Positions 1-64,000 of a DNA stretch of 64,000 nt are shown here, in pieces. Positions within the stretch are counted from its first letter, which is position 1. Every line of letters starts with the position of its first letter. Origin of the DNA: Bdellovibrionales bacterium. GTDB lineage: Bacteria > Bdellovibrionota > Bdellovibrionia > Bdellovibrionales > UBA1609. A program made the position numbers and the translations under genes. The notes beneath the pieces were generated by a model that searched no databases, was not told where the DNA came from, and saw only the letters and a program-made list of their open reading frames with translations. The stretch spans positions 544,001 to 608,000 of the forward strand of contig OZ241877.1 of the NCBI GenBank assembly GCA_965203095.1, written 5' to 3'.

Positions 1-219
1 CCTATAATTGATCTGGTGGATAAAATTCTAAATGTCGGACAATTTAAAAAAGGCACAAAAGCAGAGGATTATTTAAAAGATCCTGCAAAGCAAGCCAAAG
101 TTCAACAATACGAAAAACAAATTGACCAATTGGTTTATAAACTTTACAATCTCACTCCCTCTGAAATAAAAATCATAGAAAATTCATTAAGTGATCAGTA
201 TAAGTTGAGTTATTTATAG
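1..219 (+). CDS. C-terminal end of a probable Type IIG restriction-modification enzyme (partial, runs off window)
   Basis: Frame open from base 1 (PIIDLVDKIL...EKQIDQLVYKLYNLTPSEIKIIE), the typical C-terminal helical tail of Eco57I-like/IIG enzymes. Confidence 0.7.
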   Translation, partial: PIIDLVDKILNVGQFKKGTKAEDYLKDPAKQAKVQQYEKQIDQLVYKLYNLTPSEIKIIENSLSDQYKLSYL

Positions 220-220
220 T

Positions 221-871
221 TCAAGAAAAGGCTTTGGGTTTAAATTCTGGTTTATTGATTAAACTGGCACTATCTCCCACAGCCTTTATCACAAATAAAC
301 CCTCTCTCTCCGATAAAACATGAGCCTTGCCCTCACTTTTTAAATAAGCTACAGCTCCATATAAAGTGTCGGCCTTAAATTTTGGAAAATAAGATTTAAA
401 ATCTTGTAAATTGGATAAAAAATGATGAAGGTCTTTTGGGGCTAAAACTGTTTTCACCTCCACAATCACTACTTCCTTCCCATTGGCTACAATAATGTCA
501 AACTCTGTCTTTTTTTGAACAGTGCCGTCTTTATTCGTCAACTGTGCCTCCACATTGGGTAAGGTTTGATTTACTTGGATCCCCCTTTCCCTTAATAAAT
601 GAACCAGTTTTCCCTTAACCAAGGATTCCACTAAGTGACCCCATCGTTTATTAAAACGACCACCCACTTTTTGTATCATACGATCTGTTCTTTCCTGTTG
701 GGCTTGAAATCTTTCTTGTCTCTCTTTCAGTGCCTGCATTTCCTTTTCTGCCACTTTTTGACGAGCTTGCCACTCTTTTTGACGAACTGAGATATCTCTT
801 AAGTTTTTTTGTGTCTCTCGGACAAGCTTCCAAACTTCATCTAAATCAGGAAAAGTGGGTTTATTACTCAT
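221..871 (-). CDS. Coiled-coil + PD-(D/E)XK nuclease-like protein (DUF3782-like)
   Basis: N-terminal coiled coil, then WGHLVE...EFDII...VEVK motif; SD GGAGGA upstream. Confidence 0.65.
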   Translation of the reverse strand: MSNKPTFPDLDEVWKLVRETQKNLRDISVRQKEWQARQKVAEKEMQALKERQERFQAQQERTDRMIQKVGGRFNKRWGHLVESLVKGKLVHLLRERGIQVNQTLPNVEAQLTNKDGTVQKKTEFDIIVANGKEVVIVEVKTVLAPKDLHHFLSNLQDFKSYFPKFKADTLYGAVAYLKSEGKAHVLSEREGLFVIKAVGDSASLINKPEFKPKAFS

Positions 872-958
872 TATATTCCTCCTTTAGACTATTCATTATA
901 CTGACAAATTTTAAAAAAGCAATCCTATTTTTTTAAAATGGCTAAAAACTGGTATGAA

Positions 959-1013
959 GGAAAAAAGTGGCTCTTTTTAAGGTGTGATTTAACACTAACT
1001 TTAAAAAGGAGGA
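959..1013 (+). repeat. Dispersed promoter/RBS module, copy 1 (copy 2 at 27937-27992)
   Basis: 31-bp identical core TGTGATTTAACACTAACTTTAAAAAGGAGGA plus similar upstream AAAAAAGTGG(A)CTCTTTTTAA. Confidence 0.85.
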
Positions 1014-1019
1014 GTATTA

Positions 1020-2243
1020 TCAAGGAGAAGGCTGGGAAGTAGGCTCACCCCTGCTATCCATTTCCCTGGATAAAGCCAAGACCCCCAGTTTAGCGATCCA
1101 ACTATAGACATTTTCCATAACTAAACCCTGGATTTTAATTTCTAAATCGCTCATGCAGAGCCGGCGGAATACCGCACCGGGGCTGTTCAAATTGGCTTTA
1201 TGATCTTTTGTCTTATGGCTCCTTAAAAAGCCACCAGCCACTTGGCAACCAATCATATATATCACTGGTTCTGCATTGCCAGAACGCTGAAGTGTTGTAG
1301 GGATTCCCTCTTGAATAATGATTTCTTTTACTACTGCTTCCCCCTTAGAGGCACTCATTTTTTTGCGAGCTTTCCAGCTGAATCGTTCAAAACTCTCTGG
1401 ATCTTTAATAGCCATAACTCCAAGTCCATAAGTGCCAGAGTTATTTTTTAAAAACAAATAAGGTTCTTCAAAAGGGTCTTCCTTTTTTTGCCGGCTTTTT
1501 AACTTTTGCAGGCCAGCTTTCAATCTGGATTTGAGATTTAAAACATTTTCTTGAGATTTCATATCAAAAGGGGAAAAAAGCTCTGTCTCTATTTTTAATC
1601 GCCAAGGCTCTATACCTAATAATCCCGCAAACTCCTCCGCCAATAAGTTGTATTCCTTAAAAAACCGGTGTTTTTTCCGGAAAAGCCAGCCCATTTTTAT
1701 CGGAGGCTTGTATTCTCTATCCAAGGGCAAGTCATATTGGTCGGAAAAGTCATTATTACTAATTACCACCCCCTCTTTTTTTATTGAGTGCAAAAGCTGG
1801 AGAAAAAGCTCTCTCCCGCTGGCGGTCACTATTTTTTGAGGGGATAAAATTTTCTTTCCGGGAACACAAACTGTCACCGGAAAGCCCGCCTGCTCGATAA
1901 GAGATTTTATAACTAAAATATTGTCCCAATAATAGAGGTTTCGGGTGTGCTCTTCAGCTAAAAGGAGGATGTGCTTTGTTGAGGAATGGCTTTCCCTTAA
2001 ATGGATTTTAATAAGCTCACTGGTTCTTTTTTGATCCTCTTCACAAATATTATTAAACCCAGCGGGAAAAACATTGGCGTCCACACAAGCCACTTTAAGT
2101 TGAGATTCTCTTATATCAAAACTGGAGTAAAAAGGGAGTTTATAACCTTTGGATTTGTCTAAAAGCCAGTTTTCCGCCTCTGTTAATTTGTCGATAATTT
2201 TTTGATGAATCAAATGACGAAAAGGAAGAGTTGATGTTTTCAT
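1020..2243 (-). CDS. gshA: Glutamate-cysteine ligase (GshA family)
   Basis: PFYSSFDIRES..VDANVFPAGFNN, EEHTRNLYY, KNNSGTYGLG, IIQEG and GGFLR motifs. Confidence 0.85.
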   Translation of the reverse strand: MKTSTLPFRHLIHQKIIDKLTEAENWLLDKSKGYKLPFYSSFDIRESQLKVACVDANVFPAGFNNICEEDQKRTSELIKIHLRESHSSTKHILLLAEEHTRNLYYWDNILVIKSLIEQAGFPVTVCVPGKKILSPQKIVTASGRELFLQLLHSIKKEGVVISNNDFSDQYDLPLDREYKPPIKMGWLFRKKHRFFKEYNLLAEEFAGLLGIEPWRLKIETELFSPFDMKSQENVLNLKSRLKAGLQKLKSRQKKEDPFEEPYLFLKNNSGTYGLGVMAIKDPESFERFSWKARKKMSASKGEAVVKEIIIQEGIPTTLQRSGNAEPVIYMIGCQVAGGFLRSHKTKDHKANLNSPGAVFRRLCMSDLEIKIQGLVMENVYSWIAKLGVLALSREMDSRGEPTSQPSP

Positions 2244-2280
2244 ATTTATAGTTGGGTTTTCACGATAAAACCATATCCTG

Positions 2281-3213
2281 TTATTGGGTAGATAAAAGCT
2301 TTATAGCTTTTTTTGATTTTTGGCTATAAAAAATTTCCAACTTTTTTAAATTTTCCCTTTGAATCCATGCATTAGCTGAAAGCAAAGCCTCTGTTAAAGG
2401 ACCTTTATATTTTGCCTTGTTTTTGACCCTTGAAATGGCAAAAAACAGTTTATCAAATAAAAGATACAACTCTTTTATGGCAAGCTCATCCTTATTTTCA
2501 ACTGGAATAAATAAGGCTTGTAAAAGGAACAGTTGGTGATAGGGGAAGGCTCTTAAAAAAGCTGAAGGTGGGAACTGATCTTTTTTGGCATAAGAGCGAC
2601 CCATAAGATAAAATGTCCGGCGGATTTCATGGTTCAGTTCTTCTTCTGTGGAAAAGGCGGATCGGGATTGTAGGATTTTATCTAAAGCCAGGGTTTTGTA
2701 TCTCTCTGCCTGAGGGATTTTGCCCAACCCCGCCTGAGCAATAGCCTGCCGTGCCGGATAAATGGCATTCCGCAAAAGCCAAGGCCCATCATCTAATTTT
2801 TTTTGAGCGGATTTTAAAGATAAAAAAGCCTGCTTTATATCTCCTAAACACTCGTAAGCATAGCTCTGTTCCATAAGCCCTCTCACTTCGAGCTGGGCGG
2901 GACTACCCCTTTGCCTCAAAAATTTTTGATGATATTTAAGCGATTTTTCACACTGGCCAGCCTCTTTATACGCCACTCCCGCATTAAATAACATAAGAGC
3001 TTTGCTTGTGGGATCTTTAACGGAGCGAGCCAGTTTATCGTATATTATAGCTCCTTTTAAAAATTCCTGATTTTTTATAAACGAAAGGGCTTTTTCACTT
3101 TGAGCTATATGTTGAGGGCTGAGGGCGGGATGAGTTTTTTTGTCAGTTGTGGTGCAATGTAAGATACAGCACAGGCTGAAAAGGCTGAAAAAAAAATGTA
3201 AATTTTTCAACAT
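2281..3213 (-). CDS. TPR-repeat lipoprotein
   Basis: Hydrophobic signal ending in Cys; TPR-like helices (LFNAGVAYKEAGQCEKS, SYAYECLGD). Confidence 0.55.
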   Translation of the reverse strand: MLKNLHFFFSLFSLCCILHCTTTDKKTHPALSPQHIAQSEKALSFIKNQEFLKGAIIYDKLARSVKDPTSKALMLFNAGVAYKEAGQCEKSLKYHQKFLRQRGSPAQLEVRGLMEQSYAYECLGDIKQAFLSLKSAQKKLDDGPWLLRNAIYPARQAIAQAGLGKIPQAERYKTLALDKILQSRSAFSTEEELNHEIRRTFYLMGRSYAKKDQFPPSAFLRAFPYHQLFLLQALFIPVENKDELAIKELYLLFDKLFFAISRVKNKAKYKGPLTEALLSANAWIQRENLKKLEIFYSQKSKKAIKLLSTQ

Positions 3214-3357
3214 GCTTGCTATTTTGCCTTTTTATCCCTTAAAAAACAAGAGCAGAAATAAAAAGCTTATTTTTTTTGATTCTCTTTTCTTGAACAGGGA
3301 TAGCTTATGTTATAAAAGGATAGGGTTTTTTACAGGAGACTAAAAAGAGAGGCTTTT

Positions 3358-4623
3358 ATGCAAGTAATAGAGGAAAAGGGCTTAAAACGGAAGATAGAGT
3401 TTACTGTCCCTCTTGAAGAGGTCAATGCGGGTTTTTTAAAAAGCTATCAGCAAATACAAAAAACCGCTCGTATGCCTGGATTTCGACAAGGTAAAGTTCC
3501 CTTAAAAACCTTAGAGAGGAATTACAAAAATCAGGCGTATCAAAAAACTATAGAGAGCTTATTTCACTCATTTTATCCTATAGCTTTAAATCAGCTTTCC
3601 CTCCGGCCGGCCGGACCGCCACAACTCTTGAATGTGGATCTCCGGGAAGGGCAGGCTTGTAAATTTCTTTTGGAGATAGAGATTCACCCTCAAGTGGGCC
3701 TAAAAGGTTTAGAGAGTTTGCATTGTGCCCCTTTTAAGAGTCAAATTAAAGAGGAAGATGTGGATTCTGCTTTAAAGAGATTGAGGGAATCTTTTGCTGA
3801 GTGGGCCGACACTACTGGGGAGGGGCCACTAAAAAAAGCTGATTTTTGTGATATTCAGTTGGAGGCTTTTTCGTTATCGGGGGAGAGAAAGTTAGAGCCT
3901 ACTTCCCTTATGTTGGAGGCGGGAAAAAACTTCATAGCCCCCGGCTTTGATAAACATTTAATAGGGCTTAAACTGAAGGAAAAGCGAGAGTTTGATTTTT
4001 TATTTCCGGAAGATCATCCTCATACAAAAGTTGCGGGTCAAAAATTGCGGGTTTCTGCCTGTTTAATAGGGTTTAAAAATAAAGTTTTACCTAATTTAAA
4101 GTCTTTGGCTGAAAAATTGAGTTTAAAAACTGTGGAGGAATTGCGGGATAAGATTAAAAAAGACATACAAAAGCTTGAGAATCAAAAATATCAAGAAAAA
4201 CTGGAACAAGATATCCTCCAGCAGATAATAGAAAAAAACCCCTTAGATCTCCCTGAAGTTTTGATCCGGCAGGAAGTGCAAAGGCTTAAAGACATAGTGA
4301 AACAACAATGGGATCAAAAATCACCCGGCCAGTCATCCGCTTTTTTGAAAGATAAGGAACCGGAGTTTGAAAAATCAGCTAAAAAAAATCTTCATATAAG
4401 CTATCTTGTTCAACAGCTCATTCAGGATATGGAAATTAAAGTATCTGAAGAAGAGATTAAACAATCCCTAAAAAAAACCTTTCCGGAGACTCCATTAGAG
4501 AATGTGAAGGCTCAGCTAAAGCAGGAACAATCTTGGGATAGTTGGATCTTTAATCTCAAAAAGAAAAAGGCCTTAGGCCAGCTCATTCACCGGGCACAAA
4601 ACAAAACTTTAATAATACCCTAA
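3358..4623 (+). CDS. tig: Trigger factor
   Basis: Ribosome-binding signature MPGFRQGKVP, FKBP-like APGFDKHLIG, 421 aa. Confidence 0.9.
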   Translation: MQVIEEKGLKRKIEFTVPLEEVNAGFLKSYQQIQKTARMPGFRQGKVPLKTLERNYKNQAYQKTIESLFHSFYPIALNQLSLRPAGPPQLLNVDLREGQACKFLLEIEIHPQVGLKGLESLHCAPFKSQIKEEDVDSALKRLRESFAEWADTTGEGPLKKADFCDIQLEAFSLSGERKLEPTSLMLEAGKNFIAPGFDKHLIGLKLKEKREFDFLFPEDHPHTKVAGQKLRVSACLIGFKNKVLPNLKSLAEKLSLKTVEELRDKIKKDIQKLENQKYQEKLEQDILQQIIEKNPLDLPEVLIRQEVQRLKDIVKQQWDQKSPGQSSAFLKDKEPEFEKSAKKNLHISYLVQQLIQDMEIKVSEEEIKQSLKKTFPETPLENVKAQLKQEQSWDSWIFNLKKKKALGQLIHRAQNKTLIIP

Positions 4624-5115
4624 ACTTTTTAGAGTGAGCCAGCTCATCCAAGCCATAAAAAGTGTGACGGAAAAGGGAATACTGTGGAACTGGATCCCTT
4701 TGGTGGTTCGATTAGTGAATAAATAATATAAGTTGAGAAAAAACTTTTTAAGTTGCCCATCCAAAGTGATTTTAACCAATCCCAGGAGTAAAGCCCATGG
4801 TAAAGAGTAGATAAAAATACGGAGAAAATCCAACCAACTCAAAGTGAAAGCCAAAACAACTAAAAGCTTGAGGTCTCCTCCCCCAATGGCTCGAAGTAAA
4901 GCCAGAGGGACTGCCACAAGCAAGGCCAATCCTGCAGACAGGCCCCCATCTATTAGACCTTGAGATCCTTTGAGCACAAAAACCGCTAAAATAGCTATAA
5001 ATAACAGAACCAAAATGAGCTTGTTGTGAATTTTTCGGGAACGGAGATCATCAATGCTGGCAATAAATAAAATCAGGCCAGAGAGGAAAAATACCGGCTC
5101 TAAATTAAAGATCAT
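4609..5115 (-). CDS. Prepilin peptidase, A24 family (CpaA/TadV-like)
   Basis: DLRSRKIHN and GGGDLKL catalytic Asp motifs, multiple TM helices, downstream of flp-like genes. Confidence 0.88.
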   Translation of the reverse strand: MIFNLEPVFFLSGLILFIASIDDLRSRKIHNKLILVLLFIAILAVFVLKGSQGLIDGGLSAGLALLVAVPLALLRAIGGGDLKLLVVLAFTLSWLDFLRIFIYSLPWALLLGLVKITLDGQLKKFFLNLYYLFTNRTTKGIQFHSIPFSVTLFMAWMSWLTLKSLGYY

Positions 5116-5130
5116 TATCTGCTTTATTTA

Positions 5131-5319
5131 TTAAGGGGTTTGCCAATTGGACCCGGCCTCGGCCCTAAAAGCTTCGCCAGTTTCTAAATGATCTTCTACT
5201 ATTTTTGCCAGAAAGGGCGAGCCTTTTTGAAACATCGCAACAGGTCCATTACCTATAGAAAAAGCTCCGGCAAGGATCATAGCCGAAACAACAAGCAGAA
5301 GCAAATATTCAACAACCAT
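5131..5319 (-). CDS. Flp/TadE-like pilin lacking a cleavable leader
   Basis: Starts MVVEYLLLLVV (Flp EY motif); SD AAGGAG 7 nt upstream; in-frame stop shortly upstream. Confidence 0.65.
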   Translation of the reverse strand: MVVEYLLLLVVSAMILAGAFSIGNGPVAMFQKGSPFLAKIVEDHLETGEAFRAEAGSNWQTP

Positions 5320-5372
5320 TATGAAACTCCTTGTTTAAGAGAGCTTATTTAAAAAGATAGCTCTCAAAAAAC

Positions 5373-5400
5373 TTATCGGTTAAAAGCATAAAAAAATCAA
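5373..5400 (-). promoter_or_regulatory. Possible sigma28 (FliA) promoter
   Basis: -10 ACCGATAA at 5373-5380 on minus strand; -35 is poor (TTGAT). Confidence 0.4.
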
Positions 5401-5418
5401 GCCATTATGTGAATTTTT

Positions 5419-5700
5419 TTATGGCTTAGCTAAAAGCTGATCCAGCTTGGCTTCTATACTGTCTATCTTTTTTACCAGTTGATTTTGTCCAACTTCTATA
5501 CTGTCTATCCTTTTTACCAGTTGATTTTGTCCAACTTCTAAATTGTCTATCCTTTTTGCCAGATGAGCTATATCCTTTTTCATTGGTTCTATTTTTGCAT
5601 TTAAAAGAAAGTTCATAAAAAAAGCAAAAAAAGCAAAGACTAAAGAGAATGAGGCCACAACAGAAATAACCGTTGTGACGACAAGTTGTAAAGGTTTCAT
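5419..5700 (-). CDS. Small membrane-anchored coiled-coil repeat protein (XhlA/Bdr-like architecture)
   Basis: N-terminal TM helix then 14-aa (42-bp) repeats KRIDxxEVGQNQLV; SD AAGGAGG. Confidence 0.7.
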   Translation of the reverse strand: MKPLQLVVTTVISVVASFSLVFAFFAFFMNFLLNAKIEPMKKDIAHLAKRIDNLEVGQNQLVKRIDSIEVGQNQLVKKIDSIEAKLDQLLAKP

Positions 5701-5867
5701 TTTACCTCCTTTTGTTAACCGATTGACTCTATTATTGATTCATTGAGGCCAAAAGTCAATATTTTTTGATATTAGGGGCTATAATTTGCATGAATACATT
5801 AGTCGCTTGTGAAAAAGCCCAGTGTTTATATAGTTCTCAGCTGGTTTTACTCAAAAAACAACTTTTT

Positions 5868-5896
5868 TTGACTGAGTTTTAGCCTTGTGCTATAAT
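5868..5896 (+). promoter_or_regulatory. Sigma70 promoter, probably leaderless transcript
   Basis: TTGACT-N17-TATAAT with extended TG; ATG at 5903 lies 7 nt after the -10, no SD. Confidence 0.7.
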
Positions 5897-5902
5897 GGGT
5901 TT

Positions 5903-6259
5903 ATGAACTGGTCAGTTATATTAGATCTTTTTGATCAGGCTGTTCCTGTGGGAGTTGTGGCTATAATAGTTTTTCAAGCAGTCATGAGTCGGGATATGAA
6001 GCATATTAGAAAGGATTTAGATAATCATGTCACAGATACAAACAAAAAGATTGAAAATCTTGATAATAAGTTTGATAAAAAATTTGAAGGATTGGGTAGC
6101 AAGTTTGATAAAAAATTTGAAGGACTGGATAGCAAGTTTGATAAAAAATTTGAAGGATTGGGTAGCAAATTTGATAAAAAATTTGAAGGACTGGATAGCA
6201 AATTTGATAAAAAATTTGATAAACTTGAATCTAAAATAGATCAAATTTTAAGGAAATAG
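5903..6259 (+). CDS. Small membrane-anchored coiled-coil repeat protein (Bdr-like architecture)
   Basis: TM helix then 11-aa repeats (S)KFDKKFEGL(G/D); start moved to ATG 5903 on promoter position. Confidence 0.7.
   Translation: MNWSVILDLFDQAVPVGVVAIIVFQAVMSRDMKHIRKDLDNHVTDTNKKIENLDNKFDKKFEGLGSKFDKKFEGLDSKFDKKFEGLGSKFDKKFEGLDSKFDKKFDKLESKIDQILRK
6068..6219 (+). repeat. 33-bp coding tandem repeat, about 4.6 copies
   Basis: Units start 6068, 6101, 6134, 6167, 6200. Confidence 0.95.
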
Positions 6260-6284
6260 CTGAAAACTTAGTAAAGGCTAACCG

Positions 6285-6305
6285 AAAAGCCCACAGGCTT
6301 TTTTT
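6285..6305 (+). terminator. Intrinsic terminator upstream of the silent flp cassette
   Basis: AAAAGCC-CACA-GGCTTTT hairpin running into a T tract. Confidence 0.6.
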
Positions 6306-6360
6306 ATGAGTCTATTAGAAAGGTGCTGGGCTGAGAGGCTGGGAAAAAATTCACGCAGCA

Positions 6361-6531
6361 CTTTTCCACCATCTTTGGAGCGATGAGTCTGGCCAAGGAG
6401 CTATGGAGTATATCCTTATGCTCACAGTGGTTGCTGGTATCATTTTCATATTCAAAGGTAGAATTTCAGACATAGTAAATGAGCTTGTCGATAAATCAAA
6501 GGACAAAATGGGTAATGCTTTAGATCAATGA
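6361..6531 (+). other. Silent (start-less) Flp pilin cassette
   Basis: Reads LFHHLWSDESGQGAMEYILMLTVVAGIIFIFKGRISDIVNELVDKSKDKMGNALDQ*; in-frame TAG at 6316-6318 and no ATG/GTG/TTG before the G|Q cleavage site. Confidence 0.9.
6362..6422 (+). repeat. 61-bp perfect inverted repeat, left arm
   Basis: Exact reverse complement of 6962-7022. Confidence 0.97.
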
Positions 6532-6645
6532 CCATAATTATAAAAACTAATGGGTTATTTAAAGTTTGATGGTAGGCACTGACTCTATAAACCGAACTCT
6601 CATAATAAGCTTGTAATGAGTAAAGGGAAATCTCAAATCATACTG

Positions 6646-6791
6646 AGTCGTCCGTGAAAAACTTTGCTAAAAAGTCCCCCAGACTTTTTAGCTCCCGTGC
6701 AAACGGGAATCCATACACCTTGTTTTGTAGGAAGAACCCCGTATTTCACTATGTCCAGCTTTCCTGGATTCCCGCTTAAGGCGGGAATGAC
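6646..6791. repeat. Composite REP/MITE-like element between the two flp copies
   Basis: AGTCGTCCGTGAAAAA end, GCTAAAAAGTC..GACTTTTTAGC hairpin, and TCCC-N8/9-GGGAAT palindromes. Confidence 0.8.
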
Positions 6792-6840
6792 TGGGATATT
6801 GCCTCACAGCTGAATAGAGCTATAAAACTTGTCAGGATAG

Positions 6841-7044
6841 TTATTGAGTTTGGACACTGTCTATAGCACCCCTAAGTTTGCCCTCTGTCTGTGTAGTGAG
6901 ATTTCCAACTGCCTCCAGTATTGGTTTTTTAAAAGCTATTACTATAGCCCCAACTACAACCAGCATAAGGATATACTCCATAGCTCCTTGGCCAGACTCA
7001 TCGCTCCAAAGATGGTGGAAAAATTTTTTTATTGATTTTTTCAT
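6841..7044 (-). CDS. flp: Flp family type IVb/c pilin (complete copy with promoter and RBS)
   Basis: DESG|QGAMEY cleavage and EY motif, hydrophobic helix, 67 aa, SD AAGGAGG. Confidence 0.92.
   Translation of the reverse strand: MKKSIKKFFHHLWSDESGQGAMEYILMLVVVGAIVIAFKKPILEAVGNLTTQTEGKLRGAIDSVQTQ
6962..7022 (-). repeat. 61-bp perfect inverted repeat, right arm (inside complete flp)
   Basis: Exact reverse complement of 6362-6422; encodes FHHLWSDESGQGAMEYILML. Confidence 0.97.
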
Positions 7045-7065
7045 AAAAACCTCCTTTTGATAGTC

Positions 7066-7093
7066 TTATCGGTTGTAAGTCCAAAAAACTTAA
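7066..7093 (-). promoter_or_regulatory. Sigma28 (FliA) promoter of flp
   Basis: TTAAG-N16-CCGATAA, 22 nt upstream of the ATG. Confidence 0.75.
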
Positions 7094-7335
7094 GTAGAAA
7101 AATGAATTTTTTAAAAAAAATAATTAAGCACAAAAACTTATGCTAATCATAAGATTTTTAAATACCTCTTTTAAAATCAACATTTCTTGGCCCAAAAGCT
7201 CAAAATTATAGCCTTAGCTGTCCATTTAAAGAGCTTTTTCAGCCATAAAGACGAGAAAATGCCCTCCCCCCTATCTTTCTAAAAAAAACTTTTTTCTCTA
7301 AAAAAAAAGAATTTTTTTCACTTTCAGGCCAAAAT

Positions 7336-8661
7336 TTGACTTATCGGACACGATTTTATAACTTGTCGCCGATGCCCACAATAGATAAATTTTCTTCGCT
7401 CACGGTAGAATCCTCAGCAGGGGTTCAGGATTTTGATATGGGCTATCTGCTGTTTACCAGCGGAAGTCTTAAAAAAAGCCTGCCTTACCTCTATAAATCC
7501 ATGCAGGCTTTTTTAAAGAAAAAGGAGTTCTCCCATTACTTTTCCTGTTATTTTCTATTATTGCAGGCATTAGGGGAAATGGAGGAAAAAAACGAGGCCA
7601 GGGCCCTCTCTAAGGAAGTGGAAAACACCTGCAAAACCCACAAACTCGGGACAAAGCCTCTCTCGCTTTCTCTTTCAGCTTATTACAATATATATGAAGG
7701 CCATTTTGACTTGGCCAAAACACAGTTGAACTCGGCCTTAAAAACAGCTTTTGACCGTCACGATCACTATCTCAAAAAAAATGATCGCACCCGGCAATAC
7801 GCCCTTCGGTTTGATATTATGATCTGCCTGTATATTTATAGCGTTTTTTACTTGGAGACTAAAGATTATAGCAACTGCTCTCAAGAGATAAAAAATTTAC
7901 AGGCCCTTTTAAAAGATTATAGCCAACTCCAAAAAAATGTGGAGTTAGAGCATTCCCGGACAGACGATTCTCAAAGGTTAAAAGTTGGCCATTACATTTT
8001 ACAAACTTTAAAAAACAATGCTCAAAACCTCCAAAGATTGCGGTTGGGCACAAAGTTTATAGAGGCCCTTGTAGAGCTGAGGCACGGTAAAAATTACAGG
8101 CAAGCCGACCGGCTTTTATGGGAGCTTTATGAAGAGGCCAATAAAACAAACAATAATTTTTTTATACCTTATATTTTGTGCTCTATGGCATGGTGTCATG
8201 TCCAACAAGACAACAAAAAACAGGCTCAAGTTTTTTTTAATTTGGCCAAAAAAAATGTCAGTGAGGAGAGAAAGCTCCTCATCCGCTACATGGATCAATT
8301 AGAGCAGGAAGAGAAGTTTAACGATGTTCAAAACGAGAGCTATGACCTCATTTTTGACAGTAAGGATCATATTGTGGTGGAAAAGCAAAAAGGCTGTATT
8401 GAAATGAAAAATCAATTTATCCTAATGGATCTGCTCAAGCTTTTTTTGTCCACCCCAGGGCTTTCCTATTCTAAAGAGAAAATCATCAAAATAATATGGA
8501 AACAGGATTACATTTCGGAAGTGCACGATAACAAAATTTATGTGACGATAAAAAGGCTGAGGGAAATAATTGAGGTGGATTCCTGCAAACCCCGTTATAT
8601 ACTTAGGAATAGTGCTGGATATTACTTTTCAAAACAAGCTAAAATTTTGGTTAAATCCTAA
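7336..8661 (+). CDS. TPR-like protein with C-terminal OmpR/PhoB-type winged-helix domain
   Basis: C-terminal YSKEKII..IW...IYVTIKRLRE.IE....PRYILR...GYYF; start may be ATG 7372. Confidence 0.8.
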   Translation: MTYRTRFYNLSPMPTIDKFSSLTVESSAGVQDFDMGYLLFTSGSLKKSLPYLYKSMQAFLKKKEFSHYFSCYFLLLQALGEMEEKNEARALSKEVENTCKTHKLGTKPLSLSLSAYYNIYEGHFDLAKTQLNSALKTAFDRHDHYLKKNDRTRQYALRFDIMICLYIYSVFYLETKDYSNCSQEIKNLQALLKDYSQLQKNVELEHSRTDDSQRLKVGHYILQTLKNNAQNLQRLRLGTKFIEALVELRHGKNYRQADRLLWELYEEANKTNNNFFIPYILCSMAWCHVQQDNKKQAQVFFNLAKKNVSEERKLLIRYMDQLEQEEKFNDVQNESYDLIFDSKDHIVVEKQKGCIEMKNQFILMDLLKLFLSTPGLSYSKEKIIKIIWKQDYISEVHDNKIYVTIKRLREIIEVDSCKPRYILRNSAGYYFSKQAKILVKS

Positions 8662-8793
8662 ACAGAAGGCTCAAGTTTGGACAAATAGATTTATTTTGGA
8701 TCCCAATAAAAAATGATTGACAAGAGGACTTAAATTTGTTTGTTTTGTTAAAAAGAATTTTGTTCTAAATTACTAAAGCAGGAGGTTTTCACT

Positions 8794-9444
8794 ATGCAAA
8801 AAGTTTTATTTCTTATGGTTCTGATGTTGTCCTGTCCCTTTCACAGCCAAGGACTGGATAATGTAGATGTAATGGACAAACCCGTTTATGCTTTTGCTTT
8901 TCATAAGCTCAATGGGTCCACTCCAGAAATTTATGAAATTCAGGCTATATCTCAAAACTCAAGTTATTATGGTTTTCATTTAAGCGAAAACTCTATAGAT
9001 TTTGACTGGATACAAAAGCCCCCTATCCAAGCTCTCGATAATGATTCCAACTATATTTGGTATTGTCTCCCTATTTATGATTTACAGCCTTCCGATTGGC
9101 GAGCCGTTCAAACCCACTCCCTTTTAATTTTAGATCTAAAAACTGGAGATGGCATTAAAAAGGTGGGGACCCCACCTGTGCCCTTGCCTCTACCAGCACC
9201 TCGCCCAATGGTGATGTCTTACAGTGTTTATCCATCAATAGGTGATGATAGTGAGTATGTTTACTCCATTACAAAAGAGCTGGAAGATAGGGGCCAAACT
9301 ATAGTTTCTGAAACTATTTTTATTGATTTAGAGGACTGGATGAGCGACATAGATCAGTGGATGATAGATAATCCTGCAGGTGACTATCTTAAAAGTCAGT
9401 TTGAGCATTGTGTGTATCATATTTCGAATAATTTTTTTGATTAA
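8794..9444 (+). CDS. Secreted hypothetical protein
   Basis: Signal peptide, SD AGGAGG, downstream terminator. Confidence 0.65.
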   Translation: MQKVLFLMVLMLSCPFHSQGLDNVDVMDKPVYAFAFHKLNGSTPEIYEIQAISQNSSYYGFHLSENSIDFDWIQKPPIQALDNDSNYIWYCLPIYDLQPSDWRAVQTHSLLILDLKTGDGIKKVGTPPVPLPLPAPRPMVMSYSVYPSIGDDSEYVYSITKELEDRGQTIVSETIFIDLEDWMSDIDQWMIDNPAGDYLKSQFEHCVYHISNNFFD

Positions 9445-9482
9445 ATATACCGTTTAGTTTTACAATTTCACGATTTTTTGGT

Positions 9483-9514
9483 ATTTCCCCCTTTAGTAGA
9501 AAAAGGGGGAAATA
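9483..9514. terminator. Hairpin terminator
   Basis: TATTTCCCCCTTT...AAAGGGGGAAATA inverted repeat. Confidence 0.6.
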
Positions 9515-9561
9515 GTAGTTTTCGCGTATTGGCAGTTGTGTGCTGATACGAGGGATAAATT

Positions 9562-9637
9562 AGGAGGTTAGCTCAGCTGGTAGAGCGCCACCCTTACAAG
9601 GTGGATGTCGTCGGTTCGAATCCGGCACCTCCTACCA
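9562..9637 (+). tRNA. tRNA-Val (TAC)
   Basis: Acceptor AGGAGGT/ACCTCCT, anticodon arm CCACC-CTTACAA-GGTGG, GGTTCGAATCC, CCA end. Confidence 0.95.
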
Positions 9638-9751
9638 TTTCTTTTTGACAAAAGTTTACCATTCCCTTCATAGACAAGATAATTTGTCCTTGCTATTATT
9701 AAAAATGTTTGAAAAACAAGCTTTAAAGTGTAATGAAGCAAATATAAAATT

Positions 9752-11065
9752 ATGAGCACAAAAAATCAGATGGCAAAAATTTTATCTCTTTGCCGGAGTC
9801 GAGGGTTTTTGTTTCCCTCCAGTGAAATTTACGGTGGGCTTAATTCCTGTTGGGATTATGGCCCTTTAGGTGCTCAGTTAAAAAATAATATCAAAAAACT
9901 TTGGTGGGAAAACATGACTCGCCGGCCCGATGTGGTGGGTTTAGATTCCAGTATTTTTATGCACCCGGAAACATGGTCAGCCTCTGGCCATTTAGAAAGC
10001 TTTGTGGATCCTCTATCCGACTGTCGGGATTGCAAACAGAGGTTTCGTTTAGATTCAGGAATAAGCCAATGCCCTCATTGTGGCTCAAAAAATTTTACAA
10101 CAGCTCGAAATTTTAATCTCATGTTCAAAAGTTTTATAGGCCCTGTGGAAGGGGAAGGTGCCACCATTTATTTACGCCCTGAAACCGCTCAGGGCATTTA
10201 TGTCAATTTTTTAAATATTCAAAAAAGCATGAGGCTCAAAATCCCCTTTGGTGTGGCACAAATCGGCAAAGCTTTCCGGAATGAAATCACCCCTTCCCAT
10301 TTCATTTTCCGAATGCGGGAATTTGAGCAGATGGAAATGCAATTTTTTATCCCTCCCTCTGATGGCGATAAATGGTTTGAATATTGGCGAGAGGAGAGGA
10401 AAGCTCAACTTTTAAGCCTGGGTTTAAAAGATTCAGAGTTGCATTTTAAGCCTCACCCATCAGAGGAATTGGCCCATTATGCGAAAAAAGCAGAAGATAT
10501 TGAGTTTGATTTTTTTATGGGGCGAAAAGAGTTAGAGGGTTTGCATCATCGTGGGGATTTTGATCTCTCTCGTCATCAAAAGTTTTCCGGCAAAAAGTTA
10601 GAATATTTTGATCCAGAACAAAATTTATCTTATCTCCCTCATGTGATTGAAAGCTCTATTGGTTGTGATCGTTTGCTTTTAGCCCTTTTGTGCTCTGCTT
10701 ATGCAGAAGAGACAGTTAAAAATGAAATGCGAAAATTTTTAAAATTTAAACCCCAGTTAGCCCCTGTTCAAGTAGCCATTTTACCTCTTTCTAAAAAAGA
10801 AGGACTAATGGATATAGGAGGTAAAATCCAAAAAGAGCTGAAAAATCTTTGGTTTGTGGAATATGATATTTCCGGAAGCATTGGGAAACGATACCGCCGT
10901 CAGGATGAAATTGGAACTCCTTTTTGTGTGACAATAGATTTTGAGAGTCTTGAGGATCAAAAAGTGACAGTAAGAGATCGGGACAATATGAATCAAGAGC
11001 GGATCCTCATAGAATCTTTAGCTCATTTTTTAAAAGAAAAATTTGACAGGACAAAAATCTTTTGA
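9752..11065 (+). CDS. glyQS: Glycine-tRNA ligase (homodimeric type)
   Basis: WDYGPLG, LRPETAQGI, FRNEITP, REFEQME, SIGKRYRRQDEIGTP. Confidence 0.95.
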   Translation: MSTKNQMAKILSLCRSRGFLFPSSEIYGGLNSCWDYGPLGAQLKNNIKKLWWENMTRRPDVVGLDSSIFMHPETWSASGHLESFVDPLSDCRDCKQRFRLDSGISQCPHCGSKNFTTARNFNLMFKSFIGPVEGEGATIYLRPETAQGIYVNFLNIQKSMRLKIPFGVAQIGKAFRNEITPSHFIFRMREFEQMEMQFFIPPSDGDKWFEYWREERKAQLLSLGLKDSELHFKPHPSEELAHYAKKAEDIEFDFFMGRKELEGLHHRGDFDLSRHQKFSGKKLEYFDPEQNLSYLPHVIESSIGCDRLLLALLCSAYAEETVKNEMRKFLKFKPQLAPVQVAILPLSKKEGLMDIGGKIQKELKNLWFVEYDISGSIGKRYRRQDEIGTPFCVTIDFESLEDQKVTVRDRDNMNQERILIESLAHFLKEKFDRTKIF

Positions 11066-11085
11066 TAAAAATTAAAAATGACTAA

Positions 11086-11162
<77 letters not shown>

Positions 11163-11240
11163 AAAATTATAAAAAGCTCTGGAGCTGGCAATTTTTGTTT
11201 CTAAAATTTAATCATCCATTTTTTTAACCCAGGTTAAATT

Positions 11241-13622
11241 TTGAGCTATCATCACCAACAGATAGAAAAAAAATGGCAAGAGAGATGGCAGTCCTCTAAA
11301 ATCTTTCACTGCCAAAAAGATCTCAGTAAGCCCAAGTTTTATGCTCTCAATATGTTTCCTTATCCTTCCGGTGCTGGGCTTCATATAGGCCACTTGGCCT
11401 CTTACACTCCTACCGAAGTGGTGGCTCGTTTTAAAAAGGCTCAAGGATTTAATGTTTTGCATCCTATGGGTTATGATGCTTTTGGCTTGCCGGCAGAACA
11501 GTATGCCATTCAAACGGGAATACACCCTGAAGAAACCACAAAAAAAGCCATTGAGAATTTTCGCCGGCAGTTAAAATCCTTTGGCTACAGTTTTGACTGG
11601 AGTCGTGAGATCTCCACTTGTGATCCCTCTTATTATAAATGGACTCAATATTTGTTTAAAATTTTTTTTAAAAGAAAGTTGGCTTATCAAGCTCCCTCAG
11701 CTGTAAATTGGTGTCCTGCCCTTCGCACAGTTTTGGCTAATGAGGAGGTTGTTGATGGGAAAAGCGAACGGGGCGGGCATGAAGTGTTCCGGGTTTTAAG
11801 AAAGCAATGGTTAATTAAAATCACGGCTTACTCTGAAAGCTTGATAAAAGATTTAGATGAAGTGGATTGGCCGGAAAGCTCAAAAACAGCTCAAAAAAAT
11901 TGGATTGGGAAAAGCGAGGGTGCTCTGATTGATTTCCGAGTTAAAAATTCGGGAAAATCCTTTTCTGTTTGGACTACCCGGCCGGACACTCTTTTTGGTG
12001 TATCTTATATGGTTTTAGCACCAGAACATCCTCTTGTGCCTCAAATCACAACAAAAGCTCAAAAAAACACAGTGACTGATTATCAAAAACAGTGCCAGTC
12101 GCAAAGTGAGACTCAAAGAAAAAGTGGGCAAAACAAAACCGGAGTTTGGACCGGAGCCTTCGCCAAACACCCCATTACTCAAGAGGATCTGCCAATATGG
12201 ATCTCCGATTATGTTTTAATGGATTATGGAACAGGGGCCATTATGGCTGTTCCCGCTCATGATGAAAGGGATTATGGTTTTGCCCAGCATTTTAATTTAA
12301 AAATTCTTCCTGTAATAGAGAGCGAAAATCTCCCGTTTGAAGGGGATGGGCCTCATATCCATTCTGAACACAAAGATATTAGCTTGAACGGCCTTAACAA
12401 AAAATCCGCTATAGAAAAAATGATCAACTATCTTGAAAAAACAAAAAAAGGACAAAGGCAAATTCAATACAAATTAAGAGATTGGCTTTTTAGCCGGCAA
12501 AGGTATTGGGGCGAGCCTTTTCCCATTGTCAAAAATAAGTATGGGGAACACAAAGCCGTCCCGGATGAGGAGTTGCCTGTCCTTCTCCCCCCAGTGGCGG
12601 ATTATGAACCTTCGGAAAAGGGAGAACCCCCCTTAGCTCGTTCCAAAGATTTTGTGAAAGATAAAAAAGGCAATTTAAGGGAGACAGACACCATGCCCGG
12701 CTCTGCCGGTTCCTCATGGTATTTTTTAAGATATACGGATCCGCAAAACCACAAAGCCCCTTTTGGTTTTGAAGAGCAAAAATACTGGATGCCTGTAGAT
12801 CTTTATGTGGGGGGGAGCGAGCACAATGTAGGCCACCTGCTTTATGCTCGGCTTTGGCAAAAAGTTTTGTTTGATGAAGGGCTGGTCTCTCATAAAGAGC
12901 CTTTTAAAAAGTTGGTTCATCAAGGGACTATTTTAGGGGAAGACGGTTTTAGAATGTCCAAATCCAGAGGCAATGGGGTCAATCCGGATGAGTTAAGGCA
13001 AAAATATGGAGCCGACAGCTTAAGGCTTTATATATGTTTTTTAGGTCCTTTTGATAAAGACAAACCTTGGTCGGCTAAGGGCATTGAAGGCTCACGGAGG
13101 TTTTTGGATCGTTTTTGGCGATGGGCAAAAGAGAGCCAAAACAAAAAAGAAAAATGGCCCCCCGGTTTAAGTGCCTTATCCCATCAAACCATAAAAAAAG
13201 TGACAGAGGATATTGAGAGTATGAATTTTAATACCGCCATTTCCGCCCTGATGATTTGGCTTAATGAAATTTACAAATTAAAAATAAAAAACGAAAGCTG
13301 GGCCAAAATATTTGCTCAACTCCTTATGCCTTTTGCTCCTCATTTAGCAGAGGAAGTTTGGGAGCTTTTAGGGGGGGAGAGTTTTGTCTCTCTGGCACCT
13401 TGGCCAGATTATAAATTAGAAATGGCTCAAACAAAAAAAGAGAGCATTGGTGTTCAAGTGGCTGGGAAAACTCGTGGATCTATTGAGATCTCCTCTAATG
13501 AAGATAAGGAGAGTGCCATTCAAAAAGCTTTACAAATCCCCTCTGTTCAAAAACAAATTCAAGGTAAAAAAATCAAAAAATGCATTTATAAAAAAGGCAA
13601 AATTTTAAATCTTATTGTCTAA
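11241..13622 (+). CDS. leuS: Leucine-tRNA ligase
   Basis: MFPYPSGAGLHIGH, TTRPDTLFG, RQRYWGEP, RMSKS; TTG start. Confidence 0.96.
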   Translation: MSYHHQQIEKKWQERWQSSKIFHCQKDLSKPKFYALNMFPYPSGAGLHIGHLASYTPTEVVARFKKAQGFNVLHPMGYDAFGLPAEQYAIQTGIHPEETTKKAIENFRRQLKSFGYSFDWSREISTCDPSYYKWTQYLFKIFFKRKLAYQAPSAVNWCPALRTVLANEEVVDGKSERGGHEVFRVLRKQWLIKITAYSESLIKDLDEVDWPESSKTAQKNWIGKSEGALIDFRVKNSGKSFSVWTTRPDTLFGVSYMVLAPEHPLVPQITTKAQKNTVTDYQKQCQSQSETQRKSGQNKTGVWTGAFAKHPITQEDLPIWISDYVLMDYGTGAIMAVPAHDERDYGFAQHFNLKILPVIESENLPFEGDGPHIHSEHKDISLNGLNKKSAIEKMINYLEKTKKGQRQIQYKLRDWLFSRQRYWGEPFPIVKNKYGEHKAVPDEELPVLLPPVADYEPSEKGEPPLARSKDFVKDKKGNLRETDTMPGSAGSSWYFLRYTDPQNHKAPFGFEEQKYWMPVDLYVGGSEHNVGHLLYARLWQKVLFDEGLVSHKEPFKKLVHQGTILGEDGFRMSKSRGNGVNPDELRQKYGADSLRLYICFLGPFDKDKPWSAKGIEGSRRFLDRFWRWAKESQNKKEKWPPGLSALSHQTIKKVTEDIESMNFNTAISALMIWLNEIYKLKIKNESWAKIFAQLLMPFAPHLAEEVWELLGGESFVSLAPWPDYKLEMAQTKKESIGVQVAGKTRGSIEISSNEDKESAIQKALQIPSVQKQIQGKKIKKCIYKKGKILNLIV

Positions 13623-13772
13623 AACCTCAGCTCAAAAAAAACTAAATTGCACCCCCCTCCCTCTTGACTTGGCTTCATGTGGATATTTTGTATGTGAAAA
13701 CTTATATTCTTCTAAGTGGTATGATAAATTAAGCTCTGCAACTTTTAAACTTAACAAAAAGGAGATCAAACT

Positions 13773-13937
13773 ATGATTATAATTGAACAACTTTTTAATA
13801 AAAAAAGCAAAAAAAAGATTTTTCAGTCAGCCCAAAATGTCCAATTCGCTTATAAGAATTTTAAAACCAAAGCAAAGATGGAAGAGCTAACAGGGCTATT
13901 AAAAAAAAGATTCTTTGACATGGTTAGATACAGATAA
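13773..13937 (+). CDS. Short ORF with strong RBS, possibly the frameshifted N-terminus of the recombinase
   Basis: AAGGAG 8 nt before ATG 13773; overlaps recombinase frame at an A8 tract (13901-13908). Confidence 0.45.
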   Translation: MIIIEQLFNKKSKKKIFQSAQNVQFAYKNFKTKAKMEELTGLLKKRFFDMVRYR

Positions 13938-14913
13938 ATCGGAAATGTCTTTTTCTGATTGTTTTCAGCAATACCTGAAAGGAGGGATTCCCTCTCTAAA
14001 AAAATCTACCAGACAGGCTTACGAGACCCGCTGGAAATATTTTACAACAGGCCCCCTTCCGCATGTTAAAATGAAAGAGTTTAAGGCTCAAACTGTTTAT
14101 AATTGGATGAATTGGCTGAAAGCCCATCCGACAGCAAAAAACAAAAGCAGAAAGACATTTGCTCAAGAGTTAAAAACTCTTAAAATAATTTTGCATTGGC
14201 ATCGCAATTTTGTAGATGAGAATTTTAATGTTCCCATCACTAAAAAACACAAACAGCTTTGCTATTATAAAACGGTTCCACCAAAAAGGCCGGACTACTA
14301 TGCTAAGCCAGAGGAGCTGAGAGAATTTATCTGCTGGCTTAGGGATAATAGAAAAAATCCCATGTATTGGAGGTTGGCCTTGTTTATGGTCTTAACAGGG
14401 GCAAGGGTAGGCGAGGCTTGCGGGCTTTGTTGGAGTGCAGTGGATTTTAAAAGAGGCCATGCCAGAGTGATGAGACAAATGGCTTGGGAGCAAAAAAGCA
14501 AAAGGCCCTATTTAGAGGAAACAACAAAGACTTCCGCCTCTGCCCGTATTTTGTTATTGCCTGATGAGCTGTTGAGGCTTTTAAAGGCAATGAGGGCGGA
14601 AAGCTCGAATAAAACAGGTTTGCTCTTCACCGATCGAAGGGGCAAAGCTGTAAAATACAATGCCATTCAATCTTCTTTTAATGCGGGTTTTATGGCCTTA
14701 GGTTTAACTTGGCGATCGACTCATATTTTAAGGCATTCCTACGCCACAATCGCTTTAATAGCCACTAAAGATTTGTCTGCTGTTCAGGCAAGCCTTGGAC
14801 ATACTTCCAGCCGTATGACAGAAAGGTATGCTAAAGTCATAGCCTTACTTGACAGAAAAACAGCGGAAAAAACAGCCAAGGTTCTGGACATTTTTAGCAA
14901 ATTATCAAAGTGA
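13915..14913 (+). CDS. Tyrosine recombinase/integrase
   Basis: Complete catalytic set: LTGARVGE, TTK, HILRH, LGH, TERY; no good RBS at TTG 13915. Confidence 0.93.
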   Translation: MTWLDTDKSEMSFSDCFQQYLKGGIPSLKKSTRQAYETRWKYFTTGPLPHVKMKEFKAQTVYNWMNWLKAHPTAKNKSRKTFAQELKTLKIILHWHRNFVDENFNVPITKKHKQLCYYKTVPPKRPDYYAKPEELREFICWLRDNRKNPMYWRLALFMVLTGARVGEACGLCWSAVDFKRGHARVMRQMAWEQKSKRPYLEETTKTSASARILLLPDELLRLLKAMRAESSNKTGLLFTDRRGKAVKYNAIQSSFNAGFMALGLTWRSTHILRHSYATIALIATKDLSAVQASLGHTSSRMTERYAKVIALLDRKTAEKTAKVLDIFSKLSK

Positions 14914-14919
14914 TGAACT

Positions 14920-14993
14920 TATACTGATCTTGTTTGAAAATTCCTGCTTTCTCTACTCTGTTTTGACCGGAAATCTCAAATGTAATCAGTATA
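14920..14993. mobile_element. 74-bp MITE with TATACT ends (ERIC/Correia/RUP-like), copy 1
   Basis: Terminal inverted repeats TATACTGAT...ATCAGTATA; related copies at 51092-51161 and 61143-61211. Confidence 0.75.
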
Positions 14994-15109
14994 ATTTTTC
15001 CCAGGAACTCCGGACTTTCCGCCGACCTAATCCTTCCCCTTGGCATAGTCCTTTCTTTGAGAGTGAGAATCCTTAACTCCCTGCTCTCATAAAAACGAGA
15101 GGTCCTTTT

Positions 15110-15182
15110 GAAAGTGAATTTTAATAGATTTTTTAAAATGTGTGCGAAAAACTACCGCAATTCACTCAAAAAGTCTTCTAAA
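15110..15182 (+). repeat. Dispersed repeat segment A (direct copy at 27760-27834)
   Basis: GAAAGTGAATTTT..AGATTTTTT..AAATGTGT(T)GCGAAAAACT.CC.CAAT.CA.TCAAA shared by both sites. Confidence 0.85.
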
Positions 15183-15225
15183 TGGTGGATACTACCAAGA
15201 TTAACCTTAAATGCTCTGAAGTTCT

Positions 15226-15255
15226 ATTATTGAGCTATTTTGTTGGAATTGTCAA
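15226..15255 (-). promoter_or_regulatory. Sigma70-like promoter inside the invertible segment, pointing away from the pilin gene
   Basis: TTGACA-N18-AATAAT on minus strand with A/T tracts upstream of the -35. Confidence 0.6.
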
Positions 15256-15407
15256 AAAAATTTTTTAAAAATTTCTCAAGAAAAAGATTTTAAGGGAGGA
15301 TTCAGGTAAAAAAGCCTATAAATAAAGGCTTTTTGCCCACTTCCCGGCCTTCCCGACTTTTATCCTTATGAGACATTTATTCTACCTTTAGACCTAAAAA
15401 GAGGCTT

Positions 15408-15504
15408 AGCAGGCACTAAAAATCTTAAGGAAGGCTTTTTGGACTTAAACCCGCTCAATCTAAAAAAGCCTTTGTTTTCAAGGTTTTTGAGCCTTTCATT
15501 TTTA
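15408..15504 (-). repeat. Dispersed repeat segment B (inverted relative to copy at 27831-27923)
   Basis: GCACTAAAAATCTTAAGGAA.GCTTT..GGACTTAAA.CCCG.TCAATCTAAAAAAGC.TTTGTTTT is the reverse complement of 27.84-27.92 kb. Confidence 0.9.
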
Positions 15505-15590
15505 ACAATCTTGGTAGGAAATACCATTTTCCGAAAAAGATTTGAGCTTAAAGGCTTTGGAAAAACTTAAAACACATAAGGAGATAAATT

Positions 15591-16256
15591 ATGGAAAACA
15601 TAAAAACTTTTTTTAAAAGGCTTTTCTCTGCCTTCACAAAAGAGAGAAAAAACACTTTAGGCTTTTCCCTTGTGGAGCTATTGGTAGTCGTGGCTATCAT
15701 TGGAATTTTAGCCGCCGTGGCTGTGCCAGCTTATAACAAATATCGTGCCAATGCCGCCCAGGGAGCAATCACAGGCTCACTTCAGGCAATGGGTAAAGAC
15801 TTTGTGAATTGTCTTGCGACAAACACATGGGCTAATTGTGACTCTTTAACAGAACTGGGGGGGACTTGCCCAAATTGCATGTCTGGCACAGACGGAACAG
15901 ATGATTTTTGCCTTGATACAGAAAAAGAAGTCGCTGGGACAACATATATGGGTTGCGTAAGTGTTTCTGGTTCTGGGTTGCCTGTTATAGTGGGGAACTG
16001 GCCAAGCCTTTGCTCTGGTATTACCGTGAGTTATGGTTGCACCACGGTAGGATCTTTGACTAATCCAACAAACACATGTGCTGATTTAAATTGTATGAAT
16101 ACAGCCACAGCTCCGGTAGGGGCGGCTTGCACGGCAGGGATAGTCGCCGGGGCAATGGCCATCCAACATAATTGCACGGATACCACGGACGCCAATGCTT
16201 TAACTAATTCAATGGCCGCGGGAAGTTGTGGCATGACGACAGGGGAATGCTCTTAA
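15591..16256 (+). CDS. Type IVa pilin, cysteine-rich
   Basis: G|FSLVELLVVVAIIGILAAVAVPAY N-methyl motif; 14 Cys in the head domain; SD AAGGAG. Confidence 0.92.
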   Translation: MENIKTFFKRLFSAFTKERKNTLGFSLVELLVVVAIIGILAAVAVPAYNKYRANAAQGAITGSLQAMGKDFVNCLATNTWANCDSLTELGGTCPNCMSGTDGTDDFCLDTEKEVAGTTYMGCVSVSGSGLPVIVGNWPSLCSGITVSYGCTTVGSLTNPTNTCADLNCMNTATAPVGAACTAGIVAGAMAIQHNCTDTTDANALTNSMAAGSCGMTTGECS

Positions 16257-16287
16257 GGAGTATATTGCTGATTTAAGTTTAACTATG

Positions 16288-16315
16288 AGGGGGAGTTTTA
16301 TACTCCCCTTTATTT
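16288..16315 (+). terminator. Intrinsic terminator after pilin
   Basis: GGGGAGT-TTTAT-ACTCCCC followed by TTTATTT. Confidence 0.65.
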
Positions 16316-16332
16316 CCTAAAGGATAATAAAA

Positions 16333-16596
16333 ATGAGTTTAAAAGATATAGCTAAGAGAGCACAAAAAGCACAGAGAGATAAAGATAGAGAGAATTTATC
16401 AAAAGCTATTTTAGATTGTTATAAATACCTTAATAAAGAATATCCAGGGGAATACTTTGGAGCAGTTAAAATTGATAATAAACTTGGGATTAGAAAAGAA
16501 AGGGGGCATAGTTCTGGCACACATAGCATTATAAAAAGATTAAAAGAGGATGGTTTTTTAGAGCAAAAGCGGGGGTTTAGGATAAAAAATGACTGA
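16333..16596 (+). CDS. Small basic hypothetical protein, paralog 1 (winged-helix-like)
   Basis: Shares G.Y.GA.KID..L...GH....TH.I...L...G.L.Q..GFR with next ORF; SD AAGGA. Confidence 0.65.
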   Translation: MSLKDIAKRAQKAQRDKDRENLSKAILDCYKYLNKEYPGEYFGAVKIDNKLGIRKERGHSSGTHSIIKRLKEDGFLEQKRGFRIKND

Positions 16597-16813
16597 AAAT
16601 AAAACAAAAAAAAGAGAGATGATAAAGGACTTTTATAAGGATTTTCATAAAAAGCATCTGGGGAAATACATTGGAGCATATAAAATTGATGACAGGCTTA
16701 GTTTTGATCCGGGTCATAACAATTTTCCCACACATGACATTTTATTGGAATTGGTAAAAGAGGGATATTTGAAGCAAAACAAAGGTTCAGGGTTTAGGTT
16801 AAAAAAGAAATGA
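16589..16813 (+). CDS. Small basic hypothetical protein, paralog 2
   Basis: Paralog of 16333-16596; overlaps its stop codon. Confidence 0.65.
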   Translation: MTENKTKKREMIKDFYKDFHKKHLGKYIGAYKIDDRLSFDPGHNNFPTHDILLELVKEGYLKQNKGSGFRLKKK

Positions 16814-16847
16814 CTGAAAAACAAAAAATAGCTGGTGTGATTTTTGG

Positions 16848-17005
16848 CAAGGTTCGCGGGAATGACTGGGTTCACGGAAAAGACAAAGTTGGAATGGATT
16901 CCCGTTTTCACGGGAGCCCAAAAGTCCGGGGGACTTTTGGGCAAATTCACGAGAATGACTTGGTTCACGAGAGCTAAAAAGTCCGGGAGACTTTTAGGTA
17001 AATTC
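16848..17005. repeat. REP cluster
   Basis: GGGAATGAC units, GGATTCCCGTTTTCACGGGA and two AAAAGTCCGGG(G/A)GACTTTT hairpins. Confidence 0.8.
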
Positions 17006-17055
17006 TTTGGACAACAGAGGCAAACTTTTTCACAGGCAGGCAAATAGGTTAAAAG

Positions 17056-17493
17056 ATGACTGAAAAACAAAAAATAGCTGGTGCGATATTTGGAATTGCC
17101 ATAATTGCCTCTGTGGGCTTTGGCTGGAAACACTTTTTAAGTGCTAATGCATGCGATCACTATGGCAATGAGATTAAACGGCTTTTAGACGATCAGGACA
17201 ATCTTTTATTTACTTATGGTTTTTTTGCGGAACACACTTTAACAGAGGATAGACAAAAAGACTTCAAAAGATTGATTGAAGTAAAAGAGCCACTTGTCCG
17301 GGTCACAGTGGAGCACTTTTCAAAAACCTGCCGGTCCTCTCTTAGGAAAAGTGAGCTTATCGCTTTCCTTAAAACTTATGAGATTTATCTTGTGACTAAA
17401 CAAGCTTTCTTTAAACAAAGCCAGCGGTCGGGCTTTGATTGGATAAGAGATACCTTTCCCTTTGATCCTAAAATCTACAAAAACATAGATTAA
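17056..17493 (+). CDS. Membrane-anchored hypothetical protein
   Basis: N-terminal TM helix; first 38 bp duplicated at 16810-16847. Confidence 0.6.
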   Translation: MTEKQKIAGAIFGIAIIASVGFGWKHFLSANACDHYGNEIKRLLDDQDNLLFTYGFFAEHTLTEDRQKDFKRLIEVKEPLVRVTVEHFSKTCRSSLRKSELIAFLKTYEIYLVTKQAFFKQSQRSGFDWIRDTFPFDPKIYKNID

Positions 17494-17540
17494 CTTCATG
17501 AAACTTTTAGTGATTATGAACTCAATTAAATTTTAATTTT

Positions 17541-18494
17541 CTATTTTTGTAGTTGAGTAGGAGGTTTCACAAGAACACCTTGAACCTTTGCCCATGTCTT
17601 ATTCGCAGATCGTATCATTTTAACTCCTGTTGTATTCTCAAAAAACAATGTTATCAGATGATATGCTGTTAATACAGATTCTTGTAATTCACTATCATCT
17701 TCCAGAGCTTTCACCTTAAAATCATATTCACTCAATTTATTTTTTATTTGTGTAAAACCAATTGGACGACCATGGTTCAAATGTTTCACATTTATAAAAA
17801 AATCAGCGACTTGTTGAGCTTTTTTCTCATCTTTTAACATATATTTTGTTAACCATTCTTGAACCATTATTTTAGAGTAATTTAATGATTTTTTAGCTTC
17901 TTCAAGCAGACCTAAACCTAAGGATGATAAAATCGGTATCCATATTTGCATATTATTTGGATTTTGCTCAAAATCTTTCTTAGCTGTTTCAAACTGACTT
18001 ACAATAGAATGAGCTGATATTTGACGATTTTCTGAAAGAACAAACTGAGGATCAATAGGCCCCAAAAAAGAATGTTTGCCCATTATAATTTGATCTGATC
18101 CCAGAGCTATCATTGTTCCTGCTGACATAGCATAGGTAGGCACAATGACTTCTATATAGTGAAATTTTTCTCTTAAATATTTTACAATAGATTCCGTAGC
18201 GGTTGGAAGACCTCCTGGTGTGTGCAAAATCAAGGTTAATCCTTTAGAACAATCTAATCCCCGTATAATACTCATAAAACCATTTATGTCCTCTTTATTG
18301 ATAAGAGTAAGTGTAGGAATATTCCTTGGAGCAATTTTTTGCAAAAAAGCTGATGAGTATACAATAACAGCCCTGTTATTACAGAGCTTTGAAATTTGAT
18401 TTATATAATTTTTAAATTTAGACTCAAACCAGCTCTGTTTAGAGTGTTGATTAACAGGTGTAAACTCATTCAATAATTCTTCCCAAGATGGCAT
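17541..18494 (-). CDS. SDH-family ClpP-fold serine protease
   Basis: LILHTPGG, AMSAGTMIAL, LGPIDPQ, HGRPI motifs; lower GC than flanks. Confidence 0.85.
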   Translation of the reverse strand: MPSWEELLNEFTPVNQHSKQSWFESKFKNYINQISKLCNNRAVIVYSSAFLQKIAPRNIPTLTLINKEDINGFMSIIRGLDCSKGLTLILHTPGGLPTATESIVKYLREKFHYIEVIVPTYAMSAGTMIALGSDQIIMGKHSFLGPIDPQFVLSENRQISAHSIVSQFETAKKDFEQNPNNMQIWIPILSSLGLGLLEEAKKSLNYSKIMVQEWLTKYMLKDEKKAQQVADFFINVKHLNHGRPIGFTQIKNKLSEYDFKVKALEDDSELQESVLTAYHLITLFFENTTGVKMIRSANKTWAKVQGVLVKPPTQLQK

Positions 18495-18497
18495 AAA

Positions 18498-18677
18498 TCA
18501 GTAGTCGGTCAAGATTTGTCTTGTTGGAATATTTTTAGAGAGTTGTTGAGTTAATTCTGTTAAATTAGATATTTTTGTTGTTTCAATATATTTTATATAT
18601 TTTTTTTCTTCAGATTTATAAAATTCTTTCCAATCTGAGATTTTTTTTGAAGATTTTTTTTCTTTATTTCTTTCCAT
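18498..18677 (-). CDS. 59-aa hypothetical protein directly upstream of the protease
   Basis: ORF MERNKEKNSS...RQILTDY* ends 3 nt before the protease ATG (below the ORF-track cutoff). Confidence 0.45.
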   Translation of the reverse strand: MERNKEKKSSKKISDWKEFYKSEEKKYIKYIETTKISNLTELTQQLSKNIPTRQILTDY

Positions 18678-18881
18678 AGAATGACTTAACTATAATTTTA
18701 TAGCTTTTTTTAGATAATTAGTCAACTCTTTTTAAGAAAATAGCCTAAAATCCAACAAAATCACGAACTACATCCTTTTTTTGAGGACTTGTGACTCGTA
18801 AGCCTTTCAGAAAAAATCAGATTGAAAACCCCGTCTTTAGCACAGAAAAACAGGCGAGCTTTGTTTTTTCCCTTAAAAAGC

Positions 18882-18909
18882 TAAAGGATTTGACGCATTG
18901 CTCCGATAA
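18882..18909 (+). promoter_or_regulatory. Possible sigma28 promoter of the Type ISP gene
   Basis: TAAAG-N16-CCGATAA, 7 nt before ATG 18917. Confidence 0.55.
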
Positions 18910-18916
18910 ATGGAGT

Positions 18917-21900
18917 ATGAAATCAGACTTCAAAAGTTTTCTTCAAATCATTCGTAAAAAAGCCAAAAATGAAAGGGAAAAAGGAGCTTTTTTTGAAAGA
19001 GCCATAAGGGATTTTCTACGAGAATCCCCTGAATATTCTTTTGAAAATGTATGGCTATGGCCTAACTGGCCAGACTTAAAAAAACACAGTTTTTCAAAAA
19101 AAGACTTAGGCATTGATCTTGTAGCTCGTGAAAAAGAAACCGGAACATTTTGGGCCATCCAATGCAAATGCTTTGATGAAAACCACCAAGTGAATAAAGC
19201 AGATATAGACAGTTTTTTCGCTCATTCAGGGAAAAATCCCTTTAAAGTTCGTCTTATTGTCACAACTACAAATAATTGGGGGGCTAATGCTGAAGAGTCT
19301 TTACGAAACCAGACAAAGGAATGCAAAGTTTTAGATTTGCATGGTTTGCAAACAGCTAATTTTGAATGGAGTTTTCAAAAAGTAAAACGAAAAACAGAAC
19401 AAAAATATTTAAGAGATCATCAAAAAGAGGCCGTCCGCAAATCAGCTGAGCATTTTAAAAAAGAAAAAAGAGGAAAGCTCATAATGGCCTGTGGGACGGG
19501 CAAGACTTTTGCTTCTCTCCGGGTTGTAGAAAGGATCACTCCAAAAAACGCAAATGTTTTATTTCTTGCTCCTTCCATTTCTCTTATATCTCAAACCTTA
19601 AGAGAATACGCTTGGCAGAGGAAATCAGCTCAAAGATACCTTGCCGTTTGTTCCGATACAAAAGCCGGAAAAGATACAGACGGCTATGATGTAAATGATT
19701 TGCAAATATCCCCAACCACTGATCCGAAAAAAATTGCTAAGAGGCTGAAGATCAAATCGAGACAAAGAACTATTGTTTTTTCCACCTACCAATCTCTTAA
19801 ACAAATAAAAAAAGCTCAAAAACTTGGGGCACCGGTTTTTGATCTTGTTGTTTGTGACGAAGCCCACAGGACAACTGGAGTTGAAGCCGGGGAAGAAAAA
19901 AACGGGAAGAACACAGGCAATTATTTTACCAGAATAAATGATGAAGATTATTTGAAAGCCAAAAAGCGACTTTATATGACCGCCACACCTAAAATTTATA
20001 GTGAAAGAATCAAAAGCAAGGCCAAAAAACATGATGTAGAGATTCACTCTATGGATGATGAAGCTGTTTTTGGAAAGGAGATTTACAGATTGGATTTTTC
20101 CTCCGCTATTGAGAAAAAACTGTTGGCCGATTACAAAGTGATCATTTTATCCATTGACGAACAATATATGAGCGACAATATTCAGGAAATACTAAAAGGC
20201 ACTGAGCTTAACTTAGATGATGCCTCCCGTTTGGTGGGTTGCTACAAAGCCTTGCGGGATCAAGGGGATAAAAAACAGGGGTTAAAGTTAGGCCGGGCTG
20301 TAGGCTTTTTGAACACAATCAAAGCGAGTAAAGATGTCAAACAGGAATTTCAAAAAGTTGTGAAAGCCTTAGATGAATATAAAAATGATGGTTTTACTTG
20401 TGAGACAGAGCATATTGACGGAACAGACAGCTCTATTGTTAGAAACAAAAAATTAGACTGGCTAAAAGAAGATGCTGGCAAAACAGAAAGAAAAGAGAAG
20501 ATATGCCGGATTTTATTCAATTCCAAATGTCTTACAGAGGGGGTGGATGTTCCCAGTCTTGATGCTGTGATGTTTTTGCATGCAAGAAAATCCCAAGTGG
20601 ATGTCGTGCAGGCAGTGGGCCGTATAATGAGAAAGTTGGAAGGCAAACAATATGGCTATGTGATTTTGCCAGTAGTGATTCCTACAGGGAAATCCCCGGA
20701 ACAAGCTTTAAATGATAATGAAACTTATAAAGTAGTTTGGCAGGTTTTAAATGCTTTAAGGTCTCACGATTCAAAATTTAATGCCTTGATAAATAACTTG
20801 GAGTTGAATGAAAACAAGCCAGATAAAATTAAAGTTATAGGCATTGGTTATGGAAGTGAGAAGGAAAGAAAAGAAGTTGAGGAGAAGACAAATCCTCAAA
20901 TCCAACTCAACCTCCAATACAGTATTGAGGAGATAGAGGATAAAATTTACGCCAAAATTGTTGAAAAATGCGGAGACAGAGTCTATGAAGAAAAATGGAC
21001 TAAGGAGATTGAAAAGGCTTGTAAGACCATCTCCGTCCGGATAAAAAGCCTTTTAAAGACAAAGCCTCAAATCAATAAGGAATTTCAAACTTACTATAAA
21101 GGGCTTAAGTCCTGTATCAATGAGGACATTAAGGAGGAGCAGGCTGTCTCTATGATTTCAGAGCATCTGATTACTCGTCCCGCTTTTGATAAGATTTTTG
21201 AGAATTACAAGTTTTCTGAAAACAATCCTGTTTCTAAAACCATGAAAAAAGTTTTGTCTCGTTTGGATGAATATGGCTTTAGCAATGAGTTAAAAGACCT
21301 TGAAAAGTTTTATCAAGGGATAAGTGGCCGGATAGAGGGAATTGACAACTCCGCCTCCCGACAAAAATTCATTAAAGAGCTTTATGAAAATTTTATAAAA
21401 ACTGCTTTTCCTAAAACAGCTGAAAAATTAGGCGTGGCTTATACCCCGGTGGAGATCGTGGATTTTATATTAAGGTCTGCTGATGAAATTTTAAAAGATG
21501 AGTTCGGTAAAAAATTAACTAATAAGGGAGTGCATGTCATAGATCCTTTTGTGGGGACGGGGACTTTCCTCAATAGGTTAATTCAAATGAACCCGGTTAT
21601 AGAAAAAAAAGATCTCCCCCGAAAGTTCAAACATGAACTTCATGCCAATGATATTTTGCTCCTGCCTTATTATGTGGCCTCTATTAACATTGAGGAGGCT
21701 TATCATTCTCGAATAGGAGGGAATCAATACAGGCCCTTTCCAAGGATAACATTGTCAGACATTTTTAACCGTAAGGAACGAGATAAACAACTTTCTCTTT
21801 CTCCTTATTTTCAGGAAAACAAAAAGAGAATAAAACAACAGCAAGAAGTGGATCTTCAGGTCATTATAGGGAATCCTCCATATTCCTCCGGCCAAAGGAA

Positions 21901-23710
21901 CGAAAATGACGCCAATAAAAACACAGTTTACCCAAAACTCCATAAAAGGATTGAGGATACCTATGTTAAAGAGTCATCAGCTCAGCTAAATACAGCCCTT
22001 TATGATTCCTATATCAAAGCCATTCGCTGGGCCACAGATGAGATTCAGGATAAAGGAGGTATTATTGGTTTTGTTCATAATGCCTCTCTTGTAAGCCAAA
22101 GGAGCACTGCTGGACTCAGGAGATCCCTTATAAAAGAGTTTGACTCCATTTACTGCTTTAACTTAAGAGGCAACCAAAGAACAAAAGGGGAGCTTTCAAA
22201 AAAAGAAGGAGGCAAAGTTTTTGGAGGTAGTTCCCGAACTCCTATAGCCATCACTTTCCTTATAAAAAATCCAAAGAAACGGAGAGAAAAAGCCACAATC
22301 AAATATCTTGATATTGGCGACTACCTCAGCCGTGAGGACAAGTTAGAAAAAGTTAAGAGCTTTGGTTGTATTAAAGGCATAGGGAAGGAATGGAAAACCA
22401 TAACACCGGACAAATATGGGGACTGGATCAACCAGCGGGATGAATCCTTTTATCAATTTATGCCTATTGGGGATAAAAAGTCCGGCAATCAAAATGCTAT
22501 TTTTAGTTTGTATAGCTGTGGAGTGGCCACCAGTAGAGATACTTGGGTTTATAACTTCAGTAAAGATCAAGTCCAAAAGAATATGAAAAAAATGATTCAA
22601 TTTTATAATCAGGAATTAGCACGCTTAAAGGATAAAACACTGGACAAAAAAACTATTGATAAATTTATCAATCGGGATGATAAAAAAATAAAATGGTCTT
22701 ATAGGATTAAAGAAAAATTTTGTAGAGAAAAACGAGCTATATTTGATCAAAAATTACTTAGATGTTCCAGCTATAGACCATTTATGAAATCATTAGTTTA
22801 TTTTGATCGAGATTTCAATGAGAGACAATCTCAATTACCAAAAATTTTCCCAAAAGAGACAACAAAAAATAAAATGATCTGTATAAGTGGGGTTGGAGCG
22901 AATAAATTTTCAGTTTTAATAACAGATGTTGTGCCCTGTGGAGATTATTTGAATAAAACCCAATGCTTCCCTCTCTATCGTTTTGATAATGATTTTGACA
23001 CTTCTCAAAAAAGCCTTCTGAACCAGAGCAAGCCCTCCTACAGCATTACCGACTCTGCCCTTAATCGTTTTAAAAATCATTACAAAAGAGATAAAGTTTT
23101 GGGAAAATCCTCAAACACCATTACCAAAGAGAATATTTTTTATTATATTTATGGCCTCCTCCATTCAGAGGACTACCGGCAGAAATACCAGTCCAACCTA
23201 AGTAAAGATCTCCCTCGTATTCCATTAGTTCCGGAGTTTCAAGAGTTTTCCCACATTGGCCGAAAGCTTGCCGATCTGCACTTAAACTATGAACACCAAT
23301 CACCTCCTAAAGGTGTCAAAATCTTAAATTCTGGCCAAGAGATAAATATGTTTCAATTAAAAAACTCCTCAGAGGACTTGAAAGTTAAAAAAATGAAGAT
23401 GAACAAAAAAGACAAATCTAAAATCCAATTTAACGATCGCATCACTATTTCAAACATCCCGCCAGAGGCTTGGGAATACAAAATCAACGGCTATTCTGCT
23501 CCCAAATGGATTGTAGAAAGATACCAATACAAGAAGGACAAAAAAACAGACTTAGTAAATGACCCCAATAGCTATTCAGATGACCCGGCTTATATCTTGA
23601 AACTGCTCCTCAGTATAATAACAGTTTCCTTAAAAACCCGGGAGCTTGTTCAAAGCCTCCCTTCCATTGATTTTGACAGCCTCATCTCCTCCATAAATAA
23701 AGCTGGATAA
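18917..23710 (+). CDS. Type ISP restriction-modification enzyme (LlaGI/LlaBIII-like)
   Basis: Mrr-like nuclease (GIDLVA..IQCK), SF2 helicase (GTGKT, DEAH, QAVGR), N6-MTase (DPFVGTG, NPPY), C-terminal TRD; frame is open from GTG 18791. Confidence 0.93.
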   Translation: MKSDFKSFLQIIRKKAKNEREKGAFFERAIRDFLRESPEYSFENVWLWPNWPDLKKHSFSKKDLGIDLVAREKETGTFWAIQCKCFDENHQVNKADIDSFFAHSGKNPFKVRLIVTTTNNWGANAEESLRNQTKECKVLDLHGLQTANFEWSFQKVKRKTEQKYLRDHQKEAVRKSAEHFKKEKRGKLIMACGTGKTFASLRVVERITPKNANVLFLAPSISLISQTLREYAWQRKSAQRYLAVCSDTKAGKDTDGYDVNDLQISPTTDPKKIAKRLKIKSRQRTIVFSTYQSLKQIKKAQKLGAPVFDLVVCDEAHRTTGVEAGEEKNGKNTGNYFTRINDEDYLKAKKRLYMTATPKIYSERIKSKAKKHDVEIHSMDDEAVFGKEIYRLDFSSAIEKKLLADYKVIILSIDEQYMSDNIQEILKGTELNLDDASRLVGCYKALRDQGDKKQGLKLGRAVGFLNTIKASKDVKQEFQKVVKALDEYKNDGFTCETEHIDGTDSSIVRNKKLDWLKEDAGKTERKEKICRILFNSKCLTEGVDVPSLDAVMFLHARKSQVDVVQAVGRIMRKLEGKQYGYVILPVVIPTGKSPEQALNDNETYKVVWQVLNALRSHDSKFNALINNLELNENKPDKIKVIGIGYGSEKERKEVEEKTNPQIQLNLQYSIEEIEDKIYAKIVEKCGDRVYEEKWTKEIEKACKTISVRIKSLLKTKPQINKEFQTYYKGLKSCINEDIKEEQAVSMISEHLITRPAFDKIFENYKFSENNPVSKTMKKVLSRLDEYGFSNELKDLEKFYQGISGRIEGIDNSASRQKFIKELYENFIKTAFPKTAEKLGVAYTPVEIVDFILRSADEILKDEFGKKLTNKGVHVIDPFVGTGTFLNRLIQMNPVIEKKDLPRKFKHELHANDILLLPYYVASINIEEAYHSRIGGNQYRPFPRITLSDIFNRKERDKQLSLSPYFQENKKRIKQQQEVDLQVIIGNPPYSSGQRNENDANKNTVYPKLHKRIEDTYVKESSAQLNTALYDSYIKAIRWATDEIQDKGGIIGFVHNASLVSQRSTAGLRRSLIKEFDSIYCFNLRGNQRTKGELSKKEGGKVFGGSSRTPIAITFLIKNPKKRREKATIKYLDIGDYLSREDKLEKVKSFGCIKGIGKEWKTITPDKYGDWINQRDESFYQFMPIGDKKSGNQNAIFSLYSCGVATSRDTWVYNFSKDQVQKNMKKMIQFYNQELARLKDKTLDKKTIDKFINRDDKKIKWSYRIKEKFCREKRAIFDQKLLRCSSYRPFMKSLVYFDRDFNERQSQLPKIFPKETTKNKMICISGVGANKFSVLITDVVPCGDYLNKTQCFPLYRFDNDFDTSQKSLLNQSKPSYSITDSALNRFKNHYKRDKVLGKSSNTITKENIFYYIYGLLHSEDYRQKYQSNLSKDLPRIPLVPEFQEFSHIGRKLADLHLNYEHQSPPKGVKILNSGQEINMFQLKNSSEDLKVKKMKMNKKDKSKIQFNDRITISNIPPEAWEYKINGYSAPKWIVERYQYKKDKKTDLVNDPNSYSDDPAYILKLLLSIITVSLKTRELVQSLPSIDFDSLISSINKAG

Positions 23711-23774
23711 ACCAAAATTTTTGGAAAATAATAGTTTTTGCCAAAAGAATGATATGATTTTCAATTCCCATTTT

Positions 23775-26345
23775 TTAATCATTATGTGATATGGAGTTCT
23801 GCCTATTTTTAAATTCTTCTATCCAGTCTTTAAGTTTTTTAAAATCTTTTTCCAGTTCTTCAGGAGATGGCATTTTATGAGATGTTTCAGCAGAGGGAAA
23901 GTGCATGAATTTTGAATATTTGGTCATTAAATCATCCAGCAGATCGCAATCCTTTTGATTGATTTTAGAAAGTTTGGAGATTTTTTTTGTGTGAATATCT
24001 TTTCTATGTCTTTTTATTATGTCTAAAAGCAAAACATTTTCGATTGTTTTTTCAATAACAATTCTAAAATCACTGCATAAAGTTTTTGCTTTTTCATTAT
24101 AAGAGCTATAACCTTCCTCTTTAAAAATTTTCTTGACTGAGAATAGTTTTTCAATTAAAGAATTTAAAGCATTTTTTGGTTTTTGAGCAAAGAGGGGAGT
24201 ATTCCTTGGCTCACCAGATCCCCAAGGTTCTGTTTCAATATATAAGGGATCTAATTTTATGTTTTCTTTGTCACAAGAATCCTCAATCAGTCCAAGAAAA
24301 GAGAGCCTGTGTGTAAAAATGATCACTTGCCTTTCTTTAGAAAGCTCTACGAGGCGATTAGCGACTGCCTCTTCAAAATCTTGATCCAATGAAGATATTG
24401 GATCATCAAAAACAAATGGATATGAGCTACTTTTTCCTTTTAGATCAGCAAGAAAAGCTGATAGAGCGACAATACGATTTTCTCCTTCACTAAGAACAGA
24501 TTCTGTTTTTACAGAATTTGAATTTAATCCTTCTAAACGGATTTGATGCAAGGATTTCCCCTTTGTGACTCTTGATTTGACAAGCTTAACTTTTATTTTA
24601 TCGGCTTTCAGTTTCTTTAATTCAGCATTGAATCTGTTAATAAAATCTTGAGTAATCAATTTTTCTGAAAGTTTGCTTTTTTGTTTTGAAAGTGCTGTTG
24701 TATCTGTCAATTTTTTAGCTGATTCAAGTAATTTAATACTTTTCAATCTATTTATCTCTTTTTTTATGGATTTTCTATTTTGAGAAAGCCATTGTTTTGC
24801 CTGTAAATCTTGTTTTTTAGAGATCAATTCTTTTCTATCAATGTTGTGGGCAATTTCATCATATTTTTCTGCCTCTTTTTCATTCTTCTCAAGTGTTGCT
24901 TCTACTCCAACTTTCCAGTTTTCAATAGAAGGAAGAGGAGATAATGAGTTATGACTATTGAGAATGATAAGTTTTTCTTTTCTTTTATTTAATTCAGTAT
25001 AAAAATTATCTAATTCTTCTCTGCCTGATTGTAAACCAGCCGCATCCATTTTAGTTGTAAGAATACTTTTATTTGGTATTTGTGGAAGGTTTTTTATAGA
25101 TTCATCTAATAATTCTTTTATATTTGTTAACTCCTGTTGAGATTTTTCCTTTACAAATTCTTCAAAAGATAGAAGTCTGCTTTGAGCTTTATCATCTAAT
25201 TTTTGTTGGCATAGGACACAATGAACATTGTTAGCCGGGAAAGGTTGTCCTTTATAAGCTTCTTGCTCTGAATATTCTCTTGCATGTTTCCATAACCGTT
25301 TCCATACTTCGCTACCGACTCCTGAAAGAATCGATTTTTCAGATATTTGTTTTGTTGCAACTTCAGAAGTCTTTTTTGCTTCAGCATATTTTTCTTTAAA
25401 GCTGTTTATTGTGTCACATTTTTCGTCTGAAAAACTATCTCTAAGATCGTTTGATTCACTTATCAACTTTTTTATGTAGTTATTTTGTTTTCTGATGGTT
25501 TCGGCTTTTTTTGCAGGATCCGGCTGGGCAAATCTTTCTTGAAGTTTGGTTAATTCTTCTTGATTTTTATTTGTCCAAAGACAATAACTATTCAGTTCCT
25601 GTTCTGTTAAATTTTCTGATAATTCTTTATACCATTTTGCACTTTTTGTGGTATTGTATTCAGATGGGCATGCAGGAAGCTTGGAAGGGTGCTTTTCTAT
25701 TTCAGTTTGTATTTTTGATGAAATGTTATCACAAACGCCAACAAGTTTAGAAAAAAATAATAATATTTCTGGCTCATAAGCTGTTTCGTTTTCACTTGTG
25801 ACATAAGCTTTTCCGCATTCAGAATCAAAAATATTCACACAATTTAAATCATCTATAATTCCAAAGGCTGGATTCCATTCTATTGTTTGTGGACTATTGT
25901 CTTTTAGATATTCAATACTGCAACTCTGTTTGGGCTGATTGTTCTTGAATACATTTGTTAAAAGAGGGGATGGGGGTTTTGTTCCACAAACTTTTTTTAA
26001 AATTCTTACATAGCCTGATTTTCCAGATCTGTTTGAGCCATATATAACTGTTAGATTTCCTTCTCCAAATTTCAATGGGTTTTTAGGGGATAAGTTATTG
26101 ATCCCTTTAATATGTCCAATAGATTTTATTTTTATTTTATTGCCAGACTTTTTGTCATTCAATAGCTGATCCATAGATATAGTGCCACTTAATGTATCTG
26201 GTTGCCCTTTAGCTGTATTTAAACAGTTCTTATAGAGGCATTCATAATCTTCATCATGGAGCGAACCCTTTTCTATGAGACGCACAGTCGCTTCTTGAAG
26301 CCAAATATGTTTTTTTCTAAACCATTCTTCTAATTCTTGTCTCAT
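23775..26345 (-). CDS. Rad50/SbcC-like ABC ATPase with zinc hook (RloC-like architecture)
   Basis: Walker A GSNRSGKS, coiled coil with CVLC, LSEGE signature, FDDPISSLD, IFTH, extra C-terminal helical domain. Confidence 0.75.
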   Translation of the reverse strand: MRQELEEWFRKKHIWLQEATVRLIEKGSLHDEDYECLYKNCLNTAKGQPDTLSGTISMDQLLNDKKSGNKIKIKSIGHIKGINNLSPKNPLKFGEGNLTVIYGSNRSGKSGYVRILKKVCGTKPPSPLLTNVFKNNQPKQSCSIEYLKDNSPQTIEWNPAFGIIDDLNCVNIFDSECGKAYVTSENETAYEPEILLFFSKLVGVCDNISSKIQTEIEKHPSKLPACPSEYNTTKSAKWYKELSENLTEQELNSYCLWTNKNQEELTKLQERFAQPDPAKKAETIRKQNNYIKKLISESNDLRDSFSDEKCDTINSFKEKYAEAKKTSEVATKQISEKSILSGVGSEVWKRLWKHAREYSEQEAYKGQPFPANNVHCVLCQQKLDDKAQSRLLSFEEFVKEKSQQELTNIKELLDESIKNLPQIPNKSILTTKMDAAGLQSGREELDNFYTELNKRKEKLIILNSHNSLSPLPSIENWKVGVEATLEKNEKEAEKYDEIAHNIDRKELISKKQDLQAKQWLSQNRKSIKKEINRLKSIKLLESAKKLTDTTALSKQKSKLSEKLITQDFINRFNAELKKLKADKIKVKLVKSRVTKGKSLHQIRLEGLNSNSVKTESVLSEGENRIVALSAFLADLKGKSSSYPFVFDDPISSLDQDFEEAVANRLVELSKERQVIIFTHRLSFLGLIEDSCDKENIKLDPLYIETEPWGSGEPRNTPLFAQKPKNALNSLIEKLFSVKKIFKEEGYSSYNEKAKTLCSDFRIVIEKTIENVLLLDIIKRHRKDIHTKKISKLSKINQKDCDLLDDLMTKYSKFMHFPSAETSHKMPSPEELEKDFKKLKDWIEEFKNRQNSISHND

Positions 26346-26664
26346 AATTTATTTTATCTTATAGTTGGTTCAATTTCTTGTTTTTTCCACCAGGTGTTTT
26401 ATCTCTAAATTTTATTCCTTGGATTTTTTATGAAATCCAGAAATCTAAATATGAGGTCATTTGCCGAAAAAGCAAGGTCTAATACCGATTTTTTTGAAAA
26501 TAAAATCTCACTGCGGAGAACAGAAACTTAAAGAAAGTTTATGTTAAAAAAGCTCCTCAAGCTTTTTTATATTAAAAATCTTGAGAAAAAGGCTCTTAAA
26601 TACCTATAAACTTTGTTTATTTATCCGAGAACATACTGATATTTTTAACAAGGTTCATGGCATT

Positions 26665-26835
26665 TTAAGAACCGTTTTTTAGTTTTTTTATTGCTTTTTC
26701 AGAAAGCCCTGTCACTTTGGAAATAAAAGAAATATTTGCTTTCTCTTTCAGCATATTTAAAACAAGCTCTCTGTCTCTTGCTTGTCGGCCTTCCCAACGA
26801 CCCTTCTCTTTAATAATTTCCCAAACATCTTGCAT
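26665..26835 (-). CDS. Predicted intragenic small Rpn product (Rpn-S, 56 aa)
   Basis: Internal AAGGAGGG-CTT-ATG in frame at 26835. Confidence 0.6.
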   Translation of the reverse strand: MQDVWEIIKEKGRWEGRQARDRELVLNMLKEKANISFISKVTGLSEKAIKKLKNGS

Positions 26836-27642
26836 AAGCCCTCCTTGTTTTAATATCCCTTCGGATATAAGCAGTTTTTCCGCCCTTTCCCAAACTTTTA
26901 AATCCAATCCCGTATTGTCTCTTAAATACTCCAATATCCTTAACTCTACAGTCTTTCTCTCCTTCCCCTTCAAATCCTTCAATATCTCCTCAAACTCAGC
27001 ATAAACATCTCTTACCTTTAATGGAGTTATTTTCTTCTTTAAACTCCATACATCAGACAATAATTTTATTACACTATAACCCTTAAATTCCCCAGCCTTA
27101 AGGGCTTTTTGAATTTTCGGGTCTCGCGTGTTTATTATCTTCGGTTCGTAGTTTAACATATTTTTTCGGGATTCCATAGGAATTTTTTTAAAAAAAGAAC
27201 CAAAATCCTCTTCTTGGAGAGATTTTTTCCATTTAAGAGGCTGTTCCCCGTGATAAAACAGCGAAGAGATTATAGGCTGAGGATAGCCTTTTTGTTGGAT
27301 GCTATGTTTTCTACCCAATACTTGATAGTCTAAAAGCTGGCTAAACAGGTTTTTATCATAATGGCTTTTGTGTTCTAAGAGAATAAAGATTTGGACTCTG
27401 TTTTTTGGATAATTTTTAAAAGGGAGGGAGAAGATAAGATCTGCTCTTTTGGCCTCAAAGGTGTCTTTTTCTATTCTCAACTGGTTTAAATTGTAGGCTC
27501 TAAGTTCTTTTTTTGAGAAAATAAGTTTCAATAGTCCTTTAGCAAGCTCTATATTAGAGTAAAACAGTTTGAAGAAGTTATCGTGACTGAGTTTTGGTTT
27601 CTTGCTTTGGACTTGAGATTTGTTCTTTTGGTATTTTTCCAT
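26665..27642 (-). CDS. Rpn family recombination-promoting nuclease (YhgA-like)
   Basis: HDNFFK, ADLIF, LEHKS, LFYHG and C-terminal EGR..E..NML..ISKVTGLS. Confidence 0.9.
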   Translation of the reverse strand: MEKYQKNKSQVQSKKPKLSHDNFFKLFYSNIELAKGLLKLIFSKKELRAYNLNQLRIEKDTFEAKRADLIFSLPFKNYPKNRVQIFILLEHKSHYDKNLFSQLLDYQVLGRKHSIQQKGYPQPIISSLFYHGEQPLKWKKSLQEEDFGSFFKKIPMESRKNMLNYEPKIINTRDPKIQKALKAGEFKGYSVIKLLSDVWSLKKKITPLKVRDVYAEFEEILKDLKGKERKTVELRILEYLRDNTGLDLKVWERAEKLLISEGILKQGGLMQDVWEIIKEKGRWEGRQARDRELVLNMLKEKANISFISKVTGLSEKAIKKLKNGS

Positions 27643-27759
27643 AAAAAATCCTTTATAGTTGGTTTTTTAAAAGCCTCACAAGCTTTTAAGCTTAAAACAG
27701 TTTAAATGAAAATACAAGCTGTTTTTTTGACTGCCTTTTTGAGAGCCAATTATCAAAGG

Positions 27760-27992
27760 GAAAGTGAATTTTTAGTAGATTTTTTTTAAATGTGTTGCGA
27801 AAAACTGCCACAATCCATTCAAAGCTCTTTTAAACTGAAGGGCTGAAAACCCTTAAAACAAAAGCTTTTTTAGATTGAACGGGTTTTAAGTCCAAAGCTT
27901 TCCTTAAGATTTTTAGTGCTTGCCGAGTGGACTGAGGGAAAAAAGTGGACTCTTTTTAAAATGTGATTTAACACTAACTTTAAAAAGGAGGA
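27760..27992 (+). repeat. Mosaic of repeat segments A + B + promoter/RBS module
   Basis: A matches 15110-15182 (direct), B matches 15408-15504 (inverted), last 56 bp match 959-1013 (direct). Confidence 0.88.
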
Positions 27993-28352
27993 ATGATGAA
28001 AAAGCCAATAGAAGATTTGAAAAATAAAATTTACAATATTTATAACGAGCGACAGGATAAAAACTGGGATGGCTATGGAGCAGAGCCTTTAAAATTTCTA
28101 CCTCAATCATTAAAGTTTGCTGAAAGTTTGTTTTCTGAGTCGAGGCTATTGGTGGAATCTGTAGATATTATTCCTGAAAATGACGGTTGTCTTTGTTTTG
28201 AATGGTATAAATCCGATGAAAAGTTTATCAGTGTCTCAGTAAAAGGTGAAAAACTGATATATAATTATGAAATTTATGGTGAGAAAAGTTGTGGCGAAAC
28301 AAATTTTTATGGAAAAAAAAGCATAATTGAAAAAATAAAACAAGTTGCTTAA
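27993..28352 (+). CDS. Hypothetical protein with NWDGYGAEP motif
   Basis: Strong SD AAGGAGGA (ATG 27996 fits the spacing better); motif recurs in small accessory-operon proteins. Confidence 0.65.
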   Translation: MMKKPIEDLKNKIYNIYNERQDKNWDGYGAEPLKFLPQSLKFAESLFSESRLLVESVDIIPENDGCLCFEWYKSDEKFISVSVKGEKLIYNYEIYGEKSCGETNFYGKKSIIEKIKQVA

Positions 28353-28629
28353 AAATTGTTTGTTTTTTAAAAACTTGTAAATAGATTTTTTTTGAAGATT
28401 AGCTTTATCCCGTTTATCAGTGAAGTTTCAACCTACTAAAGGGACGGGAAAGAGAGTGGAAAGAGATAGAGTCAGCAAACTTAGCATGATCTGCTTTATG
28501 TGATATAGAGTTTTGCTTTTTTTAAAATGGATTTGGTATATCCTCTCGACTTCCTAAAGGGCGAACTCAGGATAAAGCATTTTGTAAATTTTTCACAGTG
28601 AGAAAGCCTGTTTCCCCAGTGGCTACAGT

Positions 28630-28815
28630 TCAGGGTTCTTTTTTCTCAAAGATCAAAATTAAATCTGTAAGTTTTTTAGCTTTGGCTTTAAGGACAAGCT
28701 TTTTCTCTGTGGCAATATCCTCTTTATTGTCTATCACCCATAAAAGCTTTTTTCTCTGTGTCTTTAGAATTTTAATGACAGAGTCCAAATCCTCTTTACT
28801 AATCTCTATTTTCAT
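28630..28815 (-). CDS. Small hypothetical protein
   Basis: Starts 3 nt after ggt stop on same strand. Confidence 0.45.
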   Translation of the reverse strand: MKIEISKEDLDSVIKILKTQRKKLLWVIDNKEDIATEKKLVLKAKAKKLTDLILIFEKKEP

Positions 28816-28818
28816 TTT

Positions 28819-30447
28819 TTAAAGTCCCCCAGTGGAGCCTTCCCTACGGTTTTCTACAGCCCCTTGCAGACGGCCTTCAGGAGTTCGAGCCACAGCAAAA
28901 ATTTGAGCAATATAATTCTTAAATTGAATTTTATGCCCTCTCAATTTTAAACCTGTAAGTAGTTCCGGGGAAAATCTTTTATCCTCAACAAAAAGATCCC
29001 GAGGTAAAAACTGATGGTGTAACCGTGGAGCTTGAACCGCTTGTTCTATATCTAATTTATTAACCAAATGCCGGTAAAGGCTTTGTAAAACGCCGTTAAT
29101 GATCATCGGCCCTCCTGCTCCTCCTATAACCATGACTGTCTGTTTGTTTTTCTCAACTATCACTGGAGTCATAGAGCTGAGGGGCCTTTTCCCCCCTTGA
29201 ACGGAATTGCTTTTCCCCTGAAACAAGCCAAACATATTGGGCTGTCCTAAAAGGGTTGTAAAGTCATCCATCTGATTGTTCAAAACTATCCCATACTTGG
29301 GGCTGACAATGCCTGAGCCATAAAAGCCGTTGAGAGTGAGGGTCATAGCCACAGCATTTCCCTGAGAGTCTATCAAGGAGATATGGGTGGTCTCCTCTGG
29401 TTCTTTAGGTGGGGCTAACCGTCTCACTTTTTTTAAAGAAATACCTTGGTTCATAGTTTTTAAATTTTCATCGGAAAGCCAGCCATCCGTTGGTATTTTT
29501 GAAAAATCTGGATCTCCCATTAAGGAGCGAGGCCAAAAGGCTCGGCTCATAATTTCTGCTAAAAGATGCATTTCATCCTCACTATAAAGTGGTTTTTTAA
29601 ATACTTTTTGCCTCTCTATAAACTTAAGGGCACGCGACAAAATAATCCCCCCGGAGCTGGGCAGTGGCATGCTATAGACCTCATAGCCTCTAAAAGAAAC
29701 AGATACCGGCTCAAGCCACCGAACACGGTATTGCTTGAGATCTTTTTTTGTTAAAACTCCCTTTTGCTGTTGGACCGCTAAAACCACATCTTGCCCTAAA
29801 GGCCCTTCATAAAAAGCTTTTCGCCCTGTTTTTTTTAGCAGTTTGAGGGCCTTGGCCCACTTTTTTTGTTTAAAAATTTCATTCGGTTTGTAAGCACTTC
29901 TGCCGGACTTTAAAAAAATCTTTTTCCCAAAAGAATCCCACTTCCCTTTTGATTTTTCATTGATACGGATCCAATCGCCGGAAACAGGAAAGCCCTTTTC
30001 CGCTAAAACAATGGCGGGCTGAATCACCTGAGACCAAGACAAACGGCCATACTTTTTATGCAATTCAAATAATCCGGCCACAAAGCCCGGAACTCCAACT
30101 GAAGCTCCCCCCTTGCGGGAAGATAATCGGCTCTTTTCAAAAAAATCAGGCGACATTTTGCCCGGAGCTGTTTCACGAAAATCCAAAGCCTTGATAGAAG
30201 ATTTCAGTTTGACTAAGGCAAAGCCACCCGATCCCAGGGAAACATAATAGGGATGAGTGACAGTTAAAGACAGTGCCACTGCCACTGCCATATCCACAAC
30301 ATTTCCTCCTTGCCGAAAGAGGCTTTTGGCCACAATAGGGGAATGAGGGGAAGGGCCGGAAACTACAAACTTCGCCCCTTCAAAAGGAAGGGCTAAAGAA
30401 ACTTTAGCCCAAAACAGAACAACAAAACAAATAAAACATCTTTTCAT
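28819..30447 (-). CDS. ggt: Gamma-glutamyltransferase
   Basis: LDFRETAP, VGVPG, catalytic ETTHIS, LNNQMDDF, RPLSSMTP; signal peptide. Confidence 0.95.
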   Translation of the reverse strand: MKRCFICFVVLFWAKVSLALPFEGAKFVVSGPSPHSPIVAKSLFRQGGNVVDMAVAVALSLTVTHPYYVSLGSGGFALVKLKSSIKALDFRETAPGKMSPDFFEKSRLSSRKGGASVGVPGFVAGLFELHKKYGRLSWSQVIQPAIVLAEKGFPVSGDWIRINEKSKGKWDSFGKKIFLKSGRSAYKPNEIFKQKKWAKALKLLKKTGRKAFYEGPLGQDVVLAVQQQKGVLTKKDLKQYRVRWLEPVSVSFRGYEVYSMPLPSSGGIILSRALKFIERQKVFKKPLYSEDEMHLLAEIMSRAFWPRSLMGDPDFSKIPTDGWLSDENLKTMNQGISLKKVRRLAPPKEPEETTHISLIDSQGNAVAMTLTLNGFYGSGIVSPKYGIVLNNQMDDFTTLLGQPNMFGLFQGKSNSVQGGKRPLSSMTPVIVEKNKQTVMVIGGAGGPMIINGVLQSLYRHLVNKLDIEQAVQAPRLHHQFLPRDLFVEDKRFSPELLTGLKLRGHKIQFKNYIAQIFAVARTPEGRLQGAVENRREGSTGGL

Positions 30448-30553
30448 ATAATTTTTTACTCCCTGTTAATTTAAGATTTTCTTTCCTTAACGGCAAGAAA
30501 ATCTTTTGCCAGCAGGTTAATTTTTAACAAAAGACTACTACTTATCAAGAGGC

Positions 30554-31270
30554 TTATTTCCTGAACATGATTTCAGACCAGTCAGAACGGCCACAATACT
30601 CCCTACTATTTGAGTCGGCTGGCTGAACAAAATGAACAGTATCCTCCTCGTCAAAATAATATCTAATACTTCTACGGCCCGAAGGTGGGTTTGGCTGTGG
30701 ACCACAAGCTGTAGTGGCTGAAAAAGAATCCATCCAAAAAGTCATTTGGTCTCCCTCTGCCTGATACCTCCCTTCAAGACCCATCTGGCAAATGCCTTTA
30801 GAACCTGGCCTAAACTCCTCGGCCTCCGCAATTTTTTCTTCTATTCTCTTTAATTCCTGTTCTCTGGAACTTCGCCATTCTTCATAGAGTCTTCGTTTCG
30901 CGGATGGAGTGCACTCATCTATCTCTCCCGTTTCATCAAAAACTCCCCCTGGCTGTCTACAAGCTTCTTCATGAGTCTCTTCAAATTGCCTTATATTAAA
31001 ATTATCTCTCCTCTCTTTTAATCCTTCTAAATATTCTTCAAACTCTTCTTCCTCATTGGGGTCGGGGACTTCTATATAGCTATGTTGAAATGAGCCATCA
31101 CTTCTAAAAACCATTTCCTGTAGGGAACCCTCCACCGGAACCAGCTTCCCGTTGTCTTCACACTGCCGGCCGGTAAGCTCCCATGAGCCAATAAAACTGG
31201 CACTTTGCCCCCATGCCGAAACACCCGAAACACACAGGGCACTTATAAAAAATAACATTACATATTTCAT
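30554..31270 (-). CDS. Secreted protein, lipocalin-like start with acidic helical insert
   Basis: Signal peptide, FIGSWEL motif, paired Cys; SD AAGGAGG. Confidence 0.6.
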   Translation of the reverse strand: MKYVMLFFISALCVSGVSAWGQSASFIGSWELTGRQCEDNGKLVPVEGSLQEMVFRSDGSFQHSYIEVPDPNEEEEFEEYLEGLKERRDNFNIRQFEETHEEACRQPGGVFDETGEIDECTPSAKRRLYEEWRSSREQELKRIEEKIAEAEEFRPGSKGICQMGLEGRYQAEGDQMTFWMDSFSATTACGPQPNPPSGRRSIRYYFDEEDTVHFVQPADSNSREYCGRSDWSEIMFRK

Positions 31271-31384
31271 ATTTTTACCTCCTTATTTTAAGATTTAACC
31301 AATCCAGCTAAGCATATAAAAAAATTAAAATCAAGGATATATTAAGGCTAAAGACTAAAGGATAGACTATTTAGCCTTATGGAG

Positions 31385-31699
31385 TTATTTTTCGTGAAGA
31401 CGAATGATATTATCTATCATCCGCTCCGCATCTTGAGGGCAGGCGGACTCTTGCCGGATTTTTATCCTGCTCTTGTAATTTAAAATGGCTTTTTCCCTCA
31501 GATCGGCACTTCCGTATTTATCGGAATTTTGGATAATTCGAAATAGCCTTTCTTTTTTTGCCTCTAAGTCTGAAAGATTAGCTGTTCCTTGGCAAAGGGG
31601 CTTTTGGTATTCCCCTGAGCCTACAGAACTTGTTGAGGACGGAGCACAGGAAAGAACCAAAAAACAGGAGAGAAATAAAAGCAGGTAATGAGCACTCAT
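31385..31699 (-). CDS. Small lipoprotein
   Basis: Lipobox VLSC. Confidence 0.6.
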   Translation of the reverse strand: MSAHYLLLFLSCFLVLSCAPSSTSSVGSGEYQKPLCQGTANLSDLEAKKERLFRIIQNSDKYGSADLREKAILNYKSRIKIRQESACPQDAERMIDNIIRLHEK

Positions 31700-31806
31700 A
31701 ATTAAAAGTAAAGCTTATGTTAAAAACATCTGTCAAGCTCAAATCTCTGATTTTTAATGTGATATTAGATGGACAGCGAGCTAAAAAATAAGATAAAAAT
31801 ACGGAT

Positions 31807-32793
31807 GTGGAAAAGTCTCAAATAGCCACTCTTTATTCTGAACCACTCATTCAGCTCATTGAGCAGGCCCATGGCCTTCATAAAAAGCATTTTAAGCCCT
31901 CTTTGGTTCAGGCCAATAAGCTTTTATCCATAAAAACAGGAGGCTGTCCGGAAGATTGTGCTTACTGCTCTCAGTCCGCCCGCTACAAAACAGCTATCCA
32001 AAAAGAAAAGCTATTGAGCCAGGCCACAGTCATTCAAAAAGCCAAGTTAGCTAAAAAACAAGGGGCCAGCCGTTTTTGCATGGGGGCCGCATGGAGAGAG
32101 GTAAGGGAAGGCACTGCTTTTGATCAGGTTTTAGAAATGGTAAAGGCTATAAGCCAAATGGATATGGAGGTTTGTTGCTCTTTAGGAATGTTGAGTTTAG
32201 AGCAGGCCAAAAAGTTAAAACAGGCTGGACTTTACGCCTACAACCACAACATTGACACTTCTCCTGAGTTTTACCCTCAAATCATCACTACTCGAAAATA
32301 CGAAGATCGTTTAAAAACTTTGGACAATGTAAGGCAAGCGGGTATCACTGTTTGTGTGGGAGGCATTTTAGGGATGGGGGAAAGTGCTGAAGATCGCGTG
32401 TCTTTTATCCATCAGTTGAACTGCCTTTCCCCTCCGCCAGAGAGCATTACAATCAATACACTGGTCCCTATAAAAGGCACTCCGCTGGCAAAACAAAAAC
32501 CTATTTCTGCTTTGGAAGTGGCTCGTGTAATTGCCATTAGCCGAATCCTTATGCCCAAGTCCTTAATCCGTTTGAGTGCGGGAAGGAAAAACATGACAAC
32601 AGCGGAGCAATTTCTTTGTTTTTACTCTGGAGCCAATTCTATTTTTATAGGGAATAAACTTTTAACTGCAAGCAATCCGGAATGGAGTAGTGATCAACAA
32701 ATGCTTGAAAACATGGGATTAAAACTGAAAAAATTTTTTGAACCAATGGCTTGGGAGGAAAAGCCTTTACCAGAATCTCCAGACTTATTGTAA
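31807..32793 (+). CDS. bioB: Biotin synthase
   Basis: CPEDCAYC radical SAM motif, RFCMGAAWR, YNHNIDTS, IRLSAGR. Confidence 0.96.
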   Translation: MEKSQIATLYSEPLIQLIEQAHGLHKKHFKPSLVQANKLLSIKTGGCPEDCAYCSQSARYKTAIQKEKLLSQATVIQKAKLAKKQGASRFCMGAAWREVREGTAFDQVLEMVKAISQMDMEVCCSLGMLSLEQAKKLKQAGLYAYNHNIDTSPEFYPQIITTRKYEDRLKTLDNVRQAGITVCVGGILGMGESAEDRVSFIHQLNCLSPPPESITINTLVPIKGTPLAKQKPISALEVARVIAISRILMPKSLIRLSAGRKNMTTAEQFLCFYSGANSIFIGNKLLTASNPEWSSDQQMLENMGLKLKKFFEPMAWEEKPLPESPDLL

Positions 32794-32796
32794 GGA

Positions 32797-33099
32797 TTAA
32801 ATATTATCAGGGAAGATAAAGATCAAATCTCCTTCGCCGGTGTAATCCAGCCTTTGCCGGATCTCTTTTTCTACAAAGTGGGGATCATTTGCTTTTTTGA
32901 TTTTGTGCTCAATATTCTGGTTTAATGCCTTTATGTGTTCAATGCGATGCCGTATGATTCTCAAATCCCTACTCAAACCAAAAAGCTGAAACAGAGAACC
33001 ATTCCCAATTAGGTTGAAAAACAAAAATAAAAGGCATAGTAAAAAAACCAGTTTGGGCCTGTATAATATGTTGAGGATAATTTTTTTTGCCTTTTTCAT
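32797..33099 (-). CDS. Septum formation initiator (FtsB/DivIC family)
   Basis: TM helix, coiled coil, DPHFVEKEIRQRLDYTGEGDLIF. Confidence 0.8.
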   Translation of the reverse strand: MKKAKKIILNILYRPKLVFLLCLLFLFFNLIGNGSLFQLFGLSRDLRIIRHRIEHIKALNQNIEHKIKKANDPHFVEKEIRQRLDYTGEGDLIFIFPDNI

Positions 33100-33116
33100 A
33101 TTGTTGTCTTGTTTTG

Positions 33117-33172
33117 ATGCCTCAATGCCTCAATGCCTCAATGCCTCAATGCCTCAATGCCTCAATGCCTCA
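33117..33172. repeat. 8-bp perfect tandem repeat (ATGCCTCA)x7
   Basis: Seven exact units, 17 nt upstream of the FtsB-like start. Confidence 0.97.
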
Positions 33173-33224
33173 ATTTATTGAGCCTTTTTGTTTTGACTAT
33201 AACACAAATTTTAGGACGGATCAA

Positions 33225-33388
33225 ATCATTCCGGCCTTGACAGTCATTCCTGCCTTGAGCGGGAATCCAGATACTTTGTTTTAGGGGAAGACCCTCTGTT
33301 TTCATAAAAACTGGCTGTTCTGGATTCCCGTTTTCACGGGAATGACTTGCTGGCAGGAGAGCTAAAAAGTCCGGGGGGCTTTTTGGCA
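33225..33388. repeat. REP cluster
   Basis: GTCATTCCTGCCTTGAGCGGGAATCCA, TGGATTCCCGTTTTCACGGGAATGAC, GCTAAAAAGTCCGGGGGGCTTTTTGGC. Confidence 0.85.
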
Positions 33389-33395
33389 AGGTTTT

Positions 33396-34865
33396 TCACT
33401 GGCGACTATTTTTTTGCCGATTTGAGGATTTGATAATTCTTTTATAATATTGAAATTTACTGAAATAATATATTTTCATTAAAGAGGATCTCAAAATTAA
33501 AGCATACATTGAGCCTACAGCAAAATAGAGAAATCCAAGCCCTCTCAGCAAAACAGAACCATAGAGCCAACCTATAACAAACCAGAGTATGCCAAGCCCT
33601 CTAAGCAAAATAGAACCATAGAGCCAGCCTATAACAAACCAGAGTAGGCCAAGCCCCCTCAGCAAAACAGAACCATAGAGCCAACCTATAACAAACCAAA
33701 GAAATCCAAACCCCCTCAGCAAAACAGAACCATAGAGCCAGCCTATAACAAACCAAAGAAATCCAAGCCCTCTCAGCAAAACAGAACCATAGAGCCAGCC
33801 TATAACAAACCAAAGAAATCCAAGCCCTCTCAGCAAAACAGAACCATAGAGCCAACCTATAACAAACCAAAGAAGGCCAAGCCCTCTAAGCAAGATAGAG
33901 CCGTATATCCAACCCATGACGAAATAGAGATGGCCAAAAAACCTTTTTTGTTTAAAAAAATAAAAACGACTTTTAAGTAGTAAAAAAACAAACCGAAAAA
34001 ACCGGCCCCCTAAAAACTTCCCGCCGGCCAAGCCATAAAAATAGCCCAACTTAAAAAATAATGAATAAAAATAGAGGAAGAAATCGGTTTCAGAACCTGC
34101 AAAAAAAGCCCATTCTTTTTCAATATTTCTTAAGCTTTTTATAGATTGTTTGGACTGCCGATTTTTAAATAAACCCAAACCCTGTTGAAAGGACTTAGCT
34201 AAAAAGCTAAAAAAACCAAGCTTAATTTTATGAAAAACCCATAATCTTTCAATGTTCAGCAAACTATAGCCCTGCTCGATGAGTGATTGATTAAAGCTTT
34301 CTTCCGCTCCTCCAAAAACAATGGAGGGATTAAAGTTAAAGCCTCGGTCAAAAACTTCTCTTTTATAAGAGGCATTGCCTCCAATAAGTTGTTGGCTTAG
34401 CCCTTCTGATTTGTGTTTTTGGATCCATTCTAAATGTTGAACATGGTAAGTTTTTTTATACTTATTAAGCGGTTCAAGAGTTTTGTATTGGGCCCCAATG
34501 CCCATAGCCAAAGGATGATTTTTATGTTCTTGCACAAGGTTTTTCAGATGCTTTTTATGAGGCAAAAGGCAATCGTCATCTAAAAAGTATAAAATATCTC
34601 CACCGGCAAAACGAATGCCTAAGTTTCTGGCTTTATTGACCCCTTTAGAGCCTACTTCTTTATATTTGAAATCAAAAAACAAAGACTCAAAATGAGAGGC
34701 TCGCTCTCTTAATTTTTTATCTTTTAAATTAGAAATAAGTAAAATTTGTAAATTTTGATATGGGAAATCCTGCCCCGCTATAGACTCCACAAGTGCTATG
34801 GCCGATAAAGCCCTTTTATGTGTGGGAATAATTATGGAAACTGTCTCTAACATTTTCCTTTTCAT
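33396..34865 (-). CDS. Glycosyltransferase family 2 with hydrophobic C-terminal tandem repeats
   Basis: VSIIIPT, ARNLG, FLDDD; C-terminal 19-aa repeats LLRGLGFLWFVIGWLYGSV. Confidence 0.88.
   Translation of the reverse strand: MKRKMLETVSIIIPTHKRALSAIALVESIAGQDFPYQNLQILLISNLKDKKLRERASHFESLFFDFKYKEVGSKGVNKARNLGIRFAGGDILYFLDDDCLLPHKKHLKNLVQEHKNHPLAMGIGAQYKTLEPLNKYKKTYHVQHLEWIQKHKSEGLSQQLIGGNASYKREVFDRGFNFNPSIVFGGAEESFNQSLIEQGYSLLNIERLWVFHKIKLGFFSFLAKSFQQGLGLFKNRQSKQSIKSLRNIEKEWAFFAGSETDFFLYFYSLFFKLGYFYGLAGGKFLGGRFFRFVFLLLKSRFYFFKQKRFFGHLYFVMGWIYGSILLRGLGLLWFVIGWLYGSVLLRGLGFLWFVIGWLYGSVLLRGLGFLWFVIGWLYGSVLLRGFGFLWFVIGWLYGSVLLRGLGLLWFVIGWLYGSILLRGLGILWFVIGWLYGSVLLRGLGFLYFAVGSMYALILRSSLMKIYYFSKFQYYKRIIKSSNRQKNSRQ
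33506..33930 (-). repeat. 57-bp coding tandem repeat, 6 full plus 2 partial copies
   Basis: Period 57 (e.g. units at 33541, 33598). Confidence 0.95.
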
Positions 34866-34874
34866 AAAAAAGAA

Positions 34875-37800
34875 TCAAAGCTCTCTTTTAAAAAATGCAG
34901 GCTTTATCCATTTCCTTGTTTTACTAACCCATTCTTCTGAAAGCAAAATAGCACAAGGGATCCAAATCAAAGTTAAAAAAGTGGCTGTAAAAAGACCCCA
35001 AAAAAGAGCCAATGTCATAGGTTGAAGCAAAGGCTCAAAACCGGCCAAACCATAAGCTGTGGGAAAAAAGCCTCCCAAAGTTGTAAGATTAGTGATCATT
35101 ATAGGGCGAAAACGCATTGTTGAAGCCTTAATCACAACAGCAGAAAGCGGAAGTTCTGGGTTCTCTTTTTTTAAATTCAAAATAAAACTGACCAATATAA
35201 TAGCGGAATTAACTACAACACCAGCCAAACCCACAACACCAATCATGGCAAAAAAACTTAAAGCCTCCCCATGCAAAAGGAAGGCCCAAACCACACCTAT
35301 CAAACCCAAAGGTATGCAAGTTAAAATTAACAGAGAGAGGAAGAAACTTTTAAACAAAGCCACCAAAATAATAAAAATAGCAAAAACTGCTAAAACAGCG
35401 GCTTTAAAAAGTGATTTTAAAGACTCATCTGTAATCTCTTGCTCGCCCACTAATTTAAAAGACAAAGCAGGATAGTTTTTAATTTCCCTCTCAATAATTT
35501 TTTGAGCTTGTGCGTTCACTTTTATACTGGTTGTTTTTTTTGGATTAATGTCAGCCTGTAAAAAAATAACTGGTGAGAAGTTATAACTCATCCGGTAAGG
35601 TTCTGAAAGGACCTCTTGAATATCGGCCACCTCATCCAGAGCAATTAGCCTCCCCATTCTCTCCCGGATTTTAATGCCTTTTAAATCCTTTAAAGAGGAT
35701 ATCTTGGCCTCATCATGTTTGACACGAATATAAAAAGACTCATTATTTTCTGTAAGCTCTGTAATCAAATACCCCTCAAGGGCTGTTCTTAAGGCTAAAC
35801 CCACAGCTTGAAAACTTAAACCTAAACGGGCTAAAGTTTCTGGTTGAATTTGAATCCTATACTCTAAACCTCGATCTTTATCCGGATGGCTTTTTATGTT
35901 AATCAGTCCGGGGATCTTTTTTATTTCCGGCAAAATGTCCTCAATAAACTGCCGTCCCTCTTTCCGGCTGTTTGATTGAATGGCTATATTTAAAGGTTTT
36001 CCTACTGGAGGCCCCACCTTCATTGCAGAAAATCTCAGGTTTTTAAGATCGCCTTTGTCTATCGCCCTTAACTGGTTGAGAATATCCTTATGTTTGAGCT
36101 TTCTTAAAACAGAAGGTTTGAGTTTGAGCAAAATGTCTCCCGATTCTGTCCCCCACCGGACAGACATCCACTGAATATTTTGATCCCCCTTAAAAACATT
36201 TTGCATTTGATAAGCTATTTGTTTTGTTTTTTTATCAATAAGAGGGAGTGAGGCATTGGCCTGAGGCTCTAATCTGGCTGTCCAAAATTCCGGACTTCGT
36301 GAAGGGAAAAGATCCACCTGACTCGCCCACTTAAAAACCAAAATGGTTATAAAAAGCAATAAGACAATACTACCTAAACTGATATGTTTTATAGATACGA
36401 TTTTTGTCATGGATTTTTCAAAACGATTTTCTAACCAATAAATAAATCGTTTTAACAAAGCCTCCTTTTGCCCACCGGATTTTTTTTGAGAAAACCACAG
36501 CAAGCGATTGGGTAAAAGGCAAAAAGATTCAAACAGACTCATCAAAAGGGCTAAAGTCACTACAATAGGTATCCATTTGATAAATTGGCCCATAACCCCT
36601 GTAGTCACCAACATAGGTAAAAAAGCCACTATAGTTGTAAGAACTGTGGCTGTAATGGGTTTCCGGAACTGGCGGACCGATTGAACAGCAGAGCTTTTAG
36701 GAGAGCGATTTTCATCCACAACCAAGCGAGAGTAATATTCTGCAATCACAACAGAATTGTCGACCAACATTCCAATACAAATTACAAAAGCCAACATAGT
36801 GATCACATTAAAACTAACCCCCATAAAAGGGAAGAATGAAAAAGTCCCTAAAACAGAAAGAGGTAAACTAAAACTCACTAATAAGCCCATTCTTGAGGGA
36901 AGGAAGAGAAAAAACACAATAAAAATAAGAGCTAAACCTGTTAAAGCATTATTGATGACACTTTTTAGCCTTCTCTTTATGTTTTCCTCATCATTAAAGC
37001 CGATTAAAATTTTATATTCTTCATCCAGTTGGTTTTTAAAAACCTTAAGGCTTTTTTGAATATCTGATATGAGTTTTAAAGTGTCTACCCCTTCAGCCCT
37101 ACTGATAGAAAGAGAGGTGACAGGGTTTAAATGATAGCCTGTCTTTTTTTTAGATTGATAAAAGTATTCTTTTTGAATTTCTTTTTCTGACCCATCTTTA
37201 ATTGTAGCTACATCTTTAATAAAAATTTTTTTTCCGGAAAAATTGGATCTAATAATAGTGTTTCCTAAATCCTTTAAAGAGCGAGCTTTGCCTAAAAAAC
37301 GAACCAATTTTCTCTCTTTATCCGATTCCAAATAGCCAGCAGGAACATCTGTTTTTTTTTGCTCCAAAGCCGAAATCACATCAGCAGAGGAAACATACAA
37401 GCGATCCATCTTTTCTTGAGAGAGGAGAACTAAAAACTCTCTTTTTTTATAACTGCCCAAGCGGATTTCTGAAATGCCATTGATCCTCTCTAAACGGCTT
37501 TTTAAATCCCAGCTGATCTTGTCCCTCAACCGGCCCTTATCTGGCCCGGAAACATAGATCCAAAGAATAGGATTATCCTTATTGGCGTCAATATGATTGA
37601 GCTTAGGGGGATCTAACACTTCCAAGGGCAAGCCTCGTGCGTTTTGTAAATTTTTTTGCAGTTCGTGTATTACTTCTTGAGTGTTGGCATTGTCTAAATC
37701 AATACGAATAGTGATTTGGCTTAAGCCCGGCCTGGAGACAGACTGCGAATCTTTTAAATGATCCACAGATCGAAATTCGTCTTCAATTTTTTTTGTGATC

Positions 37801-37976
37801 AGCTCCTCCACCTCTGCTGAAGAAGAGCCAGGGTAGACAGTAGTAATAACAGCAGTGGCAAAGTCCACATTAGGATAGCTCTCCCTTTGAAGGCTCAAAA
37901 GCCCCCGCACCCCCATAAAAATAAACATCAAACTGATTAATATTACTAAGTGAGAATTGTGAATAAAAAATTTCAT
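34875..37976 (-). CDS. RND efflux permease (AcrB/AcrD/AcrF family)
   Basis: 1033 aa, YPGSSSAEVEELIT, GMLVDNSVV, RFRPIMIT. Confidence 0.92.
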   Translation of the reverse strand: MKFFIHNSHLVILISLMFIFMGVRGLLSLQRESYPNVDFATAVITTVYPGSSSAEVEELITKKIEDEFRSVDHLKDSQSVSRPGLSQITIRIDLDNANTQEVIHELQKNLQNARGLPLEVLDPPKLNHIDANKDNPILWIYVSGPDKGRLRDKISWDLKSRLERINGISEIRLGSYKKREFLVLLSQEKMDRLYVSSADVISALEQKKTDVPAGYLESDKERKLVRFLGKARSLKDLGNTIIRSNFSGKKIFIKDVATIKDGSEKEIQKEYFYQSKKKTGYHLNPVTSLSISRAEGVDTLKLISDIQKSLKVFKNQLDEEYKILIGFNDEENIKRRLKSVINNALTGLALIFIVFFLFLPSRMGLLVSFSLPLSVLGTFSFFPFMGVSFNVITMLAFVICIGMLVDNSVVIAEYYSRLVVDENRSPKSSAVQSVRQFRKPITATVLTTIVAFLPMLVTTGVMGQFIKWIPIVVTLALLMSLFESFCLLPNRLLWFSQKKSGGQKEALLKRFIYWLENRFEKSMTKIVSIKHISLGSIVLLLFITILVFKWASQVDLFPSRSPEFWTARLEPQANASLPLIDKKTKQIAYQMQNVFKGDQNIQWMSVRWGTESGDILLKLKPSVLRKLKHKDILNQLRAIDKGDLKNLRFSAMKVGPPVGKPLNIAIQSNSRKEGRQFIEDILPEIKKIPGLINIKSHPDKDRGLEYRIQIQPETLARLGLSFQAVGLALRTALEGYLITELTENNESFYIRVKHDEAKISSLKDLKGIKIRERMGRLIALDEVADIQEVLSEPYRMSYNFSPVIFLQADINPKKTTSIKVNAQAQKIIEREIKNYPALSFKLVGEQEITDESLKSLFKAAVLAVFAIFIILVALFKSFFLSLLILTCIPLGLIGVVWAFLLHGEALSFFAMIGVVGLAGVVVNSAIILVSFILNLKKENPELPLSAVVIKASTMRFRPIMITNLTTLGGFFPTAYGLAGFEPLLQPMTLALFWGLFTATFLTLIWIPCAILLSEEWVSKTRKWIKPAFFKREL

Positions 37977-37978
37977 GA

Positions 37979-39478
37979 TTAAAGATAAGCCTCCACTAAT
38001 TGATCTTTCAAAGCTAAAAATTGTAGGTTGAGAAGGGAATACTCACTTAAGGCAGAGGCTTTTCTGAGTTCGGATTCTCTTAGTTTGTTTTCCGCACGGA
38101 TAAGTTCAAAAATATCTACTCGCCCTTGGTCAAAAGATCTTTTTAGCTCTTTAAAAGCTTTTTTTTGATAACTGTTGGCCCGCTCGGCCCGATAAATATT
38201 TTTATAGCTGACAGAAATTTCCTCTTTTAATGAGTCCATCTGATTTTCTATTTCTTTTTTAAATATTTCCATATCAATTTTGTCTTCTTCTAACTGGTAT
38301 CTCTCTTGATGGGCTTTTTCATAAAAAGATTTTGAAAACAAATTCCAATTCAAACTCACCCCTAACTCATAAAAAGAGTTTTTTCGGGAAAAAGAGAGAT
38401 CTTTTCTGGATCCCGCACTGGCAGGAATCAGACCCCCTTGGCTAATAAAACGAATATCGGGGAATAGCTGAACCCGATGACTTCGCCACTTTAACTCTCT
38501 CTCGGTTATTTGTTGTGCTCTCATTTGAACCCCTCGCACAGAATCTATTTTTATTTTTGAAAAAGTAGGAGGAGGGGAAGGGAGAGTTTTAAACTTTAAA
38601 TCATAATCTTCCGCTGGTTTTTGTAAGAAAAGGAACAGAGCCTTTTTCTCCCTCTCATAATTTTGCTTTTGGCTATCTGCTTTTTGTTGCAAGTTTTCAT
38701 ACTCGGCTAAAACTTGAGGCCCTTCCCCTGGATTTAAAAAATTATACTTTTGCTTATTGGCAATTTGCCGGACCAACTGCTGGTAAGTTTTTAAACCTTC
38801 TTGGCTTTTTAGCCAACTCACTTGTGCCAAATAGGTTTTCCAATATTGTCTGACTGAGCGAAGGGCCAACTCTTCTGCTTTTTCATAGTAAAGCCATTGG
38901 ACAGCCTCTTCCCCCGATTGAATGGCCTTTAAAGCCCAGTTTTGAGTTAAAGCCTCTTTTAAGCTGGCATTGAGTTCTAAACTGAGGCTTTTCCGGTAAA
39001 TTTGTGATGGAGATTGAGCTGTGTTTAAAAAATCAGAGTTTAATCTCAATTCGCTCAAATCAGAGTAAGAGGATTTTAAACTCAAGCCATAAGGAATGTT
39101 TTTTTTTAAACTGAGATTCCAGCTATTGGTTTTATCTCTCCGGGCCTCAAAAACAGACACTTGAGGGTTATTTTTTTGGGAACCTGTCCAAGAGGATAAA
39201 AAATTCCAGGTTGAAAAAGAATGCTTTTTCTCTTTTAAATGGGAGAGGTTTTTTTGTTTTTCAAATTGAATTTTTTTGACAAATAAGCTGTTGGATAAAG
39301 TGGCTTTTAAAACATCTTGTTCTGTCAAAATCAGGAGTTTTTTCCCAAAGGAGGAAAAGCTAAATACAGCCACTGCAAAGGCAAAACAAATAAAAAATCT
39401 TTTTTGTCCCATAAATGAAGAACCTATCTTACAAAATAAAACCTTCCTGGCGAACCAAAAATAACAAGCTTTTTTCAA
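37979..39478 (-). CDS. TolC family outer membrane protein
   Basis: Two OEP-like repeats, FDQGRVDIFELIRAE; true start may be the second Met (MGQKRFF). Confidence 0.8.
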   Translation of the reverse strand: MKKACYFWFARKVLFCKIGSSFMGQKRFFICFAFAVAVFSFSSFGKKLLILTEQDVLKATLSNSLFVKKIQFEKQKNLSHLKEKKHSFSTWNFLSSWTGSQKNNPQVSVFEARRDKTNSWNLSLKKNIPYGLSLKSSYSDLSELRLNSDFLNTAQSPSQIYRKSLSLELNASLKEALTQNWALKAIQSGEEAVQWLYYEKAEELALRSVRQYWKTYLAQVSWLKSQEGLKTYQQLVRQIANKQKYNFLNPGEGPQVLAEYENLQQKADSQKQNYEREKKALFLFLQKPAEDYDLKFKTLPSPPPTFSKIKIDSVRGVQMRAQQITERELKWRSHRVQLFPDIRFISQGGLIPASAGSRKDLSFSRKNSFYELGVSLNWNLFSKSFYEKAHQERYQLEEDKIDMEIFKKEIENQMDSLKEEISVSYKNIYRAERANSYQKKAFKELKRSFDQGRVDIFELIRAENKLRESELRKASALSEYSLLNLQFLALKDQLVEAYL

Positions 39479-39508
39479 AAATACAAGAGTAAGAACTTTA
39501 ATAAAAAA

Positions 39509-40216
39509 TCAAATAGAGTTTTTTTTAAAAAATAAATAATAAACAAGGGTTTTTAAAAAAACAAATCCGTCTTTAAAAAACTGGAGTTTAGACTCCCCTA
39601 TCCTCTTCTTGTAAGATATATTTACTAAGGAAAAAACTTTGCGATAACGAATCACATGGGCTGTAAAAGCTATGGAAAAACTCAAATCATCTGGAAATTC
39701 TTGAATTTGAGTTAATGCCGATCGTTTAAAGAGGCGAAAGCCACTGCAAGTGTCAGCCACAAAATGAAAAGATAGGCACAACAGCAAAAGGGAGTAAAAG
39801 TAGTTGCCCACTTTTCGGGTTAAGGGCATTTCACTTAAGCGATTTATGCGATTCCCCCACACTATGGGAATACCGGATTTTTTGGCTTTTTTAATAAAAT
39901 ATTTTAACTCTGAGATCTGGCATGTGCCGTCCAAATCTAAAAAAGCTATCCAATCCCCCTTAGCCAGCTCTATTCCTTTTTTGATAGCTTGACCATAGCC
40001 TTTTTGCTTTTTTAAAGAAATAATTTGTATCTCTTTTTGAAACTCTTTTAATTTTTTAAGAGAATCATCTTGGGAGCCATCATCCACCACAATAATTTCA
40101 AAACCTTTGACTTCACTTGTTTTTAGCAATTCCCTTTGGATCCCAAGGGCTTGAGGCAAAACATGAGGGATAGCCTGCTCTTCATTGTGACAGGGAAAGA
40201 TAAGACTTACAAACAT
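39509..40216 (-). CDS. Glycosyltransferase family 2 (DPM1-like)
   Basis: VVDDGSQD, GYGQAIKKG, LDLDG, DTCSGFRL, RIGESK. Confidence 0.9.
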   Translation of the reverse strand: MFVSLIFPCHNEEQAIPHVLPQALGIQRELLKTSEVKGFEIIVVDDGSQDDSLKKLKEFQKEIQIISLKKQKGYGQAIKKGIELAKGDWIAFLDLDGTCQISELKYFIKKAKKSGIPIVWGNRINRLSEMPLTRKVGNYFYSLLLLCLSFHFVADTCSGFRLFKRSALTQIQEFPDDLSFSIAFTAHVIRYRKVFSLVNISYKKRIGESKLQFFKDGFVFLKTLVYYLFFKKNSI

Positions 40217-40277
40217 TATCCTGTTATGTTAGAATTTACATTGATTTTGTCAATCAAATTTTTTTGCTGAGAGCTGA

Positions 40278-41444
40278 TTAAAGAAGAAGAGGGTTTGTAA
40301 GGGCACAGTGGGACCTTGTTTTTATAAGTCTCTCAGAGTTTGTAATAATTTTTGATATTTTTATATTTTTTCCCCCTATAATGGATTGCATTTTAAGAAT
40401 GTTTTTTGGTATTCCCCCTTTTTGAAAACTCCATTTGCACTCATAAAGGCTCAAACGATTCCCTTCAGGAATAATAAAATCCACTTCATGACCATAGTTG
40501 TCCCTAAAATAATAGATAGAGGTTGGGAGCCCCTTATTATGAAAATTCTTAATAAATTGCCCGCAACAAAAAGTTTCAAAAAAAGCTCCTAATAAAGGGC
40601 TATTTTCTAAAACTGTCTTTTTATGAATGCCGGAAAGAAAACAAAGTAAACCTGTATCTAAAAAATAAATTTTAGGTGATTTTATCAACCTTTTTCCGTA
40701 ATTGTTATAGAAAGGCTTTAGTAGATAAATAATATTGTTGGCTTCAAGAACAGATATCCAACTTTTTACTGTGTGCAAACTAACACTTAAAGCATTGGAA
40801 AGTGAGTTCATTGATAAAACCTGACCAGAACGCAAAGCCAACAAACTTAAAAATTTACCAAATATAGAAAGATTTTTCACATTGAGAAACTGCCGGACAT
40901 CCCTTTCTAAATAAGTAGCTAAGTAATCCGCATAAAATCTCTCCGGTGGGAGGAGCTGTGCTTGAACTTCAGGATAGCCTCCTTGTAGAATAATTTTTAA
41001 AATATTTTTGTGAGATACTTTCTCCCCACTGTGTTTAAAAATCTCTTTTGCAGATAGTGAATATAGCTCTAAAATAGAAATTCTGCCGGAAAGGCTTTCG
41101 CTCACCCCTTTCATTAAAGAAAATTTTTGTGATCCGGTGAGGATATACTGGCCAAAACGGTTTCTGTTTTTATCTATGGCAATTTTAAGATAGCGAAAAA
41201 GCTCCGGTGCATACTGTATCTCATCAATTATGAGAGGGGCCGGGTGTTTTTCTAAAAAATAAGCTCCAGCCTCTTTAGCTTCCATAGCTTTATGGGGCCA
41301 ATCCAAACTCACATAATTATAATGAGGGAAAAGCTTTTCCAGTAAAGAGGACTTTCCTGTTTGCCGAGCACCGGTAAGAAGAATAGCTGGACGATGGCGA
41401 GCAGTTTTTTTAAGAATTGAGCTGATTTCCCTTTGAATCCACAT
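40278..41444 (-). CDS. AAA_14 ATPase with DUF4143 / PD-(D/E)XK C-terminus
   Basis: GARQTGKS, IDEIQY, LTGS, GGYPE, KIYFLDTG, EVDF..ECK; start placed at ATG 41444 (MWIQREI). Confidence 0.9.
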   Translation of the reverse strand: MWIQREISSILKKTARHRPAILLTGARQTGKSSLLEKLFPHYNYVSLDWPHKAMEAKEAGAYFLEKHPAPLIIDEIQYAPELFRYLKIAIDKNRNRFGQYILTGSQKFSLMKGVSESLSGRISILELYSLSAKEIFKHSGEKVSHKNILKIILQGGYPEVQAQLLPPERFYADYLATYLERDVRQFLNVKNLSIFGKFLSLLALRSGQVLSMNSLSNALSVSLHTVKSWISVLEANNIIYLLKPFYNNYGKRLIKSPKIYFLDTGLLCFLSGIHKKTVLENSPLLGAFFETFCCGQFIKNFHNKGLPTSIYYFRDNYGHEVDFIIPEGNRLSLYECKWSFQKGGIPKNILKMQSIIGGKNIKISKIITNSERLIKTRSHCALTNPLLL

Positions 41445-41447
41445 TAC

Positions 41448-41480
41448 GACAATTATGAAGTTAAACTTCATAATTGTCAA
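41448..41480 (-). promoter_or_regulatory. Sigma70 promoter overlapped by a perfect 31-bp palindrome
   Basis: TTGACA-N17-CATAAT; arms GACAATTATGAAGTT / AACTTCATAATTGTC at 41448-41462 and 41464-41478. Confidence 0.8.
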
Positions 41481-41540
41481 GGTTTTATTTTGTGAAATTA
41501 TGGCATAAGCAAAAGTCCTGCGGTGAGAAACAGACTTTTC

Positions 41541-41596
41541 TGGATTCCCGTTGGCACGGGAATGACTATCTTTAGCACGGGAATGACTATCTTTAG
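41541..41596. repeat. REP element with 21-bp tandem duplication
   Basis: TGGATTCCCGTTGGCACGGGAATGAC, with GCACGGGAATGACTATCTTTA present twice. Confidence 0.85.
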
Positions 41597-41612
41597 AAAG
41601 GGCAAGATGAGT

Positions 41613-42107
41613 TTATTTGATGCAGGCGGAGGAAAGACCCTGAAAGCTACAACCCCTTTTGCACTTAATTTTTTCAAAAGAGAATAACCTCTCCTGTTGA
41701 GGATCACAGAAAAACCTCAGCAAGTGATCGCCTTCGCATCGGTTTCTCTCAATACGATATACAGCCAAACAGAGGTTAGCCCCCTTTTCGCATCCGTATC
41801 CCACTTGAACATAGCCTGGGGTATATTCGTCCTGATAGCTCTCTGAACAACTGTAAGCTGTGCTGGCCAGTTTCCTTTTATTTTTAGATGAAGGACGAGC
41901 CTTAGTCACCACTCTTTTTTTCTTAATGAGATTTGCTTTTTCTTTGAGAGGGCTATGGTTTTTGCTTTCAGCCATTTCCGCTAAAAGAGCTTTTTCTAAA
42001 ACAAGTCCGGAAAAAACACTGCTCACACACAATAAAAACATTGTTTTTAACATAATGGATTTTAAAAGCCTGTTTCTAAATTTATTTAACATAATATTCC
42101 TCCTCAT
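41613..42107 (-). CDS. Secreted Cys-rich hypothetical protein
   Basis: Signal-like segment, RKLAS motif, 8-Cys C-terminal domain; start uncertain. Confidence 0.55.
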   Translation of the reverse strand: MRRNIMLNKFRNRLLKSIMLKTMFLLCVSSVFSGLVLEKALLAEMAESKNHSPLKEKANLIKKKRVVTKARPSSKNKRKLASTAYSCSESYQDEYTPGYVQVGYGCEKGANLCLAVYRIERNRCEGDHLLRFFCDPQQERLFSFEKIKCKRGCSFQGLSSACIK

Positions 42108-42169
42108 TTATAAAAGTGAATGCAAGGTCCCTCTTTTATAGAAATTAAATTCATAAGCGTTTACACTCC

Positions 42170-42970
42170 TTACTCTTTACACTGGAGATCGGCCTTATAA
42201 CCTACAAACAGATTATAATAGGGAACACCAACCCAAGTGGTATCATAACTATGGGTGCACAATACTTTGAGAGTTAAATTCCCCTGGCAAATACCCTCAT
42301 TGACTTGTATAACATAGTTCATATCAAAAGAGCAAGGATCCGGACATGCCCGCCAAAGTTTTTTAGCATGTTCACTTTCATTTTTTTCTACAACACTTTC
42401 AACAAAGTTTTGGAAGTATTCATACATTTTATTTTTATGCTCCATACTACAATCTGTTTTTACAGGAAGTTTTTTAGTGGTTTTGTATTCATGGGTTTTA
42501 ATGTATTTTGAGGGGCAGTCCTTTTCTTCCTGAAAAGGCTCAGCATGAATAGTTATTTCAGGAAGTAAATGGCAGTTCGGGCAGTTGGCCTTCACTTGCT
42601 TTTTATTTAGCTTTTCTATTTTATCAATTTCTTTTTTAGATTTTTCTAAAAAAGGGCCTCCGTCTTCCCACATATCGGCTTCGTCCATGGAAAAGCTTTT
42701 TTCTACCACCCCCCCTTCTAAACACTGTTCAATGGTTTTTCCTTGGAGTTGATCAAAAAAATCTTGAAGGCCACATATAGAGATGCAGTCGGGGTTAGAG
42801 CATTTTTTTTCTGCCTTAATTTGGTCGCAAGGGCATTGCTCCAGGGTGCTCTCCGCCCCTATTTGAATTGAAAAAAAAGCCAAAAAAAACAAAGACATAA
42901 TTTTTAACCCCTCATTCCTGCCTTGAGTAGGAATCCAAAAAAGCCCAAAAGACTCTTTAGCAAACTTCAT
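42170..42970 (-). CDS. Secreted Cys-rich hypothetical protein
   Basis: Many Cys pairs; signal peptide begins at Met25; first 24 codons include a REP element. Confidence 0.6.
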   Translation of the reverse strand: MKFAKESFGLFWIPTQGRNEGLKIMSLFFLAFFSIQIGAESTLEQCPCDQIKAEKKCSNPDCISICGLQDFFDQLQGKTIEQCLEGGVVEKSFSMDEADMWEDGGPFLEKSKKEIDKIEKLNKKQVKANCPNCHLLPEITIHAEPFQEEKDCPSKYIKTHEYKTTKKLPVKTDCSMEHKNKMYEYFQNFVESVVEKNESEHAKKLWRACPDPCSFDMNYVIQVNEGICQGNLTLKVLCTHSYDTTWVGVPYYNLFVGYKADLQCKE

Positions 42971-42979
42971 AAACGAATA

Positions 42980-44803
42980 TTATCTTTCTATAATGAGTGG
43001 GACTTCACCACTACCCGATTTTGTTGTAGGGGCTGGGGTTGGGGCCGGAGTGTGTTGAGGGCCACTGCCCGCTCCCGCATTTAAACCTGTATTTAAACTA
43101 TTATTGCTGGCTCCTAAAATGGAGTTTCCGGCCACACCTCCAGAAGATACTAACTGGATCTGTTGCCGTATTCTATAAATTTCTTGAGTGAGGCTGGAGA
43201 TCACTTCCTGCCTTTGCATCCAGTCTTTTTGGACAGATTGCTGATGTTGGAGCCATGCTTGTTGCATTTTTATCCGAGCTTGCATTTGTTGCTGTTGAAA
43301 CTGAATGTATTGGCTGTATCGTTGCTGTTGCCATATCCCGGCATTCATCCCTGGCCCCCCTCCAAACTGAAATCCGGCTCCTGCACCGGCCCAAGGGTTG
43401 CCCCCAAAAGAAGAAGCTGGGGGACAGCCTATAGCCATACAAGTCATCCCTCCTCCAAACTGGAAACCGGCACTCGCCCCTCCAAAAGGGTTGCCTCCAA
43501 AAGGGCTACCCCCAAACTGAAAACCGGCACTCGCCCCTCCAAAAGGGTTGCCTCCAAAAGGGCTACCCCCAAACTGAAAACCGGCACTGGCTCCGGACCA
43601 AGGATTTCCTCCAAAAGGACCCCCTCCAAACTGAAAACCGGCACTCGCCCCTCCAAAAGGGTTGCCTCCAAAAGGACCACCTCCAAATTGAAAACCGGCA
43701 CTGGCACCGCCCCAAGGGTTGCCACCAAAACCAGCTCCTGCACTGGCCCAAGGGTTGCCCCCACCGTGAAAGCCTGCACCCGCCCCAAACTGGAAGGGGG
43801 AATACATATTGCCTCTACTATGGGATCCCGGGCTACAGGCAAAACTCCCAAAACGGGAATGCCCACCGGCCAAACCGTGAATACCGTTAGAGATAAAAGG
43901 AAGACCTAAAGAAGCCCCCGCCCAGGACAGGCCGGAAGAGCTTATAGGGTCATAACCCTGCCTTACTCTCAAGTTGTTAAGGGCTAAAGCCTCTTTTTTT
44001 CCAGCTCTATATCCATAATAGGACATAGCCCCGCCAGCTAAAATGGAAAGGGCATTACCTACCACTTGCCCAGTAGTGGGGCCGTCTAAATCCCTCAACT
44101 CTTCTAAACATTCAAAACAAAAGGTATTGGCTTCTGTCTCTTCGTCCTCGTCATCATCAGGCTCTATTTCGCCAAGTTCTTCTTCCCAGTTGTATATCTT
44201 TTCGTCATACTCTTTTCGATTATCGAGCTGTTCTCTCAGCTTATCAAGACTTTTCTCACAAGTTTTTTGACAGTCCTGAAGATTACTTCTACCCTCAACA
44301 TTACATGTTTTTTCTTGTTTGGCATATTCTTTGGCATATTCTCTACAAAACCCCCCGTTCTTGATCCGACCATTGGAGGTAAAAGGCGAAGAAGAATCAT
44401 CTGCCCAAGGAGCCTTTGCAGGATCTATATTACCACTTTCGCCAAGATTCTCCCAACCACTAACTTCTCCAGCTATATAATTTTCAATAAGGTTCACAGC
44501 ATCTTCAGGCGTGCCAATTTCACCTGATGCTGTGTTTAAAGCATCATATTTGTTGCCTGCATCATCAAGAGAGTTAGCCAAATCTGTTTTGAATCTTTCG
44601 ATTTTGTCTTCTATGTTTTCTTGTTTTCTTTGTGCTTTTTCAATCTTTTTTTCTAATTCCTTATAGCGATCTTTTTTGCTCTGTCTTTCCGGTCTTCCAT
44701 GGAGCAGAGCCGCTAATTCTAAAGGGTGCAAACAGGGGTTCCCCGGCATATACATGGATAAAGAAGGCCAGGGGATGAAAAATAAAAATAATATAACTTT
44801 CAA
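42980..44803 (-). CDS. Secreted coiled-coil protein with Gly/Phe-rich repeats and Gln-rich tail
   Basis: Signal peptide, coiled coils, CFEC, hydrophobic helix, GFQFGGxPFGGNPxGGASA repeats; paralog of 45381-46940. Confidence 0.75.
   Translation of the reverse strand: MKVILFLFFIPWPSLSMYMPGNPCLHPLELAALLHGRPERQSKKDRYKELEKKIEKAQRKQENIEDKIERFKTDLANSLDDAGNKYDALNTASGEIGTPEDAVNLIENYIAGEVSGWENLGESGNIDPAKAPWADDSSSPFTSNGRIKNGGFCREYAKEYAKQEKTCNVEGRSNLQDCQKTCEKSLDKLREQLDNRKEYDEKIYNWEEELGEIEPDDDEDEETEANTFCFECLEELRDLDGPTTGQVVGNALSILAGGAMSYYGYRAGKKEALALNNLRVRQGYDPISSSGLSWAGASLGLPFISNGIHGLAGGHSRFGSFACSPGSHSRGNMYSPFQFGAGAGFHGGGNPWASAGAGFGGNPWGGASAGFQFGGGPFGGNPFGGASAGFQFGGGPFGGNPWSGASAGFQFGGSPFGGNPFGGASAGFQFGGSPFGGNPFGGASAGFQFGGGMTCMAIGCPPASSFGGNPWAGAGAGFQFGGGPGMNAGIWQQQRYSQYIQFQQQQMQARIKMQQAWLQHQQSVQKDWMQRQEVISSLTQEIYRIRQQIQLVSSGGVAGNSILGASNNSLNTGLNAGAGSGPQHTPAPTPAPTTKSGSGEVPLIIER
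43355..43795 (-). repeat. 57-bp Gly/Phe-rich coding tandem repeat
   Basis: Four full 19-aa units plus degenerate units. Confidence 0.9.
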
Positions 44804-44821
44804 AATAAAAACCTCATAATA

Positions 44822-44921
44822 CTCATTCCCTTTTTACAGGATCCGGCTTTTCTGGATTCCCGCTCAAGGCGGGAATGACAGGCAAGGCGGGAGCCCAAAA
44901 GCCCAGTGGGCTTTTGGGCAA
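44822..44921. repeat. REP cluster
   Basis: TGGATTCCCGCTCAAGGCGGGAATGAC and GCCCAAAAGCCCAGTGGGCTTTTGGGC. Confidence 0.85.
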
Positions 44922-45181
44922 AATCTACAAGAACCACCCAAAAGTAAACTTTTTAACAAAATCTGGCAAACTCTCAAAAATAAAAACCTCTTAAATAGTA
45001 TAAGCAAAAACTTAAAAAATAAAAACTTAAATTTTACTTAAAATTACATGAATCCAGTTAAAAGATTCAAGATAGAGTTTTGCCTCTATTAAAACAATGT
45101 CAGCAAAAACTGAATTTTAAAAAAATGGACCTCCTTTTTCTATAAAAAATCAGGACTTAAAGCCAGATCATTTAAGCTATT

Positions 45182-45338
45182 TAGTCGTCCGTGAAAAAGC
45201 TGGACAAAAAGCCTCATCCTCTTTTTCCTGATTTTGTCCAAAGGCCATTCGGTGATGGTCCAAGGTATGGCCGTCCCGAAATGGAATGGTCCTTTGGACA
45301 AAAAAAGTTAAAAAACAAAGGTTTTTCACGGACAACTA
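45182..45338. mobile_element. 157-bp MITE-like element
   Basis: TIR TAGTCGTCCGTGAAAAA / TTTTTCACGGACAACTA (16/17), TATTTA at both junctions, internal long hairpin. Confidence 0.75.
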
Positions 45339-45380
45339 TTTAAAAAAAGAAAAAACCCCTTTAATAGCCATGAACCTTCC

Positions 45381-46940
45381 TTAATAATGCAACATGTTAA
45401 AGCCCTGCCCGTATTGGTAATTATACCTGTGACCGTGAGGATCCATTGAGGGGCTACAGGACCAGCCCCCTACTGGGGTATTGGTCCGGGTCAAGCCATG
45501 GAGGCCCTGGGCCATAAAAGGGAAACCGGCACTGGCTCCCGAAAAAGAGTAAAAGTCATGTTGAGCCTCATAGCCTTGGCGGATCCTCATCATATTGAGG
45601 TCCATCTGGGATTGACGACCTATACGGTAGCCTAAAACACCCATGCCCGCACCGGCCACAATGTTTAGTGCATTGCCAATAGTCTCGCCCACAGTGGGAC
45701 GACTGGCATCTAAAACCCTTTTTAAGCAGGAAATGCATATCCCGCCGGCTTCTGTTTTTCTTTGGGATTCTGAGTCGGTGGAATCTTTTTTATCTTCCAG
45801 ATCATCTTGTAAATCATCTAAATCTTTTTCTGCCTTAGCAATTTTTTTGACATAGCTTTGCATTCTTTTTAAGGCTCTATTGCAATCATTTTTATCCTGA
45901 GCATATTGATTGCAAAAACTTTGGCTCACCCGGCCCTTGTCTTGAAAAGCCTTATGATTTTGCCACTCCTCCTCACACTCTGTTGCTGTTTCAGCTGGTG
46001 GGGCTGGCTCTTCTGATTCTGTAGTTGGGGAGGGCTTTTTGGCTGGGATTGGGACTGTTTCTATAATAGGTCGTGCACCAGGATAACCTTCGGTGTCGCC
46101 TATTTGGCATGTTCTGTTTGTAAAAGTAAGTCCTTTGTTATCACATTCTATTCTTTCCTTAGTTTTTACGCATTTGTTATTGCCCGCTTTTATGAAACCT
46201 CTATGTTCAAGACAGTTACACTTTTTGTGCTGAAAACTCCAAAATAGTTCACCAGGACAGTCACAATAATAGCTCTCACTTATATGTTTTGTATATGTCC
46301 CACCGCCATTCTTGCATTCTTGTGCTTTTTGATCATCTATTCTGCTTGCATCTACTTCTACCTCAGACCTCCCAGATGCTAAAACGCCCTCTTTCTCAAT
46401 CTCTTCATTATCGCCATTAGTTGCATTAAAATTAAGAAGATCCTTACTAAAAGCGAAAGGGAAGGAGGCTCGCCACAAAATTTCCAGCATGGGCGAGTTG
46501 GGGAAAAAAGCAGATCTTAGCTCCCTTAAAAAACCCGGATCGGCAAAGCCCTGCCCCACTCTATAAGCAAAATAGCCATTTTTTAAGCCATCTAAGGAAG
46601 AAGTTTCAGCACAGTCAAAACCATTTTGCCGGGACTCCATATAATCGCGAATCTGGCTGGCCACTCTATATTTATCGTCTAAAGAAAGGGAATCCCCTAA
46701 CTCCCCTTCATATTTATCCAAAGATTTATAAAGTTTGTTGATGGATTTCTTTTTTTTCCGGATCTTTTTTCTTAAACTATCAATGGGTGATTCTTGTTTT
46801 GGAGGTTTAGACATCAGAGCCGCTAACTGAATGGGCGAATGGCACATACTATTATAAGCCCCAGCAGGGCTTAAAACCAAAGCCGGACTACAGATCAAGC
46901 CCAATAAGGAAATTCTTTTTAAATATGTCATAGACTCCAT
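45381..46940 (-). CDS. Secreted coiled-coil protein with Cys-rich insert, paralog of 42980-44803
   Basis: Shared C.(H/S)P..LAAL and TEA...C..CL, PT.G..(I/V)GNAL.I.AG, GYR.G, RQGY, GAS.G.PF, CSP motifs. Confidence 0.75.
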   Translation of the reverse strand: MESMTYLKRISLLGLICSPALVLSPAGAYNSMCHSPIQLAALMSKPPKQESPIDSLRKKIRKKKKSINKLYKSLDKYEGELGDSLSLDDKYRVASQIRDYMESRQNGFDCAETSSLDGLKNGYFAYRVGQGFADPGFLRELRSAFFPNSPMLEILWRASFPFAFSKDLLNFNATNGDNEEIEKEGVLASGRSEVEVDASRIDDQKAQECKNGGGTYTKHISESYYCDCPGELFWSFQHKKCNCLEHRGFIKAGNNKCVKTKERIECDNKGLTFTNRTCQIGDTEGYPGARPIIETVPIPAKKPSPTTESEEPAPPAETATECEEEWQNHKAFQDKGRVSQSFCNQYAQDKNDCNRALKRMQSYVKKIAKAEKDLDDLQDDLEDKKDSTDSESQRKTEAGGICISCLKRVLDASRPTVGETIGNALNIVAGAGMGVLGYRIGRQSQMDLNMMRIRQGYEAQHDFYSFSGASAGFPFMAQGLHGLTRTNTPVGGWSCSPSMDPHGHRYNYQYGQGFNMLHY

Positions 46941-47004
46941 TTTTTAAAAGCCCTTAACTGATTCCATAATAATTGAACCAGCTGATTAAAATCCACTATA
47001 AATA

Positions 47005-47032
47005 AAATCGGCAATTTAAAAGCCAAGCTTTA
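47005..47032 (-). promoter_or_regulatory. Possible sigma28 promoter
   Basis: TAAAG-N16-CCGATTT, 65 nt upstream of ATG 46940. Confidence 0.5.
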
Positions 47033-47105
47033 ATTATTCCCCCAAGACAAAAGTCCAAAAAAAGCCCTTTTTTTAGGGAATCTTTTTTGCATGTAAATAT
47101 TAGGT

Positions 47106-48332
47106 ATGAGGTGTTTTTTTGGAATAAGCCTTCTTTTTTGCCCTTTTTCCCCCATTTTATTAGCCGAAAAAATCATTTTATCCCCAGGAGAACTGGCCTT
47201 TATCCCCCGCCCTACGGATCAAAAAATTCGTATAGGGGACAAAAGTCTGTTATCCTTCCGGGCAGAACAGGGCCAGATCTCCCTTTTGGCCAGAAAACGG
47301 GGGCAGAGCCTGCTTGTGGCGGGCAATAAAAAGTATGAAATTTTTGTTCTGGAAAAGGAGAAAAAGCAAAAAGCCATAAAGTTAGACCAACTTTTAAACA
47401 AAATGTGGGGCTTAAGCTGGTCTCTTTCAAGTCAATCAATTTTTCAAATCACAGGGAGGCTTAACCGCCTTCATGACTATGTGGATCTGGCTGAGCTGAG
47501 CCAATCACTCAATATTTTATACGAGTTTAAGGCTTTGCCCGGCGAAGGTCTTAAACCAAGCATTAAACAATATTTTAAAAAAATTTTTAAAAATCAGATT
47601 CTTCCGGAATTTATTTGGGGAGAGCAAGCTTTAGCCTATACCCCTAAGGGGGCAGATCTCTCTTATTACAAAAATATTCTCCGGCCCTTTGGCCTTACTC
47701 CTAAGGAAGATCCTCTATGGTTTTTCAAAAATCCTTTTATTGAGATAGAAATCGCTTTGGTGGAGATTTTAAATTCTTCCAGCTTTTCCTTCAAAAGCCA
47801 AGATGGGGGATTTGATCAGGTTTTTTTAAAAAACTGGAGTTCTCTCTTAGGTTTTTTGAATTTTTTAAAAAGTTCCGGCTATGGGAAAAGCCTGCATCAC
47901 TCCTCCATTATAGCACAAAGTGGGCAAAGCTTGAAAATCCATTCCGGTGGCCAAATCCCCTTCCACAATTACAACACAAAAACAGAGCAAAGCAGTGCTC
48001 AGTGGAAGTCGCACGGACTTCAGCTCCATATCACTCCCACAGTGGGAAAAAGAGATCATATTTTGCTAACTATTAAGGCTCAGCTTTCAGAACCCCTGCC
48101 CCAAAGTTTTTTGTCCGGCCCTCCCCCTTTAAAAAACCAAAGTTGGGAGAGCCAGATAGTGTTAAAAAATCGGCAAATTTTAAAACTTTTCCATTTAAAA
48201 AAACAGGCTCAAGGGAAACAAAACAACAGCCAGATAGGCTGGCTTAACAGCCTCACTTATTCCCTTTTTGGCGGTAGTGGCCAACACAAAATGTCCCAGT
48301 TTGTTTTTATTCAAGCCCGAATTAAAAAATGA
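47106..48332 (+). CDS. Tad pilus secretin-like protein (CpaC/RcpA)
   Basis: C-terminal secretin-like IHSGGQIP...WKSHGLQLHITP; directly upstream of CpaF. Confidence 0.7.
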   Translation: MRCFFGISLLFCPFSPILLAEKIILSPGELAFIPRPTDQKIRIGDKSLLSFRAEQGQISLLARKRGQSLLVAGNKKYEIFVLEKEKKQKAIKLDQLLNKMWGLSWSLSSQSIFQITGRLNRLHDYVDLAELSQSLNILYEFKALPGEGLKPSIKQYFKKIFKNQILPEFIWGEQALAYTPKGADLSYYKNILRPFGLTPKEDPLWFFKNPFIEIEIALVEILNSSSFSFKSQDGGFDQVFLKNWSSLLGFLNFLKSSGYGKSLHHSSIIAQSGQSLKIHSGGQIPFHNYNTKTEQSSAQWKSHGLQLHITPTVGKRDHILLTIKAQLSEPLPQSFLSGPPPLKNQSWESQIVLKNRQILKLFHLKKQAQGKQNNSQIGWLNSLTYSLFGGSGQHKMSQFVFIQARIKK

Positions 48333-49444
48333 AACCGGAAAACAGCCTTTTTAAAGAGTTTGAAAGCATCCTCCATCTCTTCCAAAACAGCCTGACAGAA
48401 AAGGGCCTGAGCCTCCCCCCACAAGAAAAAAGCAATGATGAGAGCATCCACAAAATCATAGAGGAAAGCAGTTCTACAAAAAACAAACAGAGAATCCTGT
48501 CTGAATTTTCCAGTTTTGGACCCTTAGATGACCTCTTACAAGAACCCGACATCAATGAAATTATTATTTCCAGCAAAGATCATATTTTTTATGAAAAGTA
48601 TGGGAAGATTTTGCAATGGGAAGATAGTTTTTTATCCACAATCACTTTTCATAACATTGTTGAAAAGATAGGGGCACAGGCCCAAATTGCAGTGAATGTT
48701 AAAAAGCCCTTTGCTGAGGGGAAGTGGAAAGATTTCCGGGTGCATTTACTTCGCCCCCCTGTGGTGAAAGAGGATTTTCAGCTCTGTTTGAGGAGACATC
48801 CTAAAAGTTTTTGGACTTTAGACAAGTTGGAGGGAAAAAGCTGGGCAAGGCCCCAAGCTGTAGACATTGTTCGGCAATTTGTGCGGGATCGCTTGAATTT
48901 TTTAATTGTTGGCCCCACCAGCTCAGGGAAAACCTCTGTCCTCAATGCCTGTTTGCAAGAGCTTACCCCTGATGAAAGAGTCCTCAGTATTGAGGATACT
49001 GATGAAATCATCCTGCCCAACAAAGTGAGCACTAAACTTTTCAGCCAAACGGATCCGGAGAGTTTAAAAGCATCCATTAGCCAGCAGGAACTAGTCCGGC
49101 AGAGTTTGAGATTACGACCTGACCGAATTGTTATGGGTGAAGTCCGGGGGGAAGAGGCTAAGGATCTCCTCCTATCTCTTTCCACAGGCCATAGAGGGAG
49201 TATTGGCACCATCCACGGGAGTAGTCACAAACAGGCTTTATGGAAGTTGGAGACTTTGGCACAGATGGGTGCCCCTCAGTGGAGGAGTGAAACTGTCAAA
49301 AATTTGATATTTTCCAGCCTGAATGGGCTTTTGGTTTTGGAAAAAAGGGAAGGGATAAGACTTCTTAAAGGGATTTACAAAATCACGGCCTTAGAGCCTT
49401 CGGGTTTTTTATTTGAGAGCCTATTTGAAAGGCCCTCTGTTTGA
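48329..49444 (+). CDS. cpaF: Tad pilus ATPase CpaF/TadA
   Basis: GPLDDLL, GPTSSGKTS, IEDTDE, LRLRPDRIVMGEVRGEEA, TGH..TIH. Confidence 0.9.
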   Translation: MKPENSLFKEFESILHLFQNSLTEKGLSLPPQEKSNDESIHKIIEESSSTKNKQRILSEFSSFGPLDDLLQEPDINEIIISSKDHIFYEKYGKILQWEDSFLSTITFHNIVEKIGAQAQIAVNVKKPFAEGKWKDFRVHLLRPPVVKEDFQLCLRRHPKSFWTLDKLEGKSWARPQAVDIVRQFVRDRLNFLIVGPTSSGKTSVLNACLQELTPDERVLSIEDTDEIILPNKVSTKLFSQTDPESLKASISQQELVRQSLRLRPDRIVMGEVRGEEAKDLLLSLSTGHRGSIGTIHGSSHKQALWKLETLAQMGAPQWRSETVKNLIFSSLNGLLVLEKREGIRLLKGIYKITALEPSGFLFESLFERPSV

Positions 49445-49459
49445 GGGACTACTGGAATT

Positions 49460-50335
49460 TTATGTTTTATCCAGCCTCAAAACAGATTTTTTGGCTTTAA
49501 TAGCTAAAACCACACAGTCTTTTGAAAGGGCTTGGCTTTTCCCAAACTCATTGCAGGCAAACAAGACATTTTGCCGTATTTCTAAAACATCATCCGTCCG
49601 GTGGTGATTGACTGTGAGAGCAATGTTTTTCCGGCCAAAGCTTTGCCCTTTTTGGTTTTTCCTTTGAGCCACTCCGGGAGAGCAAAGTAAAAGTATGTCT
49701 CCGGGCTGAATGCTTAACTTGGCACTTTGAACAGGTTTTTGATGAAAATAAGGAGCTGAAGGAGGCAAAATATTTATGTCCTTCCCTGGAGGCTTTTTTC
49801 CAAAAAATATGTCTCCGGTCAAACAGTAATCTAACTCTAAAGAAGAGGCGGAGACAATGCCGTAAAACAGATGAATCTTTTCCTTCCGGCTCACAACGGA
49901 AAAGATCTGTTGGGAGATAAAGGAAAAAAAATCTTTTGCCGTTTTTTTGCCTTTCAAGTGAGGGGAAAATTTTAAAAAAGAAGACAAAAAAAGCGAACTC
50001 ACTGCATAGGCATTAAAACTGGAGAGCACAAATCCAAAATTCATGGAGTCTTTAATTTTAATCACATCAAAAAAATCCCCACTCACCCCTTGTTGGCATG
50101 GCAAAAATCTATAGCTAAATTCAAACCCATGAATTTGTGGTAAACGAACAGGAAGAAGATTTTTATGTATGTCACGGATAAGAGATAGATTTTTTTCTAA
50201 CTGGGTAGAAATGTTTTTAATTCGAGTATAAGACTGTGTTAAAGCTTTTTTCTGATTTTTCAAAATCTGATCTTTTTCTTTTAGTTTTTGCTCCAATAGC
50301 CGGACTTTCTTTTTTAAAAGATCGGGGTTTTTCAC
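49460..50335 (-). CDS. SpoIIE/PP2C-fold protein, degenerate active site
   Basis: Coiled coil, LLP..P, VSGDFFD; DxxGHG and (T/S)DG motifs replaced. Confidence 0.75.
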   Translation of the reverse strand: MKNPDLLKKKVRLLEQKLKEKDQILKNQKKALTQSYTRIKNISTQLEKNLSLIRDIHKNLLPVRLPQIHGFEFSYRFLPCQQGVSGDFFDVIKIKDSMNFGFVLSSFNAYAVSSLFLSSFLKFSPHLKGKKTAKDFFSFISQQIFSVVSRKEKIHLFYGIVSASSLELDYCLTGDIFFGKKPPGKDINILPPSAPYFHQKPVQSAKLSIQPGDILLLCSPGVAQRKNQKGQSFGRKNIALTVNHHRTDDVLEIRQNVLFACNEFGKSQALSKDCVVLAIKAKKSVLRLDKT

Positions 50336-51069
50336 AACAGGGCCTCCCTTTTTTTTGGTTGAAAAACATCATAACAAATAGAGTGGCTTTTAAAGCAATG
50401 AAGGACAGGCTGATAAAGCGACGGTTCCCGCCTTTGCCTTTTTACAACCACCCTCTTTTTGGCCTTTTGCAAAGCCATTTTTAAAAGAGCATGTTGATTT
50501 TTAGTCTCCCCTACAAGTTTTTTTAAAATCTGCATATTTTTTTTGCCCAAAGCCTTTTTTTTCTCTCCAAACATGGGATCCATATAAATAACATCGGGTT
50601 CATCTTCTGTTTTGAGCTGGCTCAAGTAATTTAAGCTATCACAAAGTATAAGTTGCAAACCTTTTATTTGAAAGTGAGTTTCCCCCAACTCATAAGGCTC
50701 AATTCCTTTTTGTGGATATAAACAATTGAGTTTTTGGTTTTTGCCTTTTGCTTTTTGCTCCAAATAGGATCGAACAAAATGAAAAACAAAAGGATGAGAC
50801 TCTACAGCCCTCACCTGACAACCCATTTGAGAAAGCAAAAAAGCCTCTCGTGCCCAACCGGCGGTAATATCTAAAACTTTTAGGGCCTGCCCTTTAAAGC
50901 CAATAGCTTTAAATAGAGCTTGGCTATGGAAGAGAGGTTTTTTATCTAAATCCAACACAAAATTGTAATGAGTGGTTTTAAGAGACCAAGCCCCTCCTTT
51001 TGTTTTTTTGACCTGCCAACCAGTGGGGAGGGGAAATGTGTCAAAAAACTTTTCCTGAATGGAACTCAT
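50332..51069 (-). CDS. rsmJ: SAM-dependent methyltransferase, RsmJ-like
   Basis: VLDITAGWAREAF, PDVIYMDPMF, KRVVVKR. Confidence 0.8.
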   Translation of the reverse strand: MSSIQEKFFDTFPLPTGWQVKKTKGGAWSLKTTHYNFVLDLDKKPLFHSQALFKAIGFKGQALKVLDITAGWAREAFLLSQMGCQVRAVESHPFVFHFVRSYLEQKAKGKNQKLNCLYPQKGIEPYELGETHFQIKGLQLILCDSLNYLSQLKTEDEPDVIYMDPMFGEKKKALGKKNMQILKKLVGETKNQHALLKMALQKAKKRVVVKRQRREPSLYQPVLHCFKSHSICYDVFQPKKREALL

Positions 51070-51091
51070 AATTTTACCTGCTCCGCTTTTA

Positions 51092-51161
51092 ACCCGATTT
51101 TATTGGAAAACTCCTGCCTTTTGGACTCTGTTTTGACCGGAAAATTCAAATCTGATCAGGA
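51092..51161. mobile_element. Degenerate copy of the 74-bp MITE
   Basis: Core ACTCTGTTTTGACCGGAAA identical to 14920 copy; overlaps polyprenyl synthetase stop. Confidence 0.7.
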
Positions 51162-52159
51162 CAATCCCATTTTTGTCTCCAATAGAGAAAATACATCCAA
51201 CTTTTCAACAGGGCTGGAAGAGCCTTTTCCCTTTTTTTTAAAAAAGGCTTGAGCCGGTCTATCTCCTTATGGCCCTTTTTTATTATTTGTGAATTGACCT
51301 GATCAAAAGCCTGAATCCTATTTTTAAAATCCGGGAAAAGTTTGTGGACAGAGGCTAAAGTTCTCAGTTTTTTTAACTCCCTTTCCTGCCGAGGGTTGGC
51401 ATTTTTAAGTAAAAAACAAGCAAAAGAGTTAAAATAAGTTTGACGGAGATCGGAGAAACAATGTTTTTTGTCTTTATTCCGGACAGAAAAATCCATCAGA
51501 TCATCCGACCTTTGAAATAAAAGGCCCATCTGCCGGCCCAAATTTTCTAACAAAGGATATAACGAGAACCTGTCTCTCCTCTGGTAAATAAATGGGGCTT
51601 GCAAACACCATTTGAATAGGCTGGCGGTTTTCAGCTCACTCACTTTATCTCTCTTTTTTAAGTTTTTGTCACAAAAACCCAGCAGTTCCCTTTGAAGGAA
51701 CTCCCCTTCTGCTAACTGGCTAAGTGCCCTGGCCGTTTGTTTTATTAAAGTCAAATTTCCCTCCTGGGCCAAATAAATATTCACTTTAGCTAAAAGATAA
51801 TCCCCCGCCAGCACAGCTTGAGATGGGGAAAACTCCAACCAAGCGGTGGGGCTATTCCTCCGGGTTTTGGAATGATCGATAAAATCGTCATGCAATAAGG
51901 AGGAATTGTGTATATACTCTACAATCCGGGATAAAAATAAAACCTCTTTCGTGCTCAGTTGGAGGATATGGCCTATTTGTGAGCTTAACTGCGAGCGAAG
52001 CCCCTTACCATGGAAAAAAATTTTTTTGCAAATCCCTCTCAATTCAAGAGGTTGCTTTCTTAAATCCCTCTTATCTAACAGATAGAATAAACTCCCCATC
52101 AAAGCCACCTTTCTTGTTTGTGTGTAGGAGATTATCCTGCTTTTTTTTAAAAAAGTCAT
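51146..52159 (-). CDS. Polyprenyl diphosphate synthase
   Basis: GKGLR, LLHDDFID..TRR, AVLAGD, KTASLF, FQRSDDLMD. Confidence 0.9.
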   Translation of the reverse strand: MTFLKKSRIISYTQTRKVALMGSLFYLLDKRDLRKQPLELRGICKKIFFHGKGLRSQLSSQIGHILQLSTKEVLFLSRIVEYIHNSSLLHDDFIDHSKTRRNSPTAWLEFSPSQAVLAGDYLLAKVNIYLAQEGNLTLIKQTARALSQLAEGEFLQRELLGFCDKNLKKRDKVSELKTASLFKWCLQAPFIYQRRDRFSLYPLLENLGRQMGLLFQRSDDLMDFSVRNKDKKHCFSDLRQTYFNSFACFLLKNANPRQERELKKLRTLASVHKLFPDFKNRIQAFDQVNSQIIKKGHKEIDRLKPFLKKREKALPALLKSWMYFLYWRQKWDCPDQI

Positions 52160-52280
52160 TGTTTTTTCTCAGCAATGTATTGGCCTCTATTTTTGGCCTT
52201 CTGCGTAATATCCTCAAACTTTCCATTCCATTATCTCAATCATCTGTGAGTTATAGCCAATAAAACATCCTCCTATTTGC

Positions 52281-52485
52281 TTTTGCCCAAAGGCCACTCC
52301 ATGAGGGTCCAAGGTATGGCCGTCCCGAAATGGGGTAGCCTTTGGGCAAAAAAACTAAAGAATATTGCTTTTTAGCAAGGTTTGCAAAAGGACAAGCTTT
52401 TCTGGATTCCCGCTCTCAAAGGAATGACTGTGTTCGCGATAGCCAAGCTGAATAGAAAAATGACTTGCTTTTTCACGGGCGACTA
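52281..52485. repeat. Composite REP/MITE element
   Basis: Hairpin homologous to 45233-45304, TGGATTCCCGC..GGAATGAC, right end TTTTTCACGGGCGACTA. Confidence 0.8.
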
Positions 52486-52540
52486 ATTAATATAGGTATA
52501 ATAACAGTATGGAGTTCTCAAATAAAGTGAGTAGGAAACT

Positions 52541-55090
52541 ATGGCTCTTCAAACCACCCCTTTAATGCATCAATACAAAAAAATCAAAAGCATGCATAAA
52601 GATAAAATTTTGTTTTTTCGCATGGGAGATTTTTTTGAAATGTTTGACCAGGATGCAGAAATAGTAGCACCCATTTTAAACATTGCCTTAACTTATCGCA
52701 ACAAAAAGGCCGGCCTAAAAACCAAAATGTGTGGTGTGCCTCACCATAGCATTTCTGCCCCTATATCCAAACTTTTATCTGAGGGCTTGCAAGTGGCTAT
52801 ATGCGATCAAATTGAACCCGCAACCCCAGGAAAATCTTTGGTTAAAAGAGCAGTGACTCGAGTGCTCAGTCCAGGGATGGTTTATGACTTAGACACTTTA
52901 GATCAGCTCATGGCCAATTACATGGGGGCTTTTGACAAAAATCATATCAGTTTTTTAGATCTGTCCACTGGTTCTGCTTTTTATTATGAACTCTCCAACA
53001 GTGCTGATTTTTTTAAGCTTTTAGAGCAATTTCAACCTCGTGAGCTGGTTGTCACATTAGCTCAAAAAGAAAAATGCTCTTCATGGCCTAAGCCTTCTTC
53101 TCCCGCTTTTAGCCTTTTTGACAGAGCTTGGCCGGAAGAGGCTTTTTTACCAGTGCCCTCTTTAAAAAGGTTCAGCCCCTTCCCCCAAAGTGCGAAAAGG
53201 CTGGTGCATTATGTTTATTGCACTCAAGGGGAAGAAAGCCTCAAACTCATAAACTCTTTTGACAAACTCAATTTAAACAAAAATATGTTTTACTCCCATC
53301 AACTTTACTCCCATTTAGAGGTTTTTAAAAATTATGAAGGCCATTCAAAAGACACATTATTTTCTGCTATTAACCGGACAAAAACTCCTTGTGGTGCTCG
53401 GCTGTTAAAAAAAAGGCTAAAATGCCCCTCGATAAATCAGGAGGAAATTGAGAAACACTATGATCAAATAGATTGGTGGATCTCCAACTCTCAACTTTTA
53501 GAGCCTGCTCGTAAAATTTTGACACAGATGGGGGATGGGGAGAGGAAGTTAGGCAAAATTGTCCAACCCAACTGTAACGGTAGAGATATTTTAAGCCTGT
53601 CTTTATGGTTGGACTTGGGCTTAGAGATGGGGGATCTTCTTAAAAATAAATTTTCTATAGAAAAGATAGAAAAAGCTCACAGCTTAAGGGATAAAATCAA
53701 ACATGTTGTCTCTTCCTCCTGCCCTCCTCTTTTAAAAGAAGGAGGGCTTATTAACAAGGGAGTCAACCCTCAGTTAGATGAATGGATGAATTTGGCTAAA
53801 AATGCACAGGCCAGCCTTTTAAAAATGGAACAAAGGGAGCAAAAAAAACTTCAAATTCCTTCTTTAAAAATTCGCTATAATAATGTGTTTGGCTATTATA
53901 TTGAGATCAGAAAAATCCATAACTCTAAAGTTCCTTCTCATTATATGAGGAAACAAACTTTAACTCAAGCCGAACGATACACCACAGCTGAGCTGAGCAG
54001 TTTAGAGGAAAAGATCCTCTCTGCCCGCTCCCGACAAATAGAAATGGAATACCAAATTTTTAAAGATTTAAGAGGGGAGGTTTTAGAGGCACTGCCTGAA
54101 CTTTTAGCCCTTTGTGAACAATGGAGTCAGATGGATGTGCACTCGGCTTTAGCTTTTTTGGCTATAGAGAACCGATACACTCGCCCTCGTTTTGCTCATC
54201 ATCTCAAATTGGTAAATAGCCGGCACCCTGTTTTAGAGCAAAAAACTTTTCATGAGTTTGTGCCCAATACCATCGAGCTGGATCGCCATCAGACTTTAAT
54301 TCTAACAGGGCCTAATATGGCGGGGAAAAGCACTTTAATGCGTCAAACGGCTTTAACTGTTTTACTTGCACAAAGTGGTTGTTTTGTGCCAGCAGATCAG
54401 GCAGAACTTCCGCTTTTTCATAAAATGTTCACTCGGATTGGTGCCAGCGATCTTTTATCGCAAGGGCTTTCTACCTTTATGGTGGAAATGAAGGAAACCG
54501 CAGAAATTTTGGAAAAAGCAGACGACAAAAGCCTCATCATCTTAGACGAAATAGGAAGAGGCACAGCCACTTTTGACGGGATGAGTCTGGCTCAATCCAT
54601 TTTAGAGTTTTTAACGGTAGAAAAAAAGCCTTTTCTGCTTTCTGCCACTCATTATCAAGAGCTGACACAAATGGCTCAGCAAAATAAAAACATTCATAAT
54701 GGATCTATGGCCATTCGTGAAGAGGCTGGGGATATTCACTTTCTTTATCTTTTACAAAAAAGTCCGGCGGGCAAGTCTTATGGGATTGCTACAGCTCGCC
54801 GGGCGGGCCTTCCTCCCGCAGTAGTGGAAAGGGCTTGCCAACTTTTAAACCATTATGAACAAAGCTCTTCTAAAACTGAAAAAGAATTTCCTAAAAGAAA
54901 AGCCAACAGCGACTATAGCACATTAATTAAAGAGATCTCAGAATACCCTTTAATGACTCAAAGCCCTATAGACGCAATGAATCAAATACAAAAATGGCAA
55001 AAAGCCATTCAGCAAAAAGTTAGAAAAAGCTTGAAAACAAAGACTCAGAGCCGTTTGCAACAAGATCTTTTCTTAAGCACCCTGAATTAA
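52541..55090 (+). CDS. mutS: DNA mismatch repair protein MutS
   Basis: TPLMHQY, FRMGDFFEMF, TGPNMAGKST, STFMVEM, DEIGRGT, ATHY, SYGI. Confidence 0.97.
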   Translation: MALQTTPLMHQYKKIKSMHKDKILFFRMGDFFEMFDQDAEIVAPILNIALTYRNKKAGLKTKMCGVPHHSISAPISKLLSEGLQVAICDQIEPATPGKSLVKRAVTRVLSPGMVYDLDTLDQLMANYMGAFDKNHISFLDLSTGSAFYYELSNSADFFKLLEQFQPRELVVTLAQKEKCSSWPKPSSPAFSLFDRAWPEEAFLPVPSLKRFSPFPQSAKRLVHYVYCTQGEESLKLINSFDKLNLNKNMFYSHQLYSHLEVFKNYEGHSKDTLFSAINRTKTPCGARLLKKRLKCPSINQEEIEKHYDQIDWWISNSQLLEPARKILTQMGDGERKLGKIVQPNCNGRDILSLSLWLDLGLEMGDLLKNKFSIEKIEKAHSLRDKIKHVVSSSCPPLLKEGGLINKGVNPQLDEWMNLAKNAQASLLKMEQREQKKLQIPSLKIRYNNVFGYYIEIRKIHNSKVPSHYMRKQTLTQAERYTTAELSSLEEKILSARSRQIEMEYQIFKDLRGEVLEALPELLALCEQWSQMDVHSALAFLAIENRYTRPRFAHHLKLVNSRHPVLEQKTFHEFVPNTIELDRHQTLILTGPNMAGKSTLMRQTALTVLLAQSGCFVPADQAELPLFHKMFTRIGASDLLSQGLSTFMVEMKETAEILEKADDKSLIILDEIGRGTATFDGMSLAQSILEFLTVEKKPFLLSATHYQELTQMAQQNKNIHNGSMAIREEAGDIHFLYLLQKSPAGKSYGIATARRAGLPPAVVERACQLLNHYEQSSSKTEKEFPKRKANSDYSTLIKEISEYPLMTQSPIDAMNQIQKWQKAIQQKVRKSLKTKTQSRLQQDLFLSTLN

Positions 55091-55180
55091 AGTCCAGTTT
55101 TTTTTAAAAATTATAGATTTTAGTCTTGATTATTTTATCGGACCTATTGCTTAATTAAAGCAGAAATCCAAGGAGGGATT

Positions 55181-55540
55181 ATGCAACCTTTTACTGCAAA
55201 CCAAAAAAAGTTTTTAGAAGATCACTTTCTCACAAAAAACCTTTCAAAATCAGAAGTGAATGTTGTCATTTTGGTTTTGCAGGGTCTTATAAACAGAGAG
55301 GTAGCCAATAGGCTCTGTGTGGCGGAAAAAACCATTAAGTTTCATCTTGGGAATGCCTACAAAAAACTGAATATTTCCAGAAGATCTCAGTTGATATGGA
55401 CATTGCCTTTAGCCAATTTTGTAGGGGTTACTGAAAAACCCGCTGTCCCCGCTTTTAGCCCTTCGTCACCTGAAGAGCCCAAAAGTGCTGAGGAAAGCAT
55501 TCCCTCTGGAATATCCACAGTAAATGATATGTTGAAATAA
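55181..55540 (+). CDS. LuxR/GerE-type HTH regulator
   Basis: LSKSEVNV...GLINREVANRLCVAEKTIKFHL.NAYKKL. Confidence 0.88.
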   Translation: MQPFTANQKKFLEDHFLTKNLSKSEVNVVILVLQGLINREVANRLCVAEKTIKFHLGNAYKKLNISRRSQLIWTLPLANFVGVTEKPAVPAFSPSSPEEPKSAEESIPSGISTVNDMLK

Positions 55541-55542
55541 GT

Positions 55543-56424
55543 TTGCTACCTAAAACCGATTCCCTTTATTTAGGGATTCTCTTTTTATTTTTGTTTTGCT
55601 CTTGTGGAGAGTCTCCCTCTGATGCTCGCCCTTTTTTTATGGCCAGCCGATCGGCTGATTCTTTTAAATCTCACCATAAAGATCCGAACAGAAAAAAAAC
55701 TTTAGATCAATCTCCTAAAATTTATCCTGGAAAAAAATGCTCTTCTCGCCCCTCTTGTGAGGCAATATGTGAAGAGCTATTCAGCTTAACACCCGATCGG
55801 GAAGATTGCTTGCAACTCCCTATTCAGCAGGTGTCCCAGTTTGAGAAGTTGTCTCAACTGGTTCTTTCAGAAGAATTGGTGGAATTGCAAAAAATCAATT
55901 TTTTTGACTTAAAAGTTTTGTTGAGTTTGAGCCAAGAACCTCTATTTCGATTTTTTAATTCTTTAAGCCCCTTTCCCACAAAAAAAATCTTATATTGGAT
56001 TTTTAGTGATTGGCGGGTAGCTCAAGTGTTTAGAGAAGAGGATAAAGATTTCCTGTTTTTAGAGATTTTTTTAAAAAAGGTGCATTTTTCTCCGATAGAT
56101 TCTTTAGGAGAAGAGGCTGAAAAAGGCCGGACTTTTGTCGAGGTCGCTTGGTTAAAACAAAATGATCCTGCCCTTTTTTGGTTAAATGATTATTTTAAAA
56201 ATAAGGAGTGTGCTCATTTAGAAAAGGAAGAGAGGGAATTTTGTGTTTTTTCTCAATATTGCCTTTTGAGCCAAAAGTTTCAAGATGATGTGGCGGAGGA
56301 GTTTATGGAATTTAAAAATATAGAACCCATTTTAAATAGCATGCCCCATCTGCCACAGTCCAATTTAAAAAGCTTTTGTTTGGCTTTTTGCTCTAATGAA
56401 AAAGGCCAGAATTACTGTTCATAA
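55543..56424 (+). CDS. Cys-rich lipoprotein, paralog 1
   Basis: Lipobox FCSC; C-x5-C-x3-C motif. Confidence 0.65.
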   Translation: MLPKTDSLYLGILFLFLFCSCGESPSDARPFFMASRSADSFKSHHKDPNRKKTLDQSPKIYPGKKCSSRPSCEAICEELFSLTPDREDCLQLPIQQVSQFEKLSQLVLSEELVELQKINFFDLKVLLSLSQEPLFRFFNSLSPFPTKKILYWIFSDWRVAQVFREEDKDFLFLEIFLKKVHFSPIDSLGEEAEKGRTFVEVAWLKQNDPALFWLNDYFKNKECAHLEKEEREFCVFSQYCLLSQKFQDDVAEEFMEFKNIEPILNSMPHLPQSNLKSFCLAFCSNEKGQNYCS

Positions 56425-56493
56425 TTTTTTTTGAGTGATTTTTTTGTTATACTGTCTCTGTTGGGGTTTGAAAAATTGAAGATGAGGAGGTGA

Positions 56494-57597
56494 TTGTTCC
56501 TGGGCCTTCCCCATTATGGAGGGGAGTTTGTGAAAAATCATAATATGAAATTTTTAAGCTATTTGTTTTTTTTATTTTTTTTGCTATCTTGCGGAAATAT
56601 GGCCGGCAAGGTAGGAGGCCAAAGAGATGCTCGAAAGGGGGACTCCCGTGGAGATTTTAATGATGAAGAGAGCCGTTCCCGCGAACTGAATCGTTTAAGA
56701 GGATCTGGCAAGCAAGTCATTGAGGCGGAATTGGAATCCCGATTTGATGGAGGATACCATTATGAGGGATATGGCGGAGAGGAATGCCGGAGAAGTGACG
56801 CCTGTATGGCTATTTGTGACGGTGGCTTAATTCCCAATAATACTCAAAAAAGATGTTATCGATCTCCTAAAAATCTGGTTGAAGATTTGGAAGAAGGTTT
56901 TTTTAATCTTCTTAATATTTCTGAAGTGGATTCTGTAAATATCAGCCCAGGGCTACTGGCAGGAATGTTAGATATGAATTTAAATATGGTGGCCGATCTT
57001 GTGGAAGATCGCATGAGTGAGGGGGACTTAAAAAGCTTTTTGGCTTGGGTGGCAGTTAATGAGAGTATAGCTTATGTTTTTTTAGAAGAAGACAAACGAT
57101 CTAAAATAATGGAAAAAGCTTTTAAAGAGTTAGGAGAACATCAGGAAGAGGCTAATAAAAAAAGAGAGACAGGTTTAAACTTGGGCTTAATACATAAAGA
57201 GGATAGCTTTTTTTATCTTTCTGCCGTGAAGGACAACGCTTACGGTTTTCAAATTGCTTACGAAGTTTTGGAATCGGCTTGCTCCTCAAAAAACTGCAAA
57301 ATTGATTTGTTATGTGCCAGAGAGACTTTAACAGGAAGACGATATCGAAATCTTGGTTATGGTGCTACAGAATTTACATGCAGAACATCTGCTGAGAGAA
57401 GAAGACGGAGTCGCCCTACAAGAGATTCTATTTGTTATATCCATGGAGCCGCTGTTTGGAGCTATTTGACTGAGCTGATTGATGAAAGAAAAATCCGCGA
57501 CAAGGACTTCAAAGGAGAAAACAACGCCATCACTGTTCAAACTTGCAACAATTATTGTGGCAGTAGAGACAGTGACAAATGTAAAAGAATATTTTAA
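56494..57597 (+). CDS. Cys-rich lipoprotein, paralog 2
   Basis: Lipobox LLSC; CRRSDACMAIC; true start likely GTG 56530 or ATG 56545. Confidence 0.65.
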   Translation: MFLGLPHYGGEFVKNHNMKFLSYLFFLFFLLSCGNMAGKVGGQRDARKGDSRGDFNDEESRSRELNRLRGSGKQVIEAELESRFDGGYHYEGYGGEECRRSDACMAICDGGLIPNNTQKRCYRSPKNLVEDLEEGFFNLLNISEVDSVNISPGLLAGMLDMNLNMVADLVEDRMSEGDLKSFLAWVAVNESIAYVFLEEDKRSKIMEKAFKELGEHQEEANKKRETGLNLGLIHKEDSFFYLSAVKDNAYGFQIAYEVLESACSSKNCKIDLLCARETLTGRRYRNLGYGATEFTCRTSAERRRRSRPTRDSICYIHGAAVWSYLTELIDERKIRDKDFKGENNAITVQTCNNYCGSRDSDKCKRIF

Positions 57598-57608
57598 AGG
57601 AGGTCATT

Positions 57609-58457
57609 ATGAAACACATAATAAAAATTTTTTGGCTATCGGGTTTCCTTATTTTATCGTCTTGTATTTTTGGAGGGGACAACTCCAGCAGTGGCCTGAT
57701 CACTTTAGCTTCAGAAAGTGAGACAGAAGACAGCAATAGGAAAAATGAAAGAAGCCTGTCTGCCAGAAGGGGAAGGTGTGAAGATAATAGAGAATGTGTA
57801 AATATATGTGAGGATATTTACGAAGAGGATTACCCTGACGATGAGGACGAAGATGGAGAGGAGAGAGTAAACACCTGTATTGAATCAGGATATAATATAG
57901 TAGCTGATCATTTTGAGAGAATATATGAAATTTTAGACAGCCCATCTTCTTCTGGTTTGAGGAATATTGAAGTAAAAGCTTTTGATGAATTTTTAGAGAT
58001 CTCTGTTAAGCCTTGGATAGAGCTAATGAAAAAAGCCAGCAAAAGTGAAGCTAAGGCCGTTTTGGCTTGGATAGCTAAAGATACAAAAGTCAGCTCAGCC
58101 ATTGAGGATGCTTACAAAGACAGTTATGAAAATGTGGATAAATATGAAGGAGTGGCCGAATTATTTGCAGAGTTAGAAGGTGGCTCCGGAAATAATTGTT
58201 CTAAATTTTGCAGTCGTGTGAGTGGGGTAAATATTTTAGGAAAGTTTAGTTTTTGGGCATTATTAGAACCTCGGCAAGTGACTAATCAAATCACTACAAA
58301 AAACCCTCAAGCTTTAGATATTGTTTGTGAGCTTTTTAAAGAGGAGTGCACGACGCCTACTCAGAGAGACCCTGATAACGGTGAGGCGACTTGTGGAACC
58401 ACAGGTGGAGGAGACAACGAGATCTCTGATATATGTGAAATTTATTCAAGTAATTAA
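57609..58457 (+). CDS. Cys-rich lipoprotein, paralog 3
   Basis: Lipobox LSSC; CEDNRECVNIC; SD AAGGAGG. Confidence 0.7.
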   Translation: MKHIIKIFWLSGFLILSSCIFGGDNSSSGLITLASESETEDSNRKNERSLSARRGRCEDNRECVNICEDIYEEDYPDDEDEDGEERVNTCIESGYNIVADHFERIYEILDSPSSSGLRNIEVKAFDEFLEISVKPWIELMKKASKSEAKAVLAWIAKDTKVSSAIEDAYKDSYENVDKYEGVAELFAELEGGSGNNCSKFCSRVSGVNILGKFSFWALLEPRQVTNQITTKNPQALDIVCELFKEECTTPTQRDPDNGEATCGTTGGGDNEISDICEIYSSN

Positions 58458-58591
58458 TTGCCCGTGAAAAAGTCTACATTTAATGGATCGCATAAGCAAA
58501 AGTCCAGCTTGTTCGGGACGGGAATACCTTGGACCCTCACCGCTGGATTTTGCTTATGCAATAAAGGACAGAGGGTTTTCACAGAGGACTA
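58455..58591. mobile_element. MITE-like element of the 45182 family
   Basis: Ends TAATTGCCCGTGAAAAA / GTTTTCACAGAGGACTA; internal hairpin whose loop is the reverse complement of the loop at 45250/52300. Confidence 0.65.
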
Positions 58592-58705
58592 TGCAGTGAA
58601 TGATTTTAATAAGCCGGCCATGAAAACCTGGATAAAAAGCCTATTCTTTAGTTTTTGTTCTAAAAGCCATTACAAAAAATAAAAACTTAAACAGGAGGGA
58701 TTAAA

Positions 58706-58891
58706 ATGAATTATTTTTATGGGCTGGGTTTTTTTATGTTTTTAGGCGGAATTTTGTTGGGAGGAATTTACTTTGTTCAATGGAAGTTTGGGCCATACAA
58801 TGACATGGCTATGTCTTTATTTTTCGCCGGTTATAATGTGTTTTTGGTATTGCTCTGCATTTCAATTTCAGTAATAGCTAATCGCCCGTAA
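58706..58891 (+). CDS. Small two-TM membrane protein
   Basis: SD AGGAGGG; two hydrophobic helices. Confidence 0.55.
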   Translation: MNYFYGLGFFMFLGGILLGGIYFVQWKFGPYNDMAMSLFFAGYNVFLVLLCISISVIANRP

Positions 58892-58956
58892 AAAGCCTTC
58901 AGTCTTTTTAAGCTCCTCTTCTTGCCCTTAACAAATTTTCGGCTTACCCCCACCCT

Positions 58957-59348
58957 GTTTTTGGCAATGGGCCACAGTGCGACTGAGGGAATATATCGTC
59001 AAGGGCTTTCTTTTAGACGATGAAAGGCTTAAAAACCCCCACCAAGCCTTTGATTATTTTGAAGAGCTACTTCATCGCATTCAGGACATTAGAACTTCCG
59101 AACGGCGATTTTATCAAAAAATCACTGATATTTACGCCACCAGTGCCGATTATGACCCCACGGAAAAGATAAGACTTACTTTCTTCAAGACTGTTCAAAA
59201 CAAACTGCATTGGGCTATCACCGGCTGGACTGCGGCTGAAATTGTCCATCAGAGGGTCGACAGCAAAAAAGACAATATGGGCCTCACAAGTTGGCGGGGT
59301 GAAAAAGTCCGAAAGGCGGATGTGGGCATTGCAAAAAACTTTTTGTGA
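58957..59348 (+). pseudogene. RhuM-family fragment (central/C-terminal part)
   Basis: LREYIVKGFLLDDERLK..DYFEELL.RI.DIR.SERRFYQKITDIYA..VQNKLHWA..KNFL; truncated at both ends. Confidence 0.85.
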
Positions 59349-59417
59349 AAAATTTACAATAAGCACTTTATTTCATTTGACATAATGATTAAAGAATTTT
59401 AATAGTAGCTCAGGATT

Positions 59418-60401
59418 ATGAGGTTTTTAACTTTTTTTCTGACTTTGTTTTTTTCTTTCAAAGCCATTGGAACTATGCTCCATGAATCAACCACTATACC
59501 TCCTCTTTATGAGGCTGTCAAAAAATCAGATTATGACAACTATTCAAAAGAGATGGAGCGGTTGTTAAATGGCCCTGTAGAGGATTTTATAACAGCCCTT
59601 GCCTTTGTAAATGGAAAAGGCGATAGCATCCTTCATCTAATCATCGAGGCTCAAAAAAACCAAAAACAATTTGCTCAAGAATTGGCTTCCTTACTTCTTT
59701 TAATGACTGGTCAAAAATTTAGTCTTTACTTGGCCTCATTCCAACTGGGAGGCCGGTGGATAAACATTCCTAAGATGGAAGAAACAGCCCTTGGCCAGGC
59801 CATTTTGTTTAAAAAAAAGGAAGAGATAAAAAAGCTAGTTCATAACCTATTAAAAGGCCCTACCATAGATATCATTCGCAATTTTTACAGCTCATCATTC
59901 ATTATGAAGAAAAATAGAAAAACTGTGCTGGAATATATCAGTAAAAACTATTTGTCCCAATTAGATCCTCAACTTTACAAGGATCAATACAACAATCCCT
60001 CGGCCAAGGGATGGCCTGAACCCAAAACTTTAAAACTTTCTGGGCTCCTTCGGCTGGCCCAATCAGTGGATAATCTGCCGGCCTACTTTGCCTTGAAACA
60101 ATTAAAAAATGAACAAAAAAACTGGGAGAACCCCTTTTCTGTTCTAAGCCATTCACTCGTTTTTGTTTCTACATTTGTTATAGTAGGTCTGACAAAAGCA
60201 GGCACCAAAAAATTTACAGACTATAACTGGCCCACTGTTGTGGAACATTTTTTTCCATCTCTTGTTTCTTTTGATAGTTTATTTACAGAACATGCTATAC
60301 AAATCTTACTATCTTCCTCAGTTGCTACTGCCTTGAGTTTATGTCATAGTTCTTTTAAGAAAAAGAGAGGGCGAGAGAAAAGAACATTAGCGAACCAATA
60401 A
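59418..60401 (+). CDS. Exported hypothetical protein with ankyrin-like segments and C-terminal hydrophobic helices
   Basis: Signal peptide; PLYEAV, GDSILHL, TALGQAI resemble degenerate ankyrin repeats. Confidence 0.55.
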   Translation: MRFLTFFLTLFFSFKAIGTMLHESTTIPPLYEAVKKSDYDNYSKEMERLLNGPVEDFITALAFVNGKGDSILHLIIEAQKNQKQFAQELASLLLLMTGQKFSLYLASFQLGGRWINIPKMEETALGQAILFKKKEEIKKLVHNLLKGPTIDIIRNFYSSSFIMKKNRKTVLEYISKNYLSQLDPQLYKDQYNNPSAKGWPEPKTLKLSGLLRLAQSVDNLPAYFALKQLKNEQKNWENPFSVLSHSLVFVSTFVIVGLTKAGTKKFTDYNWPTVVEHFFPSLVSFDSLFTEHAIQILLSSSVATALSLCHSSFKKKRGREKRTLANQ

Positions 60402-60873
60402 ATAGCCCCTCCAAAAAAAGTTTGTTTTTTAAATCAGAAATCCATATCTGAAAAAATCTATTTTTAAAGATCACATAAGCAAAACTCCCGGCTTTTGTTT
60501 GGAACAGGAAAATTTGCCTAAAAATCCCTATTCCGGCAGATTTTTTAGAGTATTTTATAAAATTAATGAGGCAACAGAAGAAGACAGAAATGTCTGGCAG
60601 ATCCTTTTTTTTGTTGATGAGGATCATAAAGTTTCAAAAATTGTTGTCCATAAAAACTGTTGCTATTAAATGTATGGTTGCAGGATATGAGGGCATTTGT
60701 GAGGGTTTTTGGTATGAGGGAAAAAATAAGATCAATCCTGACCACAAACCAGCTCTATGTCCTCTATTCGGAAATGGAAGATGAGGACTTTAAAGTAAGC
60801 CAAGAGGACAAACATTTAAACCAACTTTTTTATACAGAGAATTGAAACTGTCCAGAAAACTCTGAACTTGTTA

Positions 60874-61041
60874 TTATGACTTGTTTTTAAGTTTCTTGAT
60901 TTCTCGAATAGGCAGACCCGTCACTTTAGAGATGAAAGAAAAATCAGCTTTTTCCTTCAACATATTCAAAATAAGCTCTTTATCTCTTTCCAGCCGACCT
61001 TCCCACCGGCCTTCCCACCGAATTTCCTCTTTTATGTCCAT
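60874..61041 (-). CDS. Orphan Rpn C-terminal domain (Rpn-S-like, 55 aa)
   Basis: Highly similar to last 56 aa of Rpn 26665-27642; SD AAAGGAGG-CTAT-ATG. Confidence 0.75.
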   Translation of the reverse strand: MDIKEEIRWEGRWEGRLERDKELILNMLKEKADFSFISKVTGLPIREIKKLKNKS

Positions 61042-61142
61042 ATAGCCTCCTTTCTTTAATAAAACTTTCTTAATAGCTTCTTTCTCCAACCTAAAAATAG
61101 TATAGAATGCTTTTTGTGGAAAAGCAAGCTTGTGAATAGTGC

Positions 61143-61211
61143 TATACTGATTTTATTTGAAAATTCCTGCTTTCTGAACTCTGTTTTGACCGGAAATTTC
61201 AACTGTGATCA
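61143..61211. mobile_element. Copy of the 74-bp MITE
   Basis: TATACTGAT left end and shared core; right end degenerate. Confidence 0.75.
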
Positions 61212-61219
61212 ATTAAGCT

Positions 61220-61509
61220 ATGGCAGAGCTTTATCAAACCAGTATTCCCAATATCAACATTCATATCCAAAATATCTGTAATGAGGGGGAGTTAAGGCTG
61301 AAGGCAACTGTCAAGGAATTCTTGACAGTTCAAAAAGAAGGCTCAAGAACAGTAAAACGCTCTCAAGATTTTTACAATTTGGATATGATCCTCTTTGTGG
61401 GATGTCGCATCAAATCCCACACAGCGACCCGTTTTCGGCAATGGGCCACAGTGCGACTGAGGGAATATATCGTCAAAGGCTTTCTTTTAGACGATGAAAG
61501 GCTTAAAAA
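61220..61509 (+). pseudogene. RhuM-family fragment (N-terminal part)
   Basis: MAELYQTSIPNINIHI.NI..EGEL...YNLDMI..VG.RIKS..ATRFRQWAT; homology stops at DDERLK. Confidence 0.85.
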
Positions 61510-61526
61510 AACCTTAGCTTATTGCT

Positions 61527-61573
61527 ATATTTTTTATTGTATTCGTCAAAATGACGAGTATGATAAAAAATAT
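61527..61573. promoter_or_regulatory. AbiEi-type operator overlapping promoter
   Basis: 22-bp imperfect inverted repeats (19/22) with 3-bp spacer; TTGTAT-N16-TATGAT within. Confidence 0.75.
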
Positions 61574-62396
61574 GACAAGAAAAATCTCTATGTTAGGGCC
61601 AATGGAAATCCAGTTTTTTGCATGGATTCAACTGGAAAAAAAGAGGCATGTCCGGACCAGTGACCTTGTGAAAGCCATGAATCTTTCCACCAAGCAATCC
61701 GCAGATCTGCTTTATAATCTGTCTTCCAGTGGTTTTATTGTAAAACTCCAGAGAGGTTTTTATCTCGTGCCTCAGAAAATTCCCTCTGGTGGATGCTGGT
61801 CGCCATCTCCTTATTTAATTATCAATAAATATATGGAAAATGCGGGCACAAAAAAGTTTTATGTCAGCGGGCCAGCCATATTTAATCTATATGGGTATTC
61901 TGATCAAGTTTCCTCTTGGTTTACTGTGTATAACAATAAATTCTCCAAAAAGCTGTATATACTTCAGTATCATTTGGATTTTGTGAAGGTTGTTTCAAGC
62001 CGTCTGGGGATTGTGCGAAAAATCAAGTCCTATGACGATATGGGAGGAGTTATTTGGACAGCTTGCGGTTCTCCTGAGCAGACTTTACTTGATGCTGTTT
62101 ATGATTATAAAAAATACGGAACTTTGCCCAAAGCTTATGACTGGATATCCAACGCCTTGAAAGACAAAAAAATCAATCCGACAAAAATGGCCACTGCAAC
62201 GGTTAAATACGGCAACACAATAAGCCAAAAGCGGATTGGCTGGGTTTTAGACAAATTGGTCTCTGAAAAAAAGATTGTTAAGCCTTTGTGGGAAAAGGTA
62301 TCCAGATCAAATTTTTTAACAGCACTTGATCCAAAAAACAGAAGAGGCATTGTAAATAAAAAATGGGCTGTGATTGAAAATGTCAAATTTTCATAA
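61572..62396 (+). CDS. Type IV toxin-antitoxin antitoxin, AbiEi family
   Basis: N-terminal wHTH (L..L...G.IVKLQRGFY), YVSG.A.FNLYG..DQ, SPEQTLLD; frame open from 61551. Confidence 0.85.
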   Translation: MTRKISMLGPMEIQFFAWIQLEKKRHVRTSDLVKAMNLSTKQSADLLYNLSSSGFIVKLQRGFYLVPQKIPSGGCWSPSPYLIINKYMENAGTKKFYVSGPAIFNLYGYSDQVSSWFTVYNNKFSKKLYILQYHLDFVKVVSSRLGIVRKIKSYDDMGGVIWTACGSPEQTLLDAVYDYKKYGTLPKAYDWISNALKDKKINPTKMATATVKYGNTISQKRIGWVLDKLVSEKKIVKPLWEKVSRSNFLTALDPKNRRGIVNKKWAVIENVKFS

Positions 62397-63255
62397 ACAA
62401 AAAGAAAAATTTTTAAGAGCTGTCAGAGCAACTGCTGGTATTACCGGATTTTCAGAGGAATTGATAGAAAAAGATTATTATTGCTCTCTTATTCTTAAAG
62501 AGATTTTTCAATCAAGGAACTATATATTGGTTTTTAAAGGTGGGACTCTTCTTAATAAGGCTCATGTTGGATTTTATAGATTAAGCGAAGATTTAGATTT
62601 TTCCATTTCAGCTGAAAGGGGACTTTCCAGAAAAAAAAGAAGTGTTTTAGCCCAAATTGCTAAAAAATCTATAGTTTTAGCTGTTGAAAGTTTATCTTTA
62701 GTTTTTTTAAAACCATTTGAAGGGCGAAACGAAAACCGTTTGTATATTGCTGAAGTGGAATATAACTCTTTAATTTCTGAAAACAAAAAAACAATTAAAG
62801 TCGAGTTTGGAGTTCAGGAAAAAGTATGGGAAAGAGAGAGTTTAATGGCAAAAACTCTCCTTGTGGATTCTATTGTGCAAAAGCCAATTGTTCCGAAATT
62901 TCTTATAACCGGCTTAAGTCTTAAAGAAGCTTATAGTGAAAAAATCAGAGCGGCACTGTCCCGGGAAAAACCAGCCATAAGGGACATTTTTGATATTCAT
63001 TATGCTTTAAAAAAGCGTCTTATAGAAACTAAAGGGTTTATCAAAATTCATGACATTTCCCCGATGGTTAAATACAAATTGAAGGTTTTAAACCGGAAAA
63101 TAGACTTATCTTCCAAGAGAAAAAAGGAATTTTTAGGTCAGCTACAAACAGATTTAAAACCGGTTTTACGTCGGAAAGACTTTGAAGATTTTGATTTTGA
63201 TCAGGCATGGAACTGGTTGAAAAAACTTGAACATGCTATATCCATGTCGTTATAA
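62374..63255 (+). CDS. Nucleotidyltransferase toxin, AbiEii family
   Basis: IEKDY, FKGGT, RLSEDLDF, EKIRA, RDIFD; ATG 62380 is the likelier start. Confidence 0.9.
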   Translation: MKMSNFHKQKEKFLRAVRATAGITGFSEELIEKDYYCSLILKEIFQSRNYILVFKGGTLLNKAHVGFYRLSEDLDFSISAERGLSRKKRSVLAQIAKKSIVLAVESLSLVFLKPFEGRNENRLYIAEVEYNSLISENKKTIKVEFGVQEKVWERESLMAKTLLVDSIVQKPIVPKFLITGLSLKEAYSEKIRAALSREKPAIRDIFDIHYALKKRLIETKGFIKIHDISPMVKYKLKVLNRKIDLSSKRKKEFLGQLQTDLKPVLRRKDFEDFDFDQAWNWLKKLEHAISMSL

Positions 63256-63374
63256 TATACTATTAATGGATGAGTTTTTCAGGTTTTGTTTTCATTTATG
63301 GAGTATAAAAGACAAGATAATTTATATCAAAAAAAGGTTGATAGGATTTGGTAATGAGATTAAATTGATATTAG

Positions 63375-63944
63375 ATGCCACTTTTAGGAGGTCAATCTAA
63401 GAACATGAACCAAACTATTCTTATTTTATTTGGATTTACATTCATTATAAGTTGTTCTAGTTTAGATCATCAAACGAGTTCAGGAGATAAAGAAGCTTCA
63501 TGTATTACATTGAAACCTCATTTCAGTTGTCCTTTAGAACCATTAAAAGATATAGGAATATTTGTCCGTCAGTTCGAACGAATAAAACATAAATACGAAC
63601 TATCTTTAATTGACGGTTCTACATATAATTTAATTTCAAAATTGCAAGTCCTGTATAAAGAATTAAACCAACAGGCAGAAGTTTTTGATTATAATTTGCA
63701 AATCATAACCGCCAAGGTTGATAACTATAATAATATATGGGCACGAAATCCTAGGGAAGGAAATTGGCTTAGAATCAAAATAATAGAATATCAGAACTAT
63801 GCCCCAAGATTTAAAGATATGAAACATAACCTATCAATGCTCATTGAAAAACTAAAAGCTATTAAAAAGCACTCAAACAAATGGAAATCCCAAAAAGAAA
63901 AAGGAGACAAAACATTAAAGGCATTAAAAGTTTATAGTATTTAA
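63375..63944 (+). CDS. Lipoprotein-like hypothetical protein
   Basis: Lipobox IISC after ATG 63405 (AGGAGG upstream); coiled coil; low GC. Confidence 0.55.
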   Translation: MPLLGGQSKNMNQTILILFGFTFIISCSSLDHQTSSGDKEASCITLKPHFSCPLEPLKDIGIFVRQFERIKHKYELSLIDGSTYNLISKLQVLYKELNQQAEVFDYNLQIITAKVDNYNNIWARNPREGNWLRIKIIEYQNYAPRFKDMKHNLSMLIEKLKAIKKHSNKWKSQKEKGDKTLKALKVYSI

Positions 63945-64000
63945 TTAAGATATAGCAAAGCTTTGTGCCTCCTTGGTTAAAGAGGATTTTTGCCAAAAAC

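Follow-up and report, generated by a model that had tools for sequence, protein, structure and literature searches.

In the genome of an uncultured member of the Bdellovibrionales (1.8 Mb in two contigs, completeness 90%), the gene for a small pilin faces a second, start-less copy of itself, and the two are joined by a perfect 61-bp inverted repeat that lies within their coding sequence. We propose that this locus is a two-cassette DNA-inversion switch that swaps the C-terminus of the major Flp (Tad, type IVc) pilin, a reading to which we give about even weight. The arrangement occurs once in the genome, the frame of the spare cassette is intact from the repeat to its stop codon, and the genome encodes RecA, whereas flipping itself, its frequency and selection for flipping are what we infer from these features.

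Tad/Flp pili are widespread organelles of adhesion and predation, and their variation is usually ascribed to paralogous genes or to minor pilins. A search of titles and abstracts found no paper on the inversion of an Flp/Tad pilin, and neither Flp nor Tad occurs in the available text of a review of phase variation (PMC11868660). We suggest, tentatively, that the locus would represent the first case of a Tad/Flp major pilin switched by DNA inversion, in a predatory lineage, through an intragenic 61-bp repeat and by short-homology recombination without a dedicated invertase. If the flip is real, the classical logic of pilin inversion reaches the smallest pilin class, and the locus is another case in which a short coding repeat alone acts as a switch without a neighbouring invertase, which bears on the number of such invertons that read-mapping surveys have missed or dismissed. 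The switch could alter what the pilus binds on the surface of prey or host, or how it is recognized by phage and host immunity. In Bdellovibrio, the available sections of PMC5430801 report that flp1, flp2 and flp4 are each required for predation and that flp1 is under FliA control; an altered pilin would thus plausibly have a phenotype, and a real flip could shift the prey or host range of this uncultured marine lineage.

Architecture of the pilin locus

All positions refer to the window, the whole stretch of 64,000 nucleotides that was analysed, and its relevant features are collected in Table 1.

Table 1. Features of the flp locus and its surroundings, in window coordinates.
Feature	Position	Strand	Remarks
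Prepilin peptidase, TadV-like (Peptidase_A24)	4609-5115	-	E 5.1e-11
flp2-like trimmed pilin	5131-5319	-	Begins M-X-X-E-Y, followed by a hydrophobic stretch
Insert relative to genus synteny, between flp1 and flp2	5320-6840		About 1.5 kb; from comparison with congeners
Intrinsic terminator, belonging to the ORF upstream (5885-6259) and immediately 5' of the silent cassette	6284-6306	+	8-bp hairpin and U7
Silent flp cassette	6361-6531	+	Frame and stop intact; no start codon or promoter
Inverted repeat (61 bp, perfect), left arm	6362-6422		100% identical to the reverse complement of the other arm
Segment that would invert	6423-6961		539 bp; a 309-bp spacer plus the two variable C-terminal cassettes in tail-to-tail arrangement
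Dispersed hairpin (REP/MITE-like) modules within the segment	6646-6794		54 further matches in the genome; depth excess in contigs
Active flp1 prepilin gene	6841-7044	-	67 aa, of which 18 form the leader and 49 the mature pilin
Inverted repeat (61 bp, perfect), right arm	6962-7022		Region of flp1 codons 9-28
Presumed FliA (sigma-28)-type promoter of flp1	7066-7092	-	Outside the candidate invertible segment
TPR and OmpR-type winged-helix regulator, divergent from flp1	7336-8661	+	From domain matches
Tyrosine recombinase, divergent	13915-14913	+	Heads a cluster that also encodes a transposase and a type ISP restriction enzyme

The translation of the active gene, flp1, contains the G-XXXX-EY motif, which is invariant across a 24-sequence alignment of the family. 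Both copies at the locus have the form of an Flp/Tad (type IVc) pilin, a short prepilin in which this motif is followed by a hydrophobic stretch. Against the Pfam Flp1_like profile, flp1 scores 31.9 bits (E 8.9e-8), just below the 33.5-bit cut-off, and the best match among PDB profiles, the 45-aa PilA of Caulobacter (8u1k_A), is not significant (E 0.6). The promoter, which we take to be of FliA type, agrees with the FliA consensus at seven of eight positions of the -10 element and three of four of the -35 element, with a 15-bp spacer. A Shine-Dalgarno sequence can be read 5 nt from the start codon. This sequence and codons 1-8 of flp1 lie outside the repeat, and the final 39 codons fall within the candidate invertible segment.

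The second copy has a TAG at 6316, from which its plus-strand frame (6316-6531) is open until the stop at 6529-6531. No ATG, GTG or TTG precedes the processing site in this frame, and the sole plus-strand open reading frame listed at the cassette begins at an internal ATG, at 6403. Fused to a leader, the cassette would encode a mature pilin of 45 aa, as against 49 aa for flp1. Residues 5-50 match Flp1_like at 37.7 bits (E 1.4e-9), which exceeds both the cut-off and the score of flp1, and the match spans positions 2-47 of the 49 in the profile and hence includes the variable half. Judged by this Pfam match, the spare variable half appears to have retained its family character in an undegraded frame. 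The terminator directly upstream has a predicted folding energy of -13.3 kcal/mol (z -2.6), and a scan of the plus strand over 6260-6400 revealed no promoter-like site. We also considered a decayed promoter, Shine-Dalgarno sequence and start codon upstream of the cassette and rejected them, as ungapped identity there (9/30 and 13/45) is at chance level; the cassette is better described as a copy that was probably truncated at its 5' end, at the repeat. A search of a collection of 5.8 billion proteins with the silent cassette returned a single candidate, the flp1 of the window itself, and hence no record of an alternative fused pilin.

The longest block common to the two copies measures exactly 61 nt and is identical at 61 of 61 positions, third codon positions included. 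Outside the block the copies agree at only 9 of 30 bases upstream and at 48 of 109 downstream, where no perfect block is left. Such a sharply bounded island of identity is the pattern expected from repeated recombination or conversion limited to the block. The repeat stops exactly where the variable part starts, and both alternative fusions are in frame; as in an inverton, inverted repeats thus flank a segment whose orientation would alter the expressed product. These results bear out what a sequence-only reading of the locus had described, with every coordinate holding, namely an flp1 gene with a sigma28-like promoter, Shine-Dalgarno sequence and leader, a facing start-less copy with an in-frame TAG and an upstream terminator, and 61/61 identity giving way at once to divergence around a 539-bp segment with alternative mature pilins of 49 and 45 aa.

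Dyad symmetry within the repeat does not extend beyond 10 nt with two mismatches. Apart from stretches of 14 nt or less, nothing of its sequence recurs elsewhere in the genome, and no piece of it is located close to a recombinase gene. In a self-comparison of the whole genome, just two inverted repeats with arms less than 6 kb apart reach 35 bp and 97% identity. The other one (64 bp, contig C1:1602613/1605991, around an arginine decarboxylase gene) was rejected as a sister switch because a dispersed repeat makes up both of its arms. The flp repeat is not a chance match, and, dispersed repeats aside, the 1.8 Mb contain no other close perfect inverted repeat.

Proposed mechanism and candidate recombinases

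In the mechanism that we propose, the FliA-type promoter, the Shine-Dalgarno sequence, the start codon and the first 8 codons would act as a single-copy set of expression signals that stays outside the segment. The 61-bp repeat would supply what is left of the leader, then the processing site and residues 1-10 of the mature protein, and the variable C-terminal halves, 39 and 35 residues long, would be held tail to tail between its arms. A single reciprocal exchange at any point of the repeat would invert the 539-bp segment, place the alternative half in frame behind the only set of expression signals and thereby change the outer, variable part of the pilus. The displaced half would then be parked without a start codon behind the terminator. 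Since there is a single block of homology, in inverted orientation, a reciprocal crossover is favoured over two-ended gene conversion. The crossover would probably proceed by short-homology recombination, dependent on RecA or not, and less likely through an unlinked recombinase. The sequence-only reading had arrived at the same inversion switch and is borne out in part. The anatomy on which it drew stands, with a single promoter, start and leader outside and two opposed, in-frame halves inside, whereas neither an adjacent invertase nor relatives that share the arrangement were found.

No dedicated site-specific recombinase is encoded within 6.8 kb of flp, in agreement with the earlier statement that no invertase adjoins the locus. 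The nearest one, at 6.8 kb, is the divergent tyrosine recombinase, and the cluster that it heads looks like a genomic island. The genome holds three tyrosine recombinases, two of them Xer-like (one XerC-like, one XerD-like), and one serine recombinase. The latter is a protein of 252 aa encoded approximately 425 kb from flp, and the family that it matches best is the Mpi master invertase, at 51.6 bits against a cut-off of 272; no inverted repeats of at least 25 nt were found around its gene (contig C1:964-981 kb). For the IS110/Piv (DEDD) invertases, PF01548 has no match in this genome, at its completeness of 90%, and the domain was found in 7 of 14 genomes in a control. RecA and the tyrosine recombinase had both been put forward as candidate enzymes; RecA is indeed present, whereas nothing ties the tyrosine recombinase to the repeat.

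A precedent for inversion of this kind comes from the spnIII locus of Streptococcus pneumoniae, where, according to the available part of PMC6620402, an 85-bp inverted repeat in coding sequence inverts in approximately 1.2-1.7% of the cells of a colony, independently of CreX, of other known site-specific recombinases and of RecA. On the strength of this enzyme-free case we take short-homology recombination between the close repeats as the most likely motor, in which event the crossover would need no dedicated neighbouring invertase.

Comparison with known variable loci

Three classical systems share parts of this anatomy. The tfpQ-tfpI locus of Moraxella bovis and M. lacunata concerns a type IVa pilin and an invertible segment of approximately 2 kb, with Piv, an invertase of the DEDD/IS110 type, encoded alongside. 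The flp locus resembles it in having the promoter and constant N-terminus outside, two opposed C-terminal halves inside and a crossover in coding sequence, and differs from it in its Flp/Tad pilin, its 0.54-kb segment and the lack of a Piv-type enzyme. The shufflon of R64 and other IncI plasmids has several segments, sfx repeats of approximately 19 bp and an adjacent tyrosine recombinase, Rci, and acts on pilV, the minor tip pilin of a conjugative type IVb pilus. By contrast, the flp locus has two cassettes, a 61-bp repeat and a major pilin, with no recombinase adjacent. The sap locus of Campylobacter fetus combines one promoter with many promoterless cassettes that share a 5' block of approximately 600 bp, and undergoes nested multi-kb inversions that rely on RecA without an invertase. 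Like sap, the flp locus has a single promoter, a shared conserved 5' block and no invertase of its own; unlike sap, its block is 61 bp, its cassettes are two and its product is a pilin instead of an S-layer protein. The candidate switch follows the logic of Moraxella, the shufflon and sap and lacks the adjacent or Piv-type recombinase of the first two. The invertible pilin locus of Moraxella is listed in the available text of the review PMC11868660, and the change of type IV pilin specificity by inversion of C-terminal segments, the theme of the R64/IncI shufflon, appears in that of PMC9045228.

The hsdS gene of spnIII (ivr) is like the flp locus in that a perfect coding inverted repeat of similar length inverts to swap protein halves; unlike it, spnIII encodes a restriction-specificity subunit, has additional repeats of 15 bp and 333 bp and carries its own recombinase gene (available part of PMC6620402). 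Gene-internal inversions that recode proteins have also been surveyed by read mapping as intragenic invertons (PhaVa, PMC10028968). Those described in the available main text mostly have short repeats (thiC, 11 positions), and pilin, pilus and Flp do not occur in it; the thiC inverton was locked in that study by synonymous changes in the repeat. In Bdellovibrio, the sections of PMC5430801 that deal with flp1-flp4 describe a FliA-type promoter on flp1, an adjacent trimmed flp2 and a silent flp3. The diversity of that set consists of separate complete genes, and these sections describe no inverted repeat or cassette. The trimmed pilin of the window fits the definition of Flp2 given there by Avidan et al., a trimmed pilin with M-X-X-E-Y (PMC5430801).

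Orientation of the segment in public sequencing runs

Evidence on the orientation of the segment comes from Logan contigs of four of the seven listed runs. In one run (X3), independent contigs cover the left flank, the middle, the right flank and all four repeat junctions at a depth of 36-38. Within each arm its contigs break off after 30 nt (6391/6393 and 6991/6993), which is the signature of an assembly graph with k=31. A run from another study (X5) contains both ends of the middle segment. The equal depth in X3 and the two segment ends in X5 indicate that the structure is not an assembly artefact.

A run with the same organism label from another sample (X4) yields one contig of 552 nt, at a depth of 8.7, in which the minus strand of 6775..6362 continues into the plus strand of 7023..7160, the 61 letters being common to both parts. 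This contig has the sequence of the flipped right-hand junction, that is, promoter, start and leader joined to the other C-terminal half as one intact gene. A graph with k=31 cannot phase a 61-nt repeat, as both orientations contain the same 31-mers, so the flipped path may be an artefact of the graph. Moreover, X4 has no contig over 6164-6361 or 6776-6961, exactly the branches that compete with the flipped path, and with these uncovered the graph can pass through the repeat for want of alternatives. We considered whether the two gaps, which would be contiguous in the flipped state, support inversion and rejected this, the likelihood ratio being near 1-2. The X4 contig is the only sign of the flipped state in the four runs and is ambiguous, being compatible with flipping and not decisive.

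Distribution of the arrangement

Across 60 other genomes of the family, 80 genome loci and 15 metagenome loci, no second instance of the two-cassette arrangement was found. Among the 61 family genomes, 55 of which have an flp match, this genome alone has two convergent flp copies. The flp relatives are nearly all metagenome-assembled genomes labelled Bdellovibrionales, Bdellovibrionaceae or Pseudobdellovibrionaceae. Nine congeners carry a single flp each, except for G004, which has two; we rejected these as cassettes, because they sit on near-identical contig ends with the same flp1-flp2 order and represent strain variants. Among 143 loci with an flp-type motif, the repeat is present only at the three from the genome itself; one place in G009, counted as three loci that overlap, carries a repeat of 76 nt with 85% identity, and one further locus has a local hairpin. 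In metagenome contigs from JGI the exact 61-nt repeat has no match, and a degenerate pattern for the motif matched metagenome contigs at 15 loci, each with a single match and none with paired matches. The arrangement is thus not conserved in relatives over the 60 other family genomes, the 143 motif loci and the 15 metagenome loci, which leaves no evolutionary conservation and no relative in the opposite orientation to draw on. The search of related genomes for the flipped state that the sequence-only reading had proposed found the arrangement in neither orientation in any relative.

Comparison with congeners identifies the DNA between flp1 and flp2 as an insert. It contains two small coiled-coil membrane ORFs, 5419-5700 on the minus strand and 5885-6259 on the plus strand (the latter with 33-bp tandem repeats), together with the silent cassette and hairpin repeats. 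As the cassette lies inside an insert absent from congeners, the spare cassette is part of a species-specific insertion.

Alternative explanations

This insertion lends itself to the main rival account, in which the second copy is a static relic: a 5'-truncated flp fragment that arrived with the 1.5-kb insert, was homogenized with flp1 by one gene conversion and survives as a young pseudogene, inversion being rare and unselected. The restriction of the arrangement to one species, the hairpin repeats and two small ORFs that share the insert, and the missing adjacent invertase all fit such a history, as does the lack of homology upstream of the repeat (9/30), which a truncated fragment would show. 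By our own estimate from a G+C content of 37%, moreover, an open frame of 35 codons has a chance of about 8%. A static state is nonetheless physically unlikely, given that perfect repeats of similar length and spacing invert elsewhere without a dedicated enzyme (available part of PMC6620402). A relic would also have to account for a fragment that exceeds the Pfam cut-off over its whole length and for an identity block that ends exactly at the boundary between constant and variable parts with both fusions in frame. We consider a relic unlikely, while still giving it real weight.

In Neisseria, pilE is altered by non-reciprocal gene conversion from silent pilS donor copies. The plus-strand cassette, silent and promoterless but with an intact variable part, could serve flp1 as a one-way donor in the same style, and RecA is present. 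The locus offers only one block of homology, however, as identity downstream is 48/109, which would leave a conversion tract without a second anchor, and its single donor is inverted and 539 bp away; we hold one-way donation to be improbable. Separate expression of the plus-strand copy, from CTG 6331 or from the internal ATG 6403, the latter giving a leaderless trimmed pilin like flp2, is more doubtful still. An SD-like purine run precedes CTG 6331, a further SD-like run lies 2 nt before ATG 6403, and trimmed leaderless Flp2 pilins exist in Bdellovibrio (PMC5430801, available sections). Against this stand the lack of a promoter-like site on the plus strand over 6260-6400, the terminator directly upstream and, at ATG 6403, a spacing that is too short. 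The product of that start would moreover begin M-E-Y, two residues short of the M-X-X-E-Y motif of Flp2 (PMC5430801, available sections). A misjoin in the long-read assembly, chimeric or of the fold-back type, for which only the general risk posed by inverted repeats speaks, is refuted by the four junctions covered in X3 at a depth of 36-38 and by the two segment ends in X5, and we assign it next to no weight. The inversion switch remains the reading that we prefer.

Tad context and further features of the locus

The surroundings of flp1 follow the pattern of the genus. A dedicated A24 prepilin peptidase, a feature of Tad systems, is present, and the order flp1-flp2-tadV is that of congeners. 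In all five congeners compared (G002, G006, G007, G008 and G009), a trimmed M-X-X-E-Y pilin follows flp1 after 25-380 bp, and in four of them a prepilin peptidase of approximately 170 aa comes next; both contig ends of G004 likewise have flp1 and then the trimmed pilin. At the position of the regulator, three congeners have an ORF of 434-439 aa with a similar N-terminus, divergent upstream of flp1. Matches to the T2SSF domain number six in the genome, none of them linked to flp; two fall in ORFs of 311 and 315 aa, the size expected of TadB/C.

Two smaller observations concern the segment itself. Among the dispersed hairpin modules, a terminator-like hairpin at 6666-6692 has a T-run for minus-strand transcripts only, and hence solely in the present orientation, which we counted against a switch. 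In run X5, the active cassette occurs at a depth of 3.3 with three differences, all of which change an amino acid.

Sequence variation at the pilin locus

We observed differences from the window in assembled contigs of two public sequencing runs. A 306-nt contig from X5 (marine metagenome, depth 3.3) differs at positions 6914, 6915 and 6927 only. All three positions are located in the variable half of the active cassette, the Flp prepilin gene flp1 (6841-7044, minus strand), and all three differences change amino acids (K40E, E44T), which gives a weak hint of diversifying selection. Alternatively, they may be errors due to the low depth. In the congener genome G004, near-identical pairs of flp1 and the adjoining trimmed Flp pilin gene flp2 occur at two contig ends (L056 and L060; contigs C68 and C89). 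The pairs are a few substitutions apart, in the variable half, which probably reflects heterogeneity among strains that interrupted assembly of the MAG at this locus. Upstream of the silent cassette, a contig from X6 (sponge metagenome) has 38 different bases in place of 137 within the 33-bp tandem array of a small ORF, showing that this array differs between strains.

Repeats, Flp-like proteins and recombinases

Feature coordinates in the genome containing the window (G000), the window itself and congener G009
Feature	Location	Details
Inverted repeat either side of flp1, G009	L010 836-910 and 1987-2060 (also L057, L072)	76 nt, 85% identity
Open frame with N-terminal Flp-like module	G000:C1:1382242 (L003)	373 aa
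Open frame with N-terminal Flp-like module	G000:C1:784209 (L004)	153 aa
Perfect inverted repeat	G000:C1:1602613-1606054 (L144 4614-8055)	64 bp, arms 3314 bp apart
Repeat-rich region	G000:C1:964000-981000 (L063)	
33-bp tandem repeat in ORF 5885-6259 (+)	window 6011-6241	5 copies, 11-residue unit
Type IV pilin-like protein, island-like cluster	window 15591-16256	N-methylation motif
Tyrosine recombinase	within window 13915-27642	
SDH-type protease	within window 13915-27642	
Type ISP restriction-modification enzyme	within window 13915-27642	1639 aa
ORF of no known family	within window 13915-27642	856 aa
YhgA-like transposase	within window 13915-27642	

The arms of the inverted repeat around flp1 in G009 look like low-complexity coding repeats; one arm adjoins a large divergent pilin-like ORF at its Flp-like motif. 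A Flp-like G-XXXX-EY module also opens larger proteins at two loci of G000, and a similar large gene is divergent from flp1 in G008 and G009.

A second closely spaced perfect inverted repeat in G000 encloses a gene for arginine decarboxylase together with a 219-aa ORF that belongs to no known family. Each arm is itself a copy of a dispersed repeat that has additional copies, at 93% identity, elsewhere. The sole serine recombinase of the genome (252 aa) is encoded within the repeat-rich region, where secreted pentapeptide-repeat paralogues are numerous and a 3-kb duplication contains a 592-aa DDE transposase and two extra flp2-like genes (76 aa). Inverted repeats of at least 25 nt were absent from this region. 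In the window, the cluster following leuS looks like a genomic island, with G+C falling to 31-33% at 24-28 kb.

Follow-up and report, generated by a model that had tools for sequence, protein, structure and literature searches.

A tyrosine recombinase gene, a pair of inverted repeats with a promoter motif between them and a type IV pilin gene follow one another in the genome of a marine Bdellovibrio-like bacterium. Does this locus form a promoter switch for the pilin, and could the neighbouring recombinase, whose relatives are island integrases, flip it? The window (the whole 64-kb stretch of DNA analyzed) is contained in a two-contig genome of 1.80 Mb, 90% complete. The locus is best read as a 312-bp promoter switch, assembled in the OFF state and operated by an integrase-derived recombinase that lacks the arm domain; the chances of this reading are estimated as slightly better than even.

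Inverted repeats, promoter motif and segment order

The order of genes and elements is leuS, recombinase, dispersed hairpin repeat, segment A, left repeat, 304 bp, right repeat and type IV pilin. Island-type genes (type ISP restriction enzyme and YhgA-like protein) are located 3′ of the pilin. The features downstream of the recombinase are the following:

14919..14993, no strand assigned: dispersed hairpin repeat with short terminal inverted repeats (blastn; fold z −4.3)
15110..15179, + strand: segment A, fixed flank, with a second copy at 27760
15180..15202, + strand: left repeat, putative strand-exchange region 15192-15198
15226..15255, − strand: sigma70-type promoter TTGACA-18-AATAAT, aimed away from the pilin as assembled (score 11/12)
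15337..15358, + strand: short direct repeat, weakly like the far-end arm sites of the family (rank 148 of ~3.6 million positions)
15409..15506, − strand: segment B, inverted relative to A by comparison with the 27.8-kb copy
15507..15529, − strand: right repeat, putative strand-exchange region 15517-15511, identical to that of the left repeat
15591..16256, + strand: type IV pilin, 221 aa, with a Cys-rich C-terminus and a ribosome-binding site (RBS) at 15578 (PF07963; TIGR02532 over cut-off)
27749..27923, + strand: older copy of A and B in flipped order, without the repeat

The hairpin repeat, one of ~45 copies of 70–80 nt genome-wide (in the window at 14919-14993, 51090 and 61143), is unconnected with the promoter switch. 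The 23-bp imperfect inverted repeats with perfect 7-bp and 11-bp blocks described by the first-pass annotation were confirmed: left and right repeat agree at 19 of 23 positions, and all 4 mismatches fall in the 5 bp between the two blocks. A third copy with up to 5 mismatches was not found genome-wide. Contig C1 contains 88 repeat pairs of equal quality, compared with 6 and 9 in two shuffles; after a filter for GC content and complexity 51 pairs are left against 4 and 4, most of them, judged by eye, from dispersed-repeat families. A chance pair in one intergenic gap is therefore unlikely, yet not extreme. The first 10 bases of the left repeat are the reverse-complemented 3′ end of the genome's own tRNA-Ala(GGC), a 10-mer with 13 occurrences in C1.

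The promoter motif reported earlier between the repeats, directed leftward, was found as described, and only 0.06 such matches are expected in 304 intergenic bp (45 of the 74 strong matches in C1 are intergenic, in 13% of the sequence). In the flipped state the −35 would be located 137 bp and the −10 ~107 bp from the pilin ATG (~110 bp as first proposed). That a promoter aimed at no gene is an anomaly was rejected, as 23 of the 45 strong intergenic matches are without a 100-aa ORF within 300 bp. A paralogous pilin (C1:1703514, 49% identical) has its own fixed promoter-like TTGACA 142 bp before the ATG, a distance close to the 137 bp of the flipped form; flipping the window region does not improve its alignment with the sequence upstream of this paralogue. 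No conserved promoter position was found among 40 pilin upstream regions.

Segment A (15110-15170) aligns with 27760-27823 in forward orientation (86%, E 2e-12), and segment B (15409-15505) with 27923-27829 in reversed orientation (87%, E 5e-26). The second copy of segment A (27760) is preceded by 11 bp that match the end of the recombinase gene. The 27.8-kb copy is collinear with the region flipped in silico, with a 28-bp gap where the repeat would be, which indicates that A and B once stood in the flipped order. By eye this gap is placeable between two TAAA words, so that either the repeat was deleted there or the site was inserted later. The alignment thus upholds the A/B inversion with its breakpoint at the repeat, as claimed on first pass; that account omitted the missing repeat of the copy. 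As judged from these alignments, the segment has existed in the other orientation and has undergone at least one past inversion, which is not proof of a working switch. A 53-nt promoter/RBS block (window 961-1013 and 27940-27992) is common to two unrelated genes.

The repeats could instead be transcription-factor operators or RNA hairpins, with which the breakpoints coincide by accident. Each repeat is palindromic, one is located 24 bp downstream of the −10, and conserved ends with a variable middle are also the pattern of an operator. However, both inversion breakpoints lie within a few bases of the repeats, no such site pair is found upstream of the other 38 distinct family pilins, folding of the leader RNA is not beyond that of shuffles (z −0.9 and −0.4), and the three matches of an Rfam search are all at chance level. 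We consider this explanation very improbable.

Descent of the recombinase and decay of its arm-binding domain

The recombinase gene and its upstream region contain three features:

13720..13764, + strand: putative extended −10 of the recombinase (TATGAT at 13720, promoter assigned by eye) and RBS (13759-13764)
13773..13937, + strand: 54-codon ORF, what is left of a decayed N-terminal arm-binding domain; its frame departs from that of the main ORF at an A8 run (13901-13908)
13945..14913, + strand: tyrosine recombinase, core-binding and catalytic domains (ATG 13945, 322 aa; PF00589, E 8e-22)

The longest ORF of the recombinase starts at TTG 13915 (332 aa); translation would probably start from ATG 13945, 7 nt past the stop of the remnant ORF. 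The gap from leuS to the recombinase start is only 150 bp and is without the ORFs that in relatives extend across the start of the integrase.

The recombinase belongs to a Bdellovibrionales clade of Tn916-type integrases, mostly inserting at tRNA 3′ ends. Relatives with 44–70% identity are present in many copies in related genomes, and close relatives among named records are labelled Bdellovibrionales, Bdellovibrionaceae or Oligoflexia. Near-identical contigs of the gene occur in marine and sponge metagenome runs (247 nt with 0 differences; 283 nt with 1). Scanning with the recombinase returned 4 close loci among 80 in genomes and none among 80 loci in metagenomes (identity ≤ 40%). A tRNA 3′ end just downstream was flagged in 29 of the 46 near-complete family loci (L381 is probably a false pattern match), a pilin within 4 kb is present in 11, and 7 have neither. 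In a 20-row tree the window recombinase is sister to L023 (support 100/96), an integrase located at tRNA-Ala(GGC). A separate tRNA array was observed at G000:C1:1739312-1739573, where three tandem tRNA-Ile(GAT)-like genes are found, the second and third progressively degenerate.

The predicted model of a full-length relative has three N-terminal strands and a helix, and its catalytic domain carries a beta insertion (model strands 237-256); the best fold match is Tn1549 Int. Such an N-domain together with the beta insertion marks the IntTn916 subgroup in the available part of Smyshlyaev et al. (2021, PMC8138268). Since the isolated N-domain gave no significant match in fold, PDB-sequence or Pfam searches, its name is based on secondary structure, position and the available part of PMC8138268. 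By these two marks, the fold and the 28–29 of 46 loci at a tRNA, the relatives resemble the island integrases of this subgroup as the accessible text of PMC8138268 presents them. By contrast, the N-domain of the window enzyme is lost, neither a tRNA nor element genes adjoin its gene, and the enzyme faces two inverted sites. The hallmarks of an integrated island are likewise missing at the window locus, with no tRNA downstream, no near-arm motif and no third copy of the site.

The comparison with fimS and FimB/FimE made on first pass is valid for layout and fails for ancestry: the FimB/FimE model NF007371 gives the recombinase 17.2 bits against a cut-off of 222 (322–332 aa versus 198 model positions), and the closest fold is Tn1549 Int. 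As in E. coli fimS, a tyrosine recombinase gene is followed by an invertible promoter of ~310 bp (here 312 bp by inference; 314 bp in fimS according to the part of PMC11316696 available) and a pilus subunit gene. In contrast, fimS has 9-bp repeats, two short recombinases (FimB and FimE) and chaperone-usher fimbriae, whereas in the window a single integrase-derived enzyme of 322 aa is combined with split repeats of 23 bp and a type IV pilin; the downstream subunit carries the type IV N-methylation motif and so is not a chaperone-usher fimbrial subunit. The locus is fimS-like in layout and is not a member of the fimS family.

The 54-codon ORF shows 0.21–0.32 identity to 15 homologous N-domains, whose 105 pairs among themselves reach 0.30–0.89. 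All 13 homologue pairs with a body identity of at least 0.70 retain an N-domain identity of at least 0.53; between the window and L023 these values are 0.71 and 0.29. The DNA alignment with L023 reveals several indels in the N-terminal region besides the A8 run, and conserved residues are lost. Because of these several indels, a one-base slip would not restore the arm domain. The A7 allele named on first pass would thus not rebuild a full integrase, and a 1-bp slip in the A8 run as an on/off switch of the recombinase was rejected, as the decay extends beyond the run. The A8 frameshift is also present in assembled contigs of run X2.

The body of the recombinase contains no stop and keeps 72 of 75 conserved columns, including all six catalytic residues (R164, K205, H270, R273, H296 and Y305, 332-aa numbering). 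P0002, a protein from another assembly, is 86% identical to it and is called from the same internal Met. Short N-termini are found in ~14 of 118 other homologues as well, some probably by assembly error, so the P0002 start gives only modest support; the P0002 locus was not found among 109 family genomes. On the window branch 4 of 23 changes affect conserved columns versus 10.5 expected (p 0.004), and 7 of all 45 differences between the window and P0002 do so versus 20.6 expected. These substitution counts indicate that the core-binding and catalytic domains are under purifying selection. The window branch is longer than that of P0002 (0.13 versus 0.06). Activity after arm loss has a precedent in Tn1549 Int, which without its arm domain still cleaves DNA and exchanges strands in vitro (PMC5871717, in the part available).

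A second arm-less lineage was observed in this family (L310/L372:577-1569 of G098, P0063, P0064, P0066 and P0075). Its proteins of ~330 aa start at the core-binding domain and have their own RBS, with no tRNA or arm downstream. No inverted repeats were found alongside in 14 kb (P0075 in G098). P0063, P0064, P0066 and P0075 possibly represent a second domestication.

Fit of the repeats to the enzyme and the orientation seen

Whether the repeats suit this enzyme could be judged from the att sites of its relatives. Twenty-eight relative loci were stitched. A tRNA end was present for 18 integrases, and for 12 of these the fetched DNA also contained a far-end copy, which gave 14 far-end copies from 12 elements after three rows with 3 mismatches were dropped as chance. 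Positions are numbered from the TGG that mirrors the CCA of the tRNA (position 1). The first mismatch beyond position 9 is found at position 17 in 8 copies, 18 in 3, 19 in 2 and 15 in 1, and 4 of the 14 copies have a mismatch at positions 1–9. Since the first mismatch is usually at 17, strand exchange would end at 16; with an overlap that is usually 7 bp long and must be identical (bioRxiv 2023.11.06.565760, in the part available), it would cover positions 10–16.

In this numbering the window repeats are identical at −3 to 4 and 10–20, and all 4 mismatches fall at 5–9. In direct orientation the 10–16 stretch matches at only 5 of 7 positions, which favours inversion over excision. The repeats appear to show the pattern expected of cognate inversion sites in the att register. 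This fit is post hoc: it presupposes the left edge of the overlap, and 4 random mismatches miss positions 10–16 with a probability of 0.15. The relatives' register strengthens the link between the repeats and the neighbouring recombinase suggested on first pass. The motif TGGT-N7-ACCA, also pointed out then, is carried by both sites (10 occurrences in C1, the repeats being the sole pair within 2 kb); as a crossover register it is probably wrong, because its spacers match at only 3 of 7 positions in either orientation.

Signatures outside the overlap are weak or absent. The conserved near-arm motif of the family is found at neither repeat (top 21% and 19%), and the likeness of the whole sites to tRNA ends is just in the top 4% for each. 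Segment B is similar to the far arms of 4 close elements (equalled in 0, 20, 24 and 51 of 500 shuffles); over all 15 elements the likeness is not beyond shuffles (104/500). Segment B as a decayed tRNA-Gly core was rejected, being not beyond background (top 7–14%). The ranking that placed the direct repeat at 15337..15358 gave rank 1 to its positive control, the arm of a tmRNA island. This 2-kb island remnant at the tmRNA 3′ end (G000:C1:324262-326238) contains a far-end att copy, arm repeats and a YhgA-like gene, and no integrase; its att copy has a mismatch at position 13, inside the assumed overlap.

Another register is conceivable, in which the inner 11-bp repeats would be element ends, the 5-bp mismatched stretches the crossover, and the segment would be excised and reinserted in either orientation without homology. 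In Tn1549 a 5-bp crossover joins 11-bp repeats, and the Int of this element, which is the best match of the predicted fold, tolerates varied crossover sequences and lengths (PMC5871717, in the part available); the outer 7-bp blocks would make a palindromic target. On the other hand, the clade keeps 16-bp identity at its tRNA att sites, and recurrent homology-free inversion with replication would be expected to equalise the 5-bp stretches. The promoter piece also has no copy elsewhere in the genome, and no excised form is present among 15 of 63 joints listed for run X2. This Tn1549-like register is judged improbable.

The integrase could also be a bystander to inversion by a trans-acting enzyme. 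Besides the integrase, the host genome contains genes for two tyrosine recombinases (by eye, Xer-like) and one serine resolvase, and relatives appear to use dif-like sites in pilin genes. The window repeats, which we take not to be dif-like (by eye, against the consensus), fit the att register of the neighbour instead, and no IS110/Piv-type gene was found in the genome (90% complete). A trans-acting enzyme is hardly to be expected.

An Flp pilin with a silent inverted alternative 3′ end is located at 6362-7044 of the window, with 79-nt arms that are 90% complementary. Contigs of run X2 break at these arms, for which the repeat alone is a sufficient explanation. The 8-mer ATGGTGGA common to this cassette and the left repeat looks like chance, as allowed on first pass, because the Flp arms differ at att-register positions 10–16.

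The orientation of the region could be read in run X2, where one 678-nt contig (14967-15644) crosses both repeats in the assembled orientation with 0 differences. Its depth is 24 compared with 28 in the neighbours. No flipped joint is present among the 15 of 63 X2 joints listed, nor an excised one, and contigs drop rare forms. The assembled orientation is therefore that of the majority of cells in run X2. In runs X5 and X7 the locus is present in short pieces, and none of the pieces listed crosses a repeat. The repeat-promoter-repeat cassette was not found in 40 relatives (DNA) and 9 genus genomes, nor above chance in 300 genomes of the order.

These observations give the main rival explanation its weight: a single inversion, by the then-whole integrase or by template switching, could have turned the promoter away and silenced one pilin copy, with no flipping now. 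The assembled orientation alone in X2, a truncated gene without a proven expression signal, the longer window branch, a paralogous pilin able to take over the function and no conserved cassette in relatives are all consistent with such a frozen state. It is harder to reconcile with a catalytic part that remained open and conserved while the N-terminal 170 bp gained several indels, with repeat blocks that are perfect (18/18) although A and B diverged 14% from their copy, or with the intact pilin ORF and RBS. We regard a frozen relic as rather unlikely.

The promoter switch is preferred. Its descent could be as follows. A Tn916-type island integrase, formerly targeting tRNA 3′ ends, would have been stranded behind leuS; it would have shed the arm-binding domain and the upstream genes of the element and been retained as a two-domain recombinase. 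This enzyme may bind the two inverted att-core-like repeats, and strand exchange in the identical 7-bp stretches 15192-15198 and 15517-15511 would invert 312 bp. In the ON state the promoter would face the type IV pilin; in the OFF state, as assembled, it faces the recombinase gene. Binding, crossover position, recurrent flipping and the effect on the pilin are the presumed parts. The location of L023 at tRNA-Ala(GGC) and the left repeat opening with the 10-mer of that tRNA end point in this direction, as do the inverted pilin cassettes flanked by family members in G011 and G112 (below) and host genes for pilus ATPases (two PilT-family genes pass the cut-off and PilB-like genes fall just short of it). 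Against the switch are the unflipped X2 contig, a cassette found in no relative, the weak or absent att-arm signatures, the longer window branch, the proximity of 11 of 46 family integrases to pilins anyway and the 15% chance of the 10–16 match. That a tRNA-targeting island integrase became a host invertase through arm-domain loss, with att-core-like sites switching a type IV pilin promoter, is plausible and is held with somewhat less than even confidence.

Pilin variation in relatives and significance

Loci L032:4000-7600 (G011) and L381:4650-7900 (G112) consist of a full pilin, a family integrase with an intact N-domain and an inverted truncated pilin. Identity between the pilins begins at a 7-bp word in the AIPAY codons, and the orientation is the same in both genomes. 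By analogy these loci are candidates for Moraxella-like pilin inversion by a tyrosine recombinase. Repeated units of an integrase and a truncated pilin 3′ end are found in G017 (L039, L041, L042 and L278) and G005 (L083 and L084); apparently these are elements which, by inserting into the 5′ end of a pilin gene, provide it with a new 3′ end. The loci of these four genomes show an integrase family repeatedly tied to pilin variation, and equally that adjacency by itself proves little.

Pilin clusters with a common 28-bp dif-like site in the pilin 5′ end (by eye) were observed in L092/L093 (G007), L096 (G002), L099 (G005) and L071/L100 (G001). The site presumably resembles a XerD arm. One copy has an RBS and a long leader, and the others start at the site in both orientations; these clusters are candidates for a XerCD pilin shufflon. 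Similar short ORFs and junction repeats follow both Cys-rich pilin paralogues (window 16256-17500 and L001:8174-9425), which suggests that the pilin travels as a module.

Inversion in Moraxella swaps pilin coding segments by means of the IS110-family enzyme Piv. The window locus would be similar to it as type IV pilin phase variation through DNA inversion (PMC11868660, in the part available). It differs in the part that would flip, a promoter, and in its enzyme, a tyrosine recombinase; the integrase-family loci of G011 and G112 are closer to the Moraxella layout than the window locus. Promoters between inverted repeats before genes of surface structures, some flipped by tyrosine recombinases, are described in the available part of the Bacteroidales literature. 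The window locus differs from these in phylum, promoter type and target, and a tRNA att-core link was not met in the Bacteroidales literature examined.

Promoter inversion itself is well known. In the literature covered (mainly openly accessible, mostly by title or listing) nothing was found on promoter inversion for a type IV pilin; within the same scope, neither inversion in any of the Bdellovibrionota nor an arm-less integrase used as an invertase was the subject of a paper. According to the available part of PMC8138268, mobile integrases gained the arm domain; its loss in the window enzyme would be the reverse of this gain.

The locus points to an on/off switch for a pilus that derives from a mobile element, present-day flipping of which was not observed. 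If this is true, a directional mobile-element integrase is seen turning into a simple reversible switch, and the step from integrase to invertase would be traceable in a lineage where this integrase family apparently also exchanges the 3′ ends of pilins, both by inversion and by insertion. Intact tRNA-targeting relatives at 70–75% identity provide direct controls. Bdellovibrio depends on type IV pili to invade its prey. ON/OFF control of a pilus, together with several other pilin-variation systems in the lineage, would point to strong selection on pili in these uncultured bacteria.
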